Source: a phage
Sequence record: PZ534534.1
DNA: 64,000 nt
Reading direction: 5' to 3' (one strand)
Part shown: in pieces, positions 1 to 64,000 of the stretch
Numbering within the stretch: the stretch's first letter is position 1
How the letters are laid out: every line of letters starts with the position of its first letter
The notes under the pieces: generated by a model
Database searches by the model: none
What the model saw: only the letters and a program-made list of their open reading frames with translations
Told to the model about the DNA's origin: nothing
Made by a program: the position numbers and the translations under genes

Positions 1-1
1 T

Positions 2-229
2 CTGCCTGTTACAACTAATGGCTTGTTTGACGGCCTTATAACAGATATGGCTATTCAGACAGGCGAGAATAGTGCTTTGTCCATATCCATCTCCTCCATC
101 TTCAACAGCTGGTTAAGAGGTTTTCCTTATCGGTACACGGAGGAAAGCCACAGCTCAAGAAACGATAACGACAGATTTTTTAAATATGTGGATCAGGTGG
201 CGAGCCGCCCGATCATTTGGGAGGTTTAA
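2..229 (+). CDS. tail protein, C-terminal fragment (gene begins upstream of window)
   Basis: Frame open from window edge to TAA at 227-229; stop overlaps next ATG (TAATG); precedes gpK-like and gpJ-like genes. Confidence 0.3.
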   Translation: MPVTTNGLFDGLITDMAIQTGENSALSISISSIFNSWLRGFPYRYTEESHSSRNDNDRFFKYVDQVASRPIIWEV

Positions 230-654
230 TGAGCACACATCCTCGTTTAGTGGATTGGCAAGAAAGATTGTGGAAAGTGTTTGACGAAGAGGCCACCATA
301 CCTTTTGAATGGGGATTCCACGATTGTTGCACCTTTGCGGCTAAGTGTGTTGATGCCCAATACGGAACAGATTTTCTTTCTAACTTTGAAGGAACGTATA
401 AAACAGAGTTGGAAAGCAAAAGATGGTGCATGCTTCGTTTCAAAACCACACACCTGCCTACTATTTTTGATCTCTTTATGACTCGGCTGGATACTCCTAA
501 ACAGGCTCAGCGTGGAGATATTGTCATTTTCGAAGGTCTGAACGGGCTCACCGCTGGTGTGTTCTGGAACAACCAGATTTGGGCTAAAGGTGATAAAGGG
601 GTCTTTATGTTCGACATGAAAGATTCTATCGTTGTTGATGTCTGGAGGTATTAA
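229..654 (+). CDS. tail tip assembly protein (lambda gpK-like, putative Cys/His hydrolase fold)
   Basis: ATG 229 with GGGAGG RBS; motifs FHDCCTF and GDIVIFEG; sits directly upstream of J-like gene with TAATG overlap. Confidence 0.4.
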   Translation: MSTHPRLVDWQERLWKVFDEEATIPFEWGFHDCCTFAAKCVDAQYGTDFLSNFEGTYKTELESKRWCMLRFKTTHLPTIFDLFMTRLDTPKQAQRGDIVIFEGLNGLTAGVFWNNQIWAKGDKGVFMFDMKDSIVVDVWRY

Positions 655-3600
655 TGCCAATTGCAATGATTGATAACATCGTTGCTTCTGCAAGATCTTC
701 AAGTTATGACTGGAACGCATCCAAGGCAGCTCTGGCTGACAGCCTGAACACTGTTACCACCAGAACTCTGGATAAGATTTTCGAGGGAAACAAATCTTAC
801 AGAAGTCAGCAAGATAGACAAAAGCTTCTCAGATCTTCTGCTGCACCTTGCTCTGTAGTGTATGGGAAGACACGTACATCTGGATTGCTTGCGTTTTTGG
901 AGCAGGACAGGGACAGAACCCTTCATTGTGCTATTGTTCTTGCCAATCACCCTCTGGAAGGTATAGAAGATATACTTATCGACGGTAATCCTATTTCTTC
1001 GTATGGGGATTTGGTATCGTGGGAGCTACATAACGATAGAAAAACCTCTGATCCTTTCATGGGCACACACTGCCCATCGTGGTCACCGGACATGATAGGT
1101 AGAGGGATCAGTTGGCTACGGGTCAGCTTTAGGTTTGACCCTAACAAGTTTCCTTTTGGGTTGCCAAACGTCACACTCGTCAAGGTTGGTAAAAAATGCT
1201 ATGATCCTCGCACTAGTAAAGAGGTGTATACCAATAACGCTGCCTTGGTGATTCTGGACTATTTAAGAACGTACCTTAAATGTCCTGACGAAACCATCAA
1301 CTGGGAGTCCTTCAAGGAGGCTGCCAACATATGCGACGAGGCTGTAAGAAACGCAGACGGAACCAGCGAGCGTCGTTACACAATTAATGGCGAGTTCGAT
1401 ATGGATGAGGCCCCAGCAAGTATTATGGCAGAAATGCTGAAAGCTTGTGGCGCAGATCTCAGCTATGTAGCTGGTAAGTATGGTTTGCTGGTTGGTGCAT
1501 ACTATGGCCCGGCAACAATGACACTGAGTGAGGATTGTGTCTGTGGTGAGGTCAAGATCTACCCGGAAGCCTCATTTGACAAAAGATCCAACACAATAAC
1601 CGGCAGATTCACTAGTCCGACCAAAGGGTATTCTGAAACAGATTTTCCATCAGTGTTTGTCCCAGAGTGGATAGAGAAGGATGGAGAAAGAAAGATAATC
1701 GATATAGACTATCGCTTTGTTACCAGCCCTTATCAAGCTCAGCGTGTTTCTGCAATCTTCTTAAGACGCGCGAGAGCTGGCAGGATTATTGAAGTCACCT
1801 GCAATATGCGAGGTTTTAAATTTAAACCTGGTCGTTACGTTACAATGAACCTTCCAAGTATAGGTATAGTGGGCCAAGAAATGAGGGTTCTTGAATGGGA
1901 GTTTACCAAAAAGGGTGGTGTCAAGGTAAAACTTCGTCAAGATGCTAAAGAGTGGAATGATGCCACAGGGCAACTTCCGGATTCTGGCAATGTAGATATT
2001 CCGATATCTCCATCTGGTGTAGCTCAACCGCAAAACTTCAGATACTCCGTTCTCCAAGCTGGGGAAGTAACTCACGGTGTTTTGGCTTGGGACAACGTTG
2101 GGACTTACGCTCAAAATATTGTGCAGGTAAGAAAGAACGGAGAGATTGTTTGGACAGCACAGACAGTTGAGCAGTTTGTCAGAGTAGAAGGTTTGACCAA
2201 AGGGTCATACACAGCAACCGTGGTTGCAACATCTTATAAAGGTGGTGTATCTCCAGAAGCGTATTGTGAGTTTAACATTCAGGCACCTGAAGCTCCGGTT
2301 TCTGTAGAGGTTAAGCAAGGATACTTTGCTATCACCTTGATTCCGCATAGTAGGGATTTAGCAAGTGTTAGCACCCAGTATGACTTTTGGACATCCGGTA
2401 TGACAAGGTTGCCAGACACCAGTGATGCAACCGTTACTTCAAACGCCACCCGTATGGGTGTTGGTTCAACTTGGACATCTGAAGGTCTGCAGAACGATAA
2501 GGTTTATTATTGGTATATTCGAACCACAAACGCTTTTGGTAGTTCTCAGTTTGTAGAATGCGCTGCACGCTGCTACACCTCTATTGAGGATTTGATGCCT
2601 CAGATAGATGCTGAATTCAAAAAGACAGAAACTTATAAAGAGTTGATGAGCACTTTGGATTCCTCTATTGAAGAGGTTGAAAATCGTGTCACAGAACTTA
2701 ACAGGTACATGGATGGTAGGGTAGATGAAGCGTTCCAGCAACTTGGGGACAGAATAGGTGCGGTAGTTACAGAAACAACTCAGAAGTTTGAAGATGTCAA
2801 TGGTAACATTACAGCGCTGGATAGGAAACTTGTTGCTGCACAGAACAAATTCACCAACGATCTGAACACTGAAAGTGGCAGACTGGCATCTCTAATCGAG
2901 ACAACCAATAAAGCAACTACTGATCTTCTGAACAAAAAGACAGAGGCTTTAGATGAGAAATTGGTTGCCGCCAAAGGTGAGCTGGTAGAGCAGATAGGGG
3001 GAGTTGAGAGCGGGTATTTAGCCGGAGATAAAACTCTGGATGGTAAGATCAATACTCAGAGAACAGAACTTGACGCAAGCATCTTGAGCACTAACCAAGC
3101 CACTGTAGATCTTTTGAACAGGACATCTGAAACTCTGGATCAAAAGATTAGTCAGACAAACGCGACGGTATCTAAAAACTATACCACCCTTGACGGCAAG
3201 ATAACTACCGCAAAAACTGACCTCAACACCTTGATTGCCAATACCAACAAGGCCACCACTGACTTGTTGAATCAGAAAACATCTGCACTGTCAGAGCAAA
3301 TAACTTCTGCACGTGGGGAGATCTCTACCAACAAGCAAGCGATTGATGCTTTGGATGGAAAACTGACCTCCACAAAAACAGCGCTGGATGCTACAATTTC
3401 CGATACCAACAAAGCCACTGTGGACCTTATCAACGGCACAGCGTCAGCTATTCGTCAAGAACTTGCTGTCGCTAAGCAGGAGATCATCAATGATGTTGGG
3501 GATGTATCTGAGCTTAGGGCTGCAGTAGCTACAACATCTAAGGCTGTAACCGACTTAGAGGGTAAAGTAAATGCTCAATGGGGCACAAAAATACAGGTAG

Positions 3601-4493
3601 ACTCCGCAGGGAATAAATATGTTGCAGGTATCCAGTTGGGGATGGAAGGGTCTGGGGGCCAAGTTCAATCCTACTTCATGGTTAGTGCAAACAACTTTGC
3701 GGTATACAACCCCGGAAATGGAACAGCAACCCTTGCTTTCGCAATCAAGAACAACCAAGCGTTCTTGAAAGACGCTTTTATAGAGAATGGCACGATCTCT
3801 TCTGCCAAGATCGCACAAGAAATTTCGTCAAACAACTACGATGGCAACGGGTACCATAAATACGGTTGGTATATTAACAAGAACGGGCACGCCCAATTTA
3901 TGGATGTATGGGTGAAAGGCAACATCAACGCCAGTTCTGGTAACTTCACAGGGGCAGTTAACGCCACCAGTGGTACCTTCCGTGGGGATGTTTATGCCAA
4001 TAACGGTAGCTTTAGGGGCACCATAGATGCAACCGGAGGTACCTTCCGTGGGCGTGTAGAGGCTTCTGTTATTCGTGCTAACCAGTTCGAAGGTGCAATA
4101 GTTGCACACAAGACCTACGGTGACTGTCCTCCAGTATACAACTCTCAGCAGCAGGTTTGCCGTTGGAGATGGAGATACGTGGATAACGTTCAAGGACAAG
4201 GTAAGAACGTAACATTCTTCTTTAAGCTTAACGGAACTCTAGGAGGCTCCCAGTTGAATGTGTGGATAGCGGGGCACCAGTTGCTCGCTGGCAAGAAGTA
4301 TGGTAACGACAACGATGGTATGTGTGCAGTCGGGATAACAGGGCTGGGTGAACAGACCATAGACATTATTGTTGAAATTTACACACGCTGGTCCACCTCA
4401 GCTATAACAGGTGTTACAATATCCTGTCCTACTGTGATAGTAAGTCGTTCAAACTCTAGCTTCCAGGGACCTTGGAACGAGTCTCACGACTAA
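654..4493 (+). CDS. central tail fiber / host specificity protein (lambda gpJ-like)
   Basis: 1279 aa; N-terminal region resembles gpJ-type tail tip domain; central coiled-coil repeats; C-terminal GxFxG fiber-like repeats. Confidence 0.6.
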   Translation: MPIAMIDNIVASARSSSYDWNASKAALADSLNTVTTRTLDKIFEGNKSYRSQQDRQKLLRSSAAPCSVVYGKTRTSGLLAFLEQDRDRTLHCAIVLANHPLEGIEDILIDGNPISSYGDLVSWELHNDRKTSDPFMGTHCPSWSPDMIGRGISWLRVSFRFDPNKFPFGLPNVTLVKVGKKCYDPRTSKEVYTNNAALVILDYLRTYLKCPDETINWESFKEAANICDEAVRNADGTSERRYTINGEFDMDEAPASIMAEMLKACGADLSYVAGKYGLLVGAYYGPATMTLSEDCVCGEVKIYPEASFDKRSNTITGRFTSPTKGYSETDFPSVFVPEWIEKDGERKIIDIDYRFVTSPYQAQRVSAIFLRRARAGRIIEVTCNMRGFKFKPGRYVTMNLPSIGIVGQEMRVLEWEFTKKGGVKVKLRQDAKEWNDATGQLPDSGNVDIPISPSGVAQPQNFRYSVLQAGEVTHGVLAWDNVGTYAQNIVQVRKNGEIVWTAQTVEQFVRVEGLTKGSYTATVVATSYKGGVSPEAYCEFNIQAPEAPVSVEVKQGYFAITLIPHSRDLASVSTQYDFWTSGMTRLPDTSDATVTSNATRMGVGSTWTSEGLQNDKVYYWYIRTTNAFGSSQFVECAARCYTSIEDLMPQIDAEFKKTETYKELMSTLDSSIEEVENRVTELNRYMDGRVDEAFQQLGDRIGAVVTETTQKFEDVNGNITALDRKLVAAQNKFTNDLNTESGRLASLIETTNKATTDLLNKKTEALDEKLVAAKGELVEQIGGVESGYLAGDKTLDGKINTQRTELDASILSTNQATVDLLNRTSETLDQKISQTNATVSKNYTTLDGKITTAKTDLNTLIANTNKATTDLLNQKTSALSEQITSARGEISTNKQAIDALDGKLTSTKTALDATISDTNKATVDLINGTASAIRQELAVAKQEIINDVGDVSELRAAVATTSKAVTDLEGKVNAQWGTKIQVDSAGNKYVAGIQLGMEGSGGQVQSYFMVSANNFAVYNPGNGTATLAFAIKNNQAFLKDAFIENGTISSAKIAQEISSNNYDGNGYHKYGWYINKNGHAQFMDVWVKGNINASSGNFTGAVNATSGTFRGDVYANNGSFRGTIDATGGTFRGRVEASVIRANQFEGAIVAHKTYGDCPPVYNSQQQVCRWRWRYVDNVQGQGKNVTFFFKLNGTLGGSQLNVWIAGHQLLAGKKYGNDNDGMCAVGITGLGEQTIDIIVEIYTRWSTSAITGVTISCPTVIVSRSNSSFQGPWNESHD
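2800..3480 (+). repeat. intragenic tandem coiled-coil repeats within J-like gene
   Basis: Peptide unit TNKATTDLLNxKT and (L)DGKI/LTxxKT recurs at least 5 times at roughly 50-aa period. Confidence 0.5.
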
Positions 4494-4501
4494 CCTTTAA
4501 A

Positions 4502-4527
4502 GCCCCGCTTCGGCGGGGTTTATTTTT
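4502..4527 (+). terminator. rho-independent terminator
   Basis: CCCCGC-UUCG-GCGGGG hairpin followed by TTTATTTTTA, immediately after J-like stop. Confidence 0.6.
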
Positions 4528-4536
4528 ATGCTCAGA

Positions 4537-4565
4537 TTGACTATTGTTACAAAATTTGGTAAAAT
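4537..4565 (+). promoter_or_regulatory. sigma70-like promoter
   Basis: TTGACT-N17-TAAAAT directly after terminator and upstream of 4599 gene. Confidence 0.4.
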
Positions 4566-4598
4566 ACCTTGTAGAGATTTTCATACCGGAGGAGTGAC

Positions 4599-6089
4599 GT
4601 GGCTAAGTATGGATTGACAGAGGCTGGTTTCGTTATACCAACCCTAAATGACCTAATCGTTGAAACTAAGCAAAGCCTGATCCGTGCTTTTGGCGAAAAC
4701 TTCAACGTACAGAGTAACTCCGTTGCAGATAAGCTGACCACTATCTTCAACGAGCGAGAGTATCAACTTATTCTTATGGCAGCATCTGTATACGCATCAC
4801 AGACGCTGTATGGGGCAGAAGGTATTTACCTAGATGAGCTTCTTGGAAGACAAGGTATTTACCGAAGAGGCCGTTCTAAATCATCAGGTACCTGCCAGTT
4901 GACAATCAACACAACTGTGCCGTACAATATGATTTATGATTCCAAAACTTATACGCTGGACAGTGGCAACTTTGTTCTTAGCAACGATGTGCAAGTAGCA
5001 GGGAATCTTATTGCTCACAGAATAAATGCCCCAGACCTAAGGATTGGTAAATACAACTTTCAAATTACCAACCAGACAGATGGAAGTATCAAAACAAAAA
5101 GTCTGGTTTTAACAGATAAGTCTCTGGACTCTTCTGATCTGCCAAGCTTTTACGGAGAGATTAAGCAGTTCATTGTCGATAATACAACCCTGTTGAACGA
5201 CGATTTGATTCAGATAGATATGTTGACAGGAACGTTGTGGATAGGGTACAATTCGAATCTTGATCAAGTTGGACTTAATAGTAGAGTAGATTTCAGAGTA
5301 TCCCCGATTGTAGGGGAAAGAACTATCACACTGGATGTTATCGCTAACGAGGCGGGTGAGTTGTCAAGAGAGGCAGAAACCGTGACAACAATGTCACCTA
5401 CTCCCAGTGGATTTATCAAGCTTACCAACCGAGAAAGATTCAATGAGGGCAGGGATGTTGAGAAAGACTCAGAGTATCGCTTAAGAGCTTCCAGCACAAA
5501 ACAGTTAACATCTAAGGCTACCCGTCCTGCAATCCTTAGCGCTGTAAGCGAGGTGAAAGGTGTTGAGAAAGTGAGAGTGTTCTCCAATAACACCGATAAA
5601 ACTGATGCTAAAGGTATACCCCCTTACAAGTTCCAAGTGGTTGTGTTTGGTGGTGCAACGGAAGACATTTGCCAAGCACTTTACCAAACTATAGCCTGTA
5701 CGAACAGGACTTATGGTAATATTTTCTACGATGTCACTACATCTGACGGTCAAACTGAAAGAATTTATTACTCCAAGGCAAACACCTACCGCCTAGATGT
5801 AAGAATTACCTACTCCGGTGCTGCGCTTTCTACAACCGAAAAAGATGCCATTATAGAGGCTCTTTTGCAGGTTGTTAACGGACTGGATGTTGCAGATACG
5901 TTGTATAATATCCAATTGGTAGGTGCTGCATCTGCTGCTGTGTCAATAGGCAGATTTAATAGGCTGGTAATTCAAGTTAAATCCGTAGGAGCTTCTGATG
6001 AAGCTTACACTACAAACGATATTGTTGCGAACATGACCGAGGTGTTTGACCTCGACGAAAGTAATATAACTTTCCAACAAACTATTTAA
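4599..6089 (+). CDS. baseplate J-like tail protein
   Basis: GTG start with GGAGGAG RBS; N-terminal pattern (FNVQ, LDELL) recalls Baseplate_J family; 496 aa. Confidence 0.4.
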   Translation: MAKYGLTEAGFVIPTLNDLIVETKQSLIRAFGENFNVQSNSVADKLTTIFNEREYQLILMAASVYASQTLYGAEGIYLDELLGRQGIYRRGRSKSSGTCQLTINTTVPYNMIYDSKTYTLDSGNFVLSNDVQVAGNLIAHRINAPDLRIGKYNFQITNQTDGSIKTKSLVLTDKSLDSSDLPSFYGEIKQFIVDNTTLLNDDLIQIDMLTGTLWIGYNSNLDQVGLNSRVDFRVSPIVGERTITLDVIANEAGELSREAETVTTMSPTPSGFIKLTNRERFNEGRDVEKDSEYRLRASSTKQLTSKATRPAILSAVSEVKGVEKVRVFSNNTDKTDAKGIPPYKFQVVVFGGATEDICQALYQTIACTNRTYGNIFYDVTTSDGQTERIYYSKANTYRLDVRITYSGAALSTTEKDAIIEALLQVVNGLDVADTLYNIQLVGAASAAVSIGRFNRLVIQVKSVGASDEAYTTNDIVANMTEVFDLDESNITFQQTI

Positions 6090-6100
6090 GGCGGCGAGAT

Positions 6101-6787
6101 ATGGCAGAGATTAAGTCGGATGTTAACCACATCCACACTCTGCCAGATTTTGTTCAGGGAGGTCTTGACTACCTGCCTGGAGATTTTCTGGCTGAGAAGG
6201 TTAATTTAGTCACATTCTTAACCGTATACCTTAAAAGGTTGGAGGATGTTGATAAGATGCTGGTAGGTTTGGCTGAAGGAAGATTGCTTAACAATGCCAG
6301 CGGAAGATACCTTGACGAAGTTGGTAATCAACTTGGTATTCTTAGGAATGGACTTTCAGATGCTGATTTTCGTGCCACACTAATTATTCAGCAGGCCGCA
6401 GCATCAAGGGGCGGGACTCGCGAAGATGTCATCTCCACCTTGCGACAATTGTTCGGAAGAGACAATTTCGATACGTGGAAAGGAGACAACTTCAGGTTTG
6501 ACATAAATATTAGAAAAACTTGCTTTGACATATTGCAGTCTATCGATCAGATCTTAGATATGCTACCATTACCTTGTCATTTGCGTCTTACAGAATCGCA
6601 AGGGCAAGCTTTTGGTTTTGAAGGGGACTCTACAGCTCTTGGCTTCGGATCAGTGTGGGAAGAAAACCAATTCGGAGTTGGTGGGCTGGCTACTTTGCTG
6701 TATGTTCCTGACGTAAGACCTGATTGGGACACCACAACCATTTATTGTGAAAGTATTACAGTAAACGCAACTAGACAGGAGGGTTAA
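6101..6787 (+). CDS. tail protein (possible P2 gpI-like baseplate component)
   Basis: 228 aa ORF directly following baseplate-J-like gene; call by synteny only. Confidence 0.3.
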   Translation: MAEIKSDVNHIHTLPDFVQGGLDYLPGDFLAEKVNLVTFLTVYLKRLEDVDKMLVGLAEGRLLNNASGRYLDEVGNQLGILRNGLSDADFRATLIIQQAAASRGGTREDVISTLRQLFGRDNFDTWKGDNFRFDINIRKTCFDILQSIDQILDMLPLPCHLRLTESQGQAFGFEGDSTALGFGSVWEENQFGVGGLATLLYVPDVRPDWDTTTIYCESITVNATRQEG

Positions 6788-8859
6788 TGGCAACAGCTAT
6801 TTTTAAACCTTACCGTGATTACTCTACAATGGCTGCACGGTTTCATTACCGCACAGTTCAGGATACTGCCGTTCCTGGTAGGGATTATAATCATGTTGAG
6901 GGTGATGTAACTATCCCAATTGGGGCAACCAGTATTGAGATCCCAGTGGAAATTGTTGACAAATTACCCAACAGGTTGCCAAGAAGCTTCTTTATGGAGT
7001 TTTCATCAAAATCTCAAGGGGTGATGATTGGAACACAAAGGGCGAAATGTACAATAGTTTCAGATGAGAATCTTGACAGGATATCTTGGGATACTGTTGA
7101 GGAGAGAATGTTTCACCCAAGGTATTGGGTTACAACTACTCAGCAGACTGAAAGTACCTGTATTGTTGCAGATAACAACTGTTGTATTAACCGTTTAGTG
7201 TCAAGAACATATGGAGGTATGGCTGGGTGCATTTGGGAAACAGTTGACAAGTATGACCATTTCGGTATTGGGTTTGATGATCACTATGAGATGAGAAACA
7301 CCAAGCTTTGGTTCAGAATGTCAATAACCAATGCCAGCAACTTCTCCACCCCTGAAAAGATGATTATGACTGTAGACCTTGTTGATGGCACAATCATCTA
7401 TGTTCCTTTAGCTCAATATGCTGTCAGCATCTCAGAGGATAAGAATGTTGCAGAGATTCATATTGATTTCGAGGACTGCGTCGGGATGGATCAGAACAAC
7501 AACATGATGGGTGTTGATCCTCGACAGGTGAGAAGGATTTTAATACCGCTTATGCCTAAAGACTGGGTAAGTAATAGCACAGACCCGAGAACGGAAAATG
7601 TAGAGTGTGAGTTGCGCCTAGATCTGCTCCAGCCAGACACAGGCTGGAAAATGATGCAACTTAACAATATTCAGGTTAAAGAGCACGACGTTGGGATCTG
7701 CACCGCATATGACGATATGTGGAACGTATCTCCTTTAAGGGTGTTGAACAATATCAAGCGTCTGGGCTATACCGGAACCATAAACCATTATGTTGGTATG
7801 AGTCATTATTATGACTACACATGGTCAGGAACCCAATGGTCTATAAACAGAACAGGGGCGCTAAACGCTGCAGCTTATAAATGGCATGATGATTTTATGT
7901 ACAATGCCAAACGACATAACTTCGACGTTATGCAATCTGTAAGTTTTGAGCTTTTCAGCGATGCCTGCCCGTTGGAATGGACCCAAAGAGACTGGAACGA
8001 TAACTACGCTAAAACAGGGTATACACCCTGTAGCTACCTCCTGTCTCCAACCATTGAAGAGGGTATGAATTTCCTTACTGCAGTATTTAAGAATTTTGCA
8101 TCAGCCGCTATGAGAAACAACCTGCCAGTGATTATGCAGGTTGGTGAACCGTGGTGGTGGTACAATACCGATACTCGTAGACCTTGTATTTATGATTACC
8201 CTACAAAGCAGGCGTTTTATGATGAGACAGGTGAGTATGCATTAGATATTGGGACTATTGACGATCCTAAAACTGGCGGTGTTTACGACAAGTATGTAGC
8301 ATTTTGTCGTGGTAAGCTTGGCGCTCGTATTGCGGCCATTTCAAAGGCAATAAAGGCACACGCTGCATCAGCTCAGATGACAGCTCTGCTGTTTTTCCCA
8401 ACCATTATGGAAACAGAGCTTACGCAAAAGCTGAACCTTGCTGACCAATATAAAAAAGAAGCAGGTGCTCTTGATTTCTTCTGCACCGAGTGCTACGATT
8501 GGGTGATGCAGGGAGGTATTGAAAAGGCAAAAGAGTCTGTAAACATACCTATCGTTAAGTTAGGTTGGCAACCGTCTGAAATACAATACCTTGCAGGGTT
8601 CGTTCCTAGTAAAGAGCTTGCTCCGGTATATGGCTACGACCCAACCAGGAATTACCAAGAATTTTTATGGAGATGTATCTGCGGAAACATGGCAACCATA
8701 GAGTATAGATACCCTGAGGTAAAACAGTATGTGTGGGCATACCCGCAAGTAATGTCTGACAGCATCACTGTTACAGCCAGAGATTCTACCGTGCTTCATA
8801 TGGGGCAGGTTGCTCTGAAAGGGTATGTAGAAGATGTTGTCCCTCCAGACTTCTCATAA
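6787..8859 (+). CDS. tail-associated protein with N-terminal Calx-beta-like domain
   Basis: 690 aa; N-term GRDYNHVEGDVTIPIGATSIEIPVEIVD fits Calx-beta pattern; start overlaps upstream stop. Confidence 0.4.
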   Translation: MATAIFKPYRDYSTMAARFHYRTVQDTAVPGRDYNHVEGDVTIPIGATSIEIPVEIVDKLPNRLPRSFFMEFSSKSQGVMIGTQRAKCTIVSDENLDRISWDTVEERMFHPRYWVTTTQQTESTCIVADNNCCINRLVSRTYGGMAGCIWETVDKYDHFGIGFDDHYEMRNTKLWFRMSITNASNFSTPEKMIMTVDLVDGTIIYVPLAQYAVSISEDKNVAEIHIDFEDCVGMDQNNNMMGVDPRQVRRILIPLMPKDWVSNSTDPRTENVECELRLDLLQPDTGWKMMQLNNIQVKEHDVGICTAYDDMWNVSPLRVLNNIKRLGYTGTINHYVGMSHYYDYTWSGTQWSINRTGALNAAAYKWHDDFMYNAKRHNFDVMQSVSFELFSDACPLEWTQRDWNDNYAKTGYTPCSYLLSPTIEEGMNFLTAVFKNFASAAMRNNLPVIMQVGEPWWWYNTDTRRPCIYDYPTKQAFYDETGEYALDIGTIDDPKTGGVYDKYVAFCRGKLGARIAAISKAIKAHAASAQMTALLFFPTIMETELTQKLNLADQYKKEAGALDFFCTECYDWVMQGGIEKAKESVNIPIVKLGWQPSEIQYLAGFVPSKELAPVYGYDPTRNYQEFLWRCICGNMATIEYRYPEVKQYVWAYPQVMSDSITVTARDSTVLHMGQVALKGYVEDVVPPDFS

Positions 8860-8871
8860 TCAGGAGATAAA

Positions 8872-9912
8872 ATGTCAAAACCTAGTTTTCCATTAGAGAT
8901 TTGGGCAGAGGAGGATCAGGTTCTGCCTAACACCCACAGACAGAACAGGCTACGCCCGATTGATGATTTGTGGAGAAAAGGTTGGGATCTTGGTCAAAAG
9001 CCATCCTGTGAAGAACTTAACTATATTTTCAATATGCTCGGAACTTGGGCAAAATACATTGCTGACGAGCAGATCCCCGCTCAAGAAGGCCGTTATCTGG
9101 TACGTGATAATAACTTGAGCGATCTTTTGAACATCCCTGTTGCCCGTAGAAACCTTGGGATTATCACTAAGGAAGAGGCAGACGCCAGGTATGTAAAAGT
9201 TACAGGTGATACAATGACAGGCCCCTTGGGGTTGCAACGTATCAACTTTAAAGCTGCCGAGACAGATAAGGCTTGGATAGAGACAACTATTGGCCCAGAT
9301 AAGACAACTCTCGACTTTGGGTTAAGTGATAATACCGGGTCGTTTGATGATGGTGGTACATCTACAGTAGATGCGTTTCGTTGGAGATTCCAGCCAACTC
9401 AGCCGGATATTAATCCAGAGTTCACTTTGATGTACCTTAACGCGATCACGGCTAATCGTGCGCTGTTGAAAGTGGTAGGCAATGTTGAAGTTGTCGATAA
9501 CATGAGGTGCAATAACCTTACTATCAGCAATACAGCAACATTCACCAACTGTAATGTGGCTAGTCAGTTGACGGCTGGGTCAGTATATGTTAATGGTGGT
9601 GCAAGTTGTGACAGTATGGTTGTAAGAAGCCAGCACTGTGTTGTCGGTAACAGAAATGTGGTGCGCTCCGTGAATGGAGTGACGGCTAACGGTAACGGTG
9701 ATGTAACGATCACTATCCCGCAGACAGGTGTGCAAGACATCAGAATCGGTGCAAGACTTGTGGACGGCGTTTCTGAATCTCCAATCCGCAACGGCTACGT
9801 TGTCACAGGCTGGCATTTCGGTGACAAAAAAGAGATGCGTGGTTCAACCTACTGGGCAGGACCTTTACAAAAACTTGTAAATGGTCAATGGATCACTGTT
9901 AATTATGCATAG
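8872..9912 (+). CDS. tail fiber protein (paralog A)
   Basis: 346 aa; N-term FPLEIWAEEDQVL and C-term QKLVNGQWITVNYA shared with 10924-11970 paralog. Confidence 0.5.
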   Translation: MSKPSFPLEIWAEEDQVLPNTHRQNRLRPIDDLWRKGWDLGQKPSCEELNYIFNMLGTWAKYIADEQIPAQEGRYLVRDNNLSDLLNIPVARRNLGIITKEEADARYVKVTGDTMTGPLGLQRINFKAAETDKAWIETTIGPDKTTLDFGLSDNTGSFDDGGTSTVDAFRWRFQPTQPDINPEFTLMYLNAITANRALLKVVGNVEVVDNMRCNNLTISNTATFTNCNVASQLTAGSVYVNGGASCDSMVVRSQHCVVGNRNVVRSVNGVTANGNGDVTITIPQTGVQDIRIGARLVDGVSESPIRNGYVVTGWHFGDKKEMRGSTYWAGPLQKLVNGQWITVNYA

Positions 9913-9926
9913 ATCGGAGGACTAGC

Positions 9927-10511
9927 ATGAAAATACTTCAAGAGTTTAAACTTTACCAACCGGGATCTGGCGAATACTACTCCAACAAGGAAACCAAGGA
10001 GCTGACCCCTCAAGAGGTCGAGGATTACACCGCATACACTGGGTATTTTTTACGTAATGATGATGGTGATTGGTATGTGCAGTCACGAACATTACGACAA
10101 GAAAATCCAGGGTGTATCTTCCTACTTGTTGACGAGAAGGGAATTCTTAAGACATCTACAGAAGAACCTGATGCCTTATGGCCTGCTCCAGGTCTTCGTG
10201 TGGTTATCGCCAAAAAAGAAGAGGTACCAGAAAACATTATGCTTCACCACGACGCTTTGCGTTTAGTTGGTGATGAATTTGTCACAGACAATGAATTCTT
10301 TGTTCAACAGGCAGAGGGTGTCATAGAGACAGAACTTGCTTGGGCTACTGCTAGAATTGGTGCCTATCAAGACATGATTGACCTTGAATATGATCTTACT
10401 GATGACCAGAAACGTAACATCAGAGATTTGAAAATGTACAGGGTAAAACTTCTTGAAATAGATACATCTAAAGCCCCTGACATTTTCTTCCCGGAGCGAC
10501 CTACCCTCTAA
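9927..10511 (+). CDS. hypothetical protein (possible tail fiber assembly factor)
   Basis: 194 aa ORF with GGAGGA RBS between the two tail fiber paralogs. Confidence 0.3.
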   Translation: MKILQEFKLYQPGSGEYYSNKETKELTPQEVEDYTAYTGYFLRNDDGDWYVQSRTLRQENPGCIFLLVDEKGILKTSTEEPDALWPAPGLRVVIAKKEEVPENIMLHHDALRLVGDEFVTDNEFFVQQAEGVIETELAWATARIGAYQDMIDLEYDLTDDQKRNIRDLKMYRVKLLEIDTSKAPDIFFPERPTL

Positions 10512-10522
10512 GAGGAGGTGTT

Positions 10523-10837
10523 GTGGAGTTGGATTTGGCGGCATTGTACGGTATCTGCATGGGTACCGTTGTCCCGATCTGTGTATGGGCTTTCAACCAG
10601 TGGCACACCAAATGGAAAGGCATTTCCAAGAGGTTGGATGAGCTGGAGAAAGACCTCATCTTAGTGAAAAACAGTATGGTTACAAAAGATAGACTTGATT
10701 CCGTTATCGAGACTCGGTTAAGCAAGCTAGAGGCCGATATTAACGACCTTAAGCAGGATGTCAGGACAGATGTCTCCGGCATCCGAGCTGATGTACAAAA
10801 GATTTTGCACATGCTCGTAGAGCATAGTAAAAGGTAA
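10523..10837 (+). CDS. small membrane-anchored coiled-coil protein
   Basis: GTG start after AGAGGAGG RBS; N-terminal hydrophobic segment then heptad-rich region. Confidence 0.3.
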   Translation: MELDLAALYGICMGTVVPICVWAFNQWHTKWKGISKRLDELEKDLILVKNSMVTKDRLDSVIETRLSKLEADINDLKQDVRTDVSGIRADVQKILHMLVEHSKR

Positions 10838-10846
10838 ACAAAGGTC

Positions 10847-10880
10847 AGAACGGAAAGGACTCCGTTCTTGCATTTTGTTC
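10847..10880 (+). terminator. putative rho-independent terminator
   Basis: AGAACGGA/TCCGTTCT stem with 6-nt loop followed by TGCATTTTGTT. Confidence 0.4.
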
Positions 10881-10923
10881 TCTAAAGTGTTAAAATAGTC
10901 CTAAGGAATTTTCTCAGGAGAAC

Positions 10924-11970
10924 GTGATGACTAAACCAGTTATCCCTCTTGATATTTGGGCCAATCAGGATGTTGTGCTTGAAAATACGGGAGAGTTGAA
11001 TAAATCTCAACCAAAAAAAGAAGAGAGATTGAAAGGTTGGGATATGACACAAAGAATGGCATGTGAAGTTGTTAACTTTGAACTTCACATGCTTTCTGCG
11101 TGGTTGAAGCATTTAACAGAAGATGTTGTCCCAGGATGGGATAATAGATTCTTAAGGGTCACTAATAATCTAGCAGACGTTCCAGACAAAGCTGCTGCAC
11201 GTCAAGTTCTCAATGTATACTCACCTGAAGAAATGGACGATCTATATGTTGACAAGTCTGGAGACATAATGACTCAGACTCAAACTTTAGGTCTTCAAAG
11301 AATCGAGTTTGCATCTGCGTCAACAGACAGTGCGGCAATATATACCACCATAACTCCAGACAAGACGACGATGGATTTCTGGATTATGGACAACATCGGT
11401 GGTGCTGACGGCACAGACCTTGATGATCCTTCTCACCAAATAGATGGGTTCCGTTGGAGATTTCAACCTTCTGGTGGGCAGCCTGTGTTTTCAGCTATGA
11501 AGCTCAATGCTATAACTGCCAACCGTGCAAGACTGGCTATCCAAGGAAATCTTGAATGCAACGATGCAAAAAGTTCCTCTGCAAATGCCAATGCGGTCAC
11601 GATACCAAGAGCCACTGTTAATGGACAACAATCCTGCGGAAGCGCTCAAATAGGTGGAAGAGTTGATTGTAACGATGAAACCGTCAGGGGCCAATATGCA
11701 ACAGTTGGTGGAAGAAACGTGGTCCGCAGGGTAAATGGTAACGGCGCAGACAGTAGCGGTAACCTTACTATCCCTATGCCTAGCAGAGGGGTTGATGATG
11801 TAAGGATAGCAAACCGTTTTAAAACCACCTACAGAGAGTCAAGAGTCTACCCTGGACATGTGATGTGCTCTGGTAACTACGCTTATAAACACCCTTATCA
11901 AGGTGATTACTGGACAGGTGCTATCCAAAAACTTGTAAATGGTCAATGGATCACTATATCTTATGCTTAA
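10924..11970 (+). CDS. tail fiber protein (paralog B)
   Basis: 348 aa; paralog of 8872-9912; last 30 coding nt before the final codons identical to paralog A. Confidence 0.5.
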   Translation: MMTKPVIPLDIWANQDVVLENTGELNKSQPKKEERLKGWDMTQRMACEVVNFELHMLSAWLKHLTEDVVPGWDNRFLRVTNNLADVPDKAAARQVLNVYSPEEMDDLYVDKSGDIMTQTQTLGLQRIEFASASTDSAAIYTTITPDKTTMDFWIMDNIGGADGTDLDDPSHQIDGFRWRFQPSGGQPVFSAMKLNAITANRARLAIQGNLECNDAKSSSANANAVTIPRATVNGQQSCGSAQIGGRVDCNDETVRGQYATVGGRNVVRRVNGNGADSSGNLTIPMPSRGVDDVRIANRFKTTYRESRVYPGHVMCSGNYAYKHPYQGDYWTGAIQKLVNGQWITISYA

Positions 11971-11981
11971 AAAGAGGGTAA

Positions 11982-12248
11982 ATGAAACTAACTCAGTTTT
12001 TATGGGGACTGGTTGCGGCATCTGATGACCCTACGAAAGTGTCCCAATCTAAGCTATGGTCGAACATAGGCATGGCGGTGATGACTGGGGGGTTTATTCA
12101 TATGGGGGATAATGATACGCTTCCTGAATGGTATGCGTGGATATACGCGCCTTCAGTAGCTTGCCCCCAGCTTATTAGCAAATTCATCTCGCTCCGGTGG
12201 GGTTGCCAGCACCCTGACCACGTTAAAAACGAAGAGCAAAAAGCTTAA
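11982..12248 (+). CDS. hypothetical protein
   Basis: 88 aa ORF with GAGGG RBS between fiber genes. Confidence 0.3.
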   Translation: MKLTQFLWGLVAASDDPTKVSQSKLWSNIGMAVMTGGFIHMGDNDTLPEWYAWIYAPSVACPQLISKFISLRWGCQHPDHVKNEEQKA

Positions 12249-12257
12249 GGAGAAATC

Positions 12258-14003
12258 ATGGCGCAAGACATGACAAGCTTTGAGCAGGCGGTAGATCAAG
12301 TAATTGTTGATTCTGAACGTTTGCACCTGATTGTCAACGGTAACGCTGTGGATGAAGTTGTCGTAGAGGATGGGACCACCATCCCTACGGTACGAAAAGC
12401 CATGCTTGACACCCTTTATTTTAAAACGCCACCGATCCCTTGGGCGTATGGTGCATCCACAACAGTTTTTAACCAGCTGTACGAGTTTAAAGGGGACACA
12501 GGCCCTCAGTGGTGGTACGCTCCCGCAGCATCAAAATCTAACCCGGTTAGAATGCCAGCAGATCCTTCACAATCTCCAAACTGGAGATTATATACCGATT
12601 CTGCAGTAATGGCAAAATACTACGCAAAACTTAACAGTCCGAGGTTCGAAGGTGACCCGCGAGTACCTACGCCTCCAATGGACGACAAATCCGAGTCTAT
12701 AGCAAACACAGAGTTTGTTGTTGACTATGTGGATAGCATATTTGAAGCCATGGAGGGAATGAAAGTTACTGTAGGATCTTTGGTGGTAAAAGGTCTTACA
12801 GAACTTGCTAACACTATAGTTGGTGGCACACTCACCTTACATGGGCCTGTTAATGGAGCAGATTCTACTGCACGCTTCAGGAACCTAATCCTCACGGCAA
12901 ATACTTCTACACTTACTTTTGCGTGGAGTGATCCTAAGCATGCAGACTGGAGAAGCACAGAGCTGCAACCTCATGAAGTGTCCACCCACAGGGTTATAGC
13001 TGACACTATAACTTCTGGGAAACCAGTGGCTAATAATAACGATGTGCATTTTGATGGTCTAGGTAATAACTTTTTTGACTACGTGTACATTCGTGGTAAT
13101 GCCATGAAGGCAGCAACCGAACCGACATTGCAGGTAGATGGAACCACCAGGGTTAAGAACCTTGAGGTGACAGGCACTGTTACAGGGATAACCTACTCTG
13201 TCGATGGCACCATGATTTACCCTAGCTATATTGAAAGCACGGGGGACGCATTAATAAATGGTGATTTAGAAGTTGGCGGATCTGTAGTTATTCGAGGTAC
13301 AGCCTCTATCCAAAACATAGCTCTGAATACCCTAAGAGTCAATGAGCGTGCAACTTTTGAAGGGGAAGGGCTTACAGCCAACAAAGGTGTAATTACCGAG
13401 CTGACAACCACTACTTTAACTGCAACAACTGCAAACTCTGAAAACTGCAACGTTACCAGAAACTTGCAGGTAAATGGAGATGTTAGTTTAAACGCAGCAG
13501 GGACGGGCACCACCTACCTTCACAACCTTGAAATATCCGGCACAGTGACTGGGTGGCTGCCAGACTTCTCTAATGTCAACTTTGTTTGTAATGGCATTAA
13601 CTCCAGTGGCAAGATAACCACCTCTCAAGAAATTGAGGCGGGTAAAACCATTACTGCCCCTACTTTCCACGCAGGAAAGGTAGATTTTGATTTAGAGGAG
13701 GTTGACGCGTCCAGTGGGACATGGACACCTAACGGGCAGGCCAGTATGTATGTTGTCCACGCGAAAGGGGATTTTACAATAGGACAATGGCCTGGTACAT
13801 CAGCGGAAGATAAACCTTATCCATTCACTGCGGTTATCTATGTCATTCAGGATGCTGTAGGTCACAACGTGACTTTGCACGATAAGTATGCTATCCTGTC
13901 GGCAACGCCTGTTATTAATAACAAGGCTAATAGTGTTACCTTGCTGCAATTAACATATTGTGGTGTTGGTGATATCGTAGACGTAGTAATTGCACAACGT
14001 TAA
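12258..14003 (+). CDS. tail fiber / tailspike-like protein
   Basis: 581 aa; short G/T/V-rich repeats (GTVTGI, GTLTLHGPV) typical of fibrous or beta-helical tail proteins. Confidence 0.45.
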   Translation: MAQDMTSFEQAVDQVIVDSERLHLIVNGNAVDEVVVEDGTTIPTVRKAMLDTLYFKTPPIPWAYGASTTVFNQLYEFKGDTGPQWWYAPAASKSNPVRMPADPSQSPNWRLYTDSAVMAKYYAKLNSPRFEGDPRVPTPPMDDKSESIANTEFVVDYVDSIFEAMEGMKVTVGSLVVKGLTELANTIVGGTLTLHGPVNGADSTARFRNLILTANTSTLTFAWSDPKHADWRSTELQPHEVSTHRVIADTITSGKPVANNNDVHFDGLGNNFFDYVYIRGNAMKAATEPTLQVDGTTRVKNLEVTGTVTGITYSVDGTMIYPSYIESTGDALINGDLEVGGSVVIRGTASIQNIALNTLRVNERATFEGEGLTANKGVITELTTTTLTATTANSENCNVTRNLQVNGDVSLNAAGTGTTYLHNLEISGTVTGWLPDFSNVNFVCNGINSSGKITTSQEIEAGKTITAPTFHAGKVDFDLEEVDASSGTWTPNGQASMYVVHAKGDFTIGQWPGTSAEDKPYPFTAVIYVIQDAVGHNVTLHDKYAILSATPVINNKANSVTLLQLTYCGVGDIVDVVIAQR

Positions 14004-14012
14004 TATATATCT

Positions 14013-14040
14013 AACCGCTCCTGACGGGGCGGTTTTCTTA
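14013..14040 (+). terminator. rho-independent terminator
   Basis: AACCGC/GCGGTT stem-loop followed by TTTCTTATC. Confidence 0.45.
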
Positions 14041-14053
14041 TCTGGAGAACACA

Positions 14054-17000
14054 ATGCTTCCAATCCCTTTGCTAAAACTTGGTCGTCATTTCCTCGATAA
14101 GAGGGGTGGAATTAAGGAACTTGCTGTTCTGTCATACCCAATAGACAACAGTGATGGTACAAGCAACACAGTATCCTATGTAAATAGCTTAGCTATACTT
14201 TTTGATGATGGTCAGCTTAATATTACTGGCTATAATAGGTTCGGAGAGTGTCGGACTGGAGATCTTGATACAATAAACTATCCTAATGAGGCAGCTTGGA
14301 ACGTAGACCATGTTTGGAGAGCTGACCGTGCATTTGTAATCCGCACATTCGATAATAAATTTTTCTATATTGGTTGCACAGCTGGTCTTATCGGATCGGA
14401 GGCAGCAGGTGGAAACGATGTTTGTGTCAGAGAGTGGACACCTTTGCCGGAACAGATCGTAACAGGGTTGCATTTGGACACCCATCCTGAGAGACTTGTT
14501 GAAGTAATGGGTGGCGTAAACAATACCGTGTGGGTAATTGCTGCACCAGAGGCTGATGGTATGCTTCACCTGTACGGCTCTGGCAATAATACTTACGGCT
14601 CTCTTCATGTTGACAAAAGTCAACACGCTACTCCAGTTAAGATCGGTGAAACATCTGAAAGTCCAGAGACAGGTCCTTGGAAAAATCCAAGAATTAATTG
14701 TGAAGTTCATGACAACTCGGTTATTTTTGGTGGTCCTAACGGATTCTGGATTGCAGGTTACGACTTTCTGAGAAATAACAGTAGAAACGACCTTGTTTGG
14801 CCTCCTGTGCAGATTACTCGTAACGATTTGAGGGGCATTCCTGCAGATGAGGAGTGGAAAGGGTTTATGTGTGGTCCTAACGGGGCAGTAATTGCTACAC
14901 AGAGGATGCATAGACCCGATGACCAGCAGCTTGTTAACGTATTTTATGGTCAAAACATTTGGGGAGATGATACATGGCGGGAACTGAATATCACCTACAC
15001 CCATGAGGTAATGATGGCTCGTGGGTACGGCACAAGTGGCATTTTCTTCAATAATGGCACTAAGCAGTATCGTGGGTTCTCTCGCAACTTATGTAATGAT
15101 ATTGGTGCACAATCTGCAAACAATAGTCCTAGGGCCGATTTTATCCACTATCAAGCTCTTGCTACAGCTAAATATGTTGAGCAACGCCTGCCAGTCAGCT
15201 GGACAGAGAGTGTTTATTTCCAAGGCATCCACAGAGAAGGTTTCTTAGGTACCTTTACTGTTGTTAATGGTAAACTTTGGTGGTCAGGTATCCCAAGGGG
15301 AAGTTTTACAGGATCTAATAACCTCTTTGGCGGCAGACTTAACAGCCAAGGGTTCACAGAGATTCCGGAGAATTGGTATAAAAATGTCCCGGTAGACAGT
15401 TGGGGTGTTGAGGATATTTTCGACGTTAACGGTGTTAGCAGCGTTAGCAATATTTACATTGGTGACACGGTCAAGATGAAATTGAAGCCTCAGCCAGAGG
15501 GGGCTACGTTCATTATTGACAAGATTGAACTGGTAAATGCTGCAGGCACGGTTGTTACAGATGCAAATTACCAATTCTCCACCAACTGGAACCACGGAGG
15601 GGCCAATGAAGTTGTTGTCACCCAGTATAACAGAAATGTTAACAGACGTGGCCTGTACTCTGTAAAAATAACCTATCATGACAAGCATGGCACAGGCAGA
15701 ACCCATACGACAAGGACTTTGAACTGGAACACCATAGTTCCTGCGTACCCGTCTGATGGTAAATGGCATACTGTCGGTAGAAACAAACAGTTCCATGTTA
15801 ATGATACTGTATACTTTGGGCTGAATGGGACCCAGCCTGCAGTAGAAGGGGATACATCGTATATGGTCAGACTCCACAGAATGGATGCTGGATCAGTCAC
15901 TTATGATGTGACCCAAGAGATCTACGATCAAAGACGCGCCACGTATGACAATATTGTGAAAACACAAGCCTTGTGGGAGTTCAATCCTAATGGCAAGGGT
16001 GGTAAAATGTTGCAGGTTAATGAGCAGAACGGAACGTCGTTGACTGTTCACGAACACCCAGACCCTTGGCCTGATCCTGGAAAACCTCACCCAGGAGCTC
16101 GTACACTGAAAATTGTCAGCCATGATGCAGGGTATTTCGGAATACGCTGGGAAGCTACAGTAAGATATGTCGACGGGACAACAAACAACATAGGGATTAC
16201 ACTTGGCGGCACTAGTGAAGATAACTCGCTGAAAATTGCCTACACGCCCAGAGGTATCTCTATTGATAATATGGATGTTGTTCGCAATGGTTACGGCGAT
16301 GTGAATGTCAAAGTTACTCTTGGCGAACATCTTGGTGGGGAAAGGATCATCATGTATGCCTTTGATCATGATCCACGCACCAATGGAACTTATGCAAATC
16401 AGGCATGGAGTTACCTGATAAATGCACCTGAGCCGAATACTAAAGAGTTCTACTATGGTATGAAGCGAGATGTGTGCAAGAAAACAGGAACACATGACTG
16501 GATTGCTATCTGCGTTAAAGATGAGCGCACAGCTTGGGATGAGCCTGTTAACAGATGGTTCATAGGTATTCCTACCAGAAGTGATAAGTATGTCGCAGAA
16601 TATATTGTATGCATGGGCGGTACCAACCTAAACATGTGTTGGAACGAAGATGTAAACAAATACTCTGATTATGACTATATGAGGGATTACTCTTGTAATT
16701 TGTGGTTTAACCAAACTACAGGTTACCCTCCAAGACAGGCGAGAGTAAACCCTGCAATCTTCACAGACACGCAGGTTTTCTTGACAAAACAGGCCAACGA
16801 GGTCCAGACCTTCAAGAACAAATACGACCCTAATAAGTGGTTCTATAACTGCTATGGGGCATTTTTCTGGGGACCTGGAGAATTACCTGGTGGTGGCTCT
16901 TGTTTTGAGGCTGCAACTTACGCCAGTGACAGATTTATGGGCCAGGTCAAGAAATACAAGATAATTCCAGGGCCTGAAACTTTAGGCAACGCTGTCGACC

Positions 17001-19681
17001 CCTATATCATCATGAGTGATCTAAGATCGAACATGGATGGAACATCCATATCTATGCAAGTTCCGGTAACAAACGGATACAAGCGTGTTGTGATGATCAT
17101 TAAGTGCGATCTGATAGGTAAGCAAGTTCTTGCAGAGAACGGAACTTCCACCCACCTATTTGAGACTGCTCTGCACTATCAGTTTGCTGATTCACCTTTT
17201 GCAGGGGATAAGAGAATATCTGACACAGACGCTGTGCGATGCAAGAAATTTATGCTAGGTGGTGGGTGGTGGTGGTATGAATTTGACTTAACAGACAAAT
17301 TCACCGACACGTCTAAAGTAGTGACGGGGCTTCGTCTAGACCTTGGCGAAAACATGCACAAAAGTGTTTGTGATGGCACCTACGGTGACCCAACAATCTA
17401 CTTAAAGTATGTCTCTTTTGAGCACCCAGAGGATGTTGTTTATGGTCCAAAACTGAGACTGTTTGGCAATTGGATTGCTAAAGACAGGGTAGGTATGGGC
17501 AAGAAGGTAAGAGGCTTCTTAATAGATGCCGGTACAGAGGACATGCTAGTCAATGCAGTGTGGCCTGAATTACCTGGGACTCAGTGGAACAACTCAGCCA
17601 AATCTATAAACTGGTTCAATATCCACAGGGCTATGTGGACAACCAACTGTTACCTGTGGAAAGAGCTGAATGACGGCGCTTTCGGGTTCACAGGCGGCAG
17701 AAGAATGGCAATCATTTGCTGGACAACGTTGCAAAGATGTTATGACCATGACTACGAGATTGGAGGTAGGGCATGGAAAAATATTAGGGATAGAATCATA
17801 ACCAACTTTGCAGATCCTAACGGTGGTGGAGCGTATGGCTTCGACTGCAGCAGGCTCATCCATTTGAACGGATCCTCTGCCTACAAGAAAGAAGGTTACT
17901 CTGGGTCTATGATAGAATGGGGCCTGGTGAAAGATGCTCGCGTGCTGATGGGTCAACAACTTGCTGCTGCAATAGGTCCTAATGCAGTGCAATCTGTTAA
18001 ACCTGCGTGGTTTGATATCCCATTGTGGTCATCCGGTACACCAGGAACTGCTGCAATCAACCCTACCACGGGGGATCTGGAAATCTCTTGGGAGGACTTG
18101 AAGCAGGTTGGAGGCTGGGATAAAACAGGGTATCAGGTCCAGTGGTGGAGGGCTGATGGATCTTTAGCCGCTGATGAGTTTGTTAAGGACAATTTCTACA
18201 CCATGTCCTCTGCAAAAGCACAGGAATTGTTCGGTCAGGCAACTCCGTCAACGATCACCATGTCTATGTGCTGTAAAGACAACAGGACTGGAGCTTTGGG
18301 GCCAAGGGTTGCTAAAGTTTTCTCAGGTATTAAATGGAATCTACCTGTCCAAAGTATTTCATGGAAGCAAATAGGTGATAACAAGCTGCTGGTTACCCCT
18401 GCCTGTCAGTTCAACGCAACTCTTAACGTTGATCCTGCTGTTGCGGCAAACTCAGCTAAAGCTTCTGACTTCTCTGTGTCTAACACTGCTATGGCAGATG
18501 TGAGGAAGATTGACACGCTGAACGCCAGAATTACCTGTAAAAACACTTATGGCACATTCCAAATCATCAACAACTTCACAGATGCTGATTCTAAGGTAGT
18601 GAGGACAGCAAGCCAGACTCTGAGTTTAGGAACTCTGGCCTATGCGGCACTGATCACCGAACAGTCGGCAACACTCCAAGGAGGCGGTGTAGGCAAGTCC
18701 ATTGCAACACCTGTGTGGAAGCCAAATGAGTGGGTTGTGTTTGATTTGACTGTGGACTTCTCCAGCGATAATAACTGGACATGGGTAAGGAATTGTTTGT
18801 CACAGTTGATGGGCGGTCCAAGCTCCGTTAGTGATAGTCACGACTCTACTGACCCGAGTGTGTTCCAGGTAGGTAAAACTCACCCAGAGACTGGAGAAAC
18901 GTTGCCTGACAGGAAGTATGCGTTGGTTTGCATCTCTTACGGGAAGGCAGATGTCACATTCTCAGGGACACACACTTATAACGGAACTTACAACTTCTCA
19001 AGGAAGTATAGTCTCAAAGCAGGGAACATTATAGACGAGGTCGGTGTGCTGTATAATCCGGGCAACGGCATAGGGATTGTGGGCGGTAAACTGCAGATGC
19101 AGGAACCTTCTATCACCCCTTCCAACGTATCCGGGATTAGAAAGACTTGGGAAAGTAGTAATACCAACATTGCAACAGTGGATGCCACCACAGGGCTGGT
19201 AACATTTAAAGCTACTGGGAATGTCACCATAAAGTTTGTAGTTAGAGATGATGCAGGCCGCAAAACGTCTTCAACATCGTTTACTGTCAGACAGATGGCA
19301 CCTCAGTGGTTTATTTGGGAAGGAAATCCTCTTGACGGGGCTTACCCTAGACCTGCAGGAACGTCCAATATGAGGGTCTTTACCGGTCCGGTCATGAACA
19401 ATCCGACCACAACCACCAACCCTACATTTTTTGGTGCTTACATACCTGAAATTATTGGCCTACCAAGGAACCAGATACAACTGCTTTTCGGAGCAGGTGT
19501 TGATGGTCTAGCCACTTTTGGGTACAGTGACAACATTGATGCAGCCAGAAGCTCGGGTTGGATTGGATTTAAGTTTCAGTGGAACCCTGGTGGTAGAACA
19601 TTAGGTGTTGCAAGCATAGGTGTTATGCTACCTGGTAACCAGCAATACCATCTCGAAGCTTATACAAACTTCCCTAGTTAA
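14054..19681 (+). CDS. giant structural/adhesin-like protein with Big_2 domain
   Basis: 1875 aa; RCC1-like repeats near N-term; Big_2-like segment ATVDATTGLVTFKATGNVTI near C-term. Confidence 0.5.
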   Translation: MLPIPLLKLGRHFLDKRGGIKELAVLSYPIDNSDGTSNTVSYVNSLAILFDDGQLNITGYNRFGECRTGDLDTINYPNEAAWNVDHVWRADRAFVIRTFDNKFFYIGCTAGLIGSEAAGGNDVCVREWTPLPEQIVTGLHLDTHPERLVEVMGGVNNTVWVIAAPEADGMLHLYGSGNNTYGSLHVDKSQHATPVKIGETSESPETGPWKNPRINCEVHDNSVIFGGPNGFWIAGYDFLRNNSRNDLVWPPVQITRNDLRGIPADEEWKGFMCGPNGAVIATQRMHRPDDQQLVNVFYGQNIWGDDTWRELNITYTHEVMMARGYGTSGIFFNNGTKQYRGFSRNLCNDIGAQSANNSPRADFIHYQALATAKYVEQRLPVSWTESVYFQGIHREGFLGTFTVVNGKLWWSGIPRGSFTGSNNLFGGRLNSQGFTEIPENWYKNVPVDSWGVEDIFDVNGVSSVSNIYIGDTVKMKLKPQPEGATFIIDKIELVNAAGTVVTDANYQFSTNWNHGGANEVVVTQYNRNVNRRGLYSVKITYHDKHGTGRTHTTRTLNWNTIVPAYPSDGKWHTVGRNKQFHVNDTVYFGLNGTQPAVEGDTSYMVRLHRMDAGSVTYDVTQEIYDQRRATYDNIVKTQALWEFNPNGKGGKMLQVNEQNGTSLTVHEHPDPWPDPGKPHPGARTLKIVSHDAGYFGIRWEATVRYVDGTTNNIGITLGGTSEDNSLKIAYTPRGISIDNMDVVRNGYGDVNVKVTLGEHLGGERIIMYAFDHDPRTNGTYANQAWSYLINAPEPNTKEFYYGMKRDVCKKTGTHDWIAICVKDERTAWDEPVNRWFIGIPTRSDKYVAEYIVCMGGTNLNMCWNEDVNKYSDYDYMRDYSCNLWFNQTTGYPPRQARVNPAIFTDTQVFLTKQANEVQTFKNKYDPNKWFYNCYGAFFWGPGELPGGGSCFEAATYASDRFMGQVKKYKIIPGPETLGNAVDPYIIMSDLRSNMDGTSISMQVPVTNGYKRVVMIIKCDLIGKQVLAENGTSTHLFETALHYQFADSPFAGDKRISDTDAVRCKKFMLGGGWWWYEFDLTDKFTDTSKVVTGLRLDLGENMHKSVCDGTYGDPTIYLKYVSFEHPEDVVYGPKLRLFGNWIAKDRVGMGKKVRGFLIDAGTEDMLVNAVWPELPGTQWNNSAKSINWFNIHRAMWTTNCYLWKELNDGAFGFTGGRRMAIICWTTLQRCYDHDYEIGGRAWKNIRDRIITNFADPNGGGAYGFDCSRLIHLNGSSAYKKEGYSGSMIEWGLVKDARVLMGQQLAAAIGPNAVQSVKPAWFDIPLWSSGTPGTAAINPTTGDLEISWEDLKQVGGWDKTGYQVQWWRADGSLAADEFVKDNFYTMSSAKAQELFGQATPSTITMSMCCKDNRTGALGPRVAKVFSGIKWNLPVQSISWKQIGDNKLLVTPACQFNATLNVDPAVAANSAKASDFSVSNTAMADVRKIDTLNARITCKNTYGTFQIINNFTDADSKVVRTASQTLSLGTLAYAALITEQSATLQGGGVGKSIATPVWKPNEWVVFDLTVDFSSDNNWTWVRNCLSQLMGGPSSVSDSHDSTDPSVFQVGKTHPETGETLPDRKYALVCISYGKADVTFSGTHTYNGTYNFSRKYSLKAGNIIDEVGVLYNPGNGIGIVGGKLQMQEPSITPSNVSGIRKTWESSNTNIATVDATTGLVTFKATGNVTIKFVVRDDAGRKTSSTSFTVRQMAPQWFIWEGNPLDGAYPRPAGTSNMRVFTGPVMNNPTTTTNPTFFGAYIPEIIGLPRNQIQLLFGAGVDGLATFGYSDNIDAARSSGWIGFKFQWNPGGRTLGVASIGVMLPGNQQYHLEAYTNFPS

Positions 19682-19693
19682 CAGGAGGCAAAT

Positions 19694-19723
19694 AAAAAGG
19701 GGCCAGACGGCCCCTTTCTTTTT
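19694..19723. terminator. bidirectional rho-independent terminator between convergent genes
   Basis: AAAAA-GGGGCC-AGAC-GGCCCC-TTTCTTTTT: hairpin flanked by A-run and T-run. Confidence 0.6.
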
Positions 19724-19727
19724 ATAA

Positions 19728-19928
19728 TTAGTAATATTCCCAACACGACCCATCTTCAGACGGCTGGACACGCTTACCTTCATGATCGACATAGGTGTAA
19801 CCACAGCCTTCACAGATAACAGGGGCCGCATAACCTTCCTTCCACTGGTCCTCTGTGATCAGTCCTTTCAGATCTCCGCAGTCACGACCAAACAACTCTT
19901 CAGAACAATCTTTGCAAAAATCAGCCAT
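19728..19928 (-). CDS. small Cys-rich protein (putative zinc-binding)
   Basis: 66 aa; two CxxC pairs (CKDC, CEGCG). Confidence 0.4.
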   Translation of the reverse strand: MADFCKDCSEELFGRDCGDLKGLITEDQWKEGYAAPVICEGCGYTYVDHEGKRVQPSEDGSCWEYY

Positions 19929-19931
19929 TTC

Positions 19932-20339
19932 TCAGTCCTCGCATTTAACAAATTTTTCTACAGATCCACCAAGCACAGCTTGTTGTTTAATGGCACTTTC
20001 TTCATCATAGTGGATAGATTTATGTTCCGTACCTCCAAACTTACCTGTGTGGAAGGTGTGCACCCAAATCTCTTTAGGAAGGGATTTATTCTCTTCCTCC
20101 ACCAACTCCCACATACCCCACAAGTGATCTGCGATATCTCTGATGAAATATCCCTCACCGAGGTTTGTATTCACACTATAAGCTGATTCGTGATCTCCGC
20201 AAATATAACGGAAGGCAGTGTACTCTTTACCTGGTGTGAAGTGAGTGTCCATTAGTATAGCTGTTAAAGAATAAGGGTCTCGAAAGCCTAAGAACTTTAG
20301 TTTAACAATTTCGACATTTACATCCGCAAGATTATCCAT
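19932..20339 (-). CDS. hypothetical protein
   Basis: ORF-track start 20378 lies inside a promoter; internal ATG at 20339 has AGAGGAG RBS, so start refined. Confidence 0.4.
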   Translation of the reverse strand: MDNLADVNVEIVKLKFLGFRDPYSLTAILMDTHFTPGKEYTAFRYICGDHESAYSVNTNLGEGYFIRDIADHLWGMWELVEEENKSLPKEIWVHTFHTGKFGGTEHKSIHYDEESAIKQQAVLGGSVEKFVKCED

Positions 20340-20369
20340 GACGATCTCCTCTGTTCGGTTGGTGAGATA

Positions 20370-20398
20370 ATCATACATAGATCTGGTGTTGGTGTCAA
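20370..20398 (-). promoter_or_regulatory. sigma70-like promoter (minus strand)
   Basis: TTGACA-N17-TATGAT on minus strand upstream of the refined 20339 start. Confidence 0.45.
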
Positions 20399-20503
20399 GT
20401 TTAATTTTAAGCGATTCTGGGGGGGTATTTTGTTCAGGAGGGTAATCACACAGGGTAGGGCAATTTATGAAGGCACAGGCCTCGTTTGAGGCCTTAAAAT
20501 AGG

Positions 20504-20884
20504 TTATGACGCTTTGACGTAGCGCTCTGACAAAGCTGGGAAGCCAAAAGCAGTACCTATACTACCGTATGCTACCCACCATTGAAGTTCATCGTGACAC
20601 CATTTTCCGATCAGGAAGGTGCTGGGGTAGCGGGTCAGTATTTTGGCATAAGCTTTAGGGTCTGCATCCTCTGGGATAATGATACTTGGAACATCTTTGT
20701 TATGACCACAGCAGCAGTTTAGAGTTTTCAATCCTGCCGCCCATAGACTCATGATAGGCTTAGCCATGCACTTATCAAGGCACACACGTTTTTTGCCGTC
20801 ACGGAGCTTTTTAGGCACATCAACGATAACATTTTGATGCTTGGCACCTTTCACTTTCCAATTATAGGATTTACACTTGCACAT
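20504..20884 (-). CDS. hypothetical Cys-rich protein
   Basis: 126 aa ORF; multiple Cys (CKCK, NCCCGH); no family recognised. Confidence 0.4.
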   Translation of the reverse strand: MCKCKSYNWKVKGAKHQNVIVDVPKKLRDGKKRVCLDKCMAKPIMSLWAAGLKTLNCCCGHNKDVPSIIIPEDADPKAYAKILTRYPSTFLIGKWCHDELQWWVAYGSIGTAFGFPALSERYVKAS

Positions 20885-20914
20885 TTAATCAGTCTCCATC
20901 TAGAAAGCAATACT

Positions 20915-21085
20915 TTACTTAAAATCTTTGTCACCTATTACGATTGCACGAATCCACTCATTGTGATGTTCAATGGCGGTAAGGTGTAACATAATGCAGT
21001 GATTGTCATTACCAAACACGGTGCGGTAAGCTTTAGCAGCACCATGATATAACTTCCACATCAGGTAATGATATCTTCGCCTCAT
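20915..21085 (-). CDS. small hypothetical protein
   Basis: 56-aa ORF missed by 60-aa cutoff; ATGA start/stop overlap with upstream gene implies coupling. Confidence 0.3.
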   Translation of the reverse strand: MRRRYHYLMWKLYHGAAKAYRTVFGNDNHCIMLHLTAIEHHNEWIRAIVIGDKDFK

Positions 21086-21561
21086 GGCTCTTTCTCCGGT
21101 TCAGGATCTGGGTAATCTTCAATAATAAAGGGCCATCCGTTCCGCTTAGCCTCAGACTTGTACTCAATCTCCTTCATTGCAAACTCTAACTGATTCTTAG
21201 CCGGAATACATGCCGGAGAATCATCAATCCAGATATCTGGGTAGATATCAAACTGCGCCAAGTAGGCTGCCTTCTGCACACCGCCTGTGTAGAACACACC
21301 AACATCGAGCTCCTTGCGCCAATACTCAATGTCTACATTGTCTTGAGTAATGAATCGGAAAGTCACAAGGTAGACTGTCCACCCCTCCTTCTTCAGATCC
21401 CTGATCAGGCGGGAGAAGATGAAAGGGCTCGCATTAAACGTTCCATCAAAGTCGATGGCAATGATGTGTGTGCCGTGGCGAGTCTCGTATGGATTGCTTG
21501 TGGTAAGATTACTGTAGTTAAAAGGAACTTCTTCCCCGCAGTAGCTGTAGTCCATATTCAC
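21082..21561 (-). CDS. HAD-superfamily phosphatase-like protein
   Basis: IAIDFDGTFN (DxDGT motif I) and IWIDDSP (motif IV acidic pair). Confidence 0.5.
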   Translation of the reverse strand: MNMDYSYCGEEVPFNYSNLTTSNPYETRHGTHIIAIDFDGTFNASPFIFSRLIRDLKKEGWTVYLVTFRFITQDNVDIEYWRKELDVGVFYTGGVQKAAYLAQFDIYPDIWIDDSPACIPAKNQLEFAMKEIEYKSEAKRNGWPFIIEDYPDPEPEKEP

Positions 21562-21833
21562 ACCTTCTCGTTGATAAATTTACGGGCGGTTTGGTGGGTT
21601 GTTTCTGCTGTCTTCAGAATGATATTAATTTTATTGTCAAGATCATTCATCTCTGCAGTTAGTTCAGGAATCTCTCCGGCATGCATAGTGAAATCATACA
21701 TAGACATGCCCAGAATCTCATTGATGCGACGGTTGCATTCTGCAGCACGCTGGTTCATTTTCCAAGCTAACACCAAAGCCTCCTGCGTAGCCTCTAGTGC
21801 AAAATCTAATACGTCGGCCTCTTCTTTCGTCAT
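21558..21833 (-). CDS. hypothetical protein
   Basis: 91 aa ORF, start overlaps neighbour stop. Confidence 0.4.
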   Translation of the reverse strand: MTKEEADVLDFALEATQEALVLAWKMNQRAAECNRRINEILGMSMYDFTMHAGEIPELTAEMNDLDNKINIILKTAETTHQTARKFINEKV

Positions 21834-21892
21834 CTCAGTCTCTCCTGTTGTATTGTTGTTGGTAGGTGCATGAATACCTTATAACTCACCTT

Positions 21893-22423
21893 TTATTCAA
21901 ACTGTAATAGCAAGTCCACTACCGCGCTAGGTCTGTCAACAAATTCCCCAGGTCCACATGCCCACAGAGGGTATCCGTCTACATACCGCCAAATCCAACC
22001 TGCGGTGTGGAGTTCGAGCAGGGCAGTGCCGTCCTTACTGTCAACCACTCTTTCCCACAGTGTCGGGCAGCGAAGCTTGAGGACCGGATCACCTCCCTTA
22101 TACCCGTCCATGTAGATACCCATTGCAAAGTTCAGCATCATCTTTTTGTGCACTGATCTCTTACTGAGGGTGCTCATCACTTCCTCTTTGTGAATGTTTG
22201 TAAGCTTCTCTTTGGCTACCCGCAGATCGTTGCAACCATTGTTCAGCAGATCTTCCAGACACTTGATCCGAAGGTCGTGAATGTCTTTGTCGTGTACCGT
22301 TGGCACAGGGTCGTAGCGGTATAGCACTGTTGATACAAGGTTGCTCGGGTGTGGGTCTGACAGCAACCCATACCCAATGTCTCTGTCAAGCTTTCCTGTG
22401 TTGTAAGCCACATTGACCGCCAT
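21893..22423 (-). CDS. hypothetical protein
   Basis: 176 aa ORF in co-oriented minus-strand block. Confidence 0.4.
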   Translation of the reverse strand: MAVNVAYNTGKLDRDIGYGLLSDPHPSNLVSTVLYRYDPVPTVHDKDIHDLRIKCLEDLLNNGCNDLRVAKEKLTNIHKEEVMSTLSKRSVHKKMMLNFAMGIYMDGYKGGDPVLKLRCPTLWERVVDSKDGTALLELHTAGWIWRYVDGYPLWACGPGEFVDRPSAVVDLLLQFE

Positions 22424-22425
22424 GA

Positions 22426-22671
22426 CTATAGCTCCACTAGCAAAGTGCTTTCAAAGTGCCGTTCATGCAGACCGTTGTAAGGGACCACTTCCACAACACC
22501 ATCACGGACATACGGGGCCATCATAGTGGTATAATCTCCAAACGGGTTGGTATTGTCACTAACCACAACCACCTTCTGCCCTTCCTTGGCAGAGTGCCAA
22601 ATAGATCTGCACTTCATCAGGTGTTCTAGAGCTCCAGGTAAAATTTTGTTACGTTCTTTACGGGTCTTCAT
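22426..22671 (-). CDS. hypothetical protein
   Basis: 81 aa ORF tightly packed with neighbours. Confidence 0.35.
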   Translation of the reverse strand: MKTRKERNKILPGALEHLMKCRSIWHSAKEGQKVVVVSDNTNPFGDYTTMMAPYVRDGVVEVVPYNGLHERHFESTLLVEL

Positions 22672-23117
22672 AACAGGTATAGCTCCTTATGAAAGTGGTC
22701 TTTTAATTTCTCACTGAGAAACTTCTTGATACCTTCCTCTAAAGTGTTTTCGATGTAGTCCAGCTTAACTGCTTCGATGGACATATCATAGATTGCCAGC
22801 TCTAAGCTGTCAAGTCCCATCATAGCATGAACCATAAGATTTTCATCTTCAGATACATTCAGGGGACTTCCTATAACATCTGTAGGTAGGATAGTTTCCC
22901 AATTATTCTGAGCGGTAGTTCTCCCGCCATCTACTTTACGGCGCAGTTCGAATGTGTTCTTAGTGTAGAACACTTCATAAGAAACGATACGACTGTCACT
23001 CTCATAATAGACGAAGTTCAGGTAGGATCCTAGCCGCAGTCGGCAAACTTCCACCCCAAACCATTGTTTCTTATAAGAATTCAGGCTAATGCTGTCGCAT
23101 TCACGTTTGCTCAACAC
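22668..23117 (-). CDS. hypothetical protein
   Basis: 149 aa ORF, overlapping stop/start with neighbours. Confidence 0.4.
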   Translation of the reverse strand: MLSKRECDSISLNSYKKQWFGVEVCRLRLGSYLNFVYYESDSRIVSYEVFYTKNTFELRRKVDGGRTTAQNNWETILPTDVIGSPLNVSEDENLMVHAMMGLDSLELAIYDMSIEAVKLDYIENTLEEGIKKFLSEKLKDHFHKELYLL

Positions 23118-23133
23118 GGTTATCTCCTTTTTG

Positions 23134-23367
23134 TTAATCTTCGTAAATCAGGATTTCTGCTTTAGGTTTTCGTGCTTTCAGGTCCAGCTCTATCCAGTGC
23201 ACCATAGCTGTTTCAAGAAAAACAGCCTGTATGCATCCGTCTTCAGCGTGCCCTACCAGCATAACAAGATCTTCACCTTCATCATCTGCATCACGAACAT
23301 ACAAAATCTCTCCAGATTCAAAGTCTTTCACAACCTGATTGCTGGATAATTTACGAATTTTTGCCAT
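23134..23367 (-). CDS. hypothetical protein
   Basis: 77 aa ORF. Confidence 0.35.
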   Translation of the reverse strand: MAKIRKLSSNQVVKDFESGEILYVRDADDEGEDLVMLVGHAEDGCIQAVFLETAMVHWIELDLKARKPKAEILIYED

Positions 23368-23368
23368 A

Positions 23369-23632
23369 TCAGAAACCCTCTAAAAAGCTCTTGTAGAAAA
23401 TAATCTCAGTATCCACACCAGTCACAATCTTGTCGTTCCTGATTTCATCTGTAAGATAGGTGTCAAAACGCAGCACCTGTGTGGTATTGTCACACATCCA
23501 CTCGGCTGTGACCATGGCAAAAATCTTAGCATCTTCATTATCCGGTGTGAATGTTACCACCTCACCGCATTTAAACTTTTCGATAGGTTGCGTGTTAGCT
23601 TTTGGTTCTGCAATAGTGATTTTTGTAGTCAT
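23369..23632 (-). CDS. hypothetical protein
   Basis: 87 aa ORF. Confidence 0.35.
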   Translation of the reverse strand: MTTKITIAEPKANTQPIEKFKCGEVVTFTPDNEDAKIFAMVTAEWMCDNTTQVLRFDTYLTDEIRNDKIVTGVDTEIIFYKSFLEGF

Positions 23633-23898
23633 TACTCTTCCTTCATAGTTTCACCAAATACTTCGATACGAGCGTCAAGCTCTGTTGCTTTCAGCTCCCC
23701 AACAAAATCTTTCAGTTCTTTCTCGTCAAGATCGTATGCCCACACACAAGATGAGCATGCAGATTTCACGATTAGCAGTGTAGATACACGGCCTGACTCT
23801 GTAATCATGCTCACAATGGTTCCTACAGGGAACGTGTTGATAGCTTTTTTAACTGGGCGTTCAGCTTTAATTACTACCTCTGTTGCCATAAATACCAT
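23632..23898 (-). CDS. hypothetical protein
   Basis: 88 aa ORF. Confidence 0.35.
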   Translation of the reverse strand: MVFMATEVVIKAERPVKKAINTFPVGTIVSMITESGRVSTLLIVKSACSSCVWAYDLDEKELKDFVGELKATELDARIEVFGETMKEE

Positions 23899-23904
23899 CC
23901 TCTC

Positions 23905-25386
23905 TTACTTAGCGTACTCGATTAATTCCACAGTTTTCCCAAAGCTCGGGATATAATTTTTATTATACCCTTCGGTGAGAACCCATAAAGTATCGTACTT
24001 TTTCCACTTGTTGTCAACAGCCTTTTGTTCAAAGTTATGCTCAAAGTAGAGGTCGGTAAGGACGATGACATCTTTTGCATTCGGTATGTTAGCATCCAGA
24101 TACTCGAACACGCAGGCGGCTGTTGTGCCCCATGTTGAGTGGACCTCATAGTTAATCATCTCATCGATGTTACCGCGAGTGTATACTTTAACCTCTCCAA
24201 CCTCCGTTGACCAACAGAACATAGTAACCTTAAACTCTTTATACAAATTGCACAACCCGGTGATCTCATTGAACATTTTCTTTAAAGTTCTTTGTGAGAT
24301 CGACCCAGAAACGTCTAAAGCCACTACAATATCTATAGTGTTTTCCGGATTACGACCAGGAACAATAACGTGTTGATTCTTGTTTATAGCTCCAACTTTT
24401 CGCATTGTGGTGGTCAAAGACCCAGATCGGCGACCAGGTTTTCTGTAGGTTAACTCAGCCTTTCTTTTAGATAACATACGTTGCTTAATAATATCTATAT
24501 AATTGATTACAGGCTTGCCTCTGTTTTTGACAAACTCGCGCACCGCCTCGGGGCAACGACCTCCTGAAGCTTGCATTGCTGCTTCCAACATGTCACCAGA
24601 GTCCTGCATGGCCTGATCTTTGTCAGATTGACTGATTACTGGTTGCGGCTGATCATACCCCATAGCCTTTCCAAGATCATCACTAGTGCCACCGTTCCCG
24701 CTCATGTGATCATCGGTTTGTCGTTTATCTCCTTGGGAGTTCTCACCTTTACCGTTCTTACTTTTACCGCCATTCTGATCTCTTTGTTTATCAAGAACTG
24801 CATAGACGTTCTCAGCAATCCATCCATGAAACCTCATGTCGCAGTAGCAATTAGCTAAGAAGCCAAAAGGCTTACCTTTTACGAACTCAGTGCTTTTCCC
24901 CTTCGGGAAGAAAACACAAGGAGGCTTGCTAAAGTCAACCACAAGACCTGTGTTGATAACGTGATCACAAGCAATATTGAACAGTTCCGGCTCAAAGCTT
25001 TTACCACGGACCAGATGATCACAGATAATATGCCCCACCTCATGTGACAGAAGAAAGGCCACCTCTTTCACAGATTTTGGGGAATAGAAAACCTCAGCCA
25101 TCTCAAACTGCTTGTCAGTCAGAGATGCTTTAAGAATGGTTTTACGCTCATCCGCCAACCCCATAATGAACTCAGGGCTGTAGTAGATGCGTTTATGGTC
25201 GGTTGCCATGGTGGAGCACCATGTGTGGTTTTCTACGAACTGCAACCCTGACAGTAGTGTGCCATAAAACGGCAGCTTTTCAAGGAGATACATACGTGCA
25301 GCCTGCAACATTCTCAGGGCATCATCTTTCTGCGAGGCAATGATTTCTGAACTTCTGCTATCCATTAAAACTCCAGAAGGGGCCAT
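23905..25386 (-). CDS. VWA-domain protein with N-terminal HExxH metallopeptidase-like domain
   Basis: HEVGH zincin motif; MIDAS-like DVSGS in C-terminal region; 493 aa. Confidence 0.55.
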   Translation of the reverse strand: MAPSGVLMDSRSSEIIASQKDDALRMLQAARMYLLEKLPFYGTLLSGLQFVENHTWCSTMATDHKRIYYSPEFIMGLADERKTILKASLTDKQFEMAEVFYSPKSVKEVAFLLSHEVGHIICDHLVRGKSFEPELFNIACDHVINTGLVVDFSKPPCVFFPKGKSTEFVKGKPFGFLANCYCDMRFHGWIAENVYAVLDKQRDQNGGKSKNGKGENSQGDKRQTDDHMSGNGGTSDDLGKAMGYDQPQPVISQSDKDQAMQDSGDMLEAAMQASGGRCPEAVREFVKNRGKPVINYIDIIKQRMLSKRKAELTYRKPGRRSGSLTTTMRKVGAINKNQHVIVPGRNPENTIDIVVALDVSGSISQRTLKKMFNEITGLCNLYKEFKVTMFCWSTEVGEVKVYTRGNIDEMINYEVHSTWGTTAACVFEYLDANIPNAKDVIVLTDLYFEHNFEQKAVDNKWKKYDTLWVLTEGYNKNYIPSFGKTVELIEYAK

Positions 25387-25398
25387 TGGCCCCTGTCA

Positions 25399-26442
25399 TT
25401 ATTTAACGTGTTTGAAAATACCTGCCAACTCGGTCATTGTCATGCGGGTGGTCTTCATAAGATCTGTCATAGCTTTCTCCATAATTGGAGATACTACCAT
25501 AAAGTTTCCTTTAGTGAAACCTTTATTCCAGTCGGTCACCAACAGGGGTTTAAGTCCAGCTCCAAGACGTTCACCAGTTAAAGCACAGCATTTGCGAATA
25601 TACGAACTCTTAAATTGGCTGAATGACAGATCAACTTTCATACCTACATCGTAGAACGTTTGACAATAGAAAGTGTAAGCTTTGGCAATCTCAACATCAT
25701 CAGGTAGTGCAGGAACCTCTTCTGTAAGCTCCTCTTCGACCTCCTGAGTCTCTTTTTCCTCTTCATGCACCTGTTGCGTCATTTCTTCAATCTCTTCTGT
25801 GATAGGCTCGTTTACAATGTCGGAAATGTGCTTCTTGGGTGCACGATAAGTAACTTTAGACATCGGTAGCATATCTTCCTCCTCTTCTTCGTCAAAGAGT
25901 GCTAGTTTATCCTCTTCCGTTCCATATTGCAAGATGAAATCTTCAAAAGTATAATCACCTTTCAATTTCTCCATACGCTCTTCGCTCAGGTGGAGCATCA
26001 TCTGCTGGACAATTTTTCGATCAGTTTCGTCTTTAATCAAGACTGCAGTCTTTTTATCTACCAGACAGTCCTTTAGAGAGTTGCATCTCAATCCCACCAC
26101 ACAACAGTTATCAGCCGCATAAGGACCTTCATCATCTATCCGCTCCAGAGATGGGTAGAAAGGATTCCCCAGCCCGTTTTCATCTGTGTGCATGTCAAAA
26201 GGTATAAGGGTATAGTCGCATACTCCATCTCCTAAAAGTTTTTTACCAAATAGGAGGTATTCTTCCCATGACAGGTCGAACTCTATATCTCGTTTCCGTG
26301 CGTTATTCTGTTTGCGTCTATATTTTTTGAGCAAGCGCTCTAACTCTTCTGGTGTATAATATTTTTCAAGATTCATGAGTCGTCTCTCGTGCTCTGTAAG
26401 TGAAGAAATCGTATCAATTGTCTCAACAGATGTCAACATCAA
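25399..26442 (-). CDS. HNH-like endonuclease domain fused to acidic C-terminal region
   Basis: N-term NARKRDIEF...SLERIDDEGPY..DNCCVV..CNSLK resembles phage HNH nucleases; Glu/Asp-rich linker then MSKVTYRA segment. Confidence 0.4.
   Translation of the reverse strand: MMLTSVETIDTISSLTEHERRLMNLEKYYTPEELERLLKKYRRKQNNARKRDIEFDLSWEEYLLFGKKLLGDGVCDYTLIPFDMHTDENGLGNPFYPSLERIDDEGPYAADNCCVVGLRCNSLKDCLVDKKTAVLIKDETDRKIVQQMMLHLSEERMEKLKGDYTFEDFILQYGTEEDKLALFDEEEEEDMLPMSKVTYRAPKKHISDIVNEPITEEIEEMTQQVHEEEKETQEVEEELTEEVPALPDDVEIAKAYTFYCQTFYDVGMKVDLSFSQFKSSYIRKCCALTGERLGAGLKPLLVTDWNKGFTKGNFMVVSPIMEKAMTDLMKTTRMTMTELAGIFKHVK
25840..25868. repeat. 29-bp perfect inverted repeat, left copy
   Basis: Reverse complement equals TACCGATGTCTAAAGTTACTTATCGTGCA, identical to 27702-27730. 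Confidence 0.8.
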
Positions 26443-26449
26443 AAACGTG

Positions 26450-26478
26450 TTGACTTTACTCTAACTCCACAATATAGT
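26450..26478 (+). promoter_or_regulatory. sigma70-like promoter
   Basis: TTGACT-N17-TATAGT in divergent intergenic region upstream of 26519 gene. Confidence 0.5.
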
Positions 26479-26518
26479 GCACCCATTCGAAAGAAAACTA
26501 ACATAGGAGCACTTACTT

Positions 26519-27418
26519 ATGGCAAATCTTAACAGTTTTAGTACGCGGTGGAAACAGGACATAACAACCAATCTTTCAGCTGGGGACATCCTTTCTGCAA
26601 TTTACGAGGCTTTAGATGATAAAGCTACTTCAAAAGCGGTTTGTACCAACCCATTAATTCCTATAGTGATGAAGGTTATTGAGCGTAGATTGGTATCTGG
26701 GTCTGATAAGTGGACATATTTAGATAATGAAGGACACACCTATTCCAATGGGTATGTCGATATAAAAGTAGAATACGCGGTATCATACCGCCGGAGCGGT
26801 TCTGTAACTTTCAACTTCTCTGGAGGTTTTCGATCTCTGGCTACCTCACCTTTTGTTTCCTCAGAGGAGAAGTATGAGCTGCCATTTCTTTGGATGATGG
26901 CTAACGCGACAGGAAAAACCCCCGTTAGCATCCGAGTAAAATACAACTACAACGGATCTAGTAAGATCTATGCCGAAAGTGTCTCAGCAAGTTTTTATTT
27001 TGTGATGGGGGATGGAATCCTCAAACATATAAAGATGTGCGATATGCATGATGTTATAAATGAAGTGACTGATAAGAATGTTCTAGTGAAAGACCTCAAC
27101 AATTTTTATACACCTGGAGACTATTACGTCAGCCGTCCGCTGTGCATCTTTAATGCCGCACACCCTCTAGGTGAGTATTTGATCGCCAATAGCGATATTG
27201 CCAATAACCGCTTCGAGGTAGCAAGAGTTCAGAATGAGGTATTGACATCTTGCAAGAGCGGTGATAAGTTTACCGAAGAAGAGATGGGTGTTTTAGAAAT
27301 GATGGGATATAAGTGTAGCCTTTGGGTAGATGAGGTGTTTAATGATTGCATCTATGGACAGGATATTTACCCATTAAAGAAGTATACTGATACAAGTTTA
27401 ATTTATGCGAGGGTTTGA
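26519..27418 (+). CDS. hypothetical protein
   Basis: 299 aa ORF with AGGAG RBS; first gene of + strand block. Confidence 0.45.
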   Translation: MANLNSFSTRWKQDITTNLSAGDILSAIYEALDDKATSKAVCTNPLIPIVMKVIERRLVSGSDKWTYLDNEGHTYSNGYVDIKVEYAVSYRRSGSVTFNFSGGFRSLATSPFVSSEEKYELPFLWMMANATGKTPVSIRVKYNYNGSSKIYAESVSASFYFVMGDGILKHIKMCDMHDVINEVTDKNVLVKDLNNFYTPGDYYVSRPLCIFNAAHPLGEYLIANSDIANNRFEVARVQNEVLTSCKSGDKFTEEEMGVLEMMGYKCSLWVDEVFNDCIYGQDIYPLKKYTDTSLIYARV

Positions 27419-27693
27419 CTATGATGAAGGCATGTGGTAATGTATATTACGTCGGTGAACATGTTCAGGCAGACAGTGTGTGGAAATCTATTAAGTCCAC
27501 CACTGACGATGCCTTTCTGAGTGGACTATGTTTCCCCAATCCGGGAGACATCCTCCCTCATCCTGGAGATTTTGTTGTCAACAAGATGGACGGTTATACC
27601 GTGTGCCTGATGGTTGAAAAAATCTTTTTAGACACTAGACACAATCACCGTCTTGTGTTAAAATTTCAAGAATGTAAAATGACAATTGCCTAA
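27415..27693 (+). CDS. hypothetical protein
   Basis: 92 aa ORF, ATGA overlap with upstream gene. Confidence 0.4.
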   Translation: MTMMKACGNVYYVGEHVQADSVWKSIKSTTDDAFLSGLCFPNPGDILPHPGDFVVNKMDGYTVCLMVEKIFLDTRHNHRLVLKFQECKMTIA

Positions 27694-27701
27694 GGAGACC
27701 T

Positions 27702-27730
27702 TACCGATGTCTAAAGTTACTTATCGTGCA
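27702..27730. repeat. 29-bp perfect inverted repeat, right copy
   Basis: TACCGATGTCTAAAGTTACTTATCGTGCA spanning start codon of 27707 gene. Confidence 0.8.
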
Positions 27731-28063
27731 GCTATTTACTGCAATGAACACCCAATCAATAATGATGGTCACTGCCTTTTTAAAGAAAATCAATTGGGCT
27801 GTATTGTCCTCCCTGATGAAGGGGAAGGTTATCTGATTGCATTGACAGGGTTTGAACCTAAGGCTCTGGAAGCCAATCTGGACTACCTGGTAGAAGAGGG
27901 TGCTGCAGACCTGGTTGCCAATGGCCTCTCCATAAGCCTTGACGAAGTAGAGCGCTTCATGGGCAATTACCGTGTAGTGCGTGAGTTTACTATCGAGGTG
28001 GAAACTCCCGAGTGGGGTAGCCATGAAACTAATGCCGAAGAAAAAGAAGAGGAGGTAGAATAA
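27707..28063 (+). CDS. hypothetical protein with acidic C-terminus
   Basis: ATG 27707 preceded by AAGGAG; N-term MSKVTYRA encoded by the 29-bp repeat. Confidence 0.45.
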   Translation: MSKVTYRAAIYCNEHPINNDGHCLFKENQLGCIVLPDEGEGYLIALTGFEPKALEANLDYLVEEGAADLVANGLSISLDEVERFMGNYRVVREFTIEVETPEWGSHETNAEEKEEEVE

Positions 28064-28320
28064 TGAAAGTGCAGATCTTGACTAATGCCGAGAAGATGTT
28101 TATTGAAGATACACCTTTTGAAGCTGGTGAGCTACAGTTCGTTTATTTTGTTGACTTAGATAAGGTGTTTCCTGCACTGAATCTAGGTTTGGATGAAGTT
28201 CCTCATAAGGTTTTGTGCCAAGTTGTTCGTGCCTTAGCGGCAGAGGGGGAGTTCCACACCCTTCAAGATGTCCAGACCTACGGGTATCTTGAACTACAAC
28301 GAGAAGAAGAGGTGGACTGA
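28063..28320 (+). CDS. hypothetical protein
   Basis: 85 aa ORF, start overlaps upstream stop. Confidence 0.4.
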   Translation: MKVQILTNAEKMFIEDTPFEAGELQFVYFVDLDKVFPALNLGLDEVPHKVLCQVVRALAAEGEFHTLQDVQTYGYLELQREEEVD

Positions 28321-28322
28321 TA

Positions 28323-28703
28323 ATGGCTCAGTGGAAGACAACAGTTGACCTTCATGATCAGTGGTTAGGACGCATCACTGAAGACGGGAAGCTAGTGGAG
28401 TGGGACAATAAGCATGTTAGCGAGTTGGCAAGTATTGTGGCTGGCAAGTTACGCTCCAAGTTCCCTGAACAACTGGATCCTGATAGTTCAAAGTTCGATC
28501 CTGAGTTAGAGGATGTTGTATACTACTTCGACACCGTTGATGACTACGACGCGTGGTTTGCAGCACGGGAGCTTTACCCACAAGGCTCTGCTATGCGCCA
28601 GATGGAAGAAGATTATCCTCCGTGTGAGCAATTCAATAGTGCAATGACTTGCCTCTATGATTGGGCAGATAAGAACCTTGTCTGGATTCGGACTGCATTT
28701 TAG
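28323..28703 (+). CDS. hypothetical protein
   Basis: 126 aa ORF. Confidence 0.4.
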   Translation: MAQWKTTVDLHDQWLGRITEDGKLVEWDNKHVSELASIVAGKLRSKFPEQLDPDSSKFDPELEDVVYYFDTVDDYDAWFAARELYPQGSAMRQMEEDYPPCEQFNSAMTCLYDWADKNLVWIRTAF

Positions 28704-28747
28704 TGGGCAGGAATGGCGGCAAGGATGCTGCTTAAGGAGTAGTAGAG

Positions 28748-29017
28748 ATGTTATACCAGCAATATGAACTTCGTGCAGAAAAAGAGTTAAATTTTGACAA
28801 AGATATTCACAGATATTATTATGGGAAAGTTAGAGGGCAAGCAAGAAAGTGTACTCCAACACTCTTTTATGCCAGCAGACGACTAGCGCCAGAAGAGGCA
28901 ACAGCAGAAAGGGTTGCGTACAACTGGAGAGTCACGTATGATATTGACAGATTCGATGTGATATCTGTTTTGGAAAACTTTGAAAACACTTACACACAAG
29001 TAGAGGACTTTTACTAA
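28748..29017 (+). CDS. hypothetical protein
   Basis: 89 aa ORF, stop overlaps next start. Confidence 0.4.
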   Translation: MLYQQYELRAEKELNFDKDIHRYYYGKVRGQARKCTPTLFYASRRLAPEEATAERVAYNWRVTYDIDRFDVISVLENFENTYTQVEDFY

Positions 29018-30201
29018 TGTCAAGAAACGTATTCGAAAGTGGTCAAATCACTGTCCGTGAGTTGCCAGCTATTATTCAGTTTGCCCAACGTCATAGCCGA
29101 TCTGTCCTAATTTTGGGACCAATGGGTGTGGGTAAAAGCCAGGTGATGAAGCAGATCGCTGATAATATGTTCGGTGAGCGAGATGACAACCTTGTTGACG
29201 TGCGACTGTCAGATAAAGATCCTGCCGACTTATCTGGGCTACCTATCCCTGTAGAAGCGGATGGAACTACACGTACAGTGTTTGCAATTCCAGAATTTTG
29301 GCCTGCGGATCCTGACTGGAGCGGAATTATCTTTCTGGATGAGCTCACTCATGCAGATAACTACCTGCAAAAGGTTGCAATGCAAATTATGCTTGACCAC
29401 AAGTGCGGCACCTATGCATTCCCTAAAGGTTCTGTTTTTGTGGCTGCGGGTAACCGTTCTACAGATGGTGCGGTTCTTTCGGCGCTCGAAGCCCCTCTGG
29501 CTAACCGTTTTATCATTGTAGAGGTTACAAGCAATGCAGAGGTGTTTATTGAGGACTACGCATTCCTCAACGGGGTTCACTCCTCTGTAATTGGGTATCT
29601 GAAAAGAGTTCCATCAGCTATTGATAATTATGAGGCTATGGCTGAGATTAATTGTCCATCTTTTGCCACACCACGATCTTGGGTTGCTGCATCTGACATC
29701 TTGCACGATTTTGACAGCGGTATTATTTCTGACGCTATGGCCCGTGTTCTTCTACAAGGTGCTATTGGTCACACTGCAGCGGTAGAGATCTGGACTTACC
29801 ACACCAAGAAACGTAATTTACCGGAAATCGGTCGGATTATGGCAGGTGGCTGCAAAGAATACGTAGGTCCTAAGCAGCCAGACATTTTGTGGATTCTTGG
29901 ATCTGAAGGTTGTATCGCTATTCGCAATATGATGGAAAATGCAAGTATCTCAGACGAAGATCTTGTCAGCTGCGTGGCAAACTTCCTCGATTTCCTTTGG
30001 GAAAACTTCAAGGACGAGAACCGAGATTTTGTATTCTCAGTCTTTATGGCGATGATGAAACCTAATGCCTTAGGAAATGCCTTGCTTATCGGTAAAGGGC
30101 GTGACAAGATTGTTGCTCAGCTGATCAAAGCATACCCAAACCTGATGAAGATTGTAAAAGAGTTTGGTGAAGAGTTTAGCGCCATTTTGGCTAAAGCTTA
30201 A
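29017..30201 (+). CDS. AAA+ ATPase, MoxR/CbbQ-like
   Basis: Walker A GPMGVGKSQ, Walker B IIFLDELTHAD; 394 aa. Confidence 0.6.
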   Translation: MSRNVFESGQITVRELPAIIQFAQRHSRSVLILGPMGVGKSQVMKQIADNMFGERDDNLVDVRLSDKDPADLSGLPIPVEADGTTRTVFAIPEFWPADPDWSGIIFLDELTHADNYLQKVAMQIMLDHKCGTYAFPKGSVFVAAGNRSTDGAVLSALEAPLANRFIIVEVTSNAEVFIEDYAFLNGVHSSVIGYLKRVPSAIDNYEAMAEINCPSFATPRSWVAASDILHDFDSGIISDAMARVLLQGAIGHTAAVEIWTYHTKKRNLPEIGRIMAGGCKEYVGPKQPDILWILGSEGCIAIRNMMENASISDEDLVSCVANFLDFLWENFKDENRDFVFSVFMAMMKPNALGNALLIGKGRDKIVAQLIKAYPNLMKIVKEFGEEFSAILAKA

Positions 30202-30211
30202 GGGGGGTTGT

Positions 30212-30592
30212 ATGGCTAAAGTAGGTAAGCGGGGAAACTACCTGGTGGTATTGACCGAGGAGCCGGAGAAGGAGTACGAATGCAGCTCCACTTGCGTGAT
30301 CGATATCCGAGAAAAAGATGTAGATGAAGTCTGGTTTAAAATATTGGACGCTTGCGATAGCAGTGATTATTTCTTCATTTATGTCAACGATAAGGCTGGA
30401 TTCTTCCATGACGACGGAGAGTTGCCGTATGAAATCTATGAACTTGTAGAGGCTTGCCATCGTGGAGATGCGGAGTTGTTTGGCCTACGGCTGAAAAGCG
30501 GTAAATTCTTCTATCAAGATGAGTGCATGAATCTTCATAACTTTGTAGAGGGAACTTGCAACGATGGAGAGATTTTGGCACACTACGATTAA
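30212..30592 (+). CDS. hypothetical protein
   Basis: ATG 30212 after AAGGGGGG RBS; 126 aa. Confidence 0.4.
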   Translation: MAKVGKRGNYLVVLTEEPEKEYECSSTCVIDIREKDVDEVWFKILDACDSSDYFFIYVNDKAGFFHDDGELPYEIYELVEACHRGDAELFGLRLKSGKFFYQDECMNLHNFVEGTCNDGEILAHYD

Positions 30593-30603
30593 TTTCTAAG
30601 ACC

Positions 30604-30630
30604 TCCCCCGCTTCGGCGGGGATTTTCTAT
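30604..30630 (+). terminator. rho-independent terminator
   Basis: CCCCGC-UUCG-GCGGGG hairpin (same stem-loop as 4503-4518) followed by ATTTTCTATTT. Confidence 0.55.
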
Positions 30631-30641
30631 TTGGAGTCATT

Positions 30642-31142
30642 GTGAAAATTAAGATCTTTGCTATTATTTTGAGCGCACTTTTATCGCTGCCTGTTGTTGC
30701 AGCACCAAAACAAAAAGTATATCATACTTGCAAGCCATCAGATACTAAGGAAAACATTCTGGCATGCAATATCTACAGGGAAGCTAGAGGAGATGGCACG
30801 ATGGGTATGCTGGCATCTGGGTTTGCCACACTAAACAGGAAATCCCACCCTAAATACCCAGACACTATAAGAAAGATTGTCTACCAACCTAACCAGTTTT
30901 CGTGGACAAACCACGGCAAAACTTTTAAGGTGACAGAAAAAGATTCATGGGATCACGCTAAAAGTCTTGCAAAGATGCTTCTAAAGGTCTATAATAACAA
31001 CCATGTTGCATACATGGCTATGGACATAACAGGTGGAGCAACACACTACCATACAACCAAAGTACGACCGAAATGGGCAAAAAAGATGCAGAGGACAGCT
31101 CAATTCGGGAGCCATATCTACTACAAGGAGCGCAATAAATGA
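30642..31142 (+). CDS. secreted cell wall hydrolase (SleB/Hydrolase_2-like)
   Basis: GTG start; N-terminal signal peptide; NIYREARGD and NQFSW motifs typical of SleB-type hydrolases. Confidence 0.5.
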   Translation: MKIKIFAIILSALLSLPVVAAPKQKVYHTCKPSDTKENILACNIYREARGDGTMGMLASGFATLNRKSHPKYPDTIRKIVYQPNQFSWTNHGKTFKVTEKDSWDHAKSLAKMLLKVYNNNHVAYMAMDITGGATHYHTTKVRPKWAKKMQRTAQFGSHIYYKERNK

Positions 31143-33121
31143 TTGTAAACAGTAATGAAACTAAAGCGGTACTAACCGGGAATATGGAGGTCACCAGGGG
31201 CTCAATTTCTCTGAACAAAGAGACTTTTGGGCTAATCATTAAAGGGATTTACGAAGATAAGGTGCTGGCAAGCTGCCGTGAACCAATCTTCAATGCCGTG
31301 GACTCCCATGTTGAGTCTGGACGGGGTGATGTACCGATCATTATTCACTCTCCTACAGACCTTGAACCATACTTCTTTGTGCAGGACGTTGGATTGGGCA
31401 TGTCAGAAGAGATGGTCCGCAACACTTTCATGAATCTCGGGGAGTCAACCAAGCGCAACAGCAACGCTCTGGTAGGTAATAAAGGTGTTGGTTCAAAGGC
31501 TCCGTTCAGTATGGTGGACACTTTCGATGTTATCAGTGTGCACAATGGTGTTGAAAGCACATATCTATTGTTCTTGGATCAGGGTATCCCAAACGTTACC
31601 AAGATCCGTGAGCGGAAGACTGAAGAGCACAACGGGGTAAAAGTTCAGTTCCATGTTAAGAAAGAGCATGTCCTGAAATATCGCACTGCTATTGCGTCAT
31701 GCCTACGCTATGCAAAGTTTCCGTTTACCGTTACCGACCCTATGACCAGTAAGATGCTGGAAGGTGATAAGGTTGAGGCGCAGTATCACTACGAGAAGGA
31801 TGGTTGGAAAATGACCATCCTGAAAGGTTATACCAGCTCTGATGAGAGCCGTGTGGTGATGGGACACCAACCTTACCGCTCTAAGTTTCTGGAAACATTG
31901 ACAGACTACCCTGCAATCTGTGTAGAGATCCCTATCGGGGATTGCAATATTAACCCTGGGCGCGAATGGACCATAGAGGGGCACGACGATGGTGGATTCC
32001 AAGAGCGTCTGGAGGCTTTTGTCAAAGAGGGTATCCGTCTTCGTGGGGCAGAAGTTGTTGCGGAATTGGAGACAGCAAAAACATCCTCAGAAGCACGTGA
32101 GATGATGAAGAACAGTGGAGTGTTCGGGCACATCTTCGGTAAGAATTTTATGTGGGACAGATGGGAAGAAACAGGGCTTGGCGACTTAGGCGATTGTGAA
32201 ATTTTCGCTGGAGGCTTAAATAAAGGCCGCATAGGCTATGCTCGTTACGGAAAGTCGGAGTTCTTACGAGGTGTATACCTTGTATTTAACGACGGAGATG
32301 GCAAATATAACCGAAATAAGTGTAACTATTTAAGCGAAATCACCGGACGCAACGTTTTCTATTGCCGGAATACGGATCTAGTGAAAGAGTTTAAAGAGGC
32401 GGCACACCATCCGTTCTTTGCAGATACTGTCAAATTGTTATCAGAGCTCCCTCGCCGACCTGCGAAGAAAGGTGAAACAAAAACTCATTACGAGCCAGGT
32501 TATTGGGTTAAAAAGCTTGAGAAGGATGGTTACTTCCGTCGTGAACGTATTACTAAGGCAGAGTTCAAGAAGATTAAGCACTGCATTCCTTATGAAGGTG
32601 ATATCCAACGTGGAAGTTGTTGGCTGGGACAGCTGAGTAACATCTACCAGCAAAATTATGACCGTGTGCGTGCGGCACTCCAGATTCCTGAAGGGGAAGA
32701 CCTGTACCTGGTATCAGAATCCCGTCTGCTTTGGACTGATCCTGATTGCCAGTATGTTACAGAGAAAAATGTGGAACATTTGTTGAAAGAGGATGCTTGG
32801 AAATTCTTACTGACTCGCGCAGCAAATGAAACTTCATATGACAGCCTGTATAGACAATTAGGGAAAATTATTCCCATGCAAGATTTTGGAAATTATCGGC
32901 CACATTTCCACAAGTGGGAAGGTAACACCGCGTGGAAGCACAGTGAGCTAAATCATCGTGCCAAAATCTTAATCGCCAACCGAGTTAAATGCGGGAAGGC
33001 CTATATTGCAAGATTGGAAAAGAAATACCCACTTTTGAAGCATGTAGGCTTGAAATATTGGGACACTCCTGCTATGATTGAATACCGTGAACTGATCGAT
33101 ACAAAGAATAACATCAAATAA
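31139..33121 (+). CDS. rIIA: rIIA-like protein with GHKL-type ATPase domain
   Basis: Bergerat-fold boxes: EPIFNAVD, DVGLGMS, GNKGVGSKAPF; motif set recalled from T4 rIIA; 660 aa. Confidence 0.55.
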   Translation: MIVNSNETKAVLTGNMEVTRGSISLNKETFGLIIKGIYEDKVLASCREPIFNAVDSHVESGRGDVPIIIHSPTDLEPYFFVQDVGLGMSEEMVRNTFMNLGESTKRNSNALVGNKGVGSKAPFSMVDTFDVISVHNGVESTYLLFLDQGIPNVTKIRERKTEEHNGVKVQFHVKKEHVLKYRTAIASCLRYAKFPFTVTDPMTSKMLEGDKVEAQYHYEKDGWKMTILKGYTSSDESRVVMGHQPYRSKFLETLTDYPAICVEIPIGDCNINPGREWTIEGHDDGGFQERLEAFVKEGIRLRGAEVVAELETAKTSSEAREMMKNSGVFGHIFGKNFMWDRWEETGLGDLGDCEIFAGGLNKGRIGYARYGKSEFLRGVYLVFNDGDGKYNRNKCNYLSEITGRNVFYCRNTDLVKEFKEAAHHPFFADTVKLLSELPRRPAKKGETKTHYEPGYWVKKLEKDGYFRRERITKAEFKKIKHCIPYEGDIQRGSCWLGQLSNIYQQNYDRVRAALQIPEGEDLYLVSESRLLWTDPDCQYVTEKNVEHLLKEDAWKFLLTRAANETSYDSLYRQLGKIIPMQDFGNYRPHFHKWEGNTAWKHSELNHRAKILIANRVKCGKAYIARLEKKYPLLKHVGLKYWDTPAMIEYRELIDTKNNIK

Positions 33122-33131
33122 GGAGACCAAG

Positions 33132-34337
33132 ATGATTTTCATCTACGAACATTTCAAAACCCGTAAAGAAGCACGAGACCGCCGTGCAGAACTTGAGAAG
33201 AAGGGTTTCACATGTGCCATTGAGAAAGGCGACACAACCTGGACACTGGCAGTTGGTGCCCCAGAGTTGTTCGATCCTGACCGTGACAGCGTCTGCTACA
33301 CCCGTGAGGATTTTGAAACCCGCGAAGAGGCCCGTTTATTTCGATACGGTCTGGAAGATAACGGTAAGTACGCCATGATCTTAGATTTAGGCGAAGGGTC
33401 CGTTAAACGTTGGGGCGTGGTATACCCACTGTGTGTTGTTCATGGTGTGGGGTTCACTGGGGTAGCAATCAAGTCAGAAGAACCTTTAGTAGAAGTCAAA
33501 GATCCGGTGCTGGAGGTGGTGAGCAGCGTATCTCAGCAACAGACTCGAAGTATTGAGCCTTTGGTAGTTATTTGTGGGGAACTCCTCCAGATCACCTGCA
33601 ACGAAGGCATTTTTGAAATTCGCCGCAGCGAAAGTGAGGAAGTTTACCAGAAAGTCTTCGACCATATCTCTGTTCAGGAATATGATGAGGCAATTGGTGA
33701 AATCCTTGTCTGGCTGGAACGCAAGAATGAGTTCACCACACTTGCAGACAACCTGGTCATGAAAGATGGTAAGCTCTACTACTACGGTGTAGAGATGCGA
33801 TCCACCATTGCAAAGAAAATTGAGAAAGATTATGCAGACGGAACACTGGATGACCGCTATGTGAAATTCCTCGTTCGCCTGCTGCGCAATCCTTCTGCAA
33901 AATCTGTAAACATGCTCTACGATTTTATGCAGGCCAACGATATCCAGATTGCAGAAGATGGTCGAATCATTTGCTACAAAGGGGTTCAGTTTAACGGCAG
34001 CAAGTGGGTGGATTGGCACAGTGGTAAAGTTCCACAATACCAGGGGGCTTTTGTATCCATGCCTCGTAACTTTGTAGAGGATGATCCGGAAGCTGCGTGC
34101 TCTTATGGCTTACACTGCGCCAGCAAAGAGTATGCAAAGAGCTACGGCACTGTAATGACTGTTATGGTTGACCCTGCAGATGTGGTTAGTGTGCCATACC
34201 AACACAATAGCGCTAAGTGCCGTGCATGCCGCTATGAGATTGTGGTAGCTCCGGAAGCACGCAAAGATGGAGACCCTATTGAATATGTAGTTGATCGTGA
34301 CGGTAACACTATCGACATTCTTTACGAGGAGGCGTAA
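33132..34337 (+). CDS. rIIB-like protein (by synteny)
   Basis: 401 aa ORF immediately downstream of rIIA-like gene; no motif confirmed. Confidence 0.35.
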   Translation: MIFIYEHFKTRKEARDRRAELEKKGFTCAIEKGDTTWTLAVGAPELFDPDRDSVCYTREDFETREEARLFRYGLEDNGKYAMILDLGEGSVKRWGVVYPLCVVHGVGFTGVAIKSEEPLVEVKDPVLEVVSSVSQQQTRSIEPLVVICGELLQITCNEGIFEIRRSESEEVYQKVFDHISVQEYDEAIGEILVWLERKNEFTTLADNLVMKDGKLYYYGVEMRSTIAKKIEKDYADGTLDDRYVKFLVRLLRNPSAKSVNMLYDFMQANDIQIAEDGRIICYKGVQFNGSKWVDWHSGKVPQYQGAFVSMPRNFVEDDPEAACSYGLHCASKEYAKSYGTVMTVMVDPADVVSVPYQHNSAKCRACRYEIVVAPEARKDGDPIEYVVDRDGNTIDILYEEA

Positions 34338-35707
34338 TGGAAAAAGGGCAGTATGATGTAGGCACAGATGCTGCCCTCGTTGCAATCATGAGTGGTGAGA
34401 ATGTCTTCGTTTCAGGACCTGCAGGTTGTGGGAAGACGTATCTCATCAACATGATCCAGTCAATGTATGGAGACTCTTGCATAACGGTTGCCCCGACAGG
34501 GGTAGCCGCTTTAAACGTTAATGGAGCAACAGCACACCGAACCTTCGATCTTGCAGCAGGTGTGAGCATGGAGTCAGACTGGACCGCAATAAGGGCAAAA
34601 ACAGCAAAGCCTTTGAAAAGCAAGGCATTTACCATCCTGATTATCGATGAAATCTCTATGATCCGTGCTGATAAGTTTATAGAGATGGATAGGAAACTCC
34701 GCTTCCTTCGAAAAAATGACAAACCTTTCGGAGGCATACAGGTCATATTGTTTGGCGATTTTTACCAGGCACCTCCTGTTGTCTCTTCTATGGAGAAGGA
34801 AGCCTACTTCAACTTCTACCATACGGACCTGTGTTGCTATACCGAATCTTGGAAAGAGCTTGACCTCCACAACATAGCCTTAGTAGATCAGTTCCGACAG
34901 GAGTCTATTCGATTTGCCACAATGCTCAACTGTGTTCGTGAGGGTCGTCGCATAAAAGAGGTTGTAGCAGAACTTAATGCTCGCTGTTACAAAGGCGGTG
35001 TACCAACAGACGCTCTCACAATTTGCGCCACCAACAAACAAGCAGAGGAAGTGAACAGAAGGTTCTATGATGCCATCAACGCCCCAGAGAAGGTATACAC
35101 TGGTGAAATGAAGGGTAAGTTTCCCTCCACCCTGCCAGTTGAGCAGGAGATGAAGTTGAAAATTGGCATGAAAGTTATGATAACCGCCAACGATGTTGAC
35201 CCGACGCACAAGGTACCTTATTATGTTAACGGAACACGTGCCACAATTGTTAAATTTAAGAACAAGGCGGTGGTGGTAGAGCTTGAAGATGGAACACAGG
35301 TTGACATAGAGCAGAGGTTGTGGGAGAATAACGAGTATAAGCCCTCTCAGAGATACAACATTGCAGAAAGGAAGATGGAGAAGTTTATAGAGAGGGTAGT
35401 GATTGGGTCATACAAGCAACTTCCTCTGAAATCTGGGTACGCCGTAACATCTCATAAAAGTCAAGGACTTACGCTAGATTGTTACAACCTGGACCTTGGA
35501 AAGAACGGAGCTTTCTCTCCTGGGATGACGTATGTTGCTTTGAGTCGGGTTAAGACAATACAAGGAATAAACTTGTTGCGTCCACTAAGAGAAGTTGACA
35601 TTATTGTTGACCCGCGAGTCGTAGAGTTTTACAATACAACATTCCCTGACTTAGACAAAATTGTCAGGAAAGATTTTGAAACCAGAGCAGAAGAGGGGGA
35701 CGTATGA
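34337..35707 (+). CDS. SF1B DNA helicase (Dda/Pif1/RecD-like)
   Basis: Walker A GPAGCGKTY, Walker B ILIIDEISM, plus GDFYQAPPV-type motif. Confidence 0.6.
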   Translation: MEKGQYDVGTDAALVAIMSGENVFVSGPAGCGKTYLINMIQSMYGDSCITVAPTGVAALNVNGATAHRTFDLAAGVSMESDWTAIRAKTAKPLKSKAFTILIIDEISMIRADKFIEMDRKLRFLRKNDKPFGGIQVILFGDFYQAPPVVSSMEKEAYFNFYHTDLCCYTESWKELDLHNIALVDQFRQESIRFATMLNCVREGRRIKEVVAELNARCYKGGVPTDALTICATNKQAEEVNRRFYDAINAPEKVYTGEMKGKFPSTLPVEQEMKLKIGMKVMITANDVDPTHKVPYYVNGTRATIVKFKNKAVVVELEDGTQVDIEQRLWENNEYKPSQRYNIAERKMEKFIERVVIGSYKQLPLKSGYAVTSHKSQGLTLDCYNLDLGKNGAFSPGMTYVALSRVKTIQGINLLRPLREVDIIVDPRVVEFYNTTFPDLDKIVRKDFETRAEEGDV

Positions 35708-36045
35708 GTTTGTGGAGAAATATCGTTAACTACGTGTGTGGCAATCCGACTCCTGAAGAGAAGAATGTTGTGATTCACGATTTTACTAAAAGATCTCGTG
35801 AAAAAGATCTACTGCTAACAAAGGTGACTGATAAAGATCCTGCAGTAGGAGACTGGGCAGGTTTTGCGTTTACATCGGACAAATACACCTTTAACAAAGG
35901 TGACTACCTTGTTGTAGATTTTAACGAAGACATTGAGGGTGCTGGACCTTACTATCAAACCCTTATTGTTGCAGGGTGTGTTAATCTCTCTGCAGGCATG
36001 CACAGTTTGATTCTTTTTGAGCTTGACTCTGAAGACCTTGAGTAG
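35704..36045 (+). CDS. hypothetical protein
   Basis: 113 aa ORF, start overlaps helicase stop. Confidence 0.4.
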   Translation: MSLWRNIVNYVCGNPTPEEKNVVIHDFTKRSREKDLLLTKVTDKDPAVGDWAGFAFTSDKYTFNKGDYLVVDFNEDIEGAGPYYQTLIVAGCVNLSAGMHSLILFELDSEDLE

Positions 36046-36106
36046 TAAGGTGTGAGTATAAAGGGGAGGCACTCCTCCCCACAAAAACTAAGGAGAGCAC
36101 CAAACG

Positions 36107-37432
36107 ATGAGTAAAACCAAATTAGAACTTACCTGGATAGGTAAAAACGAGCGCAAAAAGTTAGAGCCGCACATTTTGTTAGAAGATTCTAGCAAATCTT
36201 ACCACAGCCAGAAGGTGACCGAAAACGATATTTTTGATAATAAACTGATTTTTGGAGATAACTTATTAGCATTGAAGGCGCTAGAGCAAGAGTATGCATG
36301 CAAAGTGAAGTGTGTTTACATAGACCCACCATTCAATACCGGGAGGGCTTTTGAGCACTACGATGATAGCCTGGAGCATTCCATTTGGCTGGGCTTAATG
36401 AGGGATAGGTTAGAAATAATTCGTAATCTTCTGAGTGATGATGGGGTAATATTCGTTCACTTAGATGGTTGCGAAATGGCGTATTTAAAAGTTTTGATGG
36501 ACGAGATTTTTGGTCGTGCAAATCAGTTAAATACCATCTCGATGACCACAAATTCCCCTTCAGGATTTAAGGCAACAGGAGCCACAGTTTTCTCCACAGC
36601 AAACTTTTTGCTTGTATATGCAAAAGATCGCAACCAGAAACCGCTTAACAAAATCTATATACCTAAAGGGTATGATACAGGATATAACAAATACCTATTA
36701 AACCCGGATGACCATTATAAAAATTGGACGTGGTGTGGTATTGCCGATGCGTTTGCAAAGGCCAATGGCTATAAAGATGCAAAAGAAGCCAAGAAAAAAC
36801 TGCCTGACACATTCGATGATGAATTAGCACAATTCGCAATTGATAATGCAGAACGTGTATTTCAATCTGTTGCAATTGGTGGTGGTGCTAAAATAAAGAG
36901 AAAAGAAACTATCGAGAAGTCAAAGAAAGACAGGGATAAGGTTTATGTACATCCAAATGAGGATGTTGAAGGATTTTATATCGCAAATGGTAGGCAAATG
37001 GTCTTTTACTCCAACAGGCTTTTGGAAATTGACGGTGAGATGCAGCCTGCGGAACTAATAACTGATGTTTGGACAGATATTAGTTGGAATGGAATAGCAA
37101 ATGAAGGTGGCGTTAGTTTCAAAAATGGTAAAAAACCAGAAGCGCTTTTGAAGCGGATTTTCGAGATGTGTACGCGAGAAGGCGATTTGGTATTGGATTC
37201 ATTCGGTGGTTCGGGAACTACTGCTGCTGTAGCTCACAAAATGAAAAGACGTTGGATCTTGATCGAACTGGGTGATCATTGTCATACCCATATTATTCCG
37301 CGCTTGGAAAAAGTGATCGATGGCGAAGATCAAGGTGGTATTTCTAAGTCTGTAAACTGGCAAGGTGGTGGTGGCTTCCGTTATTACAAACTTACCCCGG
37401 CCTTAATTGCGAAAGATATGTCTGATCAATAA
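36107..37432 (+). CDS. DNA methyltransferase, beta-class (N6-adenine or N4-cytosine)
   Basis: Catalytic IDPPFNTG motif near N-term and SAM-binding LDSFGGSGTT near C-term. Confidence 0.6.
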   Translation: MSKTKLELTWIGKNERKKLEPHILLEDSSKSYHSQKVTENDIFDNKLIFGDNLLALKALEQEYACKVKCVYIDPPFNTGRAFEHYDDSLEHSIWLGLMRDRLEIIRNLLSDDGVIFVHLDGCEMAYLKVLMDEIFGRANQLNTISMTTNSPSGFKATGATVFSTANFLLVYAKDRNQKPLNKIYIPKGYDTGYNKYLLNPDDHYKNWTWCGIADAFAKANGYKDAKEAKKKLPDTFDDELAQFAIDNAERVFQSVAIGGGAKIKRKETIEKSKKDRDKVYVHPNEDVEGFYIANGRQMVFYSNRLLEIDGEMQPAELITDVWTDISWNGIANEGGVSFKNGKKPEALLKRIFEMCTREGDLVLDSFGGSGTTAAVAHKMKRRWILIELGDHCHTHIIPRLEKVIDGEDQGGISKSVNWQGGGGFRYYKLTPALIAKDMSDQ

Positions 37433-37445
37433 AGAGTACAATCAA

Positions 37446-37751
37446 ATGATGAAACGTTATAAACCATACACTTTTGAAATCGATTTCGAACTTGACGATA
37501 TGTTTACTGTAGAAGCTCAGGCAGTTGTCCAGTTGCCAGACCCGGAGTGCCGTGATTCTGATGTTGACTATTACGGATTTAGACAAATTACCGATGTGCA
37601 TGTTTACCACAACGGTGAAGAGGTGGACTTCCACCAACTGCCAAACGATTTGCGACACTCAATTTACAAACGTGCAGCCCGTGAACTAGAGTCCTATCTG
37701 GATGCAGCGACGACAGCAGCTGCATTTGCTGAAGAAGTGGGAGGTTTCTGA
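37446..37751 (+). CDS. hypothetical protein
   Basis: ORF-track start 37407 overlaps MTase; internal ATG 37446 taken as likelier start. Confidence 0.35.
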   Translation: MMKRYKPYTFEIDFELDDMFTVEAQAVVQLPDPECRDSDVDYYGFRQITDVHVYHNGEEVDFHQLPNDLRHSIYKRAARELESYLDAATTAAAFAEEVGGF

Positions 37752-38149
37752 TGATTACAGGTGTGAAGATTATCCAATACCACTTAACTAAATTGGAAGA
37801 TGCTGAAAAAGAGCTTGCAGAAGTTCTGAATAGTGGATATACTTTGCTATCATGCGCCTGCTCAGATACCTACGCTGTGTGGACACTTATCCGGAAGGAA
37901 GAGCCTGCGGGGATCTTGGTGCCAAACCCTAAGATCATTAGTGAGGTGGATGACTATGCTCAGGACGGCCTGCCAGAAGGCTGGGAAGTATGGGAAGGTG
38001 GTGAAAACCCTGCACCAGGTAAGTGGGTAAAATACAAACTACGTAGCGGTGCACAGTACGCTGACTACTCTGATGACCTGGATTGGAGTCATTCTTCACC
38101 AGGATCATCTGCAAGTTCATATGATATCATAGCTTTTCAGGAAGAATAA
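37751..38149 (+). CDS. hypothetical protein
   Basis: 132 aa ORF, ATGA overlap with upstream gene. Confidence 0.4.
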   Translation: MITGVKIIQYHLTKLEDAEKELAEVLNSGYTLLSCACSDTYAVWTLIRKEEPAGILVPNPKIISEVDDYAQDGLPEGWEVWEGGENPAPGKWVKYKLRSGAQYADYSDDLDWSHSSPGSSASSYDIIAFQEE

Positions 38150-38161
38150 GGAGATAGTGTT

Positions 38162-38644
38162 ATGTCAGATTTTATGTGGAAAGTAGGTTACGCAGCTCCT
38201 GAAATGTGTGAGGCTTGCTTTGTGAAAATAGGCCGCGAGGATATCGACAAAGTGATCCTTAAGTTTCGTGATGTGGCTGTGATCGGCAACCGAGTGCTTA
38301 AGCACTTAAAGAATCTGAAGCTCACTAAAAAGAAGTTCTTCGGACTTTTCGAAGAGAAAGTTGATGCTTGGACCCATTGCATCCAGGAAGCTAAATCTCA
38401 CTACAGTGCTATCGTTACTCCAGAACGGGTAGCCAAGATGGAAGGATTCATCAACAGCACAGAATTTGAGTGTCTGAAAGCTGCACTCGATAGTTATCCG
38501 AAATGCCTCAAGCACTTGGACAAGTATGTAGAAAAGGATGGGGAAATGTATCTCACCCTGGACGCATACTATGAGATGCAAGAAATTTTAAATTTAGATT
38601 TGACATTGGTATCCACCGAGTATACAATAGGTATCCGGGTTTAA
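38162..38644 (+). CDS. hypothetical protein
   Basis: 160 aa ORF with GGAGA RBS. Confidence 0.4.
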   Translation: MSDFMWKVGYAAPEMCEACFVKIGREDIDKVILKFRDVAVIGNRVLKHLKNLKLTKKKFFGLFEEKVDAWTHCIQEAKSHYSAIVTPERVAKMEGFINSTEFECLKAALDSYPKCLKHLDKYVEKDGEMYLTLDAYYEMQEILNLDLTLVSTEYTIGIRV

Positions 38645-38650
38645 CACTAG

Positions 38651-38677
38651 GCCCTGCCCGAAAGGGTGGGGCTTTTT
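38651..38677 (+). terminator. rho-independent terminator with GAAA tetraloop
   Basis: CCCUGCCC-GAAA-GGGUGGGG stem (two G-U pairs) followed by CTTTTT. Confidence 0.55.
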
Positions 38678-38695
38678 GCATTAGGAGACAGCAAA

Positions 38696-39460
38696 TTGAA
38701 ATTCATCTACAAAGAACACTACCACAAAGGTGTTGTGTGGAGTCTATTTGACGGGTCTGGTGGTGCAGTTATTGACTGGGCAAAAGCTGGGTACCTGTGC
38801 CTGTGCTTTAATGCAGAAGGTGCTGACCACGGCAGTTATGCAGAGGTGATAACCGATCATCCTAACATTCACTATGTGGATTATTGGATTGACCCATGGT
38901 TCCCTCAAGAAACTTTTTGCATGTATCCAGCTCCAGACTTTATTCTTGCATTTCCTCCGTGCACGCATTTAGCGGTATCAGGAGCTGCACACTTTAAGAA
39001 AAAGCTGGCTAAGGACCCACTGATCCAAATTAATGCTGTAAAGGATGCTCGGGTTGCGGAAGAGTTGGGAGAGATTTACGATTGCCCGTGGCATGTAGAG
39101 AATCCTGTAGGTGTTATGTCCACACTGTGGCGCAAACCTGATTACCGTTTTCACCCTTCGGATTATGGCGGGTATTTACCGGAAGATGATGTAAATCCAT
39201 GGTTTCCTGAATTTATAGCTCCACGTGATGCCTATCCAAAAATAACTTGCGGCTGGATAGGTAATGGATTTATAATCCCAGCCACAAAACCTGTCCCGCA
39301 AATAGTTGACGTGGTTAGCGGGTATTCCATGCAACACGCCAAGCTGGGTGGAAAGAGTGCAAGAACGAAGATGATTCGAAGCCTCACACCACGTGGCTGG
39401 GCAAAAGCCGTATTCTTAGCAAACGAGCCTGTAGTAAGGAGCAGAATTAATGGGAAGTAA
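38696..39460 (+). CDS. compact C5-cytosine methyltransferase-like protein
   Basis: LFDGSGGA (motif I-like), FPPCT (motif IV-like, PCT not PCQ), HVENP (motif VI-like); TTG start after AGGAGA. Confidence 0.4.
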   Translation: MKFIYKEHYHKGVVWSLFDGSGGAVIDWAKAGYLCLCFNAEGADHGSYAEVITDHPNIHYVDYWIDPWFPQETFCMYPAPDFILAFPPCTHLAVSGAAHFKKKLAKDPLIQINAVKDARVAEELGEIYDCPWHVENPVGVMSTLWRKPDYRFHPSDYGGYLPEDDVNPWFPEFIAPRDAYPKITCGWIGNGFIIPATKPVPQIVDVVSGYSMQHAKLGGKSARTKMIRSLTPRGWAKAVFLANEPVVRSRINGK

Positions 39461-41528
39461 ATTTATGGCATCTGCATACAACCGTTTCGGTGAGCCAAAC
39501 CCGGTTGCAACAAGATACAAAAGTGGGGGTAGTATGAAACGAGACTATCGTGATGAAAAAGAGGTTGAAACTGTAGAGACTGTTTTAGAAAATACTAAAA
39601 TTGTCCCTGTCCCACAACAAAATATCGGTCTGATGGCTGCACAATATTTTGGTGTGCGATCAGCATTGTCCCAAGAAGATGGTGTGACAGTCACTGCAAC
39701 ATATTTCCCATATTACGACCGCTACGGAAATCTGTCCGGTTTCAAAAAGCGTGACTGGACTAAGCCGAAAGAGCAGAAAGGGCACTGGTCTGTAGTAGGC
39801 ATAGTGAAGGCTAACTCCCAGATGTTTGGTCAAAAGCTGTGTGCATCTTCCAACAACCGTAAGCAGATTAACGTTTGTGAGGGAGAAGGTGATGTTATTG
39901 CAGCATGGCAGGCTGCATATCAGATACAAGTAAAAGGGATTCTCACCAACGCTAAAGCCCCGGCAAAAGTGAAGCAGTGGGCTAAAGAGGTCCAGGACGG
40001 GATCGACGCAGTTATCAACGGTGGTGATCTGGCAGGAAAACCCTGCCTACCTTTTGTTGGAATTAACTGTGGATGTGCAAACGCAGTAGATACTTTTGCA
40101 AACAATGAGAAATTTATCCGTAGCTACGGAACAGTGGTCCTTGCAATGGACAACGATGCAGCTAACGAGATAGAGAAGCAAAAACACGTTATCAAAGGTG
40201 TTGAAGCCACACATAATATCGCAGCATTTTTGATGGCTGATAACGTTTACCACGTGGAATATCCTGGCGAGGTAAACGACCCTGATGGTGTAAAAGATAT
40301 CCGTGACATGCTGAAGGCTAAAAAGCTGGAAGATATTGTAAACATGTTCCGGCATCCTGTTAAGTATGTGCCGGATGCTGTGTCGGATTTAGAAGACTTC
40401 TCTATCGAATCTTTGCGGAAAAAGACTTCCAACGGGGTAGATATCAGCGCAGAGTTCCCAAAACTGCAAAAAATGCTGAAAGGCTTGCACAAAGGGACAC
40501 TTGTAATGCTTACAGGTCCATCAGGAGGCGGTAAAACAACTGTAGCTAAAAAACTGGAACACTGTATTGCAAGATACCTAATGGACCCGACATGTCCAAA
40601 GGCTGATGATTACGAAGAGGATGATCGTCTATGCATGATTCATCTTGAGGAGGACCCAGAGGAAGCAATTAACTCCTTGTATGCAAACCAGTTAGGGTTT
40701 GATGTTAAAGAGTTTGTTGAAGATCCTAGCCAGTTTTTAACTGATCAAGAACACGCAGAGATTCACCAATCATGGGCAAAAGCTGGAAAAATCAAAGTGT
40801 TCAAACATTTCGGATCTATTCCGGTGGACGAGTTGATTACCAAGCTTAAGCAAATGGTTTGCCTGTACCATTGCCGTTATATTGTGCTGGATCACCTGTC
40901 CATGGTAATTTCAGGGCTTAATGTTAAGGATGAGCGAAAAGAGCTGGACATGGCTATGACCCAACTGGCTGCGTTTTGTAAGCAGTTTAACGTGTTTATC
41001 CTAGTGATCGCTCACCTCAAACGTACAGAGATTGTGCCTCCTAAGGACAAGGATGGTAACCCGTTACCTTTCTGGTATCCTGTGCGAAAAGAGAATTTGC
41101 GAGGATCGGCTGGGCTTGAACAGTTGAGTTGGGTAGTCATAGGTGTTGAGGCTGAAGAAATGGTAGATCGTTCTCGTGGTCGTGTCCGTTTAGTAGGTCT
41201 TAAAAACCGTCCAGCAAAAACATTGGGTATTGCGGATACTTTGGTTATGGACCCACATACAGGTAAGTTCCATGATGCCAGTAATTGGTACTGGGACAAA
41301 GAAATGCAGATGTTTACAGACGGAGAAGGTGGGGAGGTTGTTTGGAGACCTCAGGCCATGTTTGAGGACCAAGAGCATGCAGTTGTAGAAACACCTATGG
41401 GCAAGGTTGTAGCTGATAAGGTTGTAACTCCTACTATTAAGCCTGTTGACACGCAGGAAGACCTCCAGTACGATGATCCATCTTCTGATCCGGTCCCCGG
41501 TTTTGAAGATGATGAAACACCTTTTTAA
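39450..41528 (+). CDS. primase-helicase (TOPRIM plus DnaB-family helicase)
   Basis: TOPRIM-like CEGEGDVIAAW; Walker A GPSGGGKTT; Walker B IVLDHL; 692 aa. Confidence 0.6.
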   Translation: MGSKFMASAYNRFGEPNPVATRYKSGGSMKRDYRDEKEVETVETVLENTKIVPVPQQNIGLMAAQYFGVRSALSQEDGVTVTATYFPYYDRYGNLSGFKKRDWTKPKEQKGHWSVVGIVKANSQMFGQKLCASSNNRKQINVCEGEGDVIAAWQAAYQIQVKGILTNAKAPAKVKQWAKEVQDGIDAVINGGDLAGKPCLPFVGINCGCANAVDTFANNEKFIRSYGTVVLAMDNDAANEIEKQKHVIKGVEATHNIAAFLMADNVYHVEYPGEVNDPDGVKDIRDMLKAKKLEDIVNMFRHPVKYVPDAVSDLEDFSIESLRKKTSNGVDISAEFPKLQKMLKGLHKGTLVMLTGPSGGGKTTVAKKLEHCIARYLMDPTCPKADDYEEDDRLCMIHLEEDPEEAINSLYANQLGFDVKEFVEDPSQFLTDQEHAEIHQSWAKAGKIKVFKHFGSIPVDELITKLKQMVCLYHCRYIVLDHLSMVISGLNVKDERKELDMAMTQLAAFCKQFNVFILVIAHLKRTEIVPPKDKDGNPLPFWYPVRKENLRGSAGLEQLSWVVIGVEAEEMVDRSRGRVRLVGLKNRPAKTLGIADTLVMDPHTGKFHDASNWYWDKEMQMFTDGEGGEVVWRPQAMFEDQEHAVVETPMGKVVADKVVTPTIKPVDTQEDLQYDDPSSDPVPGFEDDETPF

Positions 41529-41586
41529 TGTTTAACAAAGAGTGGGAGGGGTAGTACAACCGCCTCCCCTTTAAGGAGAACACTTT

Positions 41587-42321
41587 ATGAACGAGTTCAG
41601 AGACCACTGTGTAGCCAACCACCTGTGGTCAGAGATACTGGAGTATGACGGTCAAAATCTTTTTTGGAAGATAGACATTCTGGCAGGTAGCGGTGTAGGA
41701 TATGTTAAAACTTCAGCAGGCTCCAGAGCTGACAAGGGGCAAGATGCTGATGGCAGGCCTGTAGTTAGTCTAGGAAAGCATTGCACTAAAGGTGCCCACG
41801 TCATAATCTGGGAAATGTTTAACGGCCCTGTACCGGAAGGGTATGAGGTTGACCACATCAAGGAGATAAGGGAAACAGGTGGTGTGGCTGATAACAGTAT
41901 TCAAAATTTGCAACTACTCGAGCCCACAGATAACAAAAAGAAAAGTTGCAAGATACCTCGTAGCAACAACAAATCTGGCAGGGTCGGGGTGCACTATTCT
42001 GAAGAAAGAGATGCATGGATAGCTCAAGGCACAGACTCTGTAGGGGAAAGGGTCTGGCTAGGCCAGTACAGAACTTTTGAAGAGGCAGAGTGGGCAAGAA
42101 AGTTCTTCGAAGATAATGGTTTTTCGCACAAGAGTGGAAGAGCCGTGCAGTATAATAATACCAGCGGTTGCTCAGGGGTGAATTGGGATAAAACCCATGA
42201 AAGATGGGTAGCCAGAATTTATGTAGATGGTAAAAGGAAATGCCTTGGGTATTTCAAGAATAGGGACGATGCAATAGCTGCAAGAAAGAATGCTGAGAAG
42301 AAACAGGAGGGGACAGTATGA
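41587..42321 (+). CDS. free-standing HNH endonuclease with AP2-like DNA-binding repeats
   Basis: HNH core GAHVIIWEMFNG...EVDHI...NSIQNLQLL; C-terminal GVHYSEERDAW-type repeats. Confidence 0.55.
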   Translation: MNEFRDHCVANHLWSEILEYDGQNLFWKIDILAGSGVGYVKTSAGSRADKGQDADGRPVVSLGKHCTKGAHVIIWEMFNGPVPEGYEVDHIKEIRETGGVADNSIQNLQLLEPTDNKKKSCKIPRSNNKSGRVGVHYSEERDAWIAQGTDSVGERVWLGQYRTFEEAEWARKFFEDNGFSHKSGRAVQYNNTSGCSGVNWDKTHERWVARIYVDGKRKCLGYFKNRDDAIAARKNAEKKQEGTV

Positions 42322-44741
42322 GTAATTGGTGCTTCGATCTGGAGGCCTCTGGGCTTTTGGAAGACCCAGATCTTTATTATCACTGCGGTCTGTTTAAAGA
42401 GCTGAATAAGAACCGTTTTATGCTGTTCCTTCCTCTAAATGACCGCACACACTACTCCGAGGAGGATATAGAAAAGGCCAAGAACTTCATTCTGGCAAAG
42501 AAAACTCTTTATAAAGATTTTGAAGTTCGCATAGCAGATTTTTCGGAGTTGGAAGGTTGGCTTACAGGCAATTCCGACTGGTCACCAACAGCTTTGAACT
42601 GCCATAACTGCTACAGTTATGACTTTATGCTGATGGAAAGATTATCCGGTATTCATTTTGATATGTTCCGTGATCCTAAATGCATGGGGACTATCAACGA
42701 CCACCAGGTTAACCTGTTTGATACGTTGGCGATGAGTCGAATTTTGTGGCCTGATCGCCCTTTACCAAAAGGTTGTCCGGACTCTGTATTCAACCCGGTT
42801 ACTAAGAAAATGCAGCCTGTTGGTCCTCACGGCCTTATGGCATGGGGCTACGCCCTTGGTAACCAGAAAGTTCAAATTGATGACTGGCGCGATCTTCCGT
42901 TGTGGAAGTATGTGGATCGTGTATTCGAGGACGTTATCATCCAGGAGCTGCTCTGGAAAGAGCTGGTAGCGGAATCAAAAGGTGTATTCTACGGCAAATC
43001 TGACATGCAGAACTTTATGTACGATCCTGCCAAAGAGAAGCCGAAAGGGTTCAAGAAGATCACCTGGAAGAACGCATTACGCCGAGGCATGCTGCAGCAC
43101 TTCCTGATGGAGCTGCAGGCCCGTCAGGGTGTGTATTTCGACATAGACGGGGCTATTGCTTTACGTGACCGCTGTGATGCGTGGATGAAAGAGATCGCTG
43201 ATCGTGTTGAACCTCAACTTCCTTTAAAAGAGTTATCAATATCTCAGCGGCCTAAATTCCCTGAAAAGCCGTTCAACCAAGATGGGACAATTTCCAATAA
43301 TGGCTGGAAATGGTTAAAAGATAAGCTTGGCTACCCTGTAGACATGAGCGCTTTAGAGTTCAAAGCCCCACCTAAGCGAGCATTTACCTCTACAGGAGAT
43401 GTCAGTAAGATAGGGATAAAATGGTGTGAAGAGATGGGCTGCAAAGACCCCGATAAGATGGCTGATTTCTTGAGAGGCTATATTAAGGGCACCTCCACAC
43501 CACAACCTTTACCTAAAGAGCTAATGGATCAGGCAATAAGTGATCTACAGCAGAAGCGAATGCCGGACTGCAAGATACCTATGAAAATCAGCAACCAGGA
43601 CGACATTAAGCGATACCTGATCAGTGCTGGTTGGCTTCCGACAATGTGGAGAACTAAGGATGTAACTAAAGACAGCAAGAAGAAAGCTCTACCTGATGCA
43701 GATGTTGATGCACGAGTATATGCATATATGGACGAGCTTTTAGAGTCAGAGTATTGTGACCTGATTATCAACTTCTGGAACAAAACTGATGCTAAGTTCC
43801 AGACAACCGTGCACAAGTTCCGAAGCTTTCCTAACTCCGAAAGGATTAAAAAGGAAGTATTCGGGAAAATACGTAGAAAAGCTAGGGCACTTATTACTTC
43901 TCCGCAACTGAAAGATACGTTTGGACACCTATGCCCGAATCTTGAAAAATTGAACGGAGAGATGGCTAAAGATATCGTCTTGTGGTTATCATTGCGAAAC
44001 CGCAGATCGGTCCTTGATCCAATCAAGGAGGATAAGGTTGATACTGGTCTTCTTAATCACCCACGTTTGAAGATTGACCATAAGCTTCCTGCTAAAAGTT
44101 CTGGGTTAACAAACACTTCACGACAGAAACACAGTATTTGTGCAAACATGCCTAAACCATCTCCTAAAGTGGTTATGGGTAAAGAGATGCGTAGTCTGTG
44201 GGGTGTTCCTCCTGGATACTTTCAGATCGGTATTGACGGGTCCAACTTAGAGCAGCTTATCGGGGCTTGGGGTGCCTTTGAGTTCGACAACGGCTTGTAT
44301 TATGATGTTGTAAGTAACGGGGACGCACACCAAAACAATGCTGAGGCATATACAAAAGTAGCAGGCAGAGAGGTGTCTCGTAACGACGGTAAACCTATCA
44401 CGTATGGGGTTATGTACGGGGCACAAAAAGATAAAGTTGCAGATATGCTGGACATCTCTCCAGAGTTGGGACAAAGGGTAATCGATGCACTTTGGGATGC
44501 CAACCCTGGTCTTAAGGGGCGTAAAGAGGATCTGGAGAAATTCTGGGAAGCAACGGGTAAGAAGTTTATCTACTCTTTTGATGGTCATGCTATCTGGACC
44601 CGATCTAAACACTCTTTACTTAATGCATACCAACAGAATGGTGGTGCATCGCTGTGTGACTTAGTTGGGATACTCATGCACCACCAAATGGTGAAGCGTG
44701 GGTGGTACGATGAAGGTGTCCGTCGTATTATCTATTACCAT
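42318..44741 (+). CDS. DNA polymerase, family A, exon 1
   Basis: Exo I motif FDLEASG; motif A IDGSNLEQ; motif B RNDGKPITYGVMYG; frame ends ..IIYYH then in-frame stop inside intron. Confidence 0.65.
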
Positions 44742-45584
44742 AAATAACATTGTGGCTTCATAGAGTGATCTATGTCGAATAACCTCTTTAATTGACGGGA
44801 AAGCTAAGTTGACTTTTACACCTGAGTATGGTAAAAGCTCAATATGCTAATCCGCAGCGAAGACTAAAGGGGTGTAGTTAAAATGGCTAGAACAGCTGAT
44901 TATCACGGGTATACCGTGTTTGATGATGGAACAATACCTTTATCGAAACGTGATCATACAACAATGTTTTGTTTTGATAATGGTAGAGGTTACCTTTGCG
45001 TAACCATGCTAATCGAGGGGAAGCAGTGCACAAAAGGTGTCCACCACCTGGTTGCTGAATGCTTTGTATCAAACCCGGATCCTGAAAGGCTCACATGGGT
45101 GAACCATAAGGATGGGAATAAGTACAACAATGCATACTGGAACCTGGAATGGACCACCCCTGGTGGAAATATCAAGCACGCCTATGATAATGACCTCAGA
45201 GTAAGGCCAGTTGGTGAGTATAATGCCAACGCTGTGCTGACAGAAGATGAGGTAATAGAGATTTGCGAACTGTTGCAGAGTGGTCTACGACAATGCGAGA
45301 TTAGGGATCTTGGATATCCTTATGAGACCGTCAGGGCTATAAAGCAAAGAAGACAGTGGAAACATATCTCTAAAAACTACACCTGGTAGTAACGTTCAGA
45401 GACTATCGAAAGCATAGCTCCAACACAGGTTGGTGTGAAGAAGCGAGTAGAGTAGGCCAGCAAGTGCGGTCGAAATGGGAGGTGCCTTGTTACCAAGGCA
45501 GTGAGGTAGTCCGATCCATACAGGAAACTGTATGGCTATGCACGTAATGGTGCGGGGTAGCTTAACGACCTACCTGAACAGATG
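44742..45584 (+). mobile_element. group I self-splicing intron in DNA polymerase gene
   Basis: Exon ends in U; GTGG guide-like sequence at 44752; GTTCAGAGACTA at 45394 and TAGTCC at 45507 (P7-like); ends in G; splicing restores YHDE. Confidence 0.65.
44883..45389 (+). CDS. intron-encoded HNH homing endonuclease
   Basis: GVHHLVAECF...WVNHKDGNKYNNAYWNLEW pattern typical of phage HNH homing endonucleases. Confidence 0.7.
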   Translation: MARTADYHGYTVFDDGTIPLSKRDHTTMFCFDNGRGYLCVTMLIEGKQCTKGVHHLVAECFVSNPDPERLTWVNHKDGNKYNNAYWNLEWTTPGGNIKHAYDNDLRVRPVGEYNANAVLTEDEVIEICELLQSGLRQCEIRDLGYPYETVRAIKQRRQWKHISKNYTW

Positions 45585-45938
45585 GATGAGTACCAACTTC
45601 AGGTCCCTGACACGCCTAAGTATAAGACTGTGTACACCTTCGACACAATTGAAGAATTGGAAGCATTTAAGGCAGAGCAGGAAGCCAAACTTCATGTGTT
45701 CGACGGTCATAAGTACAAAAAGGCACGCAAGGATGAGGACGGAAACGAAGTGGTTGACAGAGACGGAAACACGGTGTACGATCCTATCCTGAACGATGAC
45801 GGAAAGCTTGAACTTATCTGGAGCCCTGTGGGTGAAATGGTGGTGCATTGCTTCTGGCAAGCTTCTAAAATGATGGGAGTCCCGTTCCAGATCACAGGTG
45901 AATACTTGTGTGGTCGTAATTGGGGTGATTGTCACTAA
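45585..45938 (+). CDS. DNA polymerase, family A, exon 2
   Basis: Begins DEYQLQV, completing motif C HDE; C-terminus GRNWGDCH matches terminal His signature of T7-type polymerases. Confidence 0.6.
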   Translation, partial: DEYQLQVPDTPKYKTVYTFDTIEELEAFKAEQEAKLHVFDGHKYKKARKDEDGNEVVDRDGNTVYDPILNDDGKLELIWSPVGEMVVHCFWQASKMMGVPFQITGEYLCGRNWGDCH

Positions 45939-45987
45939 TGTAAACTATCAACACATGGAAGTGTTGTTGAGCAAAGAGGAGACTTTT

Positions 45988-46272
45988 ATGGTAGTAGAAC
46001 CAACAAAAACATTTACATCCATGACTATTCCTGTTATTATGCAGGTGGAGTGTGTTCAGGTATCTCAAGTGTGGCCTGGCACCAAAATCCCAACAGGGCC
46101 TGATTTCTTTCAGGTTGGGAAAGTGTACAATGTCTGGAAGGCACCAGATTGTTACCCTTTCATTAAAGATGACCGTGGAATGTTGTGGTATCTTGGAAAT
46201 GATTTGACACTGCACCTTGGGAATGCTATTATTGCAGTATTCAGACTTAACAAGAAGGAGACCGATCAATGA
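45988..46272 (+). CDS. small protein, paralog family member
   Basis: ATG 45988 after AGAGGAG; KVYNVW...DDRGMLWY pattern shared with neighbouring small ORFs. Confidence 0.4.
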   Translation: MVVEPTKTFTSMTIPVIMQVECVQVSQVWPGTKIPTGPDFFQVGKVYNVWKAPDCYPFIKDDRGMLWYLGNDLTLHLGNAIIAVFRLNKKETDQ

Positions 46273-46496
46273 CAACTTTGGTTAAAGCTACTTTTGTAGA
46301 AGAAAAGATGACAGACCTGTCCTTCTTTAAAGAAGGAAAGACCTACGAGGTTTATTACGATAAAGATCGTGCAAACAAGATGATTAAAGACGAGGAAGGG
46401 ATTGCCTGGTTTATCTCCCATCTGGCAAACGGTGAGTATCATATCTACGGAACCACCCTGCTTGCCAAGTTTGTAGCTGTTGAAGAGGACCTATGA
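46269..46496 (+). CDS. small protein, paralog family member
   Basis: 75 aa; KTYEVYYD...DEEGIAWF pattern. Confidence 0.4.
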   Translation: MTTLVKATFVEEKMTDLSFFKEGKTYEVYYDKDRANKMIKDEEGIAWFISHLANGEYHIYGTTLLAKFVAVEEDL

Positions 46497-46687
46497 AAGT
46501 AAAGTATCTGGCTGAGGGTATGAGTAGGTATTTCACCCTTGGTGAAGAATATTGGCCCTTTACAAGCAACGGCGATGTCTACGTGAAAGATAATTTCGGC
46601 ACTCCGTGGTTTCTGCACTCTAATGGGCTGGGATACTCCATTTACTGTGGTGCAGTGAACAACACAACCCTTGCAGAGTTCGTTTAG
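46493..46687 (+). CDS. small protein, paralog family member
   Basis: 64 aa; DVYVKDNFGTPWF pattern. Confidence 0.4.
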   Translation: MKVKYLAEGMSRYFTLGEEYWPFTSNGDVYVKDNFGTPWFLHSNGLGYSIYCGAVNNTTLAEFV

Positions 46688-46697
46688 AGGAGGTAGA

Positions 46698-47069
46698 ATG
46701 TTAGTAAAAGGTACCCACACAGTCAAACAACGTATCGAAGTTGAGATCGATGACTGTGAGCTGAAGCATATTTTACGATCATGCTCCAACGTTTTGCTCC
46801 TCAGTATTCTCCAGGAGCGAGTGGAGAACGAGTTCTTAAATGCACTGGCAGGCCGCCCTGGTGACTTCTGTGTGCGTAAGCGTGGTGACAACAAGTCATG
46901 GCTGTGGGAGATAGACGCAGAATGGGATTACCACAAAAATGAGGGTATAGATGAGCCTATTCGTGAATTGACAGACAAAGAGGTTCAGACGTACAATGAA
47001 GTTTGTCATTGGGCAACACGCCAACAAATTTACCTCGACCCTGTGTGGCTGATTGAAAATAGTCATTGA
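46698..47069 (+). CDS. hypothetical protein
   Basis: ATG 46698 after AGAGGAGG RBS; 123 aa. Confidence 0.4.
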   Translation: MLVKGTHTVKQRIEVEIDDCELKHILRSCSNVLLLSILQERVENEFLNALAGRPGDFCVRKRGDNKSWLWEIDAEWDYHKNEGIDEPIRELTDKEVQTYNEVCHWATRQQIYLDPVWLIENSH

Positions 47070-47145
47070 CAAGAAGTAAGATTAGATATAAGATGCTTCA
47101 CACAAACAGAGAGTTGATTTTTAAATAATTGAGGAGACTGCTAAA

Positions 47146-47400
47146 ATGAAAATCATGTTGAAACCAGCATGCGTTGCAAATGACCGAGCTTTTAAAGATT
47201 GCACGCTTGGTGCTATTTATGAAGCAGAGTTTTGTGAGAACCCTTTAGTAAAAGCCCTTTTGGAAGAAGGGGCTCCTTTATCACAAGAAGAGATTGATGA
47301 GCTGGAAAACTCAGCCCAGTGCCTTACCTTTAAAGATGATGAAGGAGATTCTGTCTGGTGCACCGTTAACGAAGTGGTTTTTGTAAAACCTGAACATTAA
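47146..47400 (+). CDS. small protein, paralog family member
   Basis: 84 aa; AFKDCTLGAIY...DDEGDSVWCT; GAGGAG RBS. Confidence 0.45.
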   Translation: MKIMLKPACVANDRAFKDCTLGAIYEAEFCENPLVKALLEEGAPLSQEEIDELENSAQCLTFKDDEGDSVWCTVNEVVFVKPEH

Positions 47401-47403
47401 TAC

Positions 47404-47432
47404 TTGACAAGAAAGATGGGGCCAGATATAAT
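47404..47432 (+). promoter_or_regulatory. sigma70 consensus promoter with palindrome around -10
   Basis: TTGACA-N17-TATAAT; GGGGCC (47418-47423) and GGCCCC (47433-47438) flank the -10. Confidence 0.55.
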
Positions 47433-47463
47433 GGCCCCATCTAAGAAAAAGGAGACCATAGCA

Positions 47464-47724
47464 ATGACCAAACAATATCAACGAATTAAAGCCAAGGTTA
47501 AGCCAGACTATCTGGAGAAGGACTCCGCTTTTCGGGACTGCACAGCTGACAAAGTTTACACAGGGGCCGTCCTGTTGAACGATAAACTTGAAGTAGATGT
47601 GCTGGGTAAAGAGGCCGTTATCGAGGATGACAACGGTGACTGTGTTTTCTGCACCACACGGGAGCTAGAAGTCTTAGAATACTTCGGTGAAATCTTCAAC
47701 TCCTTAGACGACGAGGAAGCGTGA
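47464..47724 (+). CDS. small protein, paralog family member
   Basis: ATG 47464 after AAGGAGA; AFRDCTADKVY...DDNGDCVFCT mirrors the 47146 protein. Confidence 0.45.
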   Translation: MTKQYQRIKAKVKPDYLEKDSAFRDCTADKVYTGAVLLNDKLEVDVLGKEAVIEDDNGDCVFCTTRELEVLEYFGEIFNSLDDEEA

Positions 47725-48113
47725 TGAAAAATATTTGGGATATTGATATCTTTGAAGCCTCTAAGCTTGACGGTGCTGATGGAGTTATTATGGTGTCTGA
47801 TGGCAAGGCAACACTAACTTCCGGAGATATCATCTATGACTTGGACGAGCTGGCGCTTCTGAAATCTACCGGTAACACTTTAGAGGAGCGTCTTCAAGGC
47901 TTCGCCTTCAAAGAAGGCACAAATACCGCCATGATGTGCACCACACGGACAGTTCAGGTTGGTAACGGTGTCTATATGATCATTGCTGTGTGTCCTAAAT
48001 TCAGCAACGTCAATAAAGATGATGCTGACGCTGTCAACGATGTGGTTGTTCTCTTCGTGGGTGACGCTATGGCAGATCTGATGAATGCAGGAGAAGCAGC
48101 AAATGAAGACTGA
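47721..48113 (+). CDS. hypothetical protein
   Basis: 130 aa ORF, ATGA overlap upstream. Confidence 0.4.
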   Translation: MMKNIWDIDIFEASKLDGADGVIMVSDGKATLTSGDIIYDLDELALLKSTGNTLEERLQGFAFKEGTNTAMMCTTRTVQVGNGVYMIIAVCPKFSNVNKDDADAVNDVVVLFVGDAMADLMNAGEAANED

Positions 48114-48405
48114 AAACATCACCCCAGCAGGGTTTTTAAAAGTATACCGTGAACTGCTATATACTACAGAGGACAGTGTTCTAGAGTATCCAGAATATCT
48201 TTTGCTGTATAAGTATCTGCAGGAGGCTGGTGAAAATCTGCCAGTTAGTGCAGAAGGTGGTCCAAACTGGATATACAGCGCATGGAGAAAGGTTGACATT
48301 CTCCCAGACCCAGGTAAAGATATGGTAGTTTGGCAGCTTATCAACAACATCGGGATTCCAATCTTTGATGAAGCTGTTAAAATCTATTTTGAACTTGACG
48401 ATTAA
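48103..48405 (+). CDS. hypothetical protein
   Basis: ATG 48103 after GCAGGAG; 100 aa. Confidence 0.35.
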   Translation: MKTENITPAGFLKVYRELLYTTEDSVLEYPEYLLLYKYLQEAGENLPVSAEGGPNWIYSAWRKVDILPDPGKDMVVWQLINNIGIPIFDEAVKIYFELDD

Positions 48406-48422
48406 TATCAGGAGACCTTAAG

Positions 48423-48668
48423 ATGGCTGAAGCAGTTGCTCGCGCAGGACAGAAAGTACGTTGTGTGGAAGTAGGTTTTGGTGGCAAAGGGTGTCAAAAC
48501 TTGACTCAAGGTAAGGAATACGCTGTTATTTCTGGTGGTGGCGACGAGAGTATTGTGTTCGAGGACCACATCCTGGATGCTGAAAACTTTGAAATCTTTG
48601 ACGACGATGGGGATCCGATCACCTGCCTGCTAGACGGGAATTGGGGAACTTTTGAAGTGATTGGCTAA
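48423..48668 (+). CDS. small protein, paralog family member
   Basis: 81 aa; KEYAVISGG...DDDGDPITC pattern; AGGAGA RBS. Confidence 0.4.
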   Translation: MAEAVARAGQKVRCVEVGFGGKGCQNLTQGKEYAVISGGGDESIVFEDHILDAENFEIFDDDGDPITCLLDGNWGTFEVIG

Positions 48669-48678
48669 CAAATACCTA

Positions 48679-48707
48679 TTGTAATTTGCAGAAGGGGATG
48701 CTAAAAT
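48679..48707 (+). promoter_or_regulatory. sigma70-like promoter
   Basis: TTGTAA-N17-TAAAAT upstream of 48752 gene. Confidence 0.4.
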
Positions 48708-48751
48708 AGTGTCTCCTTCTATGTTGTTCAAATAAAATCGGAGATTCCATA

Positions 48752-49117
48752 ATGGAACAAATGAACGATCAAACGTCGGTTGCAATGAACGAGCAAGAAC
48801 AACCTCAAGAATTTTTCTTAGGGTTAAGTAAAGATCAAGTGTCTCTTTTGCTAGTGCTTTCTTCTTTCATGGGAAGACTTCAGGAGCTCACACAACAACC
48901 GGAGGCTGAACAATTATTTCAGGCTCTGCGTGAAGAAGAAAAATATCGTCGTTTGGACTATGCCTTAGGTTGGGTAGCTCAACAACGAGATATGCTAATG
49001 GCCCTCTCTGGGACTACAAGTTTTGCAATGGGGCTGTTGGCTCAAGTTCAGGACAAATTAATTCAAGCAGGGTTTGCACATACGGCAAACACTAACGAAG
49101 AACAAGGAGACAAATAA
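48752..49117 (+). CDS. hypothetical protein
   Basis: 121 aa ORF with GGAGA RBS. Confidence 0.4.
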   Translation: MEQMNDQTSVAMNEQEQPQEFFLGLSKDQVSLLLVLSSFMGRLQELTQQPEAEQLFQALREEEKYRRLDYALGWVAQQRDMLMALSGTTSFAMGLLAQVQDKLIQAGFAHTANTNEEQGDK

Positions 49118-50343
49118 TGAGCGTTATTCAACAATTCGCTAACCCGATGAATCCGCGTGAAACTGTTTTACTGGCTCACGGCATGATTAAACGTGTCAGC
49201 ATCAAGCCTATCAAAGGTGCTGATCCTACAACAGGTATTAAAACCACTGTGTGGCAAGGTAAGAAAATTGAATCCAGCCACACCATCTCTTTACTGATTT
49301 CTGAACTGGATTCCTCTGATAACCTGCTTCAAGGTGGTGAAGAAGTTTGGATCAGCATGGGTGATAAGCTGCTTAAACCTGGTCATCAAGACTCTGTCTC
49401 TGTTAAAATTGATGACAAGTGGGAAACCGTAACGCCGGGATGGATCGTAAATATCCCTTTGAAGGCAAACGAGCATAACGGTAAGACCTATTACAAAGGC
49501 TCACTGGCTAAGATGGTCAAGCTGGGTGCAGGAGAGGCTCCAGCAGCGACTCAGCAGCAAAAACAGCAACAAGGTGCACAATCACAAGGCCAGAAGCAGA
49601 AACCTCAGCAGAATGCCAATCAGGACGTTTTACGCATCTATGGCGATGTGACTCAGATTGTTGGCAACGTGGTTACTGTTAATGACCACAAGATTGGCGA
49701 AGGTGCTATGGTTGTAACTGATGAGCAGCTTAAAGACCTGGTGGTAGGTGGTCGTGTTGCAGCCATTGTTGACAAAGACACCGGAAACATTATCAGTGGT
49801 TTCAAAGCCTATCCCCCTAAGGCAGAGAACGGCACTCAAGGCTCTGGTGGCAAGCGTAAATCCTCTTACGACCCTATTGGTGTGGAGACGGGACATAGCA
49901 TCAACGCGTTGCAAATCATCCTGGATCGCGGGTTTAAGGTAGACGACCCACTAGGTGTGGCTAAAACACTGCACGTAGTCACCATTGAGCTTAAGAAAGA
50001 GTATGCTCAAGCCACCAACCGAACCGAAGATGAAGTAGGTGCCAGTGTCGGTAATGCGGTGTTGAACGCTTGTCGCCGTATTGACAAGAAAACGAAAGTT
50101 GAGGATTTTGCAGCGGCAATTACTGCAGAAGCAAAAGATGTCTTGACTAATCTGGCTGAGCCGTTGTACGATTGGATCAAGAACGGTGCTGGGTCCACTG
50201 ACCATCAAGAACCTCAAGCTGCCAAGCAGGAAGCTGCTCCACAGCAAAACACTATAGACGCTCCTCCTGTAAATGATGAGGAAGATGACCCGATGGATCA
50301 GAATCCGGCGCAGTATGAGTTCGATGACTCGATCCCTTTCTAA
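49117..50343 (+). CDS. single-stranded DNA-binding protein-like
   Basis: Gln/Gly-rich linker and acidic C-terminal tail ending DDSIPF (compare E. coli SSB DDDIPF); 408 aa. Confidence 0.5.
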   Translation: MSVIQQFANPMNPRETVLLAHGMIKRVSIKPIKGADPTTGIKTTVWQGKKIESSHTISLLISELDSSDNLLQGGEEVWISMGDKLLKPGHQDSVSVKIDDKWETVTPGWIVNIPLKANEHNGKTYYKGSLAKMVKLGAGEAPAATQQQKQQQGAQSQGQKQKPQQNANQDVLRIYGDVTQIVGNVVTVNDHKIGEGAMVVTDEQLKDLVVGGRVAAIVDKDTGNIISGFKAYPPKAENGTQGSGGKRKSSYDPIGVETGHSINALQIILDRGFKVDDPLGVAKTLHVVTIELKKEYAQATNRTEDEVGASVGNAVLNACRRIDKKTKVEDFAAAITAEAKDVLTNLAEPLYDWIKNGAGSTDHQEPQAAKQEAAPQQNTIDAPPVNDEEDDPMDQNPAQYEFDDSIPF

Positions 50344-50351
50344 GGTCAGTT

Positions 50352-50930
50352 ATGAAATGCAAACGTTGTGGGGAGGACAAGGAGGCCTCCGACTTCTATA
50401 CCAGCAACAAATCAACGTGCAAAGAGTGCTGTAAGAAGGCCAGCAGGGAGGCTGACCAATTTGCTAAAGACTCTTCAGAAAAAGGTGTAATACGTGTGTT
50501 GTACAAGACTCAAAAGTGCAACAGCAAGCAAAGAGGTCACCCTCCTCCGACTTACACCAAAAAAGAGTTTAAGGAGTGGCTATACCTGAACGGTTACAAA
50601 GAGTTGTATGATCAGTGGGTAGCCAGCGGATACGACAAAAGGAAAAAGCCTTCTTGTGACAGGATAGATGATTTCAAAGGGTACTCTTTTGATAATATCC
50701 GTTTAACGACCTGGGGAGAAAATAAAGACAAGCAGACAGAGGATATTTTGTTACATAGAAGCACCAGCGGTAGACGGTGCAAAAATGTAAGGAGGTTGGA
50801 CATGAATGGCAACGTTCTTAAAGAGTGGGTATCCCACAACTCTTGCAGCAGAGAAACCGGAATATATGTTGGTTACTACATTCATGAAAAAATTCCAGCT
50901 CCCGATGGATACCTCTATGAATACTTCTAA
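50352..50930 (+). CDS. Cys-rich putative nuclease (HNH-like?)
   Basis: N-terminal CxxC...CxxCC cluster; SFDNIRLTTWGEN segment loosely HNH-like; 192 aa. Confidence 0.3.
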   Translation: MKCKRCGEDKEASDFYTSNKSTCKECCKKASREADQFAKDSSEKGVIRVLYKTQKCNSKQRGHPPPTYTKKEFKEWLYLNGYKELYDQWVASGYDKRKKPSCDRIDDFKGYSFDNIRLTTWGENKDKQTEDILLHRSTSGRRCKNVRRLDMNGNVLKEWVSHNSCSRETGIYVGYYIHEKIPAPDGYLYEYF

Positions 50931-50945
50931 CATCTAGTTAACATA

Positions 50946-50973
50946 GCCCTGCCCGAAATGGTGGGGCATTTTT
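50946..50973 (+). terminator. rho-independent terminator
   Basis: Near-copy of 38651 terminator: CCCTGCCCGAAATGGTGGGG followed by CATTTTT. Confidence 0.5.
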
Positions 50974-50992
50974 GTATAAGGAGATCTGAAAA

Positions 50993-51409
50993 ATGACATT
51001 AGAAGATATCATTGTTAAACCTGAGAACTATGACCAATACAACCTGTCAACTCAATCTGTAGACCTTGGATGCGCCACAGTCAGTGCATGGCTGGTTAAC
51101 GGAAAAGAGCTGGATAAATGCTTAGAAGCTCACATGTCTATTAACAAGTTTCTGGATGAAAATACTCACTGGCTTGAAGGTGCAGGCGTATATGCTTCAT
51201 GGTTGGAGAGTATGGGATTCGACTACCAATCTGAAGAGGGGTGGTGGAGCTATTTAGCTATCTGCCCAGAGACGCTGCAATGCTTCATGAAATATTCTGA
51301 AGATTTGGAGTACCGGGCGGTGGTTGATAGTGCTATTGCCCGTTATAGCCGTAAACCTTTTTCCCACGACATTAAAACTGTGGAAGAATTTGTTGAAGTT
51401 TTCTGTTGA
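50993..51409 (+). CDS. hypothetical protein
   Basis: 138 aa ORF with AGGAGA RBS. Confidence 0.4.
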   Translation: MTLEDIIVKPENYDQYNLSTQSVDLGCATVSAWLVNGKELDKCLEAHMSINKFLDENTHWLEGAGVYASWLESMGFDYQSEEGWWSYLAICPETLQCFMKYSEDLEYRAVVDSAIARYSRKPFSHDIKTVEEFVEVFC

Positions 51410-51505
51410 CACAAGTTGAAAGGTGTGTAATTATAACTTCATAGAACGGGAGGACGTGATGAACGAAGAAAACTGGGATGTATAACTAACAGGAGGCCAC
51501 TGCCC

Positions 51506-51703
51506 ATGATTTATCGAATCCGTGTAAGAGAAGATGCACCAGGCTGTTACTTTGACTGGCGTGGGTGGTGGTTTCTCCACCCGATGGATGGACTCACAGA
51601 TAGAATGCTGGATGCTGCCCTTTATACAGATACCGACATAGAATATAATCTCTATCTGAAGGACGGTATAGATAACGGTCTATTTGAAGCAATTCCTGTG
51701 TAA
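51506..51703 (+). CDS. hypothetical protein
   Basis: 65 aa ORF with AGGAGG RBS. Confidence 0.4.
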   Translation: MIYRIRVREDAPGCYFDWRGWWFLHPMDGLTDRMLDAALYTDTDIEYNLYLKDGIDNGLFEAIPV

Positions 51704-51771
51704 GAGACTGTGATAGCCATGTTTTATGATCTTCCTGTAGCACCACCACCTGTTGAACCCGGAGAACTAAG

Positions 51772-52197
51772 ATGATCTATGAAATGCCAAAACTGATTCG
51801 TGACGATGCCCAAAACGCTCACACCATTATTATGGGCAAACGCATGGATATTATTTGTCATAAAGATTTCTGGGAAGGAAGTTACTTCACAGAGTATTTT
51901 GGTAAACTGGACAATGGTCTGCTGATCCAGTTCTACACCGATGCGGAAAACAACATTCCCTGGGAGTTCGAAACTGAAGATGTCCATAAACTTTTCACCT
52001 TCCTCGGTATTAAGGTTAAGGCCAAGTTTGAAGAAGGTGAGTGCGACGATTGTGGATTTTATGAGGTAACAGATTTCTACCTTCCTAGCGGTAAGAACCT
52101 TTACTATGAAAGCCACTTCGGTAACTCCAATATGCCACAGTGCTGGACTGAGTTTTTTGAAATTGCGGAAGAGGAGCTGGCTTACCGTGATTATTGA
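51772..52197 (+). CDS. hypothetical protein
   Basis: 141 aa ORF. Confidence 0.4.
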   Translation: MIYEMPKLIRDDAQNAHTIIMGKRMDIICHKDFWEGSYFTEYFGKLDNGLLIQFYTDAENNIPWEFETEDVHKLFTFLGIKVKAKFEEGECDDCGFYEVTDFYLPSGKNLYYESHFGNSNMPQCWTEFFEIAEEELAYRDY

Positions 52198-52645
52198 TAC
52201 TGTAGAGGGAGATTTAATCTCCCTTTTTAAGAGTGGTGCTGGTCACCTGATCCACGGTTGTAACTGCTTCCACACAATGGGCAAGGGTATAGCAAAACAG
52301 ATTGCCCGTGAGTTTCCTCAAGCACTGTCAGCCGACAAAGAGACTAGATACGGTTGCCTAAGTAAACTGGGTGCGTTCTCCCGATGGGAGCACTTATCTC
52401 CGATAGGTATTGTCTACGGAATCAATCTATATACCCAGTTCTACCCAGGACCTAATGCTGAGTATTTCTCAATCCTGAAAGGCTTTGAGCTAGTCAATGA
52501 AGTATTCAGCGGATCGACTTTACCATTCTACATCCCTAAGATCGGGTGCGGCATAGGCGGTTTGAAGTTGGAACACGTAGAGGACGTTATTAACCTTGCC
52601 ACTTTCGACATAGATATTGTCGTGGTGGAGTACAAAAAGTGTTGA
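52187..52645 (+). CDS. macro domain protein (ADP-ribose binding/processing)
   Basis: GTG start; IIDTVEGDLISLF...GHLIHGCNCFHTMGKGIAKQI fits macro-domain N-terminal and Gly-rich motifs. Confidence 0.5.
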   Translation: MIIDTVEGDLISLFKSGAGHLIHGCNCFHTMGKGIAKQIAREFPQALSADKETRYGCLSKLGAFSRWEHLSPIGIVYGINLYTQFYPGPNAEYFSILKGFELVNEVFSGSTLPFYIPKIGCGIGGLKLEHVEDVINLATFDIDIVVVEYKKC

Positions 52646-52670
52646 CGACCATCTTCTGAGGTGATATAGT
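52642..52670 (+). promoter_or_regulatory. sigma70-like promoter
   Basis: TTGACG-N17-TATAGT overlapping macro gene stop. Confidence 0.45.
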
Positions 52671-52896
52671 TTCCACGACAACTAAGAGAGGAGAGCACTG
52701 TGGAGACTAAAATCTTAATTCTTGCTGTGGTAGATACAACCGAAGGAGCTATATTCGAATCTGCAGGAGGGTATTTCTACCTACCATACGGAAAAAGAAC
52801 TTCCGAGCCAAGTAAAGATTCAATCCTCAAAGTGTTCCCGTGTGCTTTCTGGCTGGAGATTTTGGTATAAGATTGCAGAGGATTTGGGAGAGAATT

Positions 52897-53091
52897 ATGA
52901 GAAACAAGAAAGAACTTTACTCCGGTGAGTGGATCAACGATCAACAGGTGGGAGAGGTAACCTGCTTCCGATGTTTTACCAGGTACAATCTTAAAACTGC
53001 ACCAAAAAGTGTTCCAAAGACTGACGGTTACTACATAAAAGAACCTCATTGCCCAAAATGTAAATGCCGATTGTACTGGAGCAATCTGTAA
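52897..53091 (+). CDS. zinc-ribbon protein
   Basis: ATG 52897 after GGAGAG; CFRC...CPKCKC (two CxxC pairs); 64 aa. Confidence 0.4.
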   Translation: MRNKKELYSGEWINDQQVGEVTCFRCFTRYNLKTAPKSVPKTDGYYIKEPHCPKCKCRLYWSNL

Positions 53092-53095
53092 GAGG

Positions 53096-53123
53096 TTGAC
53101 ATCTGAAAACTGCAGTGTATAAT
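53096..53123 (+). promoter_or_regulatory. sigma70 consensus promoter
   Basis: TTGACA-N16-TATAAT upstream of 53155 gene. Confidence 0.55.
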
Positions 53124-53154
53124 ATACGCATAAACTAACAGAGGGTGATGTATT

Positions 53155-53346
53155 ATGGTAATTTTTAACCGGGATGGTATCATAGTTAGACAGCACCCGT
53201 TCCTTGAATACTATCAAATTGAGCAATGGTGCTACGGGGATTGCAGTCACTCCTATGGGCAAAGTTGGGGATATCGTGCAGTTTTTGAATCCACAGACCT
53301 TGACAAAGTAAGACAGAAAGTTTTAGAACTTATTAACAACAAGTGA
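53155..53346 (+). CDS. hypothetical protein
   Basis: 63 aa ORF with GAGGGTG RBS. Confidence 0.4.
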   Translation: MVIFNRDGIIVRQHPFLEYYQIEQWCYGDCSHSYGQSWGYRAVFESTDLDKVRQKVLELINNK

Positions 53347-53356
53347 GTATCGTGCC

Positions 53357-53689
53357 ATGGTAACATTGGAAAGACGTAAAGCTATCGCCGCCACACTGGC
53401 AGACATCTTTTGGGATTGCAACTTAAAAGATACCCGAAATTGTGGCGCATCTGTAGATGTATTATTCCCACGGCCTACTATTGTTGCAATGGGCAACCTG
53501 CTCGATGTGGTATATGGAGCATGGGACAAGGAAGGTGGATTCTATATCTGGCAACCTGACTACGGGACTTGGAAAGAGGTTAGTGGTTCTTCGGACTTCA
53601 CTCCTGCAGTGGCTAAAATGGATGGCTGGAAAATCTATGTCGGTAACGACATGGAACTGAAAGGCGAAATTGTTTACTGGTTACCTTAA
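53357..53689 (+). CDS. hypothetical protein
   Basis: 110 aa ORF. Confidence 0.4.
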   Translation: MVTLERRKAIAATLADIFWDCNLKDTRNCGASVDVLFPRPTIVAMGNLLDVVYGAWDKEGGFYIWQPDYGTWKEVSGSSDFTPAVAKMDGWKIYVGNDMELKGEIVYWLP

Positions 53690-53710
53690 GAAAGTCCAGG
53701 AGATAAAGTT

Positions 53711-53956
53711 ATGAACAAAGGGTGGACATTTGTAGACGGCGTTAAAAACATGCCTCTAGGAAAGTATATTGTAGCCATGGCAGATGAGAATGGCAAGGTT
53801 GATTTCGGAGTTTGCGAGGTTGTTCTTGCAGGATCTGGTGACTATGCTCACAAAACTGGGATAATTAACGGTCATTTCTACTTTGATTACAACCCTGTTG
53901 TGGCGTATATGGCTATGCCAGAGTTCGAGCTCCCAAAGGAAGGTGCAGATGTTTAA
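53711..53956 (+). CDS. small protein, possible paralog family member
   Basis: 81 aa; GKYIVAMADENGKVDFGVCEV pattern; AGGAGA RBS. Confidence 0.4.
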   Translation: MNKGWTFVDGVKNMPLGKYIVAMADENGKVDFGVCEVVLAGSGDYAHKTGIINGHFYFDYNPVVAYMAMPEFELPKEGADV

Positions 53957-54146
53957 GCTTAAATCTGCATGGAACATCGCTGTGGGGGACGAGATCCGTA
54001 TCCCAGGTGGAAAGACCATTATGAAAATATCTCGTATCGAGTACGAAGGTGATCGTGTATTTCATATCTTTGCAGAAGATGGTCGAGAAATTTATATACA
54101 GGCAGGCTCTCACATCTATATTCGTAAGAAAGGGGAGGACAAATGA
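53949..54146 (+). CDS. hypothetical protein
   Basis: ATG 53949 after AAGGAAGG; 65 aa. Confidence 0.35.
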   Translation: MFKLKSAWNIAVGDEIRIPGGKTIMKISRIEYEGDRVFHIFAEDGREIYIQAGSHIYIRKKGEDK

Positions 54147-54472
54147 CAGAGATCATCATTTCAACTGCAGGGTATGTATTCCTGACAATCATTGCGCTGG
54201 CTATTCTGGTGGCGGTGTATGGATTTGTTATCCTTCCTATTCTTGAGACATTTAGTTTGTGTCGGTGTTGGAGAAAAGCTTACGGTCCACAACCATGGAA
54301 GGACTGGCCCCACCTGGTGCGCTTAGCGTTCTCTTATGCTTACGATCACTCCAGTAGTGCATGCATAACCGGATACCACGCCCACAACTGGAGCTGGGAA
54401 GGGTTGAGGAAATGGAATGTTACAAAGACCATACCTCTGCGCATGTACAAACCTAAAAACAAAGACAACTGA
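54143..54472 (+). CDS. membrane protein
   Basis: N-terminal hydrophobic segment IISTAGYVFLTIIALAILVAVYGFVILPIL; 109 aa. Confidence 0.4.
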   Translation: MTEIIISTAGYVFLTIIALAILVAVYGFVILPILETFSLCRCWRKAYGPQPWKDWPHLVRLAFSYAYDHSSSACITGYHAHNWSWEGLRKWNVTKTIPLRMYKPKNKDN

Positions 54473-54479
54473 TACTTGA

Positions 54480-55000
54480 AAATTCCTGGCATATCAAGTA
54501 TAAGGGGGATTTCTAAAATGGATTTCCTCCTTTTGATATTTCACCGGGCTGGATATTTTAAAATTCTTAGAAAATCAGAAAATGGATCGAAAACTAAAAT
54601 GGATTTTTCAGAGTAGGCGCGACAAGCTGAATAGCTCATCCTATCGTTTGCACCATATTCCAGACCACCATTATAGATTTCCCACACATGCTAACCTCCC
54701 TCTACTAGAACTTCCTCCACTTACCCTTGACCTTCTATGGTAACAATCTAACCACTATCTTGAAGTTGCGGTGCAGCTTTCCAGGTACTCGATCTACTTT
54801 TCATTCCAGGGCTTGGATTTTCTGAAAATTTTTCTCGATAAATTTCTCAGTACTCGATCTGTTTTTCGTTTTCTGAATCGGATTTTCTGGAAATCGTTCC
54901 GGATCTCGACCTGAAATTTTTGGGGACGAAATCTATTTTTCGTTTTCAGAAATGGATTTTTAAAATTTCTATATGGGAATATTTTATGGGGCACTGTTTT
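54480..55000. repeat. AT-rich non-coding region with iteron-like direct repeats
   Basis: AAAATGGATTT at least 4 times; GGATTTTCTGRAAAT twice; about 45-bp unit TACTCGATCT...GGATTTTCTG at 54786 and 54851. Confidence 0.5.
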
Positions 55001-55108
55001 ATAGGAAATTGTTACGGAGGGTAATTAGCATGCTAATTAAATTTATTAAATGCGAGGGATTCTTATTTAGAATTTTGAATGATAATTATTCTCGTTTGCA
55101 GAATAACG

Positions 55109-55146
55109 GGCAGGCCCGGTGATTGTCTCCCGGCCCCTGCTGCCCC
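55109..55146 (+). repeat. GC-rich motif, copy A
   Basis: Contains CCCGGTGATTGTCTCCC inside AT-rich surroundings. Confidence 0.5.
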
Positions 55147-55247
55147 GGCTTGTTATTATAGTATCACACAGGACAAAGAAGGCAAGGATTTTTTGCATAA
55201 ATTTTTAAATGATAATGATAACCGTTCTCATTTTATGAAGCGCCCAT

Positions 55248-55285
55248 CCCCGGTGGTTGTCTCCCCCGTCACCGGTGCCTGCCGT
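55248..55285 (+). repeat. GC-rich motif, copy B
   Basis: CCCCGGTGGTTGTCTCCCCCGTCACCGGTGCCTGCCGT; direct repeat of copy A. Confidence 0.5.
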
Positions 55286-55437
55286 CCTTTCGATAGGTAT
55301 ATTATGCCGCCTGGCGGGGCCGCTGTCAACACTTTTCAAAAAATTTTTCTAACCTGATGCGCTAACCGTTGCAACCTGGCGGGGCCAGCCTGGCAGGTCC
55401 GCACTATAAAGTAAACAGCTACAGAAGAGGTACAAAA

Positions 55438-55614
55438 ATGAAAGGTAATGCTACTCGCCTGGGAAATGTAGTGATTAATGATACGGAAGCTATCGCCCTG
55501 GTTGAAAAGGTTATGGCGGGAGCGTTGGAACATAAAGAAGAGTACGAAAAAAAATGGTGGTTAACCTGGCGGGGGGCGGCAGGTGGATTCTATCATAAAA
55601 ATAATTTAAAATAG
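55438..55614 (+). CDS. small hypothetical protein
   Basis: ATG 55438 after AGAAGAGG; 58 aa; preceded by TATAAAGTAAAC box. Confidence 0.4.
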   Translation: MKGNATRLGNVVINDTEAIALVEKVMAGALEHKEEYEKKWWLTWRGAAGGFYHKNNLK

Positions 55615-55617
55615 TCG

Positions 55618-55645
55618 TTGACAACAAGGTTAATCATGGTATTAT
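55618..55645 (+). promoter_or_regulatory. sigma70-like promoter
   Basis: TTGACA-N16-TATTAT. Confidence 0.5.
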
Positions 55646-55695
55646 TACCCTACAAGGTGAACAACACCGCACTAACCAGTAAAGAGGATAAATTT

Positions 55696-55893
55696 ATGAA
55701 CGCATACGGGATCAAAGTACGTCGCAACACTCGCCAGGTGGTCACCAATCAAGTGATTTGCCGGGTGGATGTAACCATTAACAACGGGCAAGGCCTTTAT
55801 AAATTTCGTCGCGGTCATAGCTATACCCTGCAACAGCTTGATCGTTGCGCCCTGACAAAAGGACAGATCAACCACTGGTTTAATAAAAAATAA
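55696..55893 (+). CDS. small basic hypothetical protein
   Basis: ATG 55696 after AAAGAGGA; 65 aa. Confidence 0.4.
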   Translation: MNAYGIKVRRNTRQVVTNQVICRVDVTINNGQGLYKFRRGHSYTLQQLDRCALTKGQINHWFNKK

Positions 55894-55896
55894 GTA

Positions 55897-55925
55897 TTGA
55901 CATATAGTCCGACACCAAATACACT
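55897..55925 (+). promoter_or_regulatory. sigma70-like promoter
   Basis: TTGACA-N17-TACACT. Confidence 0.45.
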
Positions 55926-55957
55926 AAAAGCACAAAAGACACTAAGAGGATAAAATC

Positions 55958-56356
55958 ATGAAAACCACTACCTTTAATTTTGATAATGCGGACTTTTCTT
56001 TTTCTGATGTCAAGAACTGCCGCCGTGATCGTGGATTTTACAAGGCTTATAATCTGGTGGGCCTGGACGATGACAATAATTTGCACGAAGTAGCTGAGAT
56101 CCGGTATTATGCCGCCGCCAGCGGGAACACTCACTACTGCGTGTTTTGGATTCACGACAACAAGAACAATAAGTACGGTTATACTGGCGGCAAGGCGAGC
56201 GGTCACGGTTACGATAAAGCTAACGCAGCACTTGAGGGCGCATTAAATGCTATGGGGATCACTGCCGACGGCTGGATCTACGAAGAAGAGTTTTTGTCGG
56301 CACTTGCTGACCACCTGGGCTATAAAAAACACATTGTAACATGTGCCCACGAATAA
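55958..56356 (+). CDS. hypothetical protein
   Basis: 132 aa ORF with AGAGGA RBS. Confidence 0.45.
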   Translation: MKTTTFNFDNADFSFSDVKNCRRDRGFYKAYNLVGLDDDNNLHEVAEIRYYAAASGNTHYCVFWIHDNKNNKYGYTGGKASGHGYDKANAALEGALNAMGITADGWIYEEEFLSALADHLGYKKHIVTCAHE

Positions 56357-56363
56357 AAAATTA

Positions 56364-56391
56364 TTGACACGCTGCAAAATTCAAGTAAACT
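56364..56391 (+). promoter_or_regulatory. sigma70-like promoter
   Basis: TTGACA-N16-TAAACT. Confidence 0.4.
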
Positions 56392-56440
56392 ATACACAAA
56401 AGGCGGGAATGTTTCCCGCCAACACAAAGGAAAAAAGATC

Positions 56441-56836
56441 ATGAATAAGAACGTACGCCGCATCATGAACGAACTGGCAAACGATGAAAAAATTATTGAT
56501 ATGCATTTGGTCAACATTTGCCACCGTTGTGTAACATACAACAACCGCGCCGCGAAAGCGCGTGAGATGAACGCAAAAGGCACCTTAAAGCCCTTTCAGG
56601 TGGTTGTAAAATCTATAACTAGCGCAGCAGGCCAGGCGCATGACCACAACAACGAGAGCGCTAATATTGATCCGTCTTACGTAATGAAACGGATCCGGAC
56701 TTGCAAGAATAAAGAGCAGGTGTATAACGTCATAGATTGGCTGGACTCCCTGGGCGATGTGGTTTACAATAGGTTTTCTGCAGCTATTGAGATTCAGTTA
56801 GACAGGTTGGACGGGAAAGTACTGAAAACTTACTGA
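56441..56836 (+). CDS. hypothetical protein
   Basis: 131 aa ORF with AAAGGAAAA RBS. Confidence 0.45.
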   Translation: MNKNVRRIMNELANDEKIIDMHLVNICHRCVTYNNRAAKAREMNAKGTLKPFQVVVKSITSAAGQAHDHNNESANIDPSYVMKRIRTCKNKEQVYNVIDWLDSLGDVVYNRFSAAIEIQLDRLDGKVLKTY

Positions 56837-56837
56837 G

Positions 56838-56883
56838 TTTATTTTTAGATGGCCTTGACTCCAGGGCCATCAATAAAGTAAAC
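56838..56883 (+). promoter_or_regulatory. conserved hairpin plus TAAAGT element, copy 1
   Basis: GATGGCC(56848-54)/GGCCATC(56865-71) stem, loop TTGACTCCAG, then 13 bp to TAAAGT (56874-79); gene starts at 56917. Confidence 0.5.
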
Positions 56884-56916
56884 TAACCACAGTTGAGCGG
56901 AAAGGGGGGCTTAAAG

Positions 56917-57036
56917 ATGAGTACTACACGCCAGCACACAAAGGTAACTATTATCGTTTGCATCATTGGGTACATCCTGGCGCAAATGTTGATGGGTAGC
57001 GCCAACGGTGTCGCAAAATTTTTCTTAAACTTTTAA
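56917..57036 (+). CDS. small membrane peptide
   Basis: 39-aa ORF below track cutoff; AAAGGGGGG RBS; hydrophobic core VTIIVCIIGYILAQMLMG. Confidence 0.35.
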   Translation: MSTTRQHTKVTIIVCIIGYILAQMLMGSANGVAKFFLNF

Positions 57037-57064
57037 TTGACAAGCTAACTTAAATCGATATAAT
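57037..57064 (+). promoter_or_regulatory. sigma70 consensus promoter
   Basis: TTGACA-N16-TATAAT. Confidence 0.55.
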
Positions 57065-57115
57065 AAGCACATAAACGGGAAAACTTCCCAGAATACACAA
57101 AAGGAGAAAAACACC

Positions 57116-57457
57116 ATGACTACTATGACCGCCGCAGAAAAAGCTATGCAGATCGCTGAACTGAAAAAACAGATCGCAGACCTTGAGAATAAGATCGATA
57201 ACTTTGAAATCGACGAGGACAAGTACGACGAAAACTATGATGAATGGTTAGACGAGATCTACGGCGAAATTATGATCGGAAACATTTCTTTTCTTCCGTC
57301 GCGTATCCTCAAGGAGTTAGATCCTATCGCTTACCGCTGCGGATTTAGCGACTACATCGACAGCCTGGATATTGAGGACGATGAAGAATACCAGGAATTG
57401 CAGACAGAGCTGGAAGAAATGAAAGAAGAGCTTTCAGAGCTGGAAGAAAACGAGTAA
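57116..57457 (+). CDS. highly acidic protein (DNA-mimic candidate)
   Basis: 113 aa, strongly Asp/Glu-rich with coiled-coil ends; AAAGGAGAAA RBS. Confidence 0.45.
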   Translation: MTTMTAAEKAMQIAELKKQIADLENKIDNFEIDEDKYDENYDEWLDEIYGEIMIGNISFLPSRILKELDPIAYRCGFSDYIDSLDIEDDEEYQELQTELEEMKEELSELEENE

Positions 57458-57459
57458 AA

Positions 57460-57505
57460 TTTATTTTTAGATGGCCTTGACTCCAGGGCCATCAATAAAG
57501 TAAAC
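57460..57505 (+). promoter_or_regulatory. conserved hairpin plus TAAAGT element, copy 2
   Basis: Same sequence as copy 1; next gene starts at 57545. Confidence 0.5.
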
Positions 57506-57544
57506 TTTACACTGTTAACACTGAACTAATGAGGAGTTAAAACC

Positions 57545-57790
57545 ATGGCAGCACTAATCACAAAATATTATGCGCCCACCAACACCAAAAGCGCCCGTAT
57601 CATGGTAAAAGGCTTCGGACGTAAAAAGGTTTACACCTGGGATTATGCCTTAGACACGGAAGACAACTACACCAACGCGATGACCGATTTTATTAATGAT
57701 CTGAACACGCGGATCTTGACAAATTATAAAATTACCGATATTGCCTATATAGGGGAAGGCGGGATCTGTTTTGTCGGTATCGTCAAATAA
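57545..57790 (+). CDS. hypothetical protein
   Basis: 81 aa ORF with GAGGAG RBS. Confidence 0.45.
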   Translation: MAALITKYYAPTNTKSARIMVKGFGRKKVYTWDYALDTEDNYTNAMTDFINDLNTRILTNYKITDIAYIGEGGICFVGIVK

Positions 57791-57794
57791 GCTG

Positions 57795-57835
57795 TTTTTT
57801 CGGTGGTCCTGGTAGCAGGGCCATCTATAAAGACA
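57795..57835 (+). promoter_or_regulatory. degenerate copy of hairpin element
   Basis: GGTGGTCCTGGTAGCAGGGCCATCTATAAAG retains right arm and TATAAAG box; upstream of 57866 gene. Confidence 0.3.
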
Positions 57836-57865
57836 GTTTATCAACACAATGAAAGGAGAAAGTAC

Positions 57866-58219
57866 ATGATCAGCGGGGCAAGTTTTATTATTGGCGCTAT
57901 TGCTACGGCTTTAATTGTAAACAAGATCCAATCTAAAAACGAAAAAGAGAGCAACGCGCTCACAGAATACCCATTTTGGGTATTCAACGACAATGAAGAC
58001 TACATTATCAAGTACAAGAATGAGAAGGGCGACCAGGTAACACCGCGACCGATCCCGGCTTACAAAATGCAGGAAACACTATACCGCCTAAAGGCTGGGG
58101 GCGCAAAAATTGTAGACTTTTGGGGATACGATCACACAGATCAGGAAGTTATAAAGCGCCGTATCCGGGCTATTCAGGCCAATATTGAAGTTAGCAAGGG
58201 GGGAATATATGAAAATTAA
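57866..58219 (+). CDS. membrane-anchored protein
   Basis: ATG 57866 after AAAGGAG; N-terminal TM segment ISGASFIIGAIATALIV. Confidence 0.45.
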   Translation: MISGASFIIGAIATALIVNKIQSKNEKESNALTEYPFWVFNDNEDYIIKYKNEKGDQVTPRPIPAYKMQETLYRLKAGGAKIVDFWGYDHTDQEVIKRRIRAIQANIEVSKGGIYEN

Positions 58220-58406
58220 TTTCGAGAAAATTGTAAAGCGCCCTCATGATTCCGAAGAGCTGCCAGAACGCCGCCAGCGTAACAATAAACTGAATAAGCC
58301 AAAAAGGTTTGGGAAGATCTGGCGTAATCATTATGATCGTAAATTGCCCGGCCTACTTTTGGAACGTGAACGACAGGCAGAACGATACCGCCATAAAGAC
58401 AAATAA
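58209..58406 (+). CDS. small basic protein
   Basis: ATG 58209 after AAGGGGGG; Arg/Lys-rich; 65 aa. Confidence 0.4.
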   Translation: MKINFEKIVKRPHDSEELPERRQRNNKLNKPKRFGKIWRNHYDRKLPGLLLERERQAERYRHKDK

Positions 58407-58414
58407 CAACCAAC

Positions 58415-58445
58415 GCCCCGCCATTGTGCGGGGCTTTTTATTTCT
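58415..58445 (+). terminator. rho-independent terminator
   Basis: GCCCCGC/GCGGGGC stem followed by TTTTTATTTC. Confidence 0.6.
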
Positions 58446-58564
58446 ATCCTACGAATAGCGCCCCTGGTTGGCCCTGTAAGCGCCAAAAAGGCCCCCACCT
58501 ATGCAATCGCCCCCTTTAACCTGAAAACATCGCCCAAGGCCGTTTTATGGCGTTAAAAATATCA

Positions 58565-58592
58565 TTGACATCGTCAACAGGTTAGCTATACT
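58565..58592 (+). promoter_or_regulatory. sigma70-like promoter
   Basis: TTGACA-N16-TATACT. Confidence 0.5.
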
Positions 58593-58624
58593 AACCACAT
58601 CAAAGAGAGAAAGGAGTAAACGCC

Positions 58625-58885
58625 ATGCGTAAATTAAAAAATTTTGATAAAGTTGATGTTGTCCTGAATAATTTTTACTACTGCAACAACAAGGCTATTT
58701 GGTGGCGTGATAGTTCCACCGATAAAGTCAAGGCGCGCTTTCTCCAGGGGCACTGGCAAGGCCGCCCAGTGATTAAAATCATGGGGCAATTGGTAGCGTT
58801 TAAAAATTGCCGCCGTGTTGATGACGTTGAGGAGATTTTAAACATTTTGCGCCACAATAATTTAAAAAATAGTGTTGACAAGTAA
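58625..58885 (+). CDS. hypothetical protein
   Basis: 86 aa ORF with AAAGGAG RBS. Confidence 0.45.
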   Translation: MRKLKNFDKVDVVLNNFYYCNNKAIWWRDSSTDKVKARFLQGHWQGRPVIKIMGQLVAFKNCRRVDDVEEILNILRHNNLKNSVDK

Positions 58886-58902
58886 ATCTTGATAAGTATA
58901 CT
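58875..58902 (+). promoter_or_regulatory. sigma70-like promoter
   Basis: TTGACA-N16-TATACT overlapping upstream gene stop. Confidence 0.5.
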
Positions 58903-58959
58903 TAAACACGTAAACGGGAAAACTTCCCGCCACTAACAAAGAAAACAGGAGAAAATATC

Positions 58960-59583
58960 ATGACCACCGTTAACATTACCACAGGTTACAATTTATCTTT
59001 CGACGTGCTGACCGACGAACAAAAAGAAAAAGCCATTGAAATGGTACGCGAAAGAGAAGAACACAGCGGGGATGACTTTTTTGCAGAAAGTGTAATTGAA
59101 CACTACAAAGAATATATCTTTCCAGAGTACGGCCTTGAAGATACCGAAGTACATTGGTCCGGCTTTTGGTGCCAGGGTGACGGCGCTTCAATCAGTGCTG
59201 AAAACGTGGATTTAGAAAAATTTTTGCGTAAAGTAAAGGCCCTGACCAAGTTCCGATCAATTCGTCACTTGTTCGGCACAATGCACGATGGCGAGTTATC
59301 AGCCAGTGTTGAACGCGACAAGTACAGCCATTACAGCCATGAAAACACTGTAAGCGGATACATTGATACCACCTGGCTAGATCTGACCGCCAAACAAGAA
59401 AACAAAGTGGAAGACCTGGAAGAGCTGATCACCGAGACGGTACGGGAGCTATCCCGCAAGGTTTACGTAGACCTGGAGGGGGCCTATCTTGAACAATTCA
59501 CTACCGAAAACCTGATCGGCCTTATCGAGGCCAATGATTGGCGGTTTGATGTGGATGAAGATGGCGAGATGACTTTTTCATAA
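58960..59583 (+). CDS. hypothetical acidic protein
   Basis: 207 aa ORF with ACAGGAGA RBS; no family recognised. Confidence 0.45.
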   Translation: MTTVNITTGYNLSFDVLTDEQKEKAIEMVREREEHSGDDFFAESVIEHYKEYIFPEYGLEDTEVHWSGFWCQGDGASISAENVDLEKFLRKVKALTKFRSIRHLFGTMHDGELSASVERDKYSHYSHENTVSGYIDTTWLDLTAKQENKVEDLEELITETVRELSRKVYVDLEGAYLEQFTTENLIGLIEANDWRFDVDEDGEMTFS

Positions 59584-59591
59584 ATAAAGTG

Positions 59592-59619
59592 TTGCAATAA
59601 CCTAAAAACCTGCTATATT
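59592..59619 (+). promoter_or_regulatory. sigma70-like promoter
   Basis: TTGCAA-N16-TATATT. Confidence 0.45.
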
Positions 59620-59673
59620 AAAACTCAAGGGGGCAAGACGTTTGCCCCCACACAAAACAAAGAGGAAAACATC

Positions 59674-60054
59674 ATGAAAAACACTACTAAAGCTATTGAC
59701 ACCGTTATGTTTAACCTGGTTACCTTTCGCGAGGATATGAAAGATCTTCCGCGTGAAACAGTGTGCGACCATATCGAAAACTATCGCAAACTAATCAAAG
59801 AGTTGCCTTTAAAACGTGATCAGTATGCGGCTAACGCCATGCTTAATGCCATGATCAAAAAGATGATCCAGTGTGATTTAACTCTAGCCTATGATTATGC
59901 GGGTGGTCGTTTTGCAGTATACAATCAGCCCGTGCCCGGTATGAGCACCACCGAAGAATTGCACGCGCTCAATCTAAAACAAGACGTGTGGGATAGTATG
60001 CCTCGCGTGGTGGTATGGGTAGAAAGCGGAAAGATTTACGGCGATAATTTTTAA
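59674..60054 (+). CDS. hypothetical protein
   Basis: 126 aa ORF with AAGAGGAAAA RBS. Confidence 0.45.
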   Translation: MKNTTKAIDTVMFNLVTFREDMKDLPRETVCDHIENYRKLIKELPLKRDQYAANAMLNAMIKKMIQCDLTLAYDYAGGRFAVYNQPVPGMSTTEELHALNLKQDVWDSMPRVVVWVESGKIYGDNF

Positions 60055-60063
60055 TCAGGTAAC

Positions 60064-60090
60064 AGGCGGCATATTTGCCGCCTTATTGTT
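60064..60090 (+). terminator. rho-independent terminator
   Basis: AGGCGGC-ATATTT-GCCGCCT hairpin followed by TATTGTT. Confidence 0.45.
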
Positions 60091-60118
60091 AATCAGAACT
60101 GTAAAAGAGGTACATAGA

Positions 60119-64000: not shown

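What the first reader, a model, noticed from the sequence alone, without database searches (positions are those of the whole stretch)
52187..52645. Phage-encoded macro domain protein
The N-terminal GDLISLF and Gly-rich HGCNCFHTMGKGIA motifs fit the macro (ADP-ribose binding or hydrolysing) fold. In a lytic phage this suggests reversal of ADP-ribosylation or degradation of an ADP-ribose-derived signal used by host immunity.
Basis: partly seen in the sequence, partly recalled or inferred. Interest (0 to 1): 0.5.

Follow-up and report, generated by a model that had tools for sequence, protein, structure and literature searches.

The report
Phage macrodomain, T4 Tk.4/AdfM homologue
This is a real but ordinary gene: a small ADP-ribose-removing (macrodomain) enzyme of an rV5-like E. 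coli phage, already labelled as such in public records, and a homologue of phage T4 Tk.4/AdfM, which protects T4 from the DNA-ADP-ribosylating DarTG2 defence.

Summary
Window 52187-52645 (+) is an intact 152-codon ORF with a GTG start. It carries both quoted motifs and passes the Pfam Macro threshold. It models confidently (pLDDT 95.4) as a TARG1/DarG/Poa1p-class macrodomain.

The window is a Vequintavirus (rV5-like, virulent E. coli phage). The same CDS is already annotated as 'macro domain protein', 'Poa1p_like' or 'phosphatase' in several GenBank/RefSeq records.

It is a full-length homologue of T4 Tk.4 (39% identity, E 1e-39) and of RB49 Tk.4 (69%). A 2025 preprint named T4 Tk.4 AdfM because its deletion sensitises T4 to DarTG2.

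The family has an almost invariant Gln where DarG and TARG1 have the catalytic Lys. Streptomyces SCO6735, which removes ADP-ribose from thymidine in DNA, has Gln at the same position.

Best reading (about 0.55): an early, dispensable orphan 'antitoxin' that hydrolyses DarT2-made ADP-ribosyl-thymidine on phage ssDNA.

Main rival: the related Adpp macrodomains, which are ADPR-1''-phosphate phosphatases inside NARP1 operons. This lineage has no detectable NARP1 genes.

Verdict: new member of a known kind, low-to-moderate interest.

The parts
52187..52645 (+). Macrodomain gene (152 aa, GTG start, TGA stop). Homologue of T4 tk.4/adfM and the syntenic equivalent of bas54_0092.
   Evidence: Relatives annotate an identical 459-nt CDS.
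52170..52176 (+). Shine-Dalgarno-like AGAGGAG, 10 nt upstream of the GTG start. It lies inside the 3' end of the upstream ORF.
   Evidence: Read directly from the sequence. Inference only.
52253..52294 (+). Codons 23-36, HGCNCFHTMGKGIA. This is the first ADP-ribose-binding loop. It holds H23, the conserved Asn N26 and the Gly-rich turn.
   Evidence: Conservation over 235 family members: N26 235/235, H23 229/235, G34 234/235, A36 234/235. The equivalent Asn is functionally important in SCO6735 (N27S), in DarG and in PhiKZ AdfM (N23A).
52424..52438 (+). Codons 80-84, NLYTQ. Q84 occupies the position of the catalytic Lys of DarG (K80) and TARG1 (K84).
   Evidence: The profile-to-PDB alignment places family 'YTQ' opposite DarG 'PTK' and TARG1 'ITK'. 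Q84 is present in 233/235 members, N80 in 234/235 and Y82 in 233/235. SCO6735 Gln85 sits at the same position and is essential for dT-ADPr hydrolysis.
52535..52561 (+). Codons 117-125, PKIGCGIGG. This is the second, diphosphate-binding Gly-rich loop.
   Evidence: P117 233/235, G120 234/235, G122 232/235, G125 227/235. It aligns with DarG 'PPLGVGNGG' and TARG1 'PRIGCGLDR'.
52568..52570 (+). Codon 128, TTG (Leu). All close relatives have TGG (Trp). This is a substitution private to this phage.
   Evidence: In the family this position is W in 185/235 and L in 20/235, so Leu is probably tolerated.
51772..52197 (+). Upstream ORF (141 aa, PHROG 8157, function unknown). It overlaps the macrodomain gene by 11 nt, so the two are probably co-transcribed and translationally coupled.
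   Evidence: Relatives have the same 426-nt/459-nt pair with an 11-nt overlap.
51406..51434 (+). Sigma-70-like promoter (TTGACA-17-AATTAT with an upstream TG). It is a candidate start of the unit 51506-51703 / 51772-52197 / 52187-52645.
   Evidence: This is a consensus match only. Promoter-like sites in the region are not significantly enriched (7 found against 4.9 +/- 2.1 expected).

Best explanation
The gene encodes a stand-alone macrodomain of the ALC1-like class (TARG1/DarG/SCO6735/Poa1p). It belongs to the Tk.4 family found widely in phages.

Proposed mechanism. The gene is expressed from the early/middle gene array downstream of the DNA polymerase gene. The protein acts as an 'orphan antitoxin'. 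When the host toxin DarT2 (of the DarTG2 defence system) uses NAD+ to ADP-ribosylate thymidines in single-stranded phage DNA, the macrodomain binds the ADP-ribose through its two Gly-rich loops. It then hydrolyses the ribose-thymine bond, releasing ADP-ribose and restoring replicable DNA.

Catalysis is probably of the SCO6735 type. A Gln (Q84), held in place by the conserved Asn (N26), positions the distal ribose for attack by water. This differs from the Lys-based chemistry of DarG and TARG1. The protein has no counterpart of DarG's C-terminal DarT-binding domain.

What is shown: fold, family membership, conservation of the active-site signature, dispensability of the syntenic gene in a sister phage, and absence of NARP1 partners.

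What is inferred: the substrate (dT-ADPr DNA), the catalytic role of Q84 and N26, the anti-DarTG2 phenotype, and the expression timing.
For: (1) Macrodomain identity.

(2) Full-length homology to T4 Tk.4 (39% identity, 99% coverage, E 1e-39) and to RB49 Tk.4 (69%). RB49 Tk.4 sits in the same vs-tk.4-tk position as the T4 gene.

(3) T4 Tk.4 was the single HIDEN-SEQ hit on a DarTG2 host. A clean knockout sensitised T4 to DarTG2, and the gene was named AdfM (bioRxiv 10.1101/2025.11.20.689424).

(4) A more distant phage macrodomain, PhiKZ gp104, removes ADP-ribose from DarT2-modified DNA in vitro and neutralises DarT2 toxicity (PMC13309987).

(5) Q84 aligns with DarG K80 and TARG1 K84. SCO6735 has Gln85 at that position, hydrolyses dT-ADPr DNA and protects against DarT; its Q85A and N27S mutants lose activity (PMC9411070). 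The window protein keeps every family-invariant residue.

(6) The syntenic gene bas54_0092 in Vequintavirus Bas54 is non-essential on E. coli K-12, with 31 of 31 TA sites hit. This is as expected for an accessory counter-defence gene.

(7) Global alignment scores group the protein with the Tk.4 proteins (299 to T4, 538 to RB49) rather than with the NARP1-embedded macrodomain of Vibrio phage Bennett (156).
Against: No experiment exists on any Vequintavirus protein.

The T4 assignment comes from one preprint. It is genetic only, and de-ADP-ribosylation by a Tk.4-type protein has not been shown biochemically.

At 39% identity, substrate specificity could differ.

A homologue about 36% identical, with the same H-x-C-N-C...Y-x-Q signature, lies inside a NARP1 operon (Vibrio phage Bennett). 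Its relative, Adpp of Vibrio phage Gary, is biochemically an ADPR-1''-phosphate phosphatase. The active-site signature therefore does not discriminate between the two activities.

I did not find data on whether Vequintaviruses are resistant to DarTG2.

The equivalence of Q84 to SCO6735 Gln85 is transitive, through DarG and TARG1. It is not from a direct alignment.
Confidence: 0.55

Rival explanations
1. Adpp-like ADP-ribose-1''-phosphate phosphatase. The macrodomain would dephosphorylate ADPR-1''-P, the product of NAD+ cleavage by RES-domain (aRES) defence proteins. This yields ADPR for NAD+ reconstitution.
For: Poa1p (ADP-ribose 1''-phosphate phosphatase) is among the best sequence and fold matches. 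PHROG 335 and RefSeq name the family 'phosphatase'. The macrodomain of Vibrio phage Gary inside an Adps-macro-Namat operon converts ADPR-1P to ADPR and is required to overcome aRES. The homologous gene of Vibrio phage Bennett has the same operon position and the same H-x-C-N-C / Y-x-Q signature.
Against: The Adpp function depends on NARP1. tblastn with Bennett Adps and Namat found nothing (E <= 1) in the window or in the whole 95-99%-identical APECc02 genome. T4 also carries Tk.4 next to vs and tk.3 rather than inside a NARP1 operon, and there the gene protects against DarTG2. Only 15% of 859 NARP1 operons carry a macrodomain gene, whereas 2,731 phage records carry a homologue of the window protein. 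The window protein scores about half as well against the NARP1-embedded macrodomain as against T4 Tk.4.
Confidence: 0.12
2. Eraser of another ADP-ribosyl or acyl-ADP-ribose conjugate. Candidates are protein or RNA ADP-ribosylation by other host defence transferases, and O-acyl-ADP-ribose produced by the phage's own Sir2-like enzyme (a TARG1/OARD1-like deacylase role).
For: TARG1/OARD1 is the top structural match, and in the PDB this protein is named both Terminal ADP-ribose Glycohydrolase 1 and O-acetyl-ADP-ribose deacetylase 1. SCO6735 also de-ADP-ribosylates a protein substrate. The closely related APECc02 genome encodes a protein annotated 'Sir2 (NAD-dependent deacetylase)' outside the window.
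Against: The TARG1 catalytic dyad is absent. The Lys position is Q84, and the Asp position (the D of TARG1 'GCGLDR') aligns with G125. There is no genomic linkage to the Sir2-like gene. T4 has Tk.4 with a DarTG2-specific phenotype. No ADP-ribosyltransferase was found among the flanking genes, none of which has a Pfam domain.
Confidence: 0.13
3. Binder or degrader of ADP-ribose-derived immune signals (Thoeris gcADPR or His-ADPR), as the first reader also proposed.
For: Macrodomains can bind such signals: the Thoeris II effector ThsA senses His-ADPR through a macrodomain. The protein has an intact ADP-ribose pocket.
Against: No characterised relative has this activity. The anti-Thoeris factors mentioned in the papers read here are sequestering proteins, active-site blockers (Tad3-7) and RyR-domain enzymes, not macrodomains. 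The strict conservation of the catalytic-position residues N26 and Q84 points to hydrolysis of a C1''-linked conjugate rather than sequestration.
Confidence: 0.05

Closest known systems
T4 Tk.4 = AdfM (anti-DarT factor, macrodomain); bioRxiv 10.1101/2025.11.20.689424
   Same: Stand-alone macrodomain of about 150 aa. Alignable end to end (39% identity, E 1e-39). Identical active-site signature: HGCNCFHTMG, NLYTQF, P-x-IG-x-GIG. Non-essential in the laboratory host. Encoded by a large virulent coliphage.
   Different: It belongs to a different phage family (Straboviridae, not Vequintavirinae). Its neighbours differ: T4 has vs upstream and tk.3 downstream, while here the upstream gene is an unknown PHROG 8157 gene overlapping by 11 nt. 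No functional data exist for the Vequintavirus protein. The window copy carries a private W128L change.
RB49 (Krischvirus) Tk.4
   Same: 69% identical over the full length. It is the closest relative outside the Vequintavirinae, and it sits at the T4 tk.4 position.
   Different: It is uncharacterised. It is closer to the Vequintavirus protein (69%) than to T4 Tk.4 (45%). This suggests horizontal exchange between unrelated coliphage lineages.
Streptomyces coelicolor SCO6735 (PDB 5e3b; PMC9411070)
   Same: ALC1-like macrodomain with Gln, not Lys, at the catalytic position. It also has the conserved Asn and His and a Gly-rich phosphate-binding loop. It hydrolyses thymidine-linked ADP-ribose on DNA and protects against DarT without being part of a DarTG operon.
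   Different: It is a cellular protein with only about 20% identity (Foldseek TM 0.75). The residue equivalence is inferred through DarG and TARG1. Its DNA-positioning Lys34 corresponds to K33 here, but that position is mostly Ala in the phage family.
DarG antitoxin of DarTG2 (PDB 5m3i, 5m31, 7omu)
   Same: Same macrodomain class. It is the best PDB sequence hit and the only hit in PADLOC. Same presumed reaction.
   Different: DarG uses Lys80. It has a C-terminal DarT-binding domain (models of about 330 aa) and is encoded next to darT. The window protein scores 39 bits against an NCBIfam cut-off of 250.
PhiKZ gp104 'AdfM' (PMC13309987)
   Same: A phage-encoded stand-alone macrodomain that removes DarT2-made ADP-ribose from DNA.
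   Different: Only 20-27% identical (hhalign probability 97%). It keeps the DarG-type Lys (FPTKDNW). It is imported into the phage nucleus. It is therefore a separate lineage that shares the name.
Adpp of NARP1-AP (Vibrio phage Gary; bioRxiv 10.64898/2026.01.28.702374) and yeast Poa1p
   Same: Homologous Poa1p-like macrodomains. The syntenic Bennett protein is about 36% identical and has the same H-x-C-N-C and Y-x-Q signature.
   Different: Adpp is embedded between Adps and Namat and acts on the small molecule ADPR-1''-phosphate. No Adps or Namat is present in this phage lineage.

Membership tests
Macro domain (Pfam PF01661) | Profile match above the curated gathering score | tested here: met
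   25.5 bits against a cut-off of 22, E 1.4e-5.
Macro domain (Pfam PF01661) | Three-layer alpha/beta/alpha macro fold with an ADP-ribose pocket | tested here: met
   AF2 model with pLDDT 95.4. Foldseek matches to TARG1, Poa1p and DarG at TM 0.73-0.78, and 160 PDB hits at E <= 1e-3.
Tk.4 / AdfM(T4) family of phage macrodomains | Full-length homology to T4 Tk.4 | tested here: met
   39% identity over 153 columns, E 1e-39. 69% identity to RB49 Tk.4.
Tk.4 / AdfM(T4) family of phage macrodomains | Stand-alone macrodomain of about 150 aa carrying the family signature H23, N26, G34, A36, D50, N80, Y82, Q84, P117, G120, G122 | tested here: met
   All signature residues are present in the window protein. 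Each is found in at least 229 of 235 family sequences.
Tk.4 / AdfM(T4) family of phage macrodomains | Dispensable in a defence-free host | tested here: met
   By proxy only. The syntenic gene bas54_0092 is 'Non-essential' with 31/31 TA sites hit, and T4 tk.4 with 45/46.
Tk.4 / AdfM(T4) family of phage macrodomains | Required for growth on a DarTG2 host; removes ADP-ribose from thymidine in DNA | not testable with these tools
   Needs a phage knockout with plaque assay, and a biochemical assay.
DarG (DarTG2 antitoxin; NCBIfam NF048014, PADLOC PDLC02990) | Score above the equivalog cut-off, i.e. two-domain architecture with the C-terminal DarT-binding domain | tested here: not met
   39.4 bits against a cut-off of 250. 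Only positions 3-141 of 338 (NCBIfam) and 4-142 of 329 (PADLOC) are matched. The protein is 152 aa.
DarG (DarTG2 antitoxin; NCBIfam NF048014, PADLOC PDLC02990) | Catalytic lysine (K80) | tested here: not met
   Q84 aligns with K80 and is Gln in 233/235 family members.
DarG (DarTG2 antitoxin; NCBIfam NF048014, PADLOC PDLC02990) | Adjacent darT toxin gene | tested here: not met
   The flanking ORFs match only PHROGs of unknown function or an endonuclease PHROG, and have no Pfam domain.
TARG1/OARD1 | Lys84/Asp125 catalytic dyad | tested here: not met
   Q84 lies opposite K84. G125 lies opposite the Asp of 'GCGLDR'.
Adpp (NARP1-AP phosphatase) | Gene embedded in or next to an Adps-Namat (NARP1) operon | tested here: not met
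   tblastn with Bennett Adps and Namat found no hit at E <= 1 in the window or the whole APECc02 genome. The neighbours are unrelated.
Adpp (NARP1-AP phosphatase) | ADPR-1''-phosphate phosphatase activity | not testable with these tools
   Needs an LC-MS assay with purified protein, as.
SCO6735-type (Gln-type) ALC1-like macrodomain hydrolases | Gln at the DarG K80 / TARG1 K84 position, together with the conserved Asn that positions it | tested here: met
   Q84 and N26. The SCO6735 Gln85/Asn27 equivalence is taken from PMC9411070, so it is transitive rather than a direct alignment.

The most novel reading that the evidence does not exclude
Tk.4-type phage macrodomains may be dual-substrate enzymes. 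The same Gln-type active site (H-x-C-N-C ... Y-T/G-Q) occurs in T4 AdfM, which gives a DarTG2 phenotype, and in the NARP1-embedded homologue of Adpp, which is an ADPR-1''-phosphate phosphatase. The Vequintavirus protein could therefore both repair DarT2-modified DNA and process small ADP-ribose derivatives. Alternatively it could counter an ADP-ribosylating defence not yet linked to macrodomains. A further possibility is that the Gln-based chemistry is a separate, phage-favoured mechanism distinct from the DarG lysine chemistry.
Probability: 0.15. Interest if true: 0.55.

Novelty: new member of a known kind. Interest (0 to 1): 0.25.

Why it matters
If the inference holds, rV5-like phages, which are used in phage-therapy and biocontrol cocktails against E. 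coli, carry a built-in enzymatic counter to DarTG2. That would help explain or predict their host range on strains with this defence system.

It would also extend the AdfM function from T-even phages to an unrelated myovirus subfamily. The family is very large: 2,731 phage records and about 19,600 clusters at 50% identity.

The near-invariant Gln at the position of the DarG catalytic Lys is a useful mechanistic pointer. So is the co-existence of AdfM-like and Adpp-like relatives with one active-site signature. Both bear on how macrodomain substrate specificity is set.

The gene itself is ordinary and already annotated.

Tried and rejected
(1) The upstream ATG at 52106 (a 179-aa product) was rejected as the start. 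The extension overlaps the preceding ORF by 92 nt, and no homologue carries it.

(2) DarG membership was rejected. The protein lacks the Lys and the C-terminal domain, has no darT neighbour, and scores far below the cut-off.

(3) NARP1 context was searched by tblastn with Vibrio phage Bennett Adps and Namat against the window and the complete APECc02 genome. Nothing was found.

(4) Pfam and PHROG scans of up to ten neighbouring ORFs gave no linked ADP-ribose, NAD or ART function.

(5) I tried to obtain a direct residue alignment to SCO6735 or Poa1p from the PDB sequence search. Those entries never ranked among the printed alignments. The Q84 = Gln85 equivalence therefore rests on the shared alignment to DarG K80 and TARG1 K84.

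(6) A literature search for a macrodomain-NARP1 link with combined terms returned nothing. A second search with different terms found the Adpp preprint.

(7) AdfB of ICP1 was checked as a possible relative. It is described as a direct DarT binder with low sequence identity to DarG.

(8) The promoter/terminator scan gave only consensus matches that are not enriched over shuffles. Transcription-unit statements are therefore tentative.

Full report
**What is there**

Window 52187-52645 (+) is an intact ORF of 152 codons plus a stop. The longest ORF in this frame starts at an ATG at 52106. The GTG at 52187 is the better start for three reasons:
- Homologues begin at exactly this residue (T4 Tk.4 MIVKYIKGD, RB49 Tk.4 MIIDTVKGD).
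- An AGAGGAG Shine-Dalgarno sequence lies 10 nt upstream.
- Related genomes annotate the same 459-nt CDS.

The gene overlaps the preceding ORF (51772-52197, function unknown) by 11 nt. There is also a second Gly-rich loop, PKIGCGIGG (aa 117-125).

**Source of the window**

The window is 95-99% identical to, and collinear with, Vequintavirus genomes such as naswa, magaca, APECc02 and rV5 variants. These are virulent rV5-like myoviruses of E. coli.

The gene lies in a long array of small + strand genes downstream of the DNA polymerase gene. Several sigma-70-like promoter matches occur in this array. They are consensus matches only and are not enriched over shuffles.

**Is it a macrodomain?**

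Yes, on several independent lines:
- Pfam Macro passes its gathering score: 25.5 bits against 22.
- PHROG 335 ('phosphatase') matches at 9e-58.
- The DarG models of NCBIfam and PADLOC match at about 1e-10, but only over their N-terminal macrodomain part.
- A profile of 48 homologues hits the solved macrodomains of DarG, TARG1, BT1257, SCO6735 and Poa1p at E 1e-17 to 1e-14.
- An AlphaFold2 model built on that alignment has pLDDT 95.4 and pTM 0.90.
- The best Foldseek PDB matches of that model are TARG1, Poa1p and DarG, with TM 0.73-0.78.

This places the protein in the ALC1-like class. The MacroD/YmdB class was not examined directly.

**Already annotated**

The identical or near-identical CDS carries these labels in public records:
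- 'macro domain protein' in HdK5, I29 and O157 typing phage 14;
- 'with Macro domain, Poa1p_like family' in rV5_ev168;
- 'phosphatase' in RefSeq APECc02.

A tblastn search finds homologues in 2,731 phage records, including T-even phages, where the gene is tk.4. The T4 RefSeq note already reads 'contains A1pp phosphatase motif'. An exhaustive profile search finds 19,655 cluster representatives at E <= 1e-3.

**Closest characterised relatives**

- *T4 Tk.4.* It aligns end to end with the window protein (39% identity, E 1e-39). A 2025 preprint reports that tk.4 was the single transposon-sequencing hit when T4 was grown on a DarTG2 host. A clean knockout became DarTG2-sensitive, and the gene was named adfM. 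Earlier work had shown that T4 lacking AdfA and AdfN stays DarTG2-resistant, which predicted such a factor.
- *RB49 Tk.4.* It sits in the same vs-tk.4-tk position as the T4 gene and is 69% identical to the window protein.
- *PhiKZ gp104.* It is also called AdfM and removes DarT2-made ADP-ribose from DNA in vitro. It is only 20-27% identical to the window protein and keeps the DarG-type lysine.
- *Adpp.* This Poa1p-like macrodomain lies inside Adps-macro-Namat (NARP1-AP) operons of Vibrio phages. It converts ADPR-1''-phosphate to ADPR and so defeats the aRES defence. The homologous gene of Vibrio phage Bennett sits exactly between Adps-like and Namat-like genes. It is about 36% identical to the window protein.

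**Active site**

I aligned 235 family members: the hits that are at least 130 aa long, the window protein, and the reference proteins T4 Tk.4, RB49 Tk.4, Bennett gp178 and PhiKZ gp104. The window protein keeps every near-invariant residue:

| Residue | Present in |
|---|---|
| H23 | 229/235 |
| N26 | 235/235 |
| G34 | 234/235 |
| A36 | 234/235 |
| D50 | 233/235 |
| N80 | 234/235 |
| Y82 | 233/235 |
| Q84 | 233/235 |
| P117 | 233/235 |
| G120 | 234/235 |
| G122 | 232/235 |

In the profile-to-PDB alignments, family 'YTQ' lies opposite DarG 'PTK' (K80) and TARG1 'ITK' (K84). G125 lies opposite TARG1 Asp125. The family therefore lacks both the DarG and the TARG1 catalytic residues.

Streptomyces SCO6735 has Gln85 at this same position. 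It hydrolyses thymidine-linked ADP-ribose on DNA and protects against DarT. It loses activity on Q85A and N27S. This makes a Gln-type, water-mediated mechanism plausible here.

The NARP1-embedded Bennett protein has the same signature (AHQCNCF..., NVYGQY). The signature therefore cannot separate DNA de-ADP-ribosylation from ADPR-1P dephosphorylation.

**Choosing between the two functions**

Four observations favour the AdfM-type role:
- Adpp is useful only with NARP1. tblastn with Bennett Adps and Namat finds nothing (E <= 1) in the window or in the complete APECc02 genome.
- T4's tk.4 lies next to vs and tk.3 rather than inside a NARP1 operon, and it shows the DarTG2 phenotype.
- Only 15% of 859 NARP1 operons carry a macrodomain gene, whereas 2,731 phage records have a homologue of the window protein.
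- Global alignment scores place the window protein with the Tk.4 proteins (299 to T4, 538 to RB49; T4 to RB49 339). All three score only 156-168 against the Bennett protein.

In Bas54, a sister Vequintavirus, the syntenic gene has the same 426-nt/459-nt pair with an 11-nt overlap. It tolerated insertions at 31 of 31 TA sites. This fits an accessory counter-defence gene.

I therefore favour the AdfM-type role, with confidence about 0.55. The remainder is spread over Adpp-like, other eraser, and signal-related roles.

**Membership**

| Family | Result |
|---|---|
| Macro domain | Met |
| Tk.4/AdfM(T4) family | Met on all sequence-level criteria; the defining phenotype cannot be tested here |
| DarG | Not met (no Lys, no C-terminal domain, no darT neighbour, 39 bits against a cut-off of 250) |
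| TARG1 dyad | Not met |
| Adpp operon context | Not met |

**Novelty and interest**

This is a new, untested member of a known kind, and its domain annotation is already public.

Three points go beyond the annotations:
- the explicit link to AdfM;
- the Gln-for-Lys active site shared with SCO6735;
- the fact that AdfM-like and Adpp-like relatives share one signature, which leaves room for dual specificity.

A specialist would not be surprised by any of this. Interest is 0.25.

Noticed in passing
window 49117-50343 (+): A 408-aa protein (PHROG 4477, unknown function; no Pfam hit). It has a Gln/Gly-rich central linker and an acidic C-terminal tip...YEFDDSIPF. From memory, this resembles the E. 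coli SSB C-terminal tail DFDDDIPF. The syntenic gene bas54_0087 is scored 'Essential' in the HIDEN-SEQ data (8 of 57 TA sites hit). It is a candidate phage single-strand-binding protein or SSB-tail mimic, and it is annotated only as hypothetical.
   Followed up: partly
window 50352-50930 (+): A 192-aa endonuclease VII/HNH-like gene (PHROG 1035, 6e-33). It is an insertion relative to APECc02: window 50352-50925 has no counterpart there. It is present in rV5_ev168 ('Phage endonuclease VII') and in Bas54 ('putative homing endonuclease', non-essential). It is probably a mobile homing endonuclease, and it lies 1.3 kb upstream of the macrodomain gene.
   Followed up: partly
window 2642-3509, 15354-18301, 41581-42317: Further segments with no megablast counterpart in APECc02. 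These are about 0.9 kb and 2.9 kb in the tail-fibre region and 0.7 kb just before the DNA polymerase gene. Their content was not examined.
   Followed up: no
window 52568-52570 (codon 128 of the macrodomain gene): The window has TTG (Leu) where every close Vequintavirus relative has TGG (Trp), in the helix after the second Gly-rich loop. In the wider family this position is Trp in 185/235 and Leu in 20/235, so the change is probably tolerated. The model's lowest internal pLDDT block (87) covers residues 121-130.
   Followed up: partly
L001 (Escherichia phage vB_Eco_Alma, OV101294) 7188-7870: Alma has a 1-nt deletion in a run of five T at codon 13 of the macrodomain gene. Its annotated CDS (7277-7645, 'Phi92_gp185') therefore starts at internal Met31 and lacks H23 and N26. 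This is either a homopolymer sequencing error or a real inactivation. The label 'Putative macro domain protein' is attached instead to the unrelated 171-nt ORF downstream (7700-7870). Several truncated homologues from contigs of about 135 kb (P0017, P0046) may reflect the same kind of event.
   Followed up: partly
L004 (phage RB49) 3001-3456 compared with window 52187-52645: The Tk.4 of the T4-like Krischvirus RB49 is 69% identical to the Vequintavirus protein but only 45% identical to T4 Tk.4. This suggests horizontal exchange of this gene between unrelated coliphage lineages.
   Followed up: partly
L008 (Vibrio phage Bennett, MN958086) 3132-6138: The macrodomain gene gp178 lies between 'ribose-phosphate pyrophosphokinase' (gp177, Adps-like) and 'nicotinate phosphoribosyltransferase' (gp179, Namat-like), and its start overlaps the end of gp177. 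This is the NARP1-AP arrangement described for Vibrio phage Gary. In GenBank gp178 is still 'hypothetical protein'.
   Followed up: yes
window 52642-52670 and 53096-53123 (+): There are two sigma-70-like promoter matches. TTGACG-17-TATAGT (with an upstream TG) starts inside the last codons of the macrodomain gene, upstream of the 52700 ORF. A perfect TTGACA-16-TATAAT lies at 53096-53123. Both fit an early-gene array with many host-type promoters. They are consensus matches only.
   Followed up: no
L009 (APECc02, outside the window) 38201-38962, record 71200-71961: The closely related genome encodes a protein annotated 'Sir2 (NAD-dependent deacetylase)' next to a 'nucleotide pyrophosphohydrolase'. 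A phage Sir2-like enzyme would consume NAD+ and could produce O-acyl-ADP-ribose, a known macrodomain substrate. No linkage to the macrodomain gene was seen.
   Followed up: no

Follow-up and report, generated by a model that had tools for sequence, protein, structure and literature searches.

A 965-bp gap between the genes naswa_126 and naswa_128, at positions 54473-55437, appears to be a cis-acting control locus at which proteins would be assembled on the DNA, and sequence comparison argues for its conservation across the Vequintavirinae. Positions are those of the window, that is, the whole stretch of 64,000 nucleotides that was analysed. With Escherichia phage naswa (MN850595), a Vequintavirus belonging to the rV5-like myophages, the window shares 99.9% identity, and a window position equals the naswa position minus 42062. 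We read the gap as a protein-DNA assembly site because its elements are conserved, unique to the locus, partly palindromic and set around a spacer of fixed length. The most likely single function is a replication origin activated by transcription; this reading is plausible but unproven, and we put it forward tentatively.

The rV5-like phages (Vequintavirinae) are used in O157 typing and have been proposed for phage therapy in the literature. In the literature searched, we found no description of their replication origin, of their early control circuitry or of their mode of DNA entry, nor were transcript or replication data found for these phages. The locus itself is not described in the papers retrieved on rV5, LL12, CB7, phiTE and the BASEL and Korf collections. 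It offers a concrete and sharply bounded candidate, with three iterons, an AT-rich tract, two inward predicted promoters and a layout kept in at least four genera. The analysis also raises a possible link, at the level of sequence motifs, between the binding motif of a host iron regulator, the genome termini and an internal control site.

Organization of the gap

An earlier note had described positions 54480-55100, which lie inside the gap, as an AT-rich non-coding iteron region at a module boundary that could be an origin, a packaging or terminal-repeat site, or a partition-like site. The description stands, but the terminus or pac site is excluded (see below). GC content is 35.9% at 54480-55100 vs. 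43.6% genome-wide, and one of the two most AT-rich 200-bp windows of the genome lies in the gap. The boundary is also real, with small genes of unknown function on both sides and all neighbouring genes on the plus strand; only the term "replication module" for its left side was loose, as the DNA polymerase gene ends about 8 kb upstream. No open reading frame (ORF) of 30 or more amino acids is common to all eight aligned Vequintavirus sequences, and changes in the length of T runs break the reading frames in this alignment. In eight related genomes, the depositors placed different, mutually inconsistent small ORFs over the gap, on different strands, so that the earlier view that it holds no credible ORF is borne out. 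In four genomes of other genera, ORFs annotated over the repeats are not conserved as proteins: PVP-SE1 gp202 and GAP31_043A share 48% amino acid vs. 86% nucleotide identity, and the three forward frames of the iteron region are all stop-free in several relatives. A hidden protein gene was thus rejected, and the comparison shows that spurious genes have been placed over the repeats in several deposited annotations.

The proteins encoded around the gap were scanned against Pfam and PHROGs (17 flanking proteins encoded in the window, plus three proteins of about 280 amino acids encoded upstream of the gap in other genera). None matched Rep, O, DnaA-like or helix-turn-helix families, and no initiator, helicase loader or DNA-binding domain was detectable in the flanking genes. 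The protein of about 280 amino acids has no homologue in Vequintavirus.

Just past the upstream stop codon, a compound hairpin occupies 54485-54546 on the plus strand, where AAGGGGGA (54502-54509) pairs with TCCTCCTT (54525-54532), followed by TTGATATTT. Folded as plus-strand RNA, it reaches -25 kcal/mol with a z-score of -2.9, vs. -0.8 for the minus-strand RNA, and only the plus strand preserves the pairing, via G.U, at a position of the left arm that varies between G and A. From this folding, the hairpin is likely the terminator of the upstream rightward operon. A short-motif array, block A (54510-54612), contains three copies of AAAATGGAT within 82 bp (54515, 54579, and 54596), two of GATATTT (54535 and 54552) and the palindrome ATTTTAAAAT; it is nearly invariant among eight Vequintavirus genomes. 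The claim that AAAATGGATTT occurs at least four times holds for a relaxed core only, since exact copies are two (54515 and 54596); the related GAAATGGATTT is found at 54949. Block A is followed by a spacer (54616-54785) with a variable sequence and a conserved length of 170 +/- 2 bp.

The iterons are three tandem composite units with the core GTACTCGATCT...TTTTTCGTTTTC...ATCGGATTTTCTG. Unit 1 (54785-54849) reads GTACTCGATCT ... GGATTTTCTGAAAAT ... TCGATAAATT, the last of these being a perfect H-NS-type motif at 54835, and unit 2 (54850-54923) contains GTACTCGATCTGTTTTTCGTTTTCTGAATCGGATTTTCTGGAAAT. Unit 3 (54924-54975; GGACGAAATCTATTTTTCGTTTTCAGAAATGGATTTTTAAAAT) is degenerate, carries an ACGAAA/TTTCGT inverted repeat and is 77% identical to unit 2 (repeat family D1). 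The repeat of about 45 bp reported earlier is therefore real but longer than stated, extending over 62 nt at 71% identity (54778 and 54843), with a third, degenerate copy at 54914-54960. The two copies of GGATTTTCTGRAAAT were also found again, at 54815 and 54880. Off-diagonal repeats score 20 at best, vs. 10.2 +/- 1.2 (maximum 15) in 200 dinucleotide shuffles, about 8 standard deviations above. In the whole 138.6-kb genome, GTACTCGATCT, TTTTTCGTTTTC, and GGATTTTCTG occur at this locus only, which rules out a dispersed phage promoter motif. The plus strand of the iteron block is 60.6% pyrimidine, hence RNA made leftward from it would be rich in purines. A GATC is contained in the iteron core, and in other genera it forms part of a TCGATCG palindrome. 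A GATC cluster of the Dam/SeqA type was considered and rejected, as four GATC in 965 bp represent no enrichment over the 5.05 per kb found genome-wide. A CRISPR-like array was discarded as well, the imperfect repeats filling the whole unit and leaving no spacers. Plasmid or chromosomal relatives were not found either: E. coli genomes gave no match and the sole "plasmid" match is a Vequintavirus genome.

Unit 3 is overlapped by an AT-rich tract (54906-55105; 71% AT), the second most AT-rich 200-bp window of the genome and a candidate unwinding element. Next to it, the GC-rich element A (GGGCAGGCCCGGTGATTGTCTCCCGGCCCCTGCTGCCC; 55108-55150) is the most widely conserved piece of the gap, with 76-86% identity in Phapecocta-, Mydo-, Seuna-, and Certrevirus; a degenerate copy, element B, lies at 55240-55290 (repeat family D7). 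A conserved RNA hairpin in the GC-rich element was not retained, because RNAalifold on 14 sequences gave three pairs and no compensatory change; z-scores of single-sequence folding are only -0.8 to -2.8.

Two promoters are predicted on the minus strand. P-B (55301-55350; boxes 55329->55301) has the form TTGACA-17-CATAAT with an A/T-rich upstream element, AGAAAAATTTTTTGAAAAGTG; it agrees with the consensus at 11 of 12 positions and has the highest promoter score in the gap. P-A (55185->55158), TTGCCT-16-TACTAT preceded by TG, has the second-best minus-strand score, and the top plus-strand score (14.08 at 54476) falls between those of P-B and P-A. Both are predicted to be early-type sigma-70 promoters firing leftward, against all neighbouring genes, into the AT-rich tract and the iterons, and no conserved ORF lies downstream of them in the eight Vequintavirus sequences. 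At about 62,340, a rightward early promoter has nearly the same sequence as the upstream half of P-B (AGAAAAATTTTTTGAAAAGTG TTGACA), and P-A is homologous to the promoter of a cassette at 63,776. Further copies of this association of promoter and GC-rich element, inverted relative to the one in the gap, lie at 63,776-63,860 and naswa 106,640-106,775.

Finally, the gap contains two palindromes resembling Fur boxes. Palindrome A (AATGATAATTATTCTCGTT, 55078-55096) has two mismatches to AATGAGAATnATTCTCATT and lies in the spacer of a predicted weak plus-strand promoter, TTGAAT-18-CAGAAT (55075-55104). Palindrome B (55208-55232) is composed of GATAATGATAACCGTTCTC and AATGATAACCGTTCTCATT. When searched for Fur boxes (GATAATGATAATCATTATC or a 7-1-7 inverted repeat), the gap gave 14/19 matches to the Fur consensus at 55075, in palindrome A, and 16/19 at 55211, for GATAATGATAACCGTTCTC. 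Genome-wide, sites with at most three mismatches to AATGAGAATnATTCTCATT are found twice in the gap (55078 and 55214), twice inside the terminal repeat and nowhere else. The terminal repeat also holds one site with four mismatches, and one of its copies is 9-29 nt from the physical end (5'-GGCGGACGRAATGGGAATACTTCTCATTC). The palindromes are confined to the gap and to within 30-160 nt of the physical end. For comparison, the Fur sites of ryhB and nohA were taken from MG1655; the E. coli ryhB site, GCGAATGAGAATGATTATTATT, scored 25.2 bits by Chen et al. (PMC2189734), is two mismatches from the phage palindrome consensus. Judged by their sequence, the palindromes would make a good Fur box, and their binder could equally be Fur or a phage protein. 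With LL12, a Keio screen identified LPS genes as the only ones required (PMC7229145); it says nothing on Fur, since a repressor would not show in such a screen.

Conservation within Vequintavirus and across genera

Within the genus, identities were measured against the more divergent relatives HMD-6, FV3, and the IMG/VR contig L131. They amount to 85-89% for the upstream gene, 85-93% for the iteron block and 92-94% for the palindrome and GC-rich units, which over Vequintavirus as a whole are 92-97% identical. The spacer 54616-54785 is only 56-69% identical and yet shows at most three gap columns; a length that is held while the sequence is free points to a constraint at the level of DNA, not of protein.

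At larger distances, blastn matched only 55030-55170 in other genera. Nevertheless, syntenic gaps with the same layout were found in Mydovirus BIS47, in the Seunavirus phages PVP-SE1 and GAP31, in Certrevirus F1M1E, PBES02 and PcCB7V, and in the IMG/VR contig L095. The shared order starts with a GATATTT repeat block (at least four copies in other genera) and a variable spacer. Three tandem units follow, with the core GKWCTCGATCG...TTTTC...ATCGTATTYT, spaced 63-78 bp; L095 has a fourth copy of the core. After the units come one to four palindromes, AATGAKAATnATTCTCATT, and then the conserved string (T)TGCAGAATrrCGGGCA..CCGGTGATTGTCTC. The TTGAAT-18-CAGAAT frame around the palindrome is kept in Seuna- and Certrevirus, CTGAAT replacing CAGAAT in Mydovirus BIS47. 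In phage W70 and in Phapecoctavirus phiWec186, this place is occupied by repeat units of another kind. Pattern scans of IMG/VR gave mostly chance matches with a 15-base pattern, and only three true loci with a 22-base pattern. The earlier note had counted a lack of conservation of the repeats in related phages against its reading; they are conserved, including in other genera, and the presence of the same layout in at least four phage genera indicates a real DNA control site.

Possible functions of the locus

We favor a transcription-activated origin because such an origin has the anatomy seen here: iterons, an AT-rich tract, and promoters that fire into these elements and serve no coding sequence. 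The upstream rightward operon ends at the terminator-like hairpin. In this model, a sequence-specific protein, probably encoded by the phage, would bind the iterons and block A, and the fixed length of the spacer suggests looping or wrapping of the DNA from one to the other. Early in infection, host RNA polymerase starting from P-B and P-A would transcribe through a G-rich leader into the AT-rich tract. Transcription would then open the DNA or leave an RNA-DNA hybrid able to prime DNA synthesis, as at the T7 primary origin and at T4 oriF and oriG. Firing may be modulated by the weak converging promoter and by the palindromic operators, to which either Fur or a phage protein would bind.

Held against the features of iteron origins, the locus has at least three direct repeats unique to one place (54785, 54850, and 54924; above all 200 shuffles) and an adjoining AT-rich element at 54906-55105. 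Repeats of about 17-22 bp with a regular short spacing are not seen, the units being 65-78 bp long with two boxes. No cognate initiator gene adjoins or overlaps the repeats among the flanking proteins scanned with Pfam and PHROGs, and no consensus DnaA box was seen on reading the conserved blocks. As regards transcription-primed origins, the predicted promoters do lead into an AT-rich tract without a coding target, and the pyrimidine content of 60.6% would be the one pointer to a persistent RNA-DNA hybrid or its use as a primer. GC skew does not rise across the gap: it falls from about +0.13 on the left to about +0.06 on the right. The authors of the rV5 study used skew to seek an origin; they saw it shift only where transcription changes direction and reported no shift here (PMC3606486). 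Moreover, a fork moving leftward out of the gap would run head-on into genes transcribed rightward over about 27 kb. Another locus, at naswa 12,090-12,260, has four TGTCCGTnnnACGGACA palindromes beside an 81% AT tract, near the point of divergent transcription at about 10.6 kb. Together with this divergent point, it is at least as origin-like as the gap and is better placed.

Nearly as likely as an origin, and therefore also to be held with reserve, is a regulatory boundary, without origin function, between the middle (replication) operon and the terminal 11-kb block of early genes. The terminator would stop rightward read-through, and iterons, block A and palindromes would be operators for a phage regulator, perhaps also for host Fur or H-NS, setting the early-to-middle switch; antisense or colliding transcription from the leftward promoters would insulate the two blocks. 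Several observations are in line with this. The gap forms the upstream edge of a promoter-dense early region, the rV5 promoters P164-P195A lying between gap and terminal repeat with few beyond. The terminator-like hairpin is on the plus strand, a palindromic operator sits inside the TTGAAT-18-CAGAAT spacer in several genera, the predicted promoters P1 (plus strand) and P-A (minus strand) converge and overlap, the cassette of promoter and GC-rich element is a dispersed module of the early region, and TCGATAAATT at 54835 is a perfect H-NS-type motif. However, the iterons lie about 200-540 bp from P-A and P-B, their long composite units are atypical for operators, and they are absent elsewhere in the genome despite the many early promoters. 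About 1 kb with a spacer of conserved length is also large for a simple switch, and no regulator gene is adjacent. Some of the same promoters could instead serve a non-coding RNA locus, in which a leftward or Fur-type rightward promoter would make regulatory RNAs and the repeats would be RNA modules. We consider this improbable. Strong predicted promoters without ORFs and a promoter layout resembling that of Fur-repressed ryhB speak for it. Other genera also keep a stretch of 199-205 nt after CAGAAT, ending in a U-rich tail and a plus-strand hairpin in which three G.U pairs are invariant; such a stretch would fit a small RNA of roughly 100-200 nt. This stretch is however absent from Vequintavirus and PcCB7V, and the GC hairpin shows no compensatory change. 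In addition, the iteron cores of other genera are palindromic as DNA, which points to recognition of double-stranded DNA. Neither the window nor seven related loci gave an Rfam match at the gathering threshold, matches at E <= 10 being at chance level only. A type III antitoxin mimic was also set aside, the phiTE pseudo-ToxI being near tRNA and terminase genes, not syntenic, and no Rfam ToxI match being obtained. Nor do we retain the partition-like site suggested earlier: the Pfam and PHROGs scans revealed no ParA/ParB-type domain and no other DNA-binding gene in the flanking genes, and the phage is virulent.

The remaining alternatives involve the genome ends, which are mapped in close relatives. 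LL12 has a 459-bp direct terminal repeat according to PhageTerm (PMC6658697), and terminal redundancies of 458 bp were reported for EdH4 and HdK5 by Korf et al. (PMC6563267). Over 459 nt, the two ends of the EdH4 record are identical, and they agree position for position with the LL12 repeat, with an identity of 95%. Both repeats map to naswa 109,397-109,855, equivalent to window positions 67,335-67,793, which lie beyond the window, 12 kb rightward of the gap. The idea that the gap is itself a packaging (pac) site or terminal repeat is thereby refuted for this locus, two independent determinations in the same species placing the repeat elsewhere, and we give it hardly any weight. The palindrome of the gap does occur beside the true terminus too, and the deposited records of phiWec189 and Salmonella phage R7 are broken at palindromes of the gap, their ends overlapping by 148 bp and 91 bp, respectively. 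Yet both breaks are bounded on each side by perfect palindromes, as breaks in an assembly graph would give. Relative to the mapped end, the gap is 11.9-13.3 kb away, or 8.6-9.6% of 138.6 kb, and the 11 kb between contain some 30 small genes that all read toward the genome end, in a block whose rV5 counterpart holds most predicted sigma-70 promoters of that phage. This geometry recalls the T5 injection-stop region, at 7.9%, and raises the idea of a DNA-entry control site. The terminal 8-9%, with its early genes, would enter first, a protein-bound complex of repeats and palindromes would pause transfer, and P-B and P-A would then help to draw in the remainder, a role that E. coli RNA polymerase plays for T7. 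Outside the gap, strong palindrome matches occur only inside the terminal repeat, one of them 9-29 nt from the physical end, and the leftward promoters face the DNA that would not yet have entered the cell. On the other hand, the conserved blocks, as read, show no DnaA-box pairs as in T5, and leftward transcripts would hit the hairpin 54485-54546 after about 0.8 kb. The ORF list and the annotated genes of the early block hold no ORF above about 210 amino acids, too small for a homologue of T5 A1, which is a large protein. Such an entry site is, in our view, distinctly improbable. Somewhat better, although still unlikely, is the broader proposal that the palindromes mark a two-site system linking the physical genome ends to an internal locus 12 kb away. 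In one version, host Fur would bind and early transcription, possibly also the firing of replication, would respond to iron; alternatively, amplified phage DNA would titrate Fur off host genes. Genes for ribonucleotide reductases, aerobic and anaerobic, are annotated in the phage, and these enzymes require iron. In another version, a phage end-binding protein would synapse the terminus with the iteron locus, staging DNA entry as proposed for T5.

Comparison with known systems

Taken as a transcription-activated origin, the locus is best compared with the T7 primary origin and with T4 oriF and oriG. In each case, the phage is large and virulent, and one or two promoters that serve no coding sequence lead into an AT-rich tract. 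The setting is also similar, with a DNA polymerase gene about 8 kb upstream here and a primase/helicase-type product reported in the rV5 paper (PMC3606486). As for position, the gap is about 9% from the genome end vs. about 15% in T7. The differences are that the promoters predicted here are of the host sigma-70 type and that three long iterons and a second motif array are present, T7 and T4 being devoid of such arrays. In this last respect, the locus is closer to the lambda ori, P1 oriR, R6K, and pSC101, which also have genome-unique direct repeats with internal dyad symmetry beside an AT-rich tract, and the array is likewise conserved while its surroundings drift. Here, however, the units are composite and measure 65-78 bp vs. 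17-22 bp, no initiator gene is adjacent and no DnaA boxes were seen. The 43-bp repeats of F sopC and the dispersed sites of N15 also resemble the locus, in that tandem units some tens of bp long each contain a palindromic core; in contrast with these centromeres, the phage is virulent, no ParA/ParB genes are detectable nearby and the units are only three.

The T5 injection-stop site lies 7.9% from the end in an untranslated region of 1.66 kb, with repeats better conserved than the neighbouring ORFs (bioRxiv 10.1101/866236). Here too, a large untranslated region borders a block of small early genes on its inner side, at 8-9% of the genome length from the end, and related elements exist at a second, terminal site. 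Unlike T5, the locus shows no DnaA-box pairs on reading, no A1/A2-like genes are present as judged by ORF size, and the terminal repeat is 459 bp vs. about 10 kb. Lastly, Fur-repressed promoters such as that of ryhB offer a parallel for the palindromes. The phage is virulent, and its extra copies at the physical end have no evident promoter, which sets them apart from such promoters. Nevertheless, AATGAKAATnATTCTCATT is two mismatches from the ryhB site and is located in a promoter spacer, one copy reaches 16/19, and the copies are clustered as at Fur-repressed promoters, with up to four in Phapecoctavirus.

Palindromes of the gap and of the genome ends

The Fur-box-like palindrome (AATGAKAATnATTCTCATT), of which copies A (55078-55096) and B (55208-55232 region) lie in the gap, the 965-bp stretch without conserved ORF at 54473-55437, has three more copies within the 459-bp direct terminal repeat. 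In naswa (Vequintavirus Escherichia phage, MN850595), these copies lie at 109,694-109,855 (L139:3632-3793), outside the window, with the last of them at 9-29 nt from the genome's physical end. They are the only good matches to the palindrome in the genome, the gap excepted. A further motif, TGTGTAAAC / ATGTAAAC, is present about six times just outside the terminal repeat (L139:3208-3308, naswa 109,270-109,370; outside the window). Its reverse complement, GTTTACACA, agrees with the DnaA-box consensus at 8/9 positions.

Two deposited records end at palindromes of the gap. The ends of the phiWec189 record (LC739538; L147/L148) overlap by 148 bp, and the overlap has palindromes B and A of the gap as its exact limits. 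Those of Salmonella phage R7 (PQ002170; L002/L149), annotated attL/attR, share a 91-bp overlap bounded by AAAAAATTTTTT and the palindrome. In both records, the assembly probably broke at perfect palindromes, and the ends are unlikely to be genuine.

A possible rival locus, also outside the window, is found near 12 kb of naswa (L138:12090-12260), where four TGTCCGTnnnACGGACA palindromes precede a 100-bp stretch that, at 81% AT, is the most AT-rich of its length in the genome. It lies just downstream of a gene annotated as a "putative transcriptional regulator" and 1.5 kb from a divergent transcription point. This locus is a candidate rival origin or operator. The GC-rich segment after the AT tract (naswa 12,320-12,600) looks structured.

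Promoter cassettes and a candidate small RNA

A promoter (TTGCAA-17-TATACT) with a GC hairpin directly 3' of it is present on the + strand at 63776-63860 of the window and at naswa 106,640-106,775 (L139:578-713). The hairpin has a GGGAGACAAUCACCGG loop and a folding energy of -23 kcal/mol (z = -2.8), and the two inverted copies in the gap are homologues of this dispersed cassette, which might act as a 5' stabiliser, as a put-like element or as a small RNA.

The gap of Seuna-, Mydo-, Certre- and Phapecoctavirus and of W70 carries a conserved segment whose length stays constant at 199-205 nt and which is missing from Vequintavirus and PcCB7V. It is found in PVP-SE1 (L003:1525-1745), GAP31 (L005:1551-1770), BIS47 (L141:1358-1580), F1M1E (L142:1341-1560) and the sequences L004:1563-1790 and L144:1320-1545. 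The segment contains two promoters, one with a Fur box and one internal (TTGCAA-17-TACAAA), together with GGCGATCCACCTTCC and, on the + strand, a terminator-like hairpin in which three G.U pairs are invariant. It has no match in Rfam and is a candidate Fur-regulated small RNA.

Gene calls and labels in deposited records

Genes have been annotated over the iteron arrays of four relatives: PVP-SE1 gp202 (L003:1174-1458), GAP31_043A (L005:1145-1426), BIS47_205 (L141:927-1271) and F1M1E UNA02750 (L142:986-1324). In several of the relatives, none of the three forward frames of the array is interrupted by a stop codon, and divergence is much faster in the annotated "proteins" than in the DNA; these four genes are probably spurious. 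Relative to naswa, the window has a 2-nt length change at about 55500-55636, with positions to the right of it shifted by +2, and its naswa_129 homologue is in the same frame as ORF 55618-55893.

The gap region has a match in PLSDB entry CP057073.1 (137,565 bp), with 91.7% identity over 97% of the query. This entry was submitted as an E. coli "plasmid" that is non-mobilizable and comes from pooled cattle faeces. Because of the match and of its 137.6 kb length, it looks like a Vequintavirus genome, which suggests co-assembly or a carrier state. The gap region is also matched by 16 or 17 "Campylobacter phage" records (host C. jejuni), including MG065635, MG065644, MG065659 and MG065682 (92-97% identity), which suggests contamination or mislabelling.

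Likeness to ryhB and to an H-NS motif

The 12-nt TTGTCTCGCGAT, covering the -10 region and the start of E. coli MG1655 ryhB (L150, the ryhB promoter), recurs in PVP-SE1 (L003:1545-1565), within the conserved GC element downstream of the Fur-type palindrome; this coincidence may be due to chance. Between iteron units 1 and 2, TCGATAAATT (54835-54844 of the window) occurs once in the whole genome and is invariant among the eight Vequintavirus sequences; it agrees at every position with the high-affinity motif published for H-NS.
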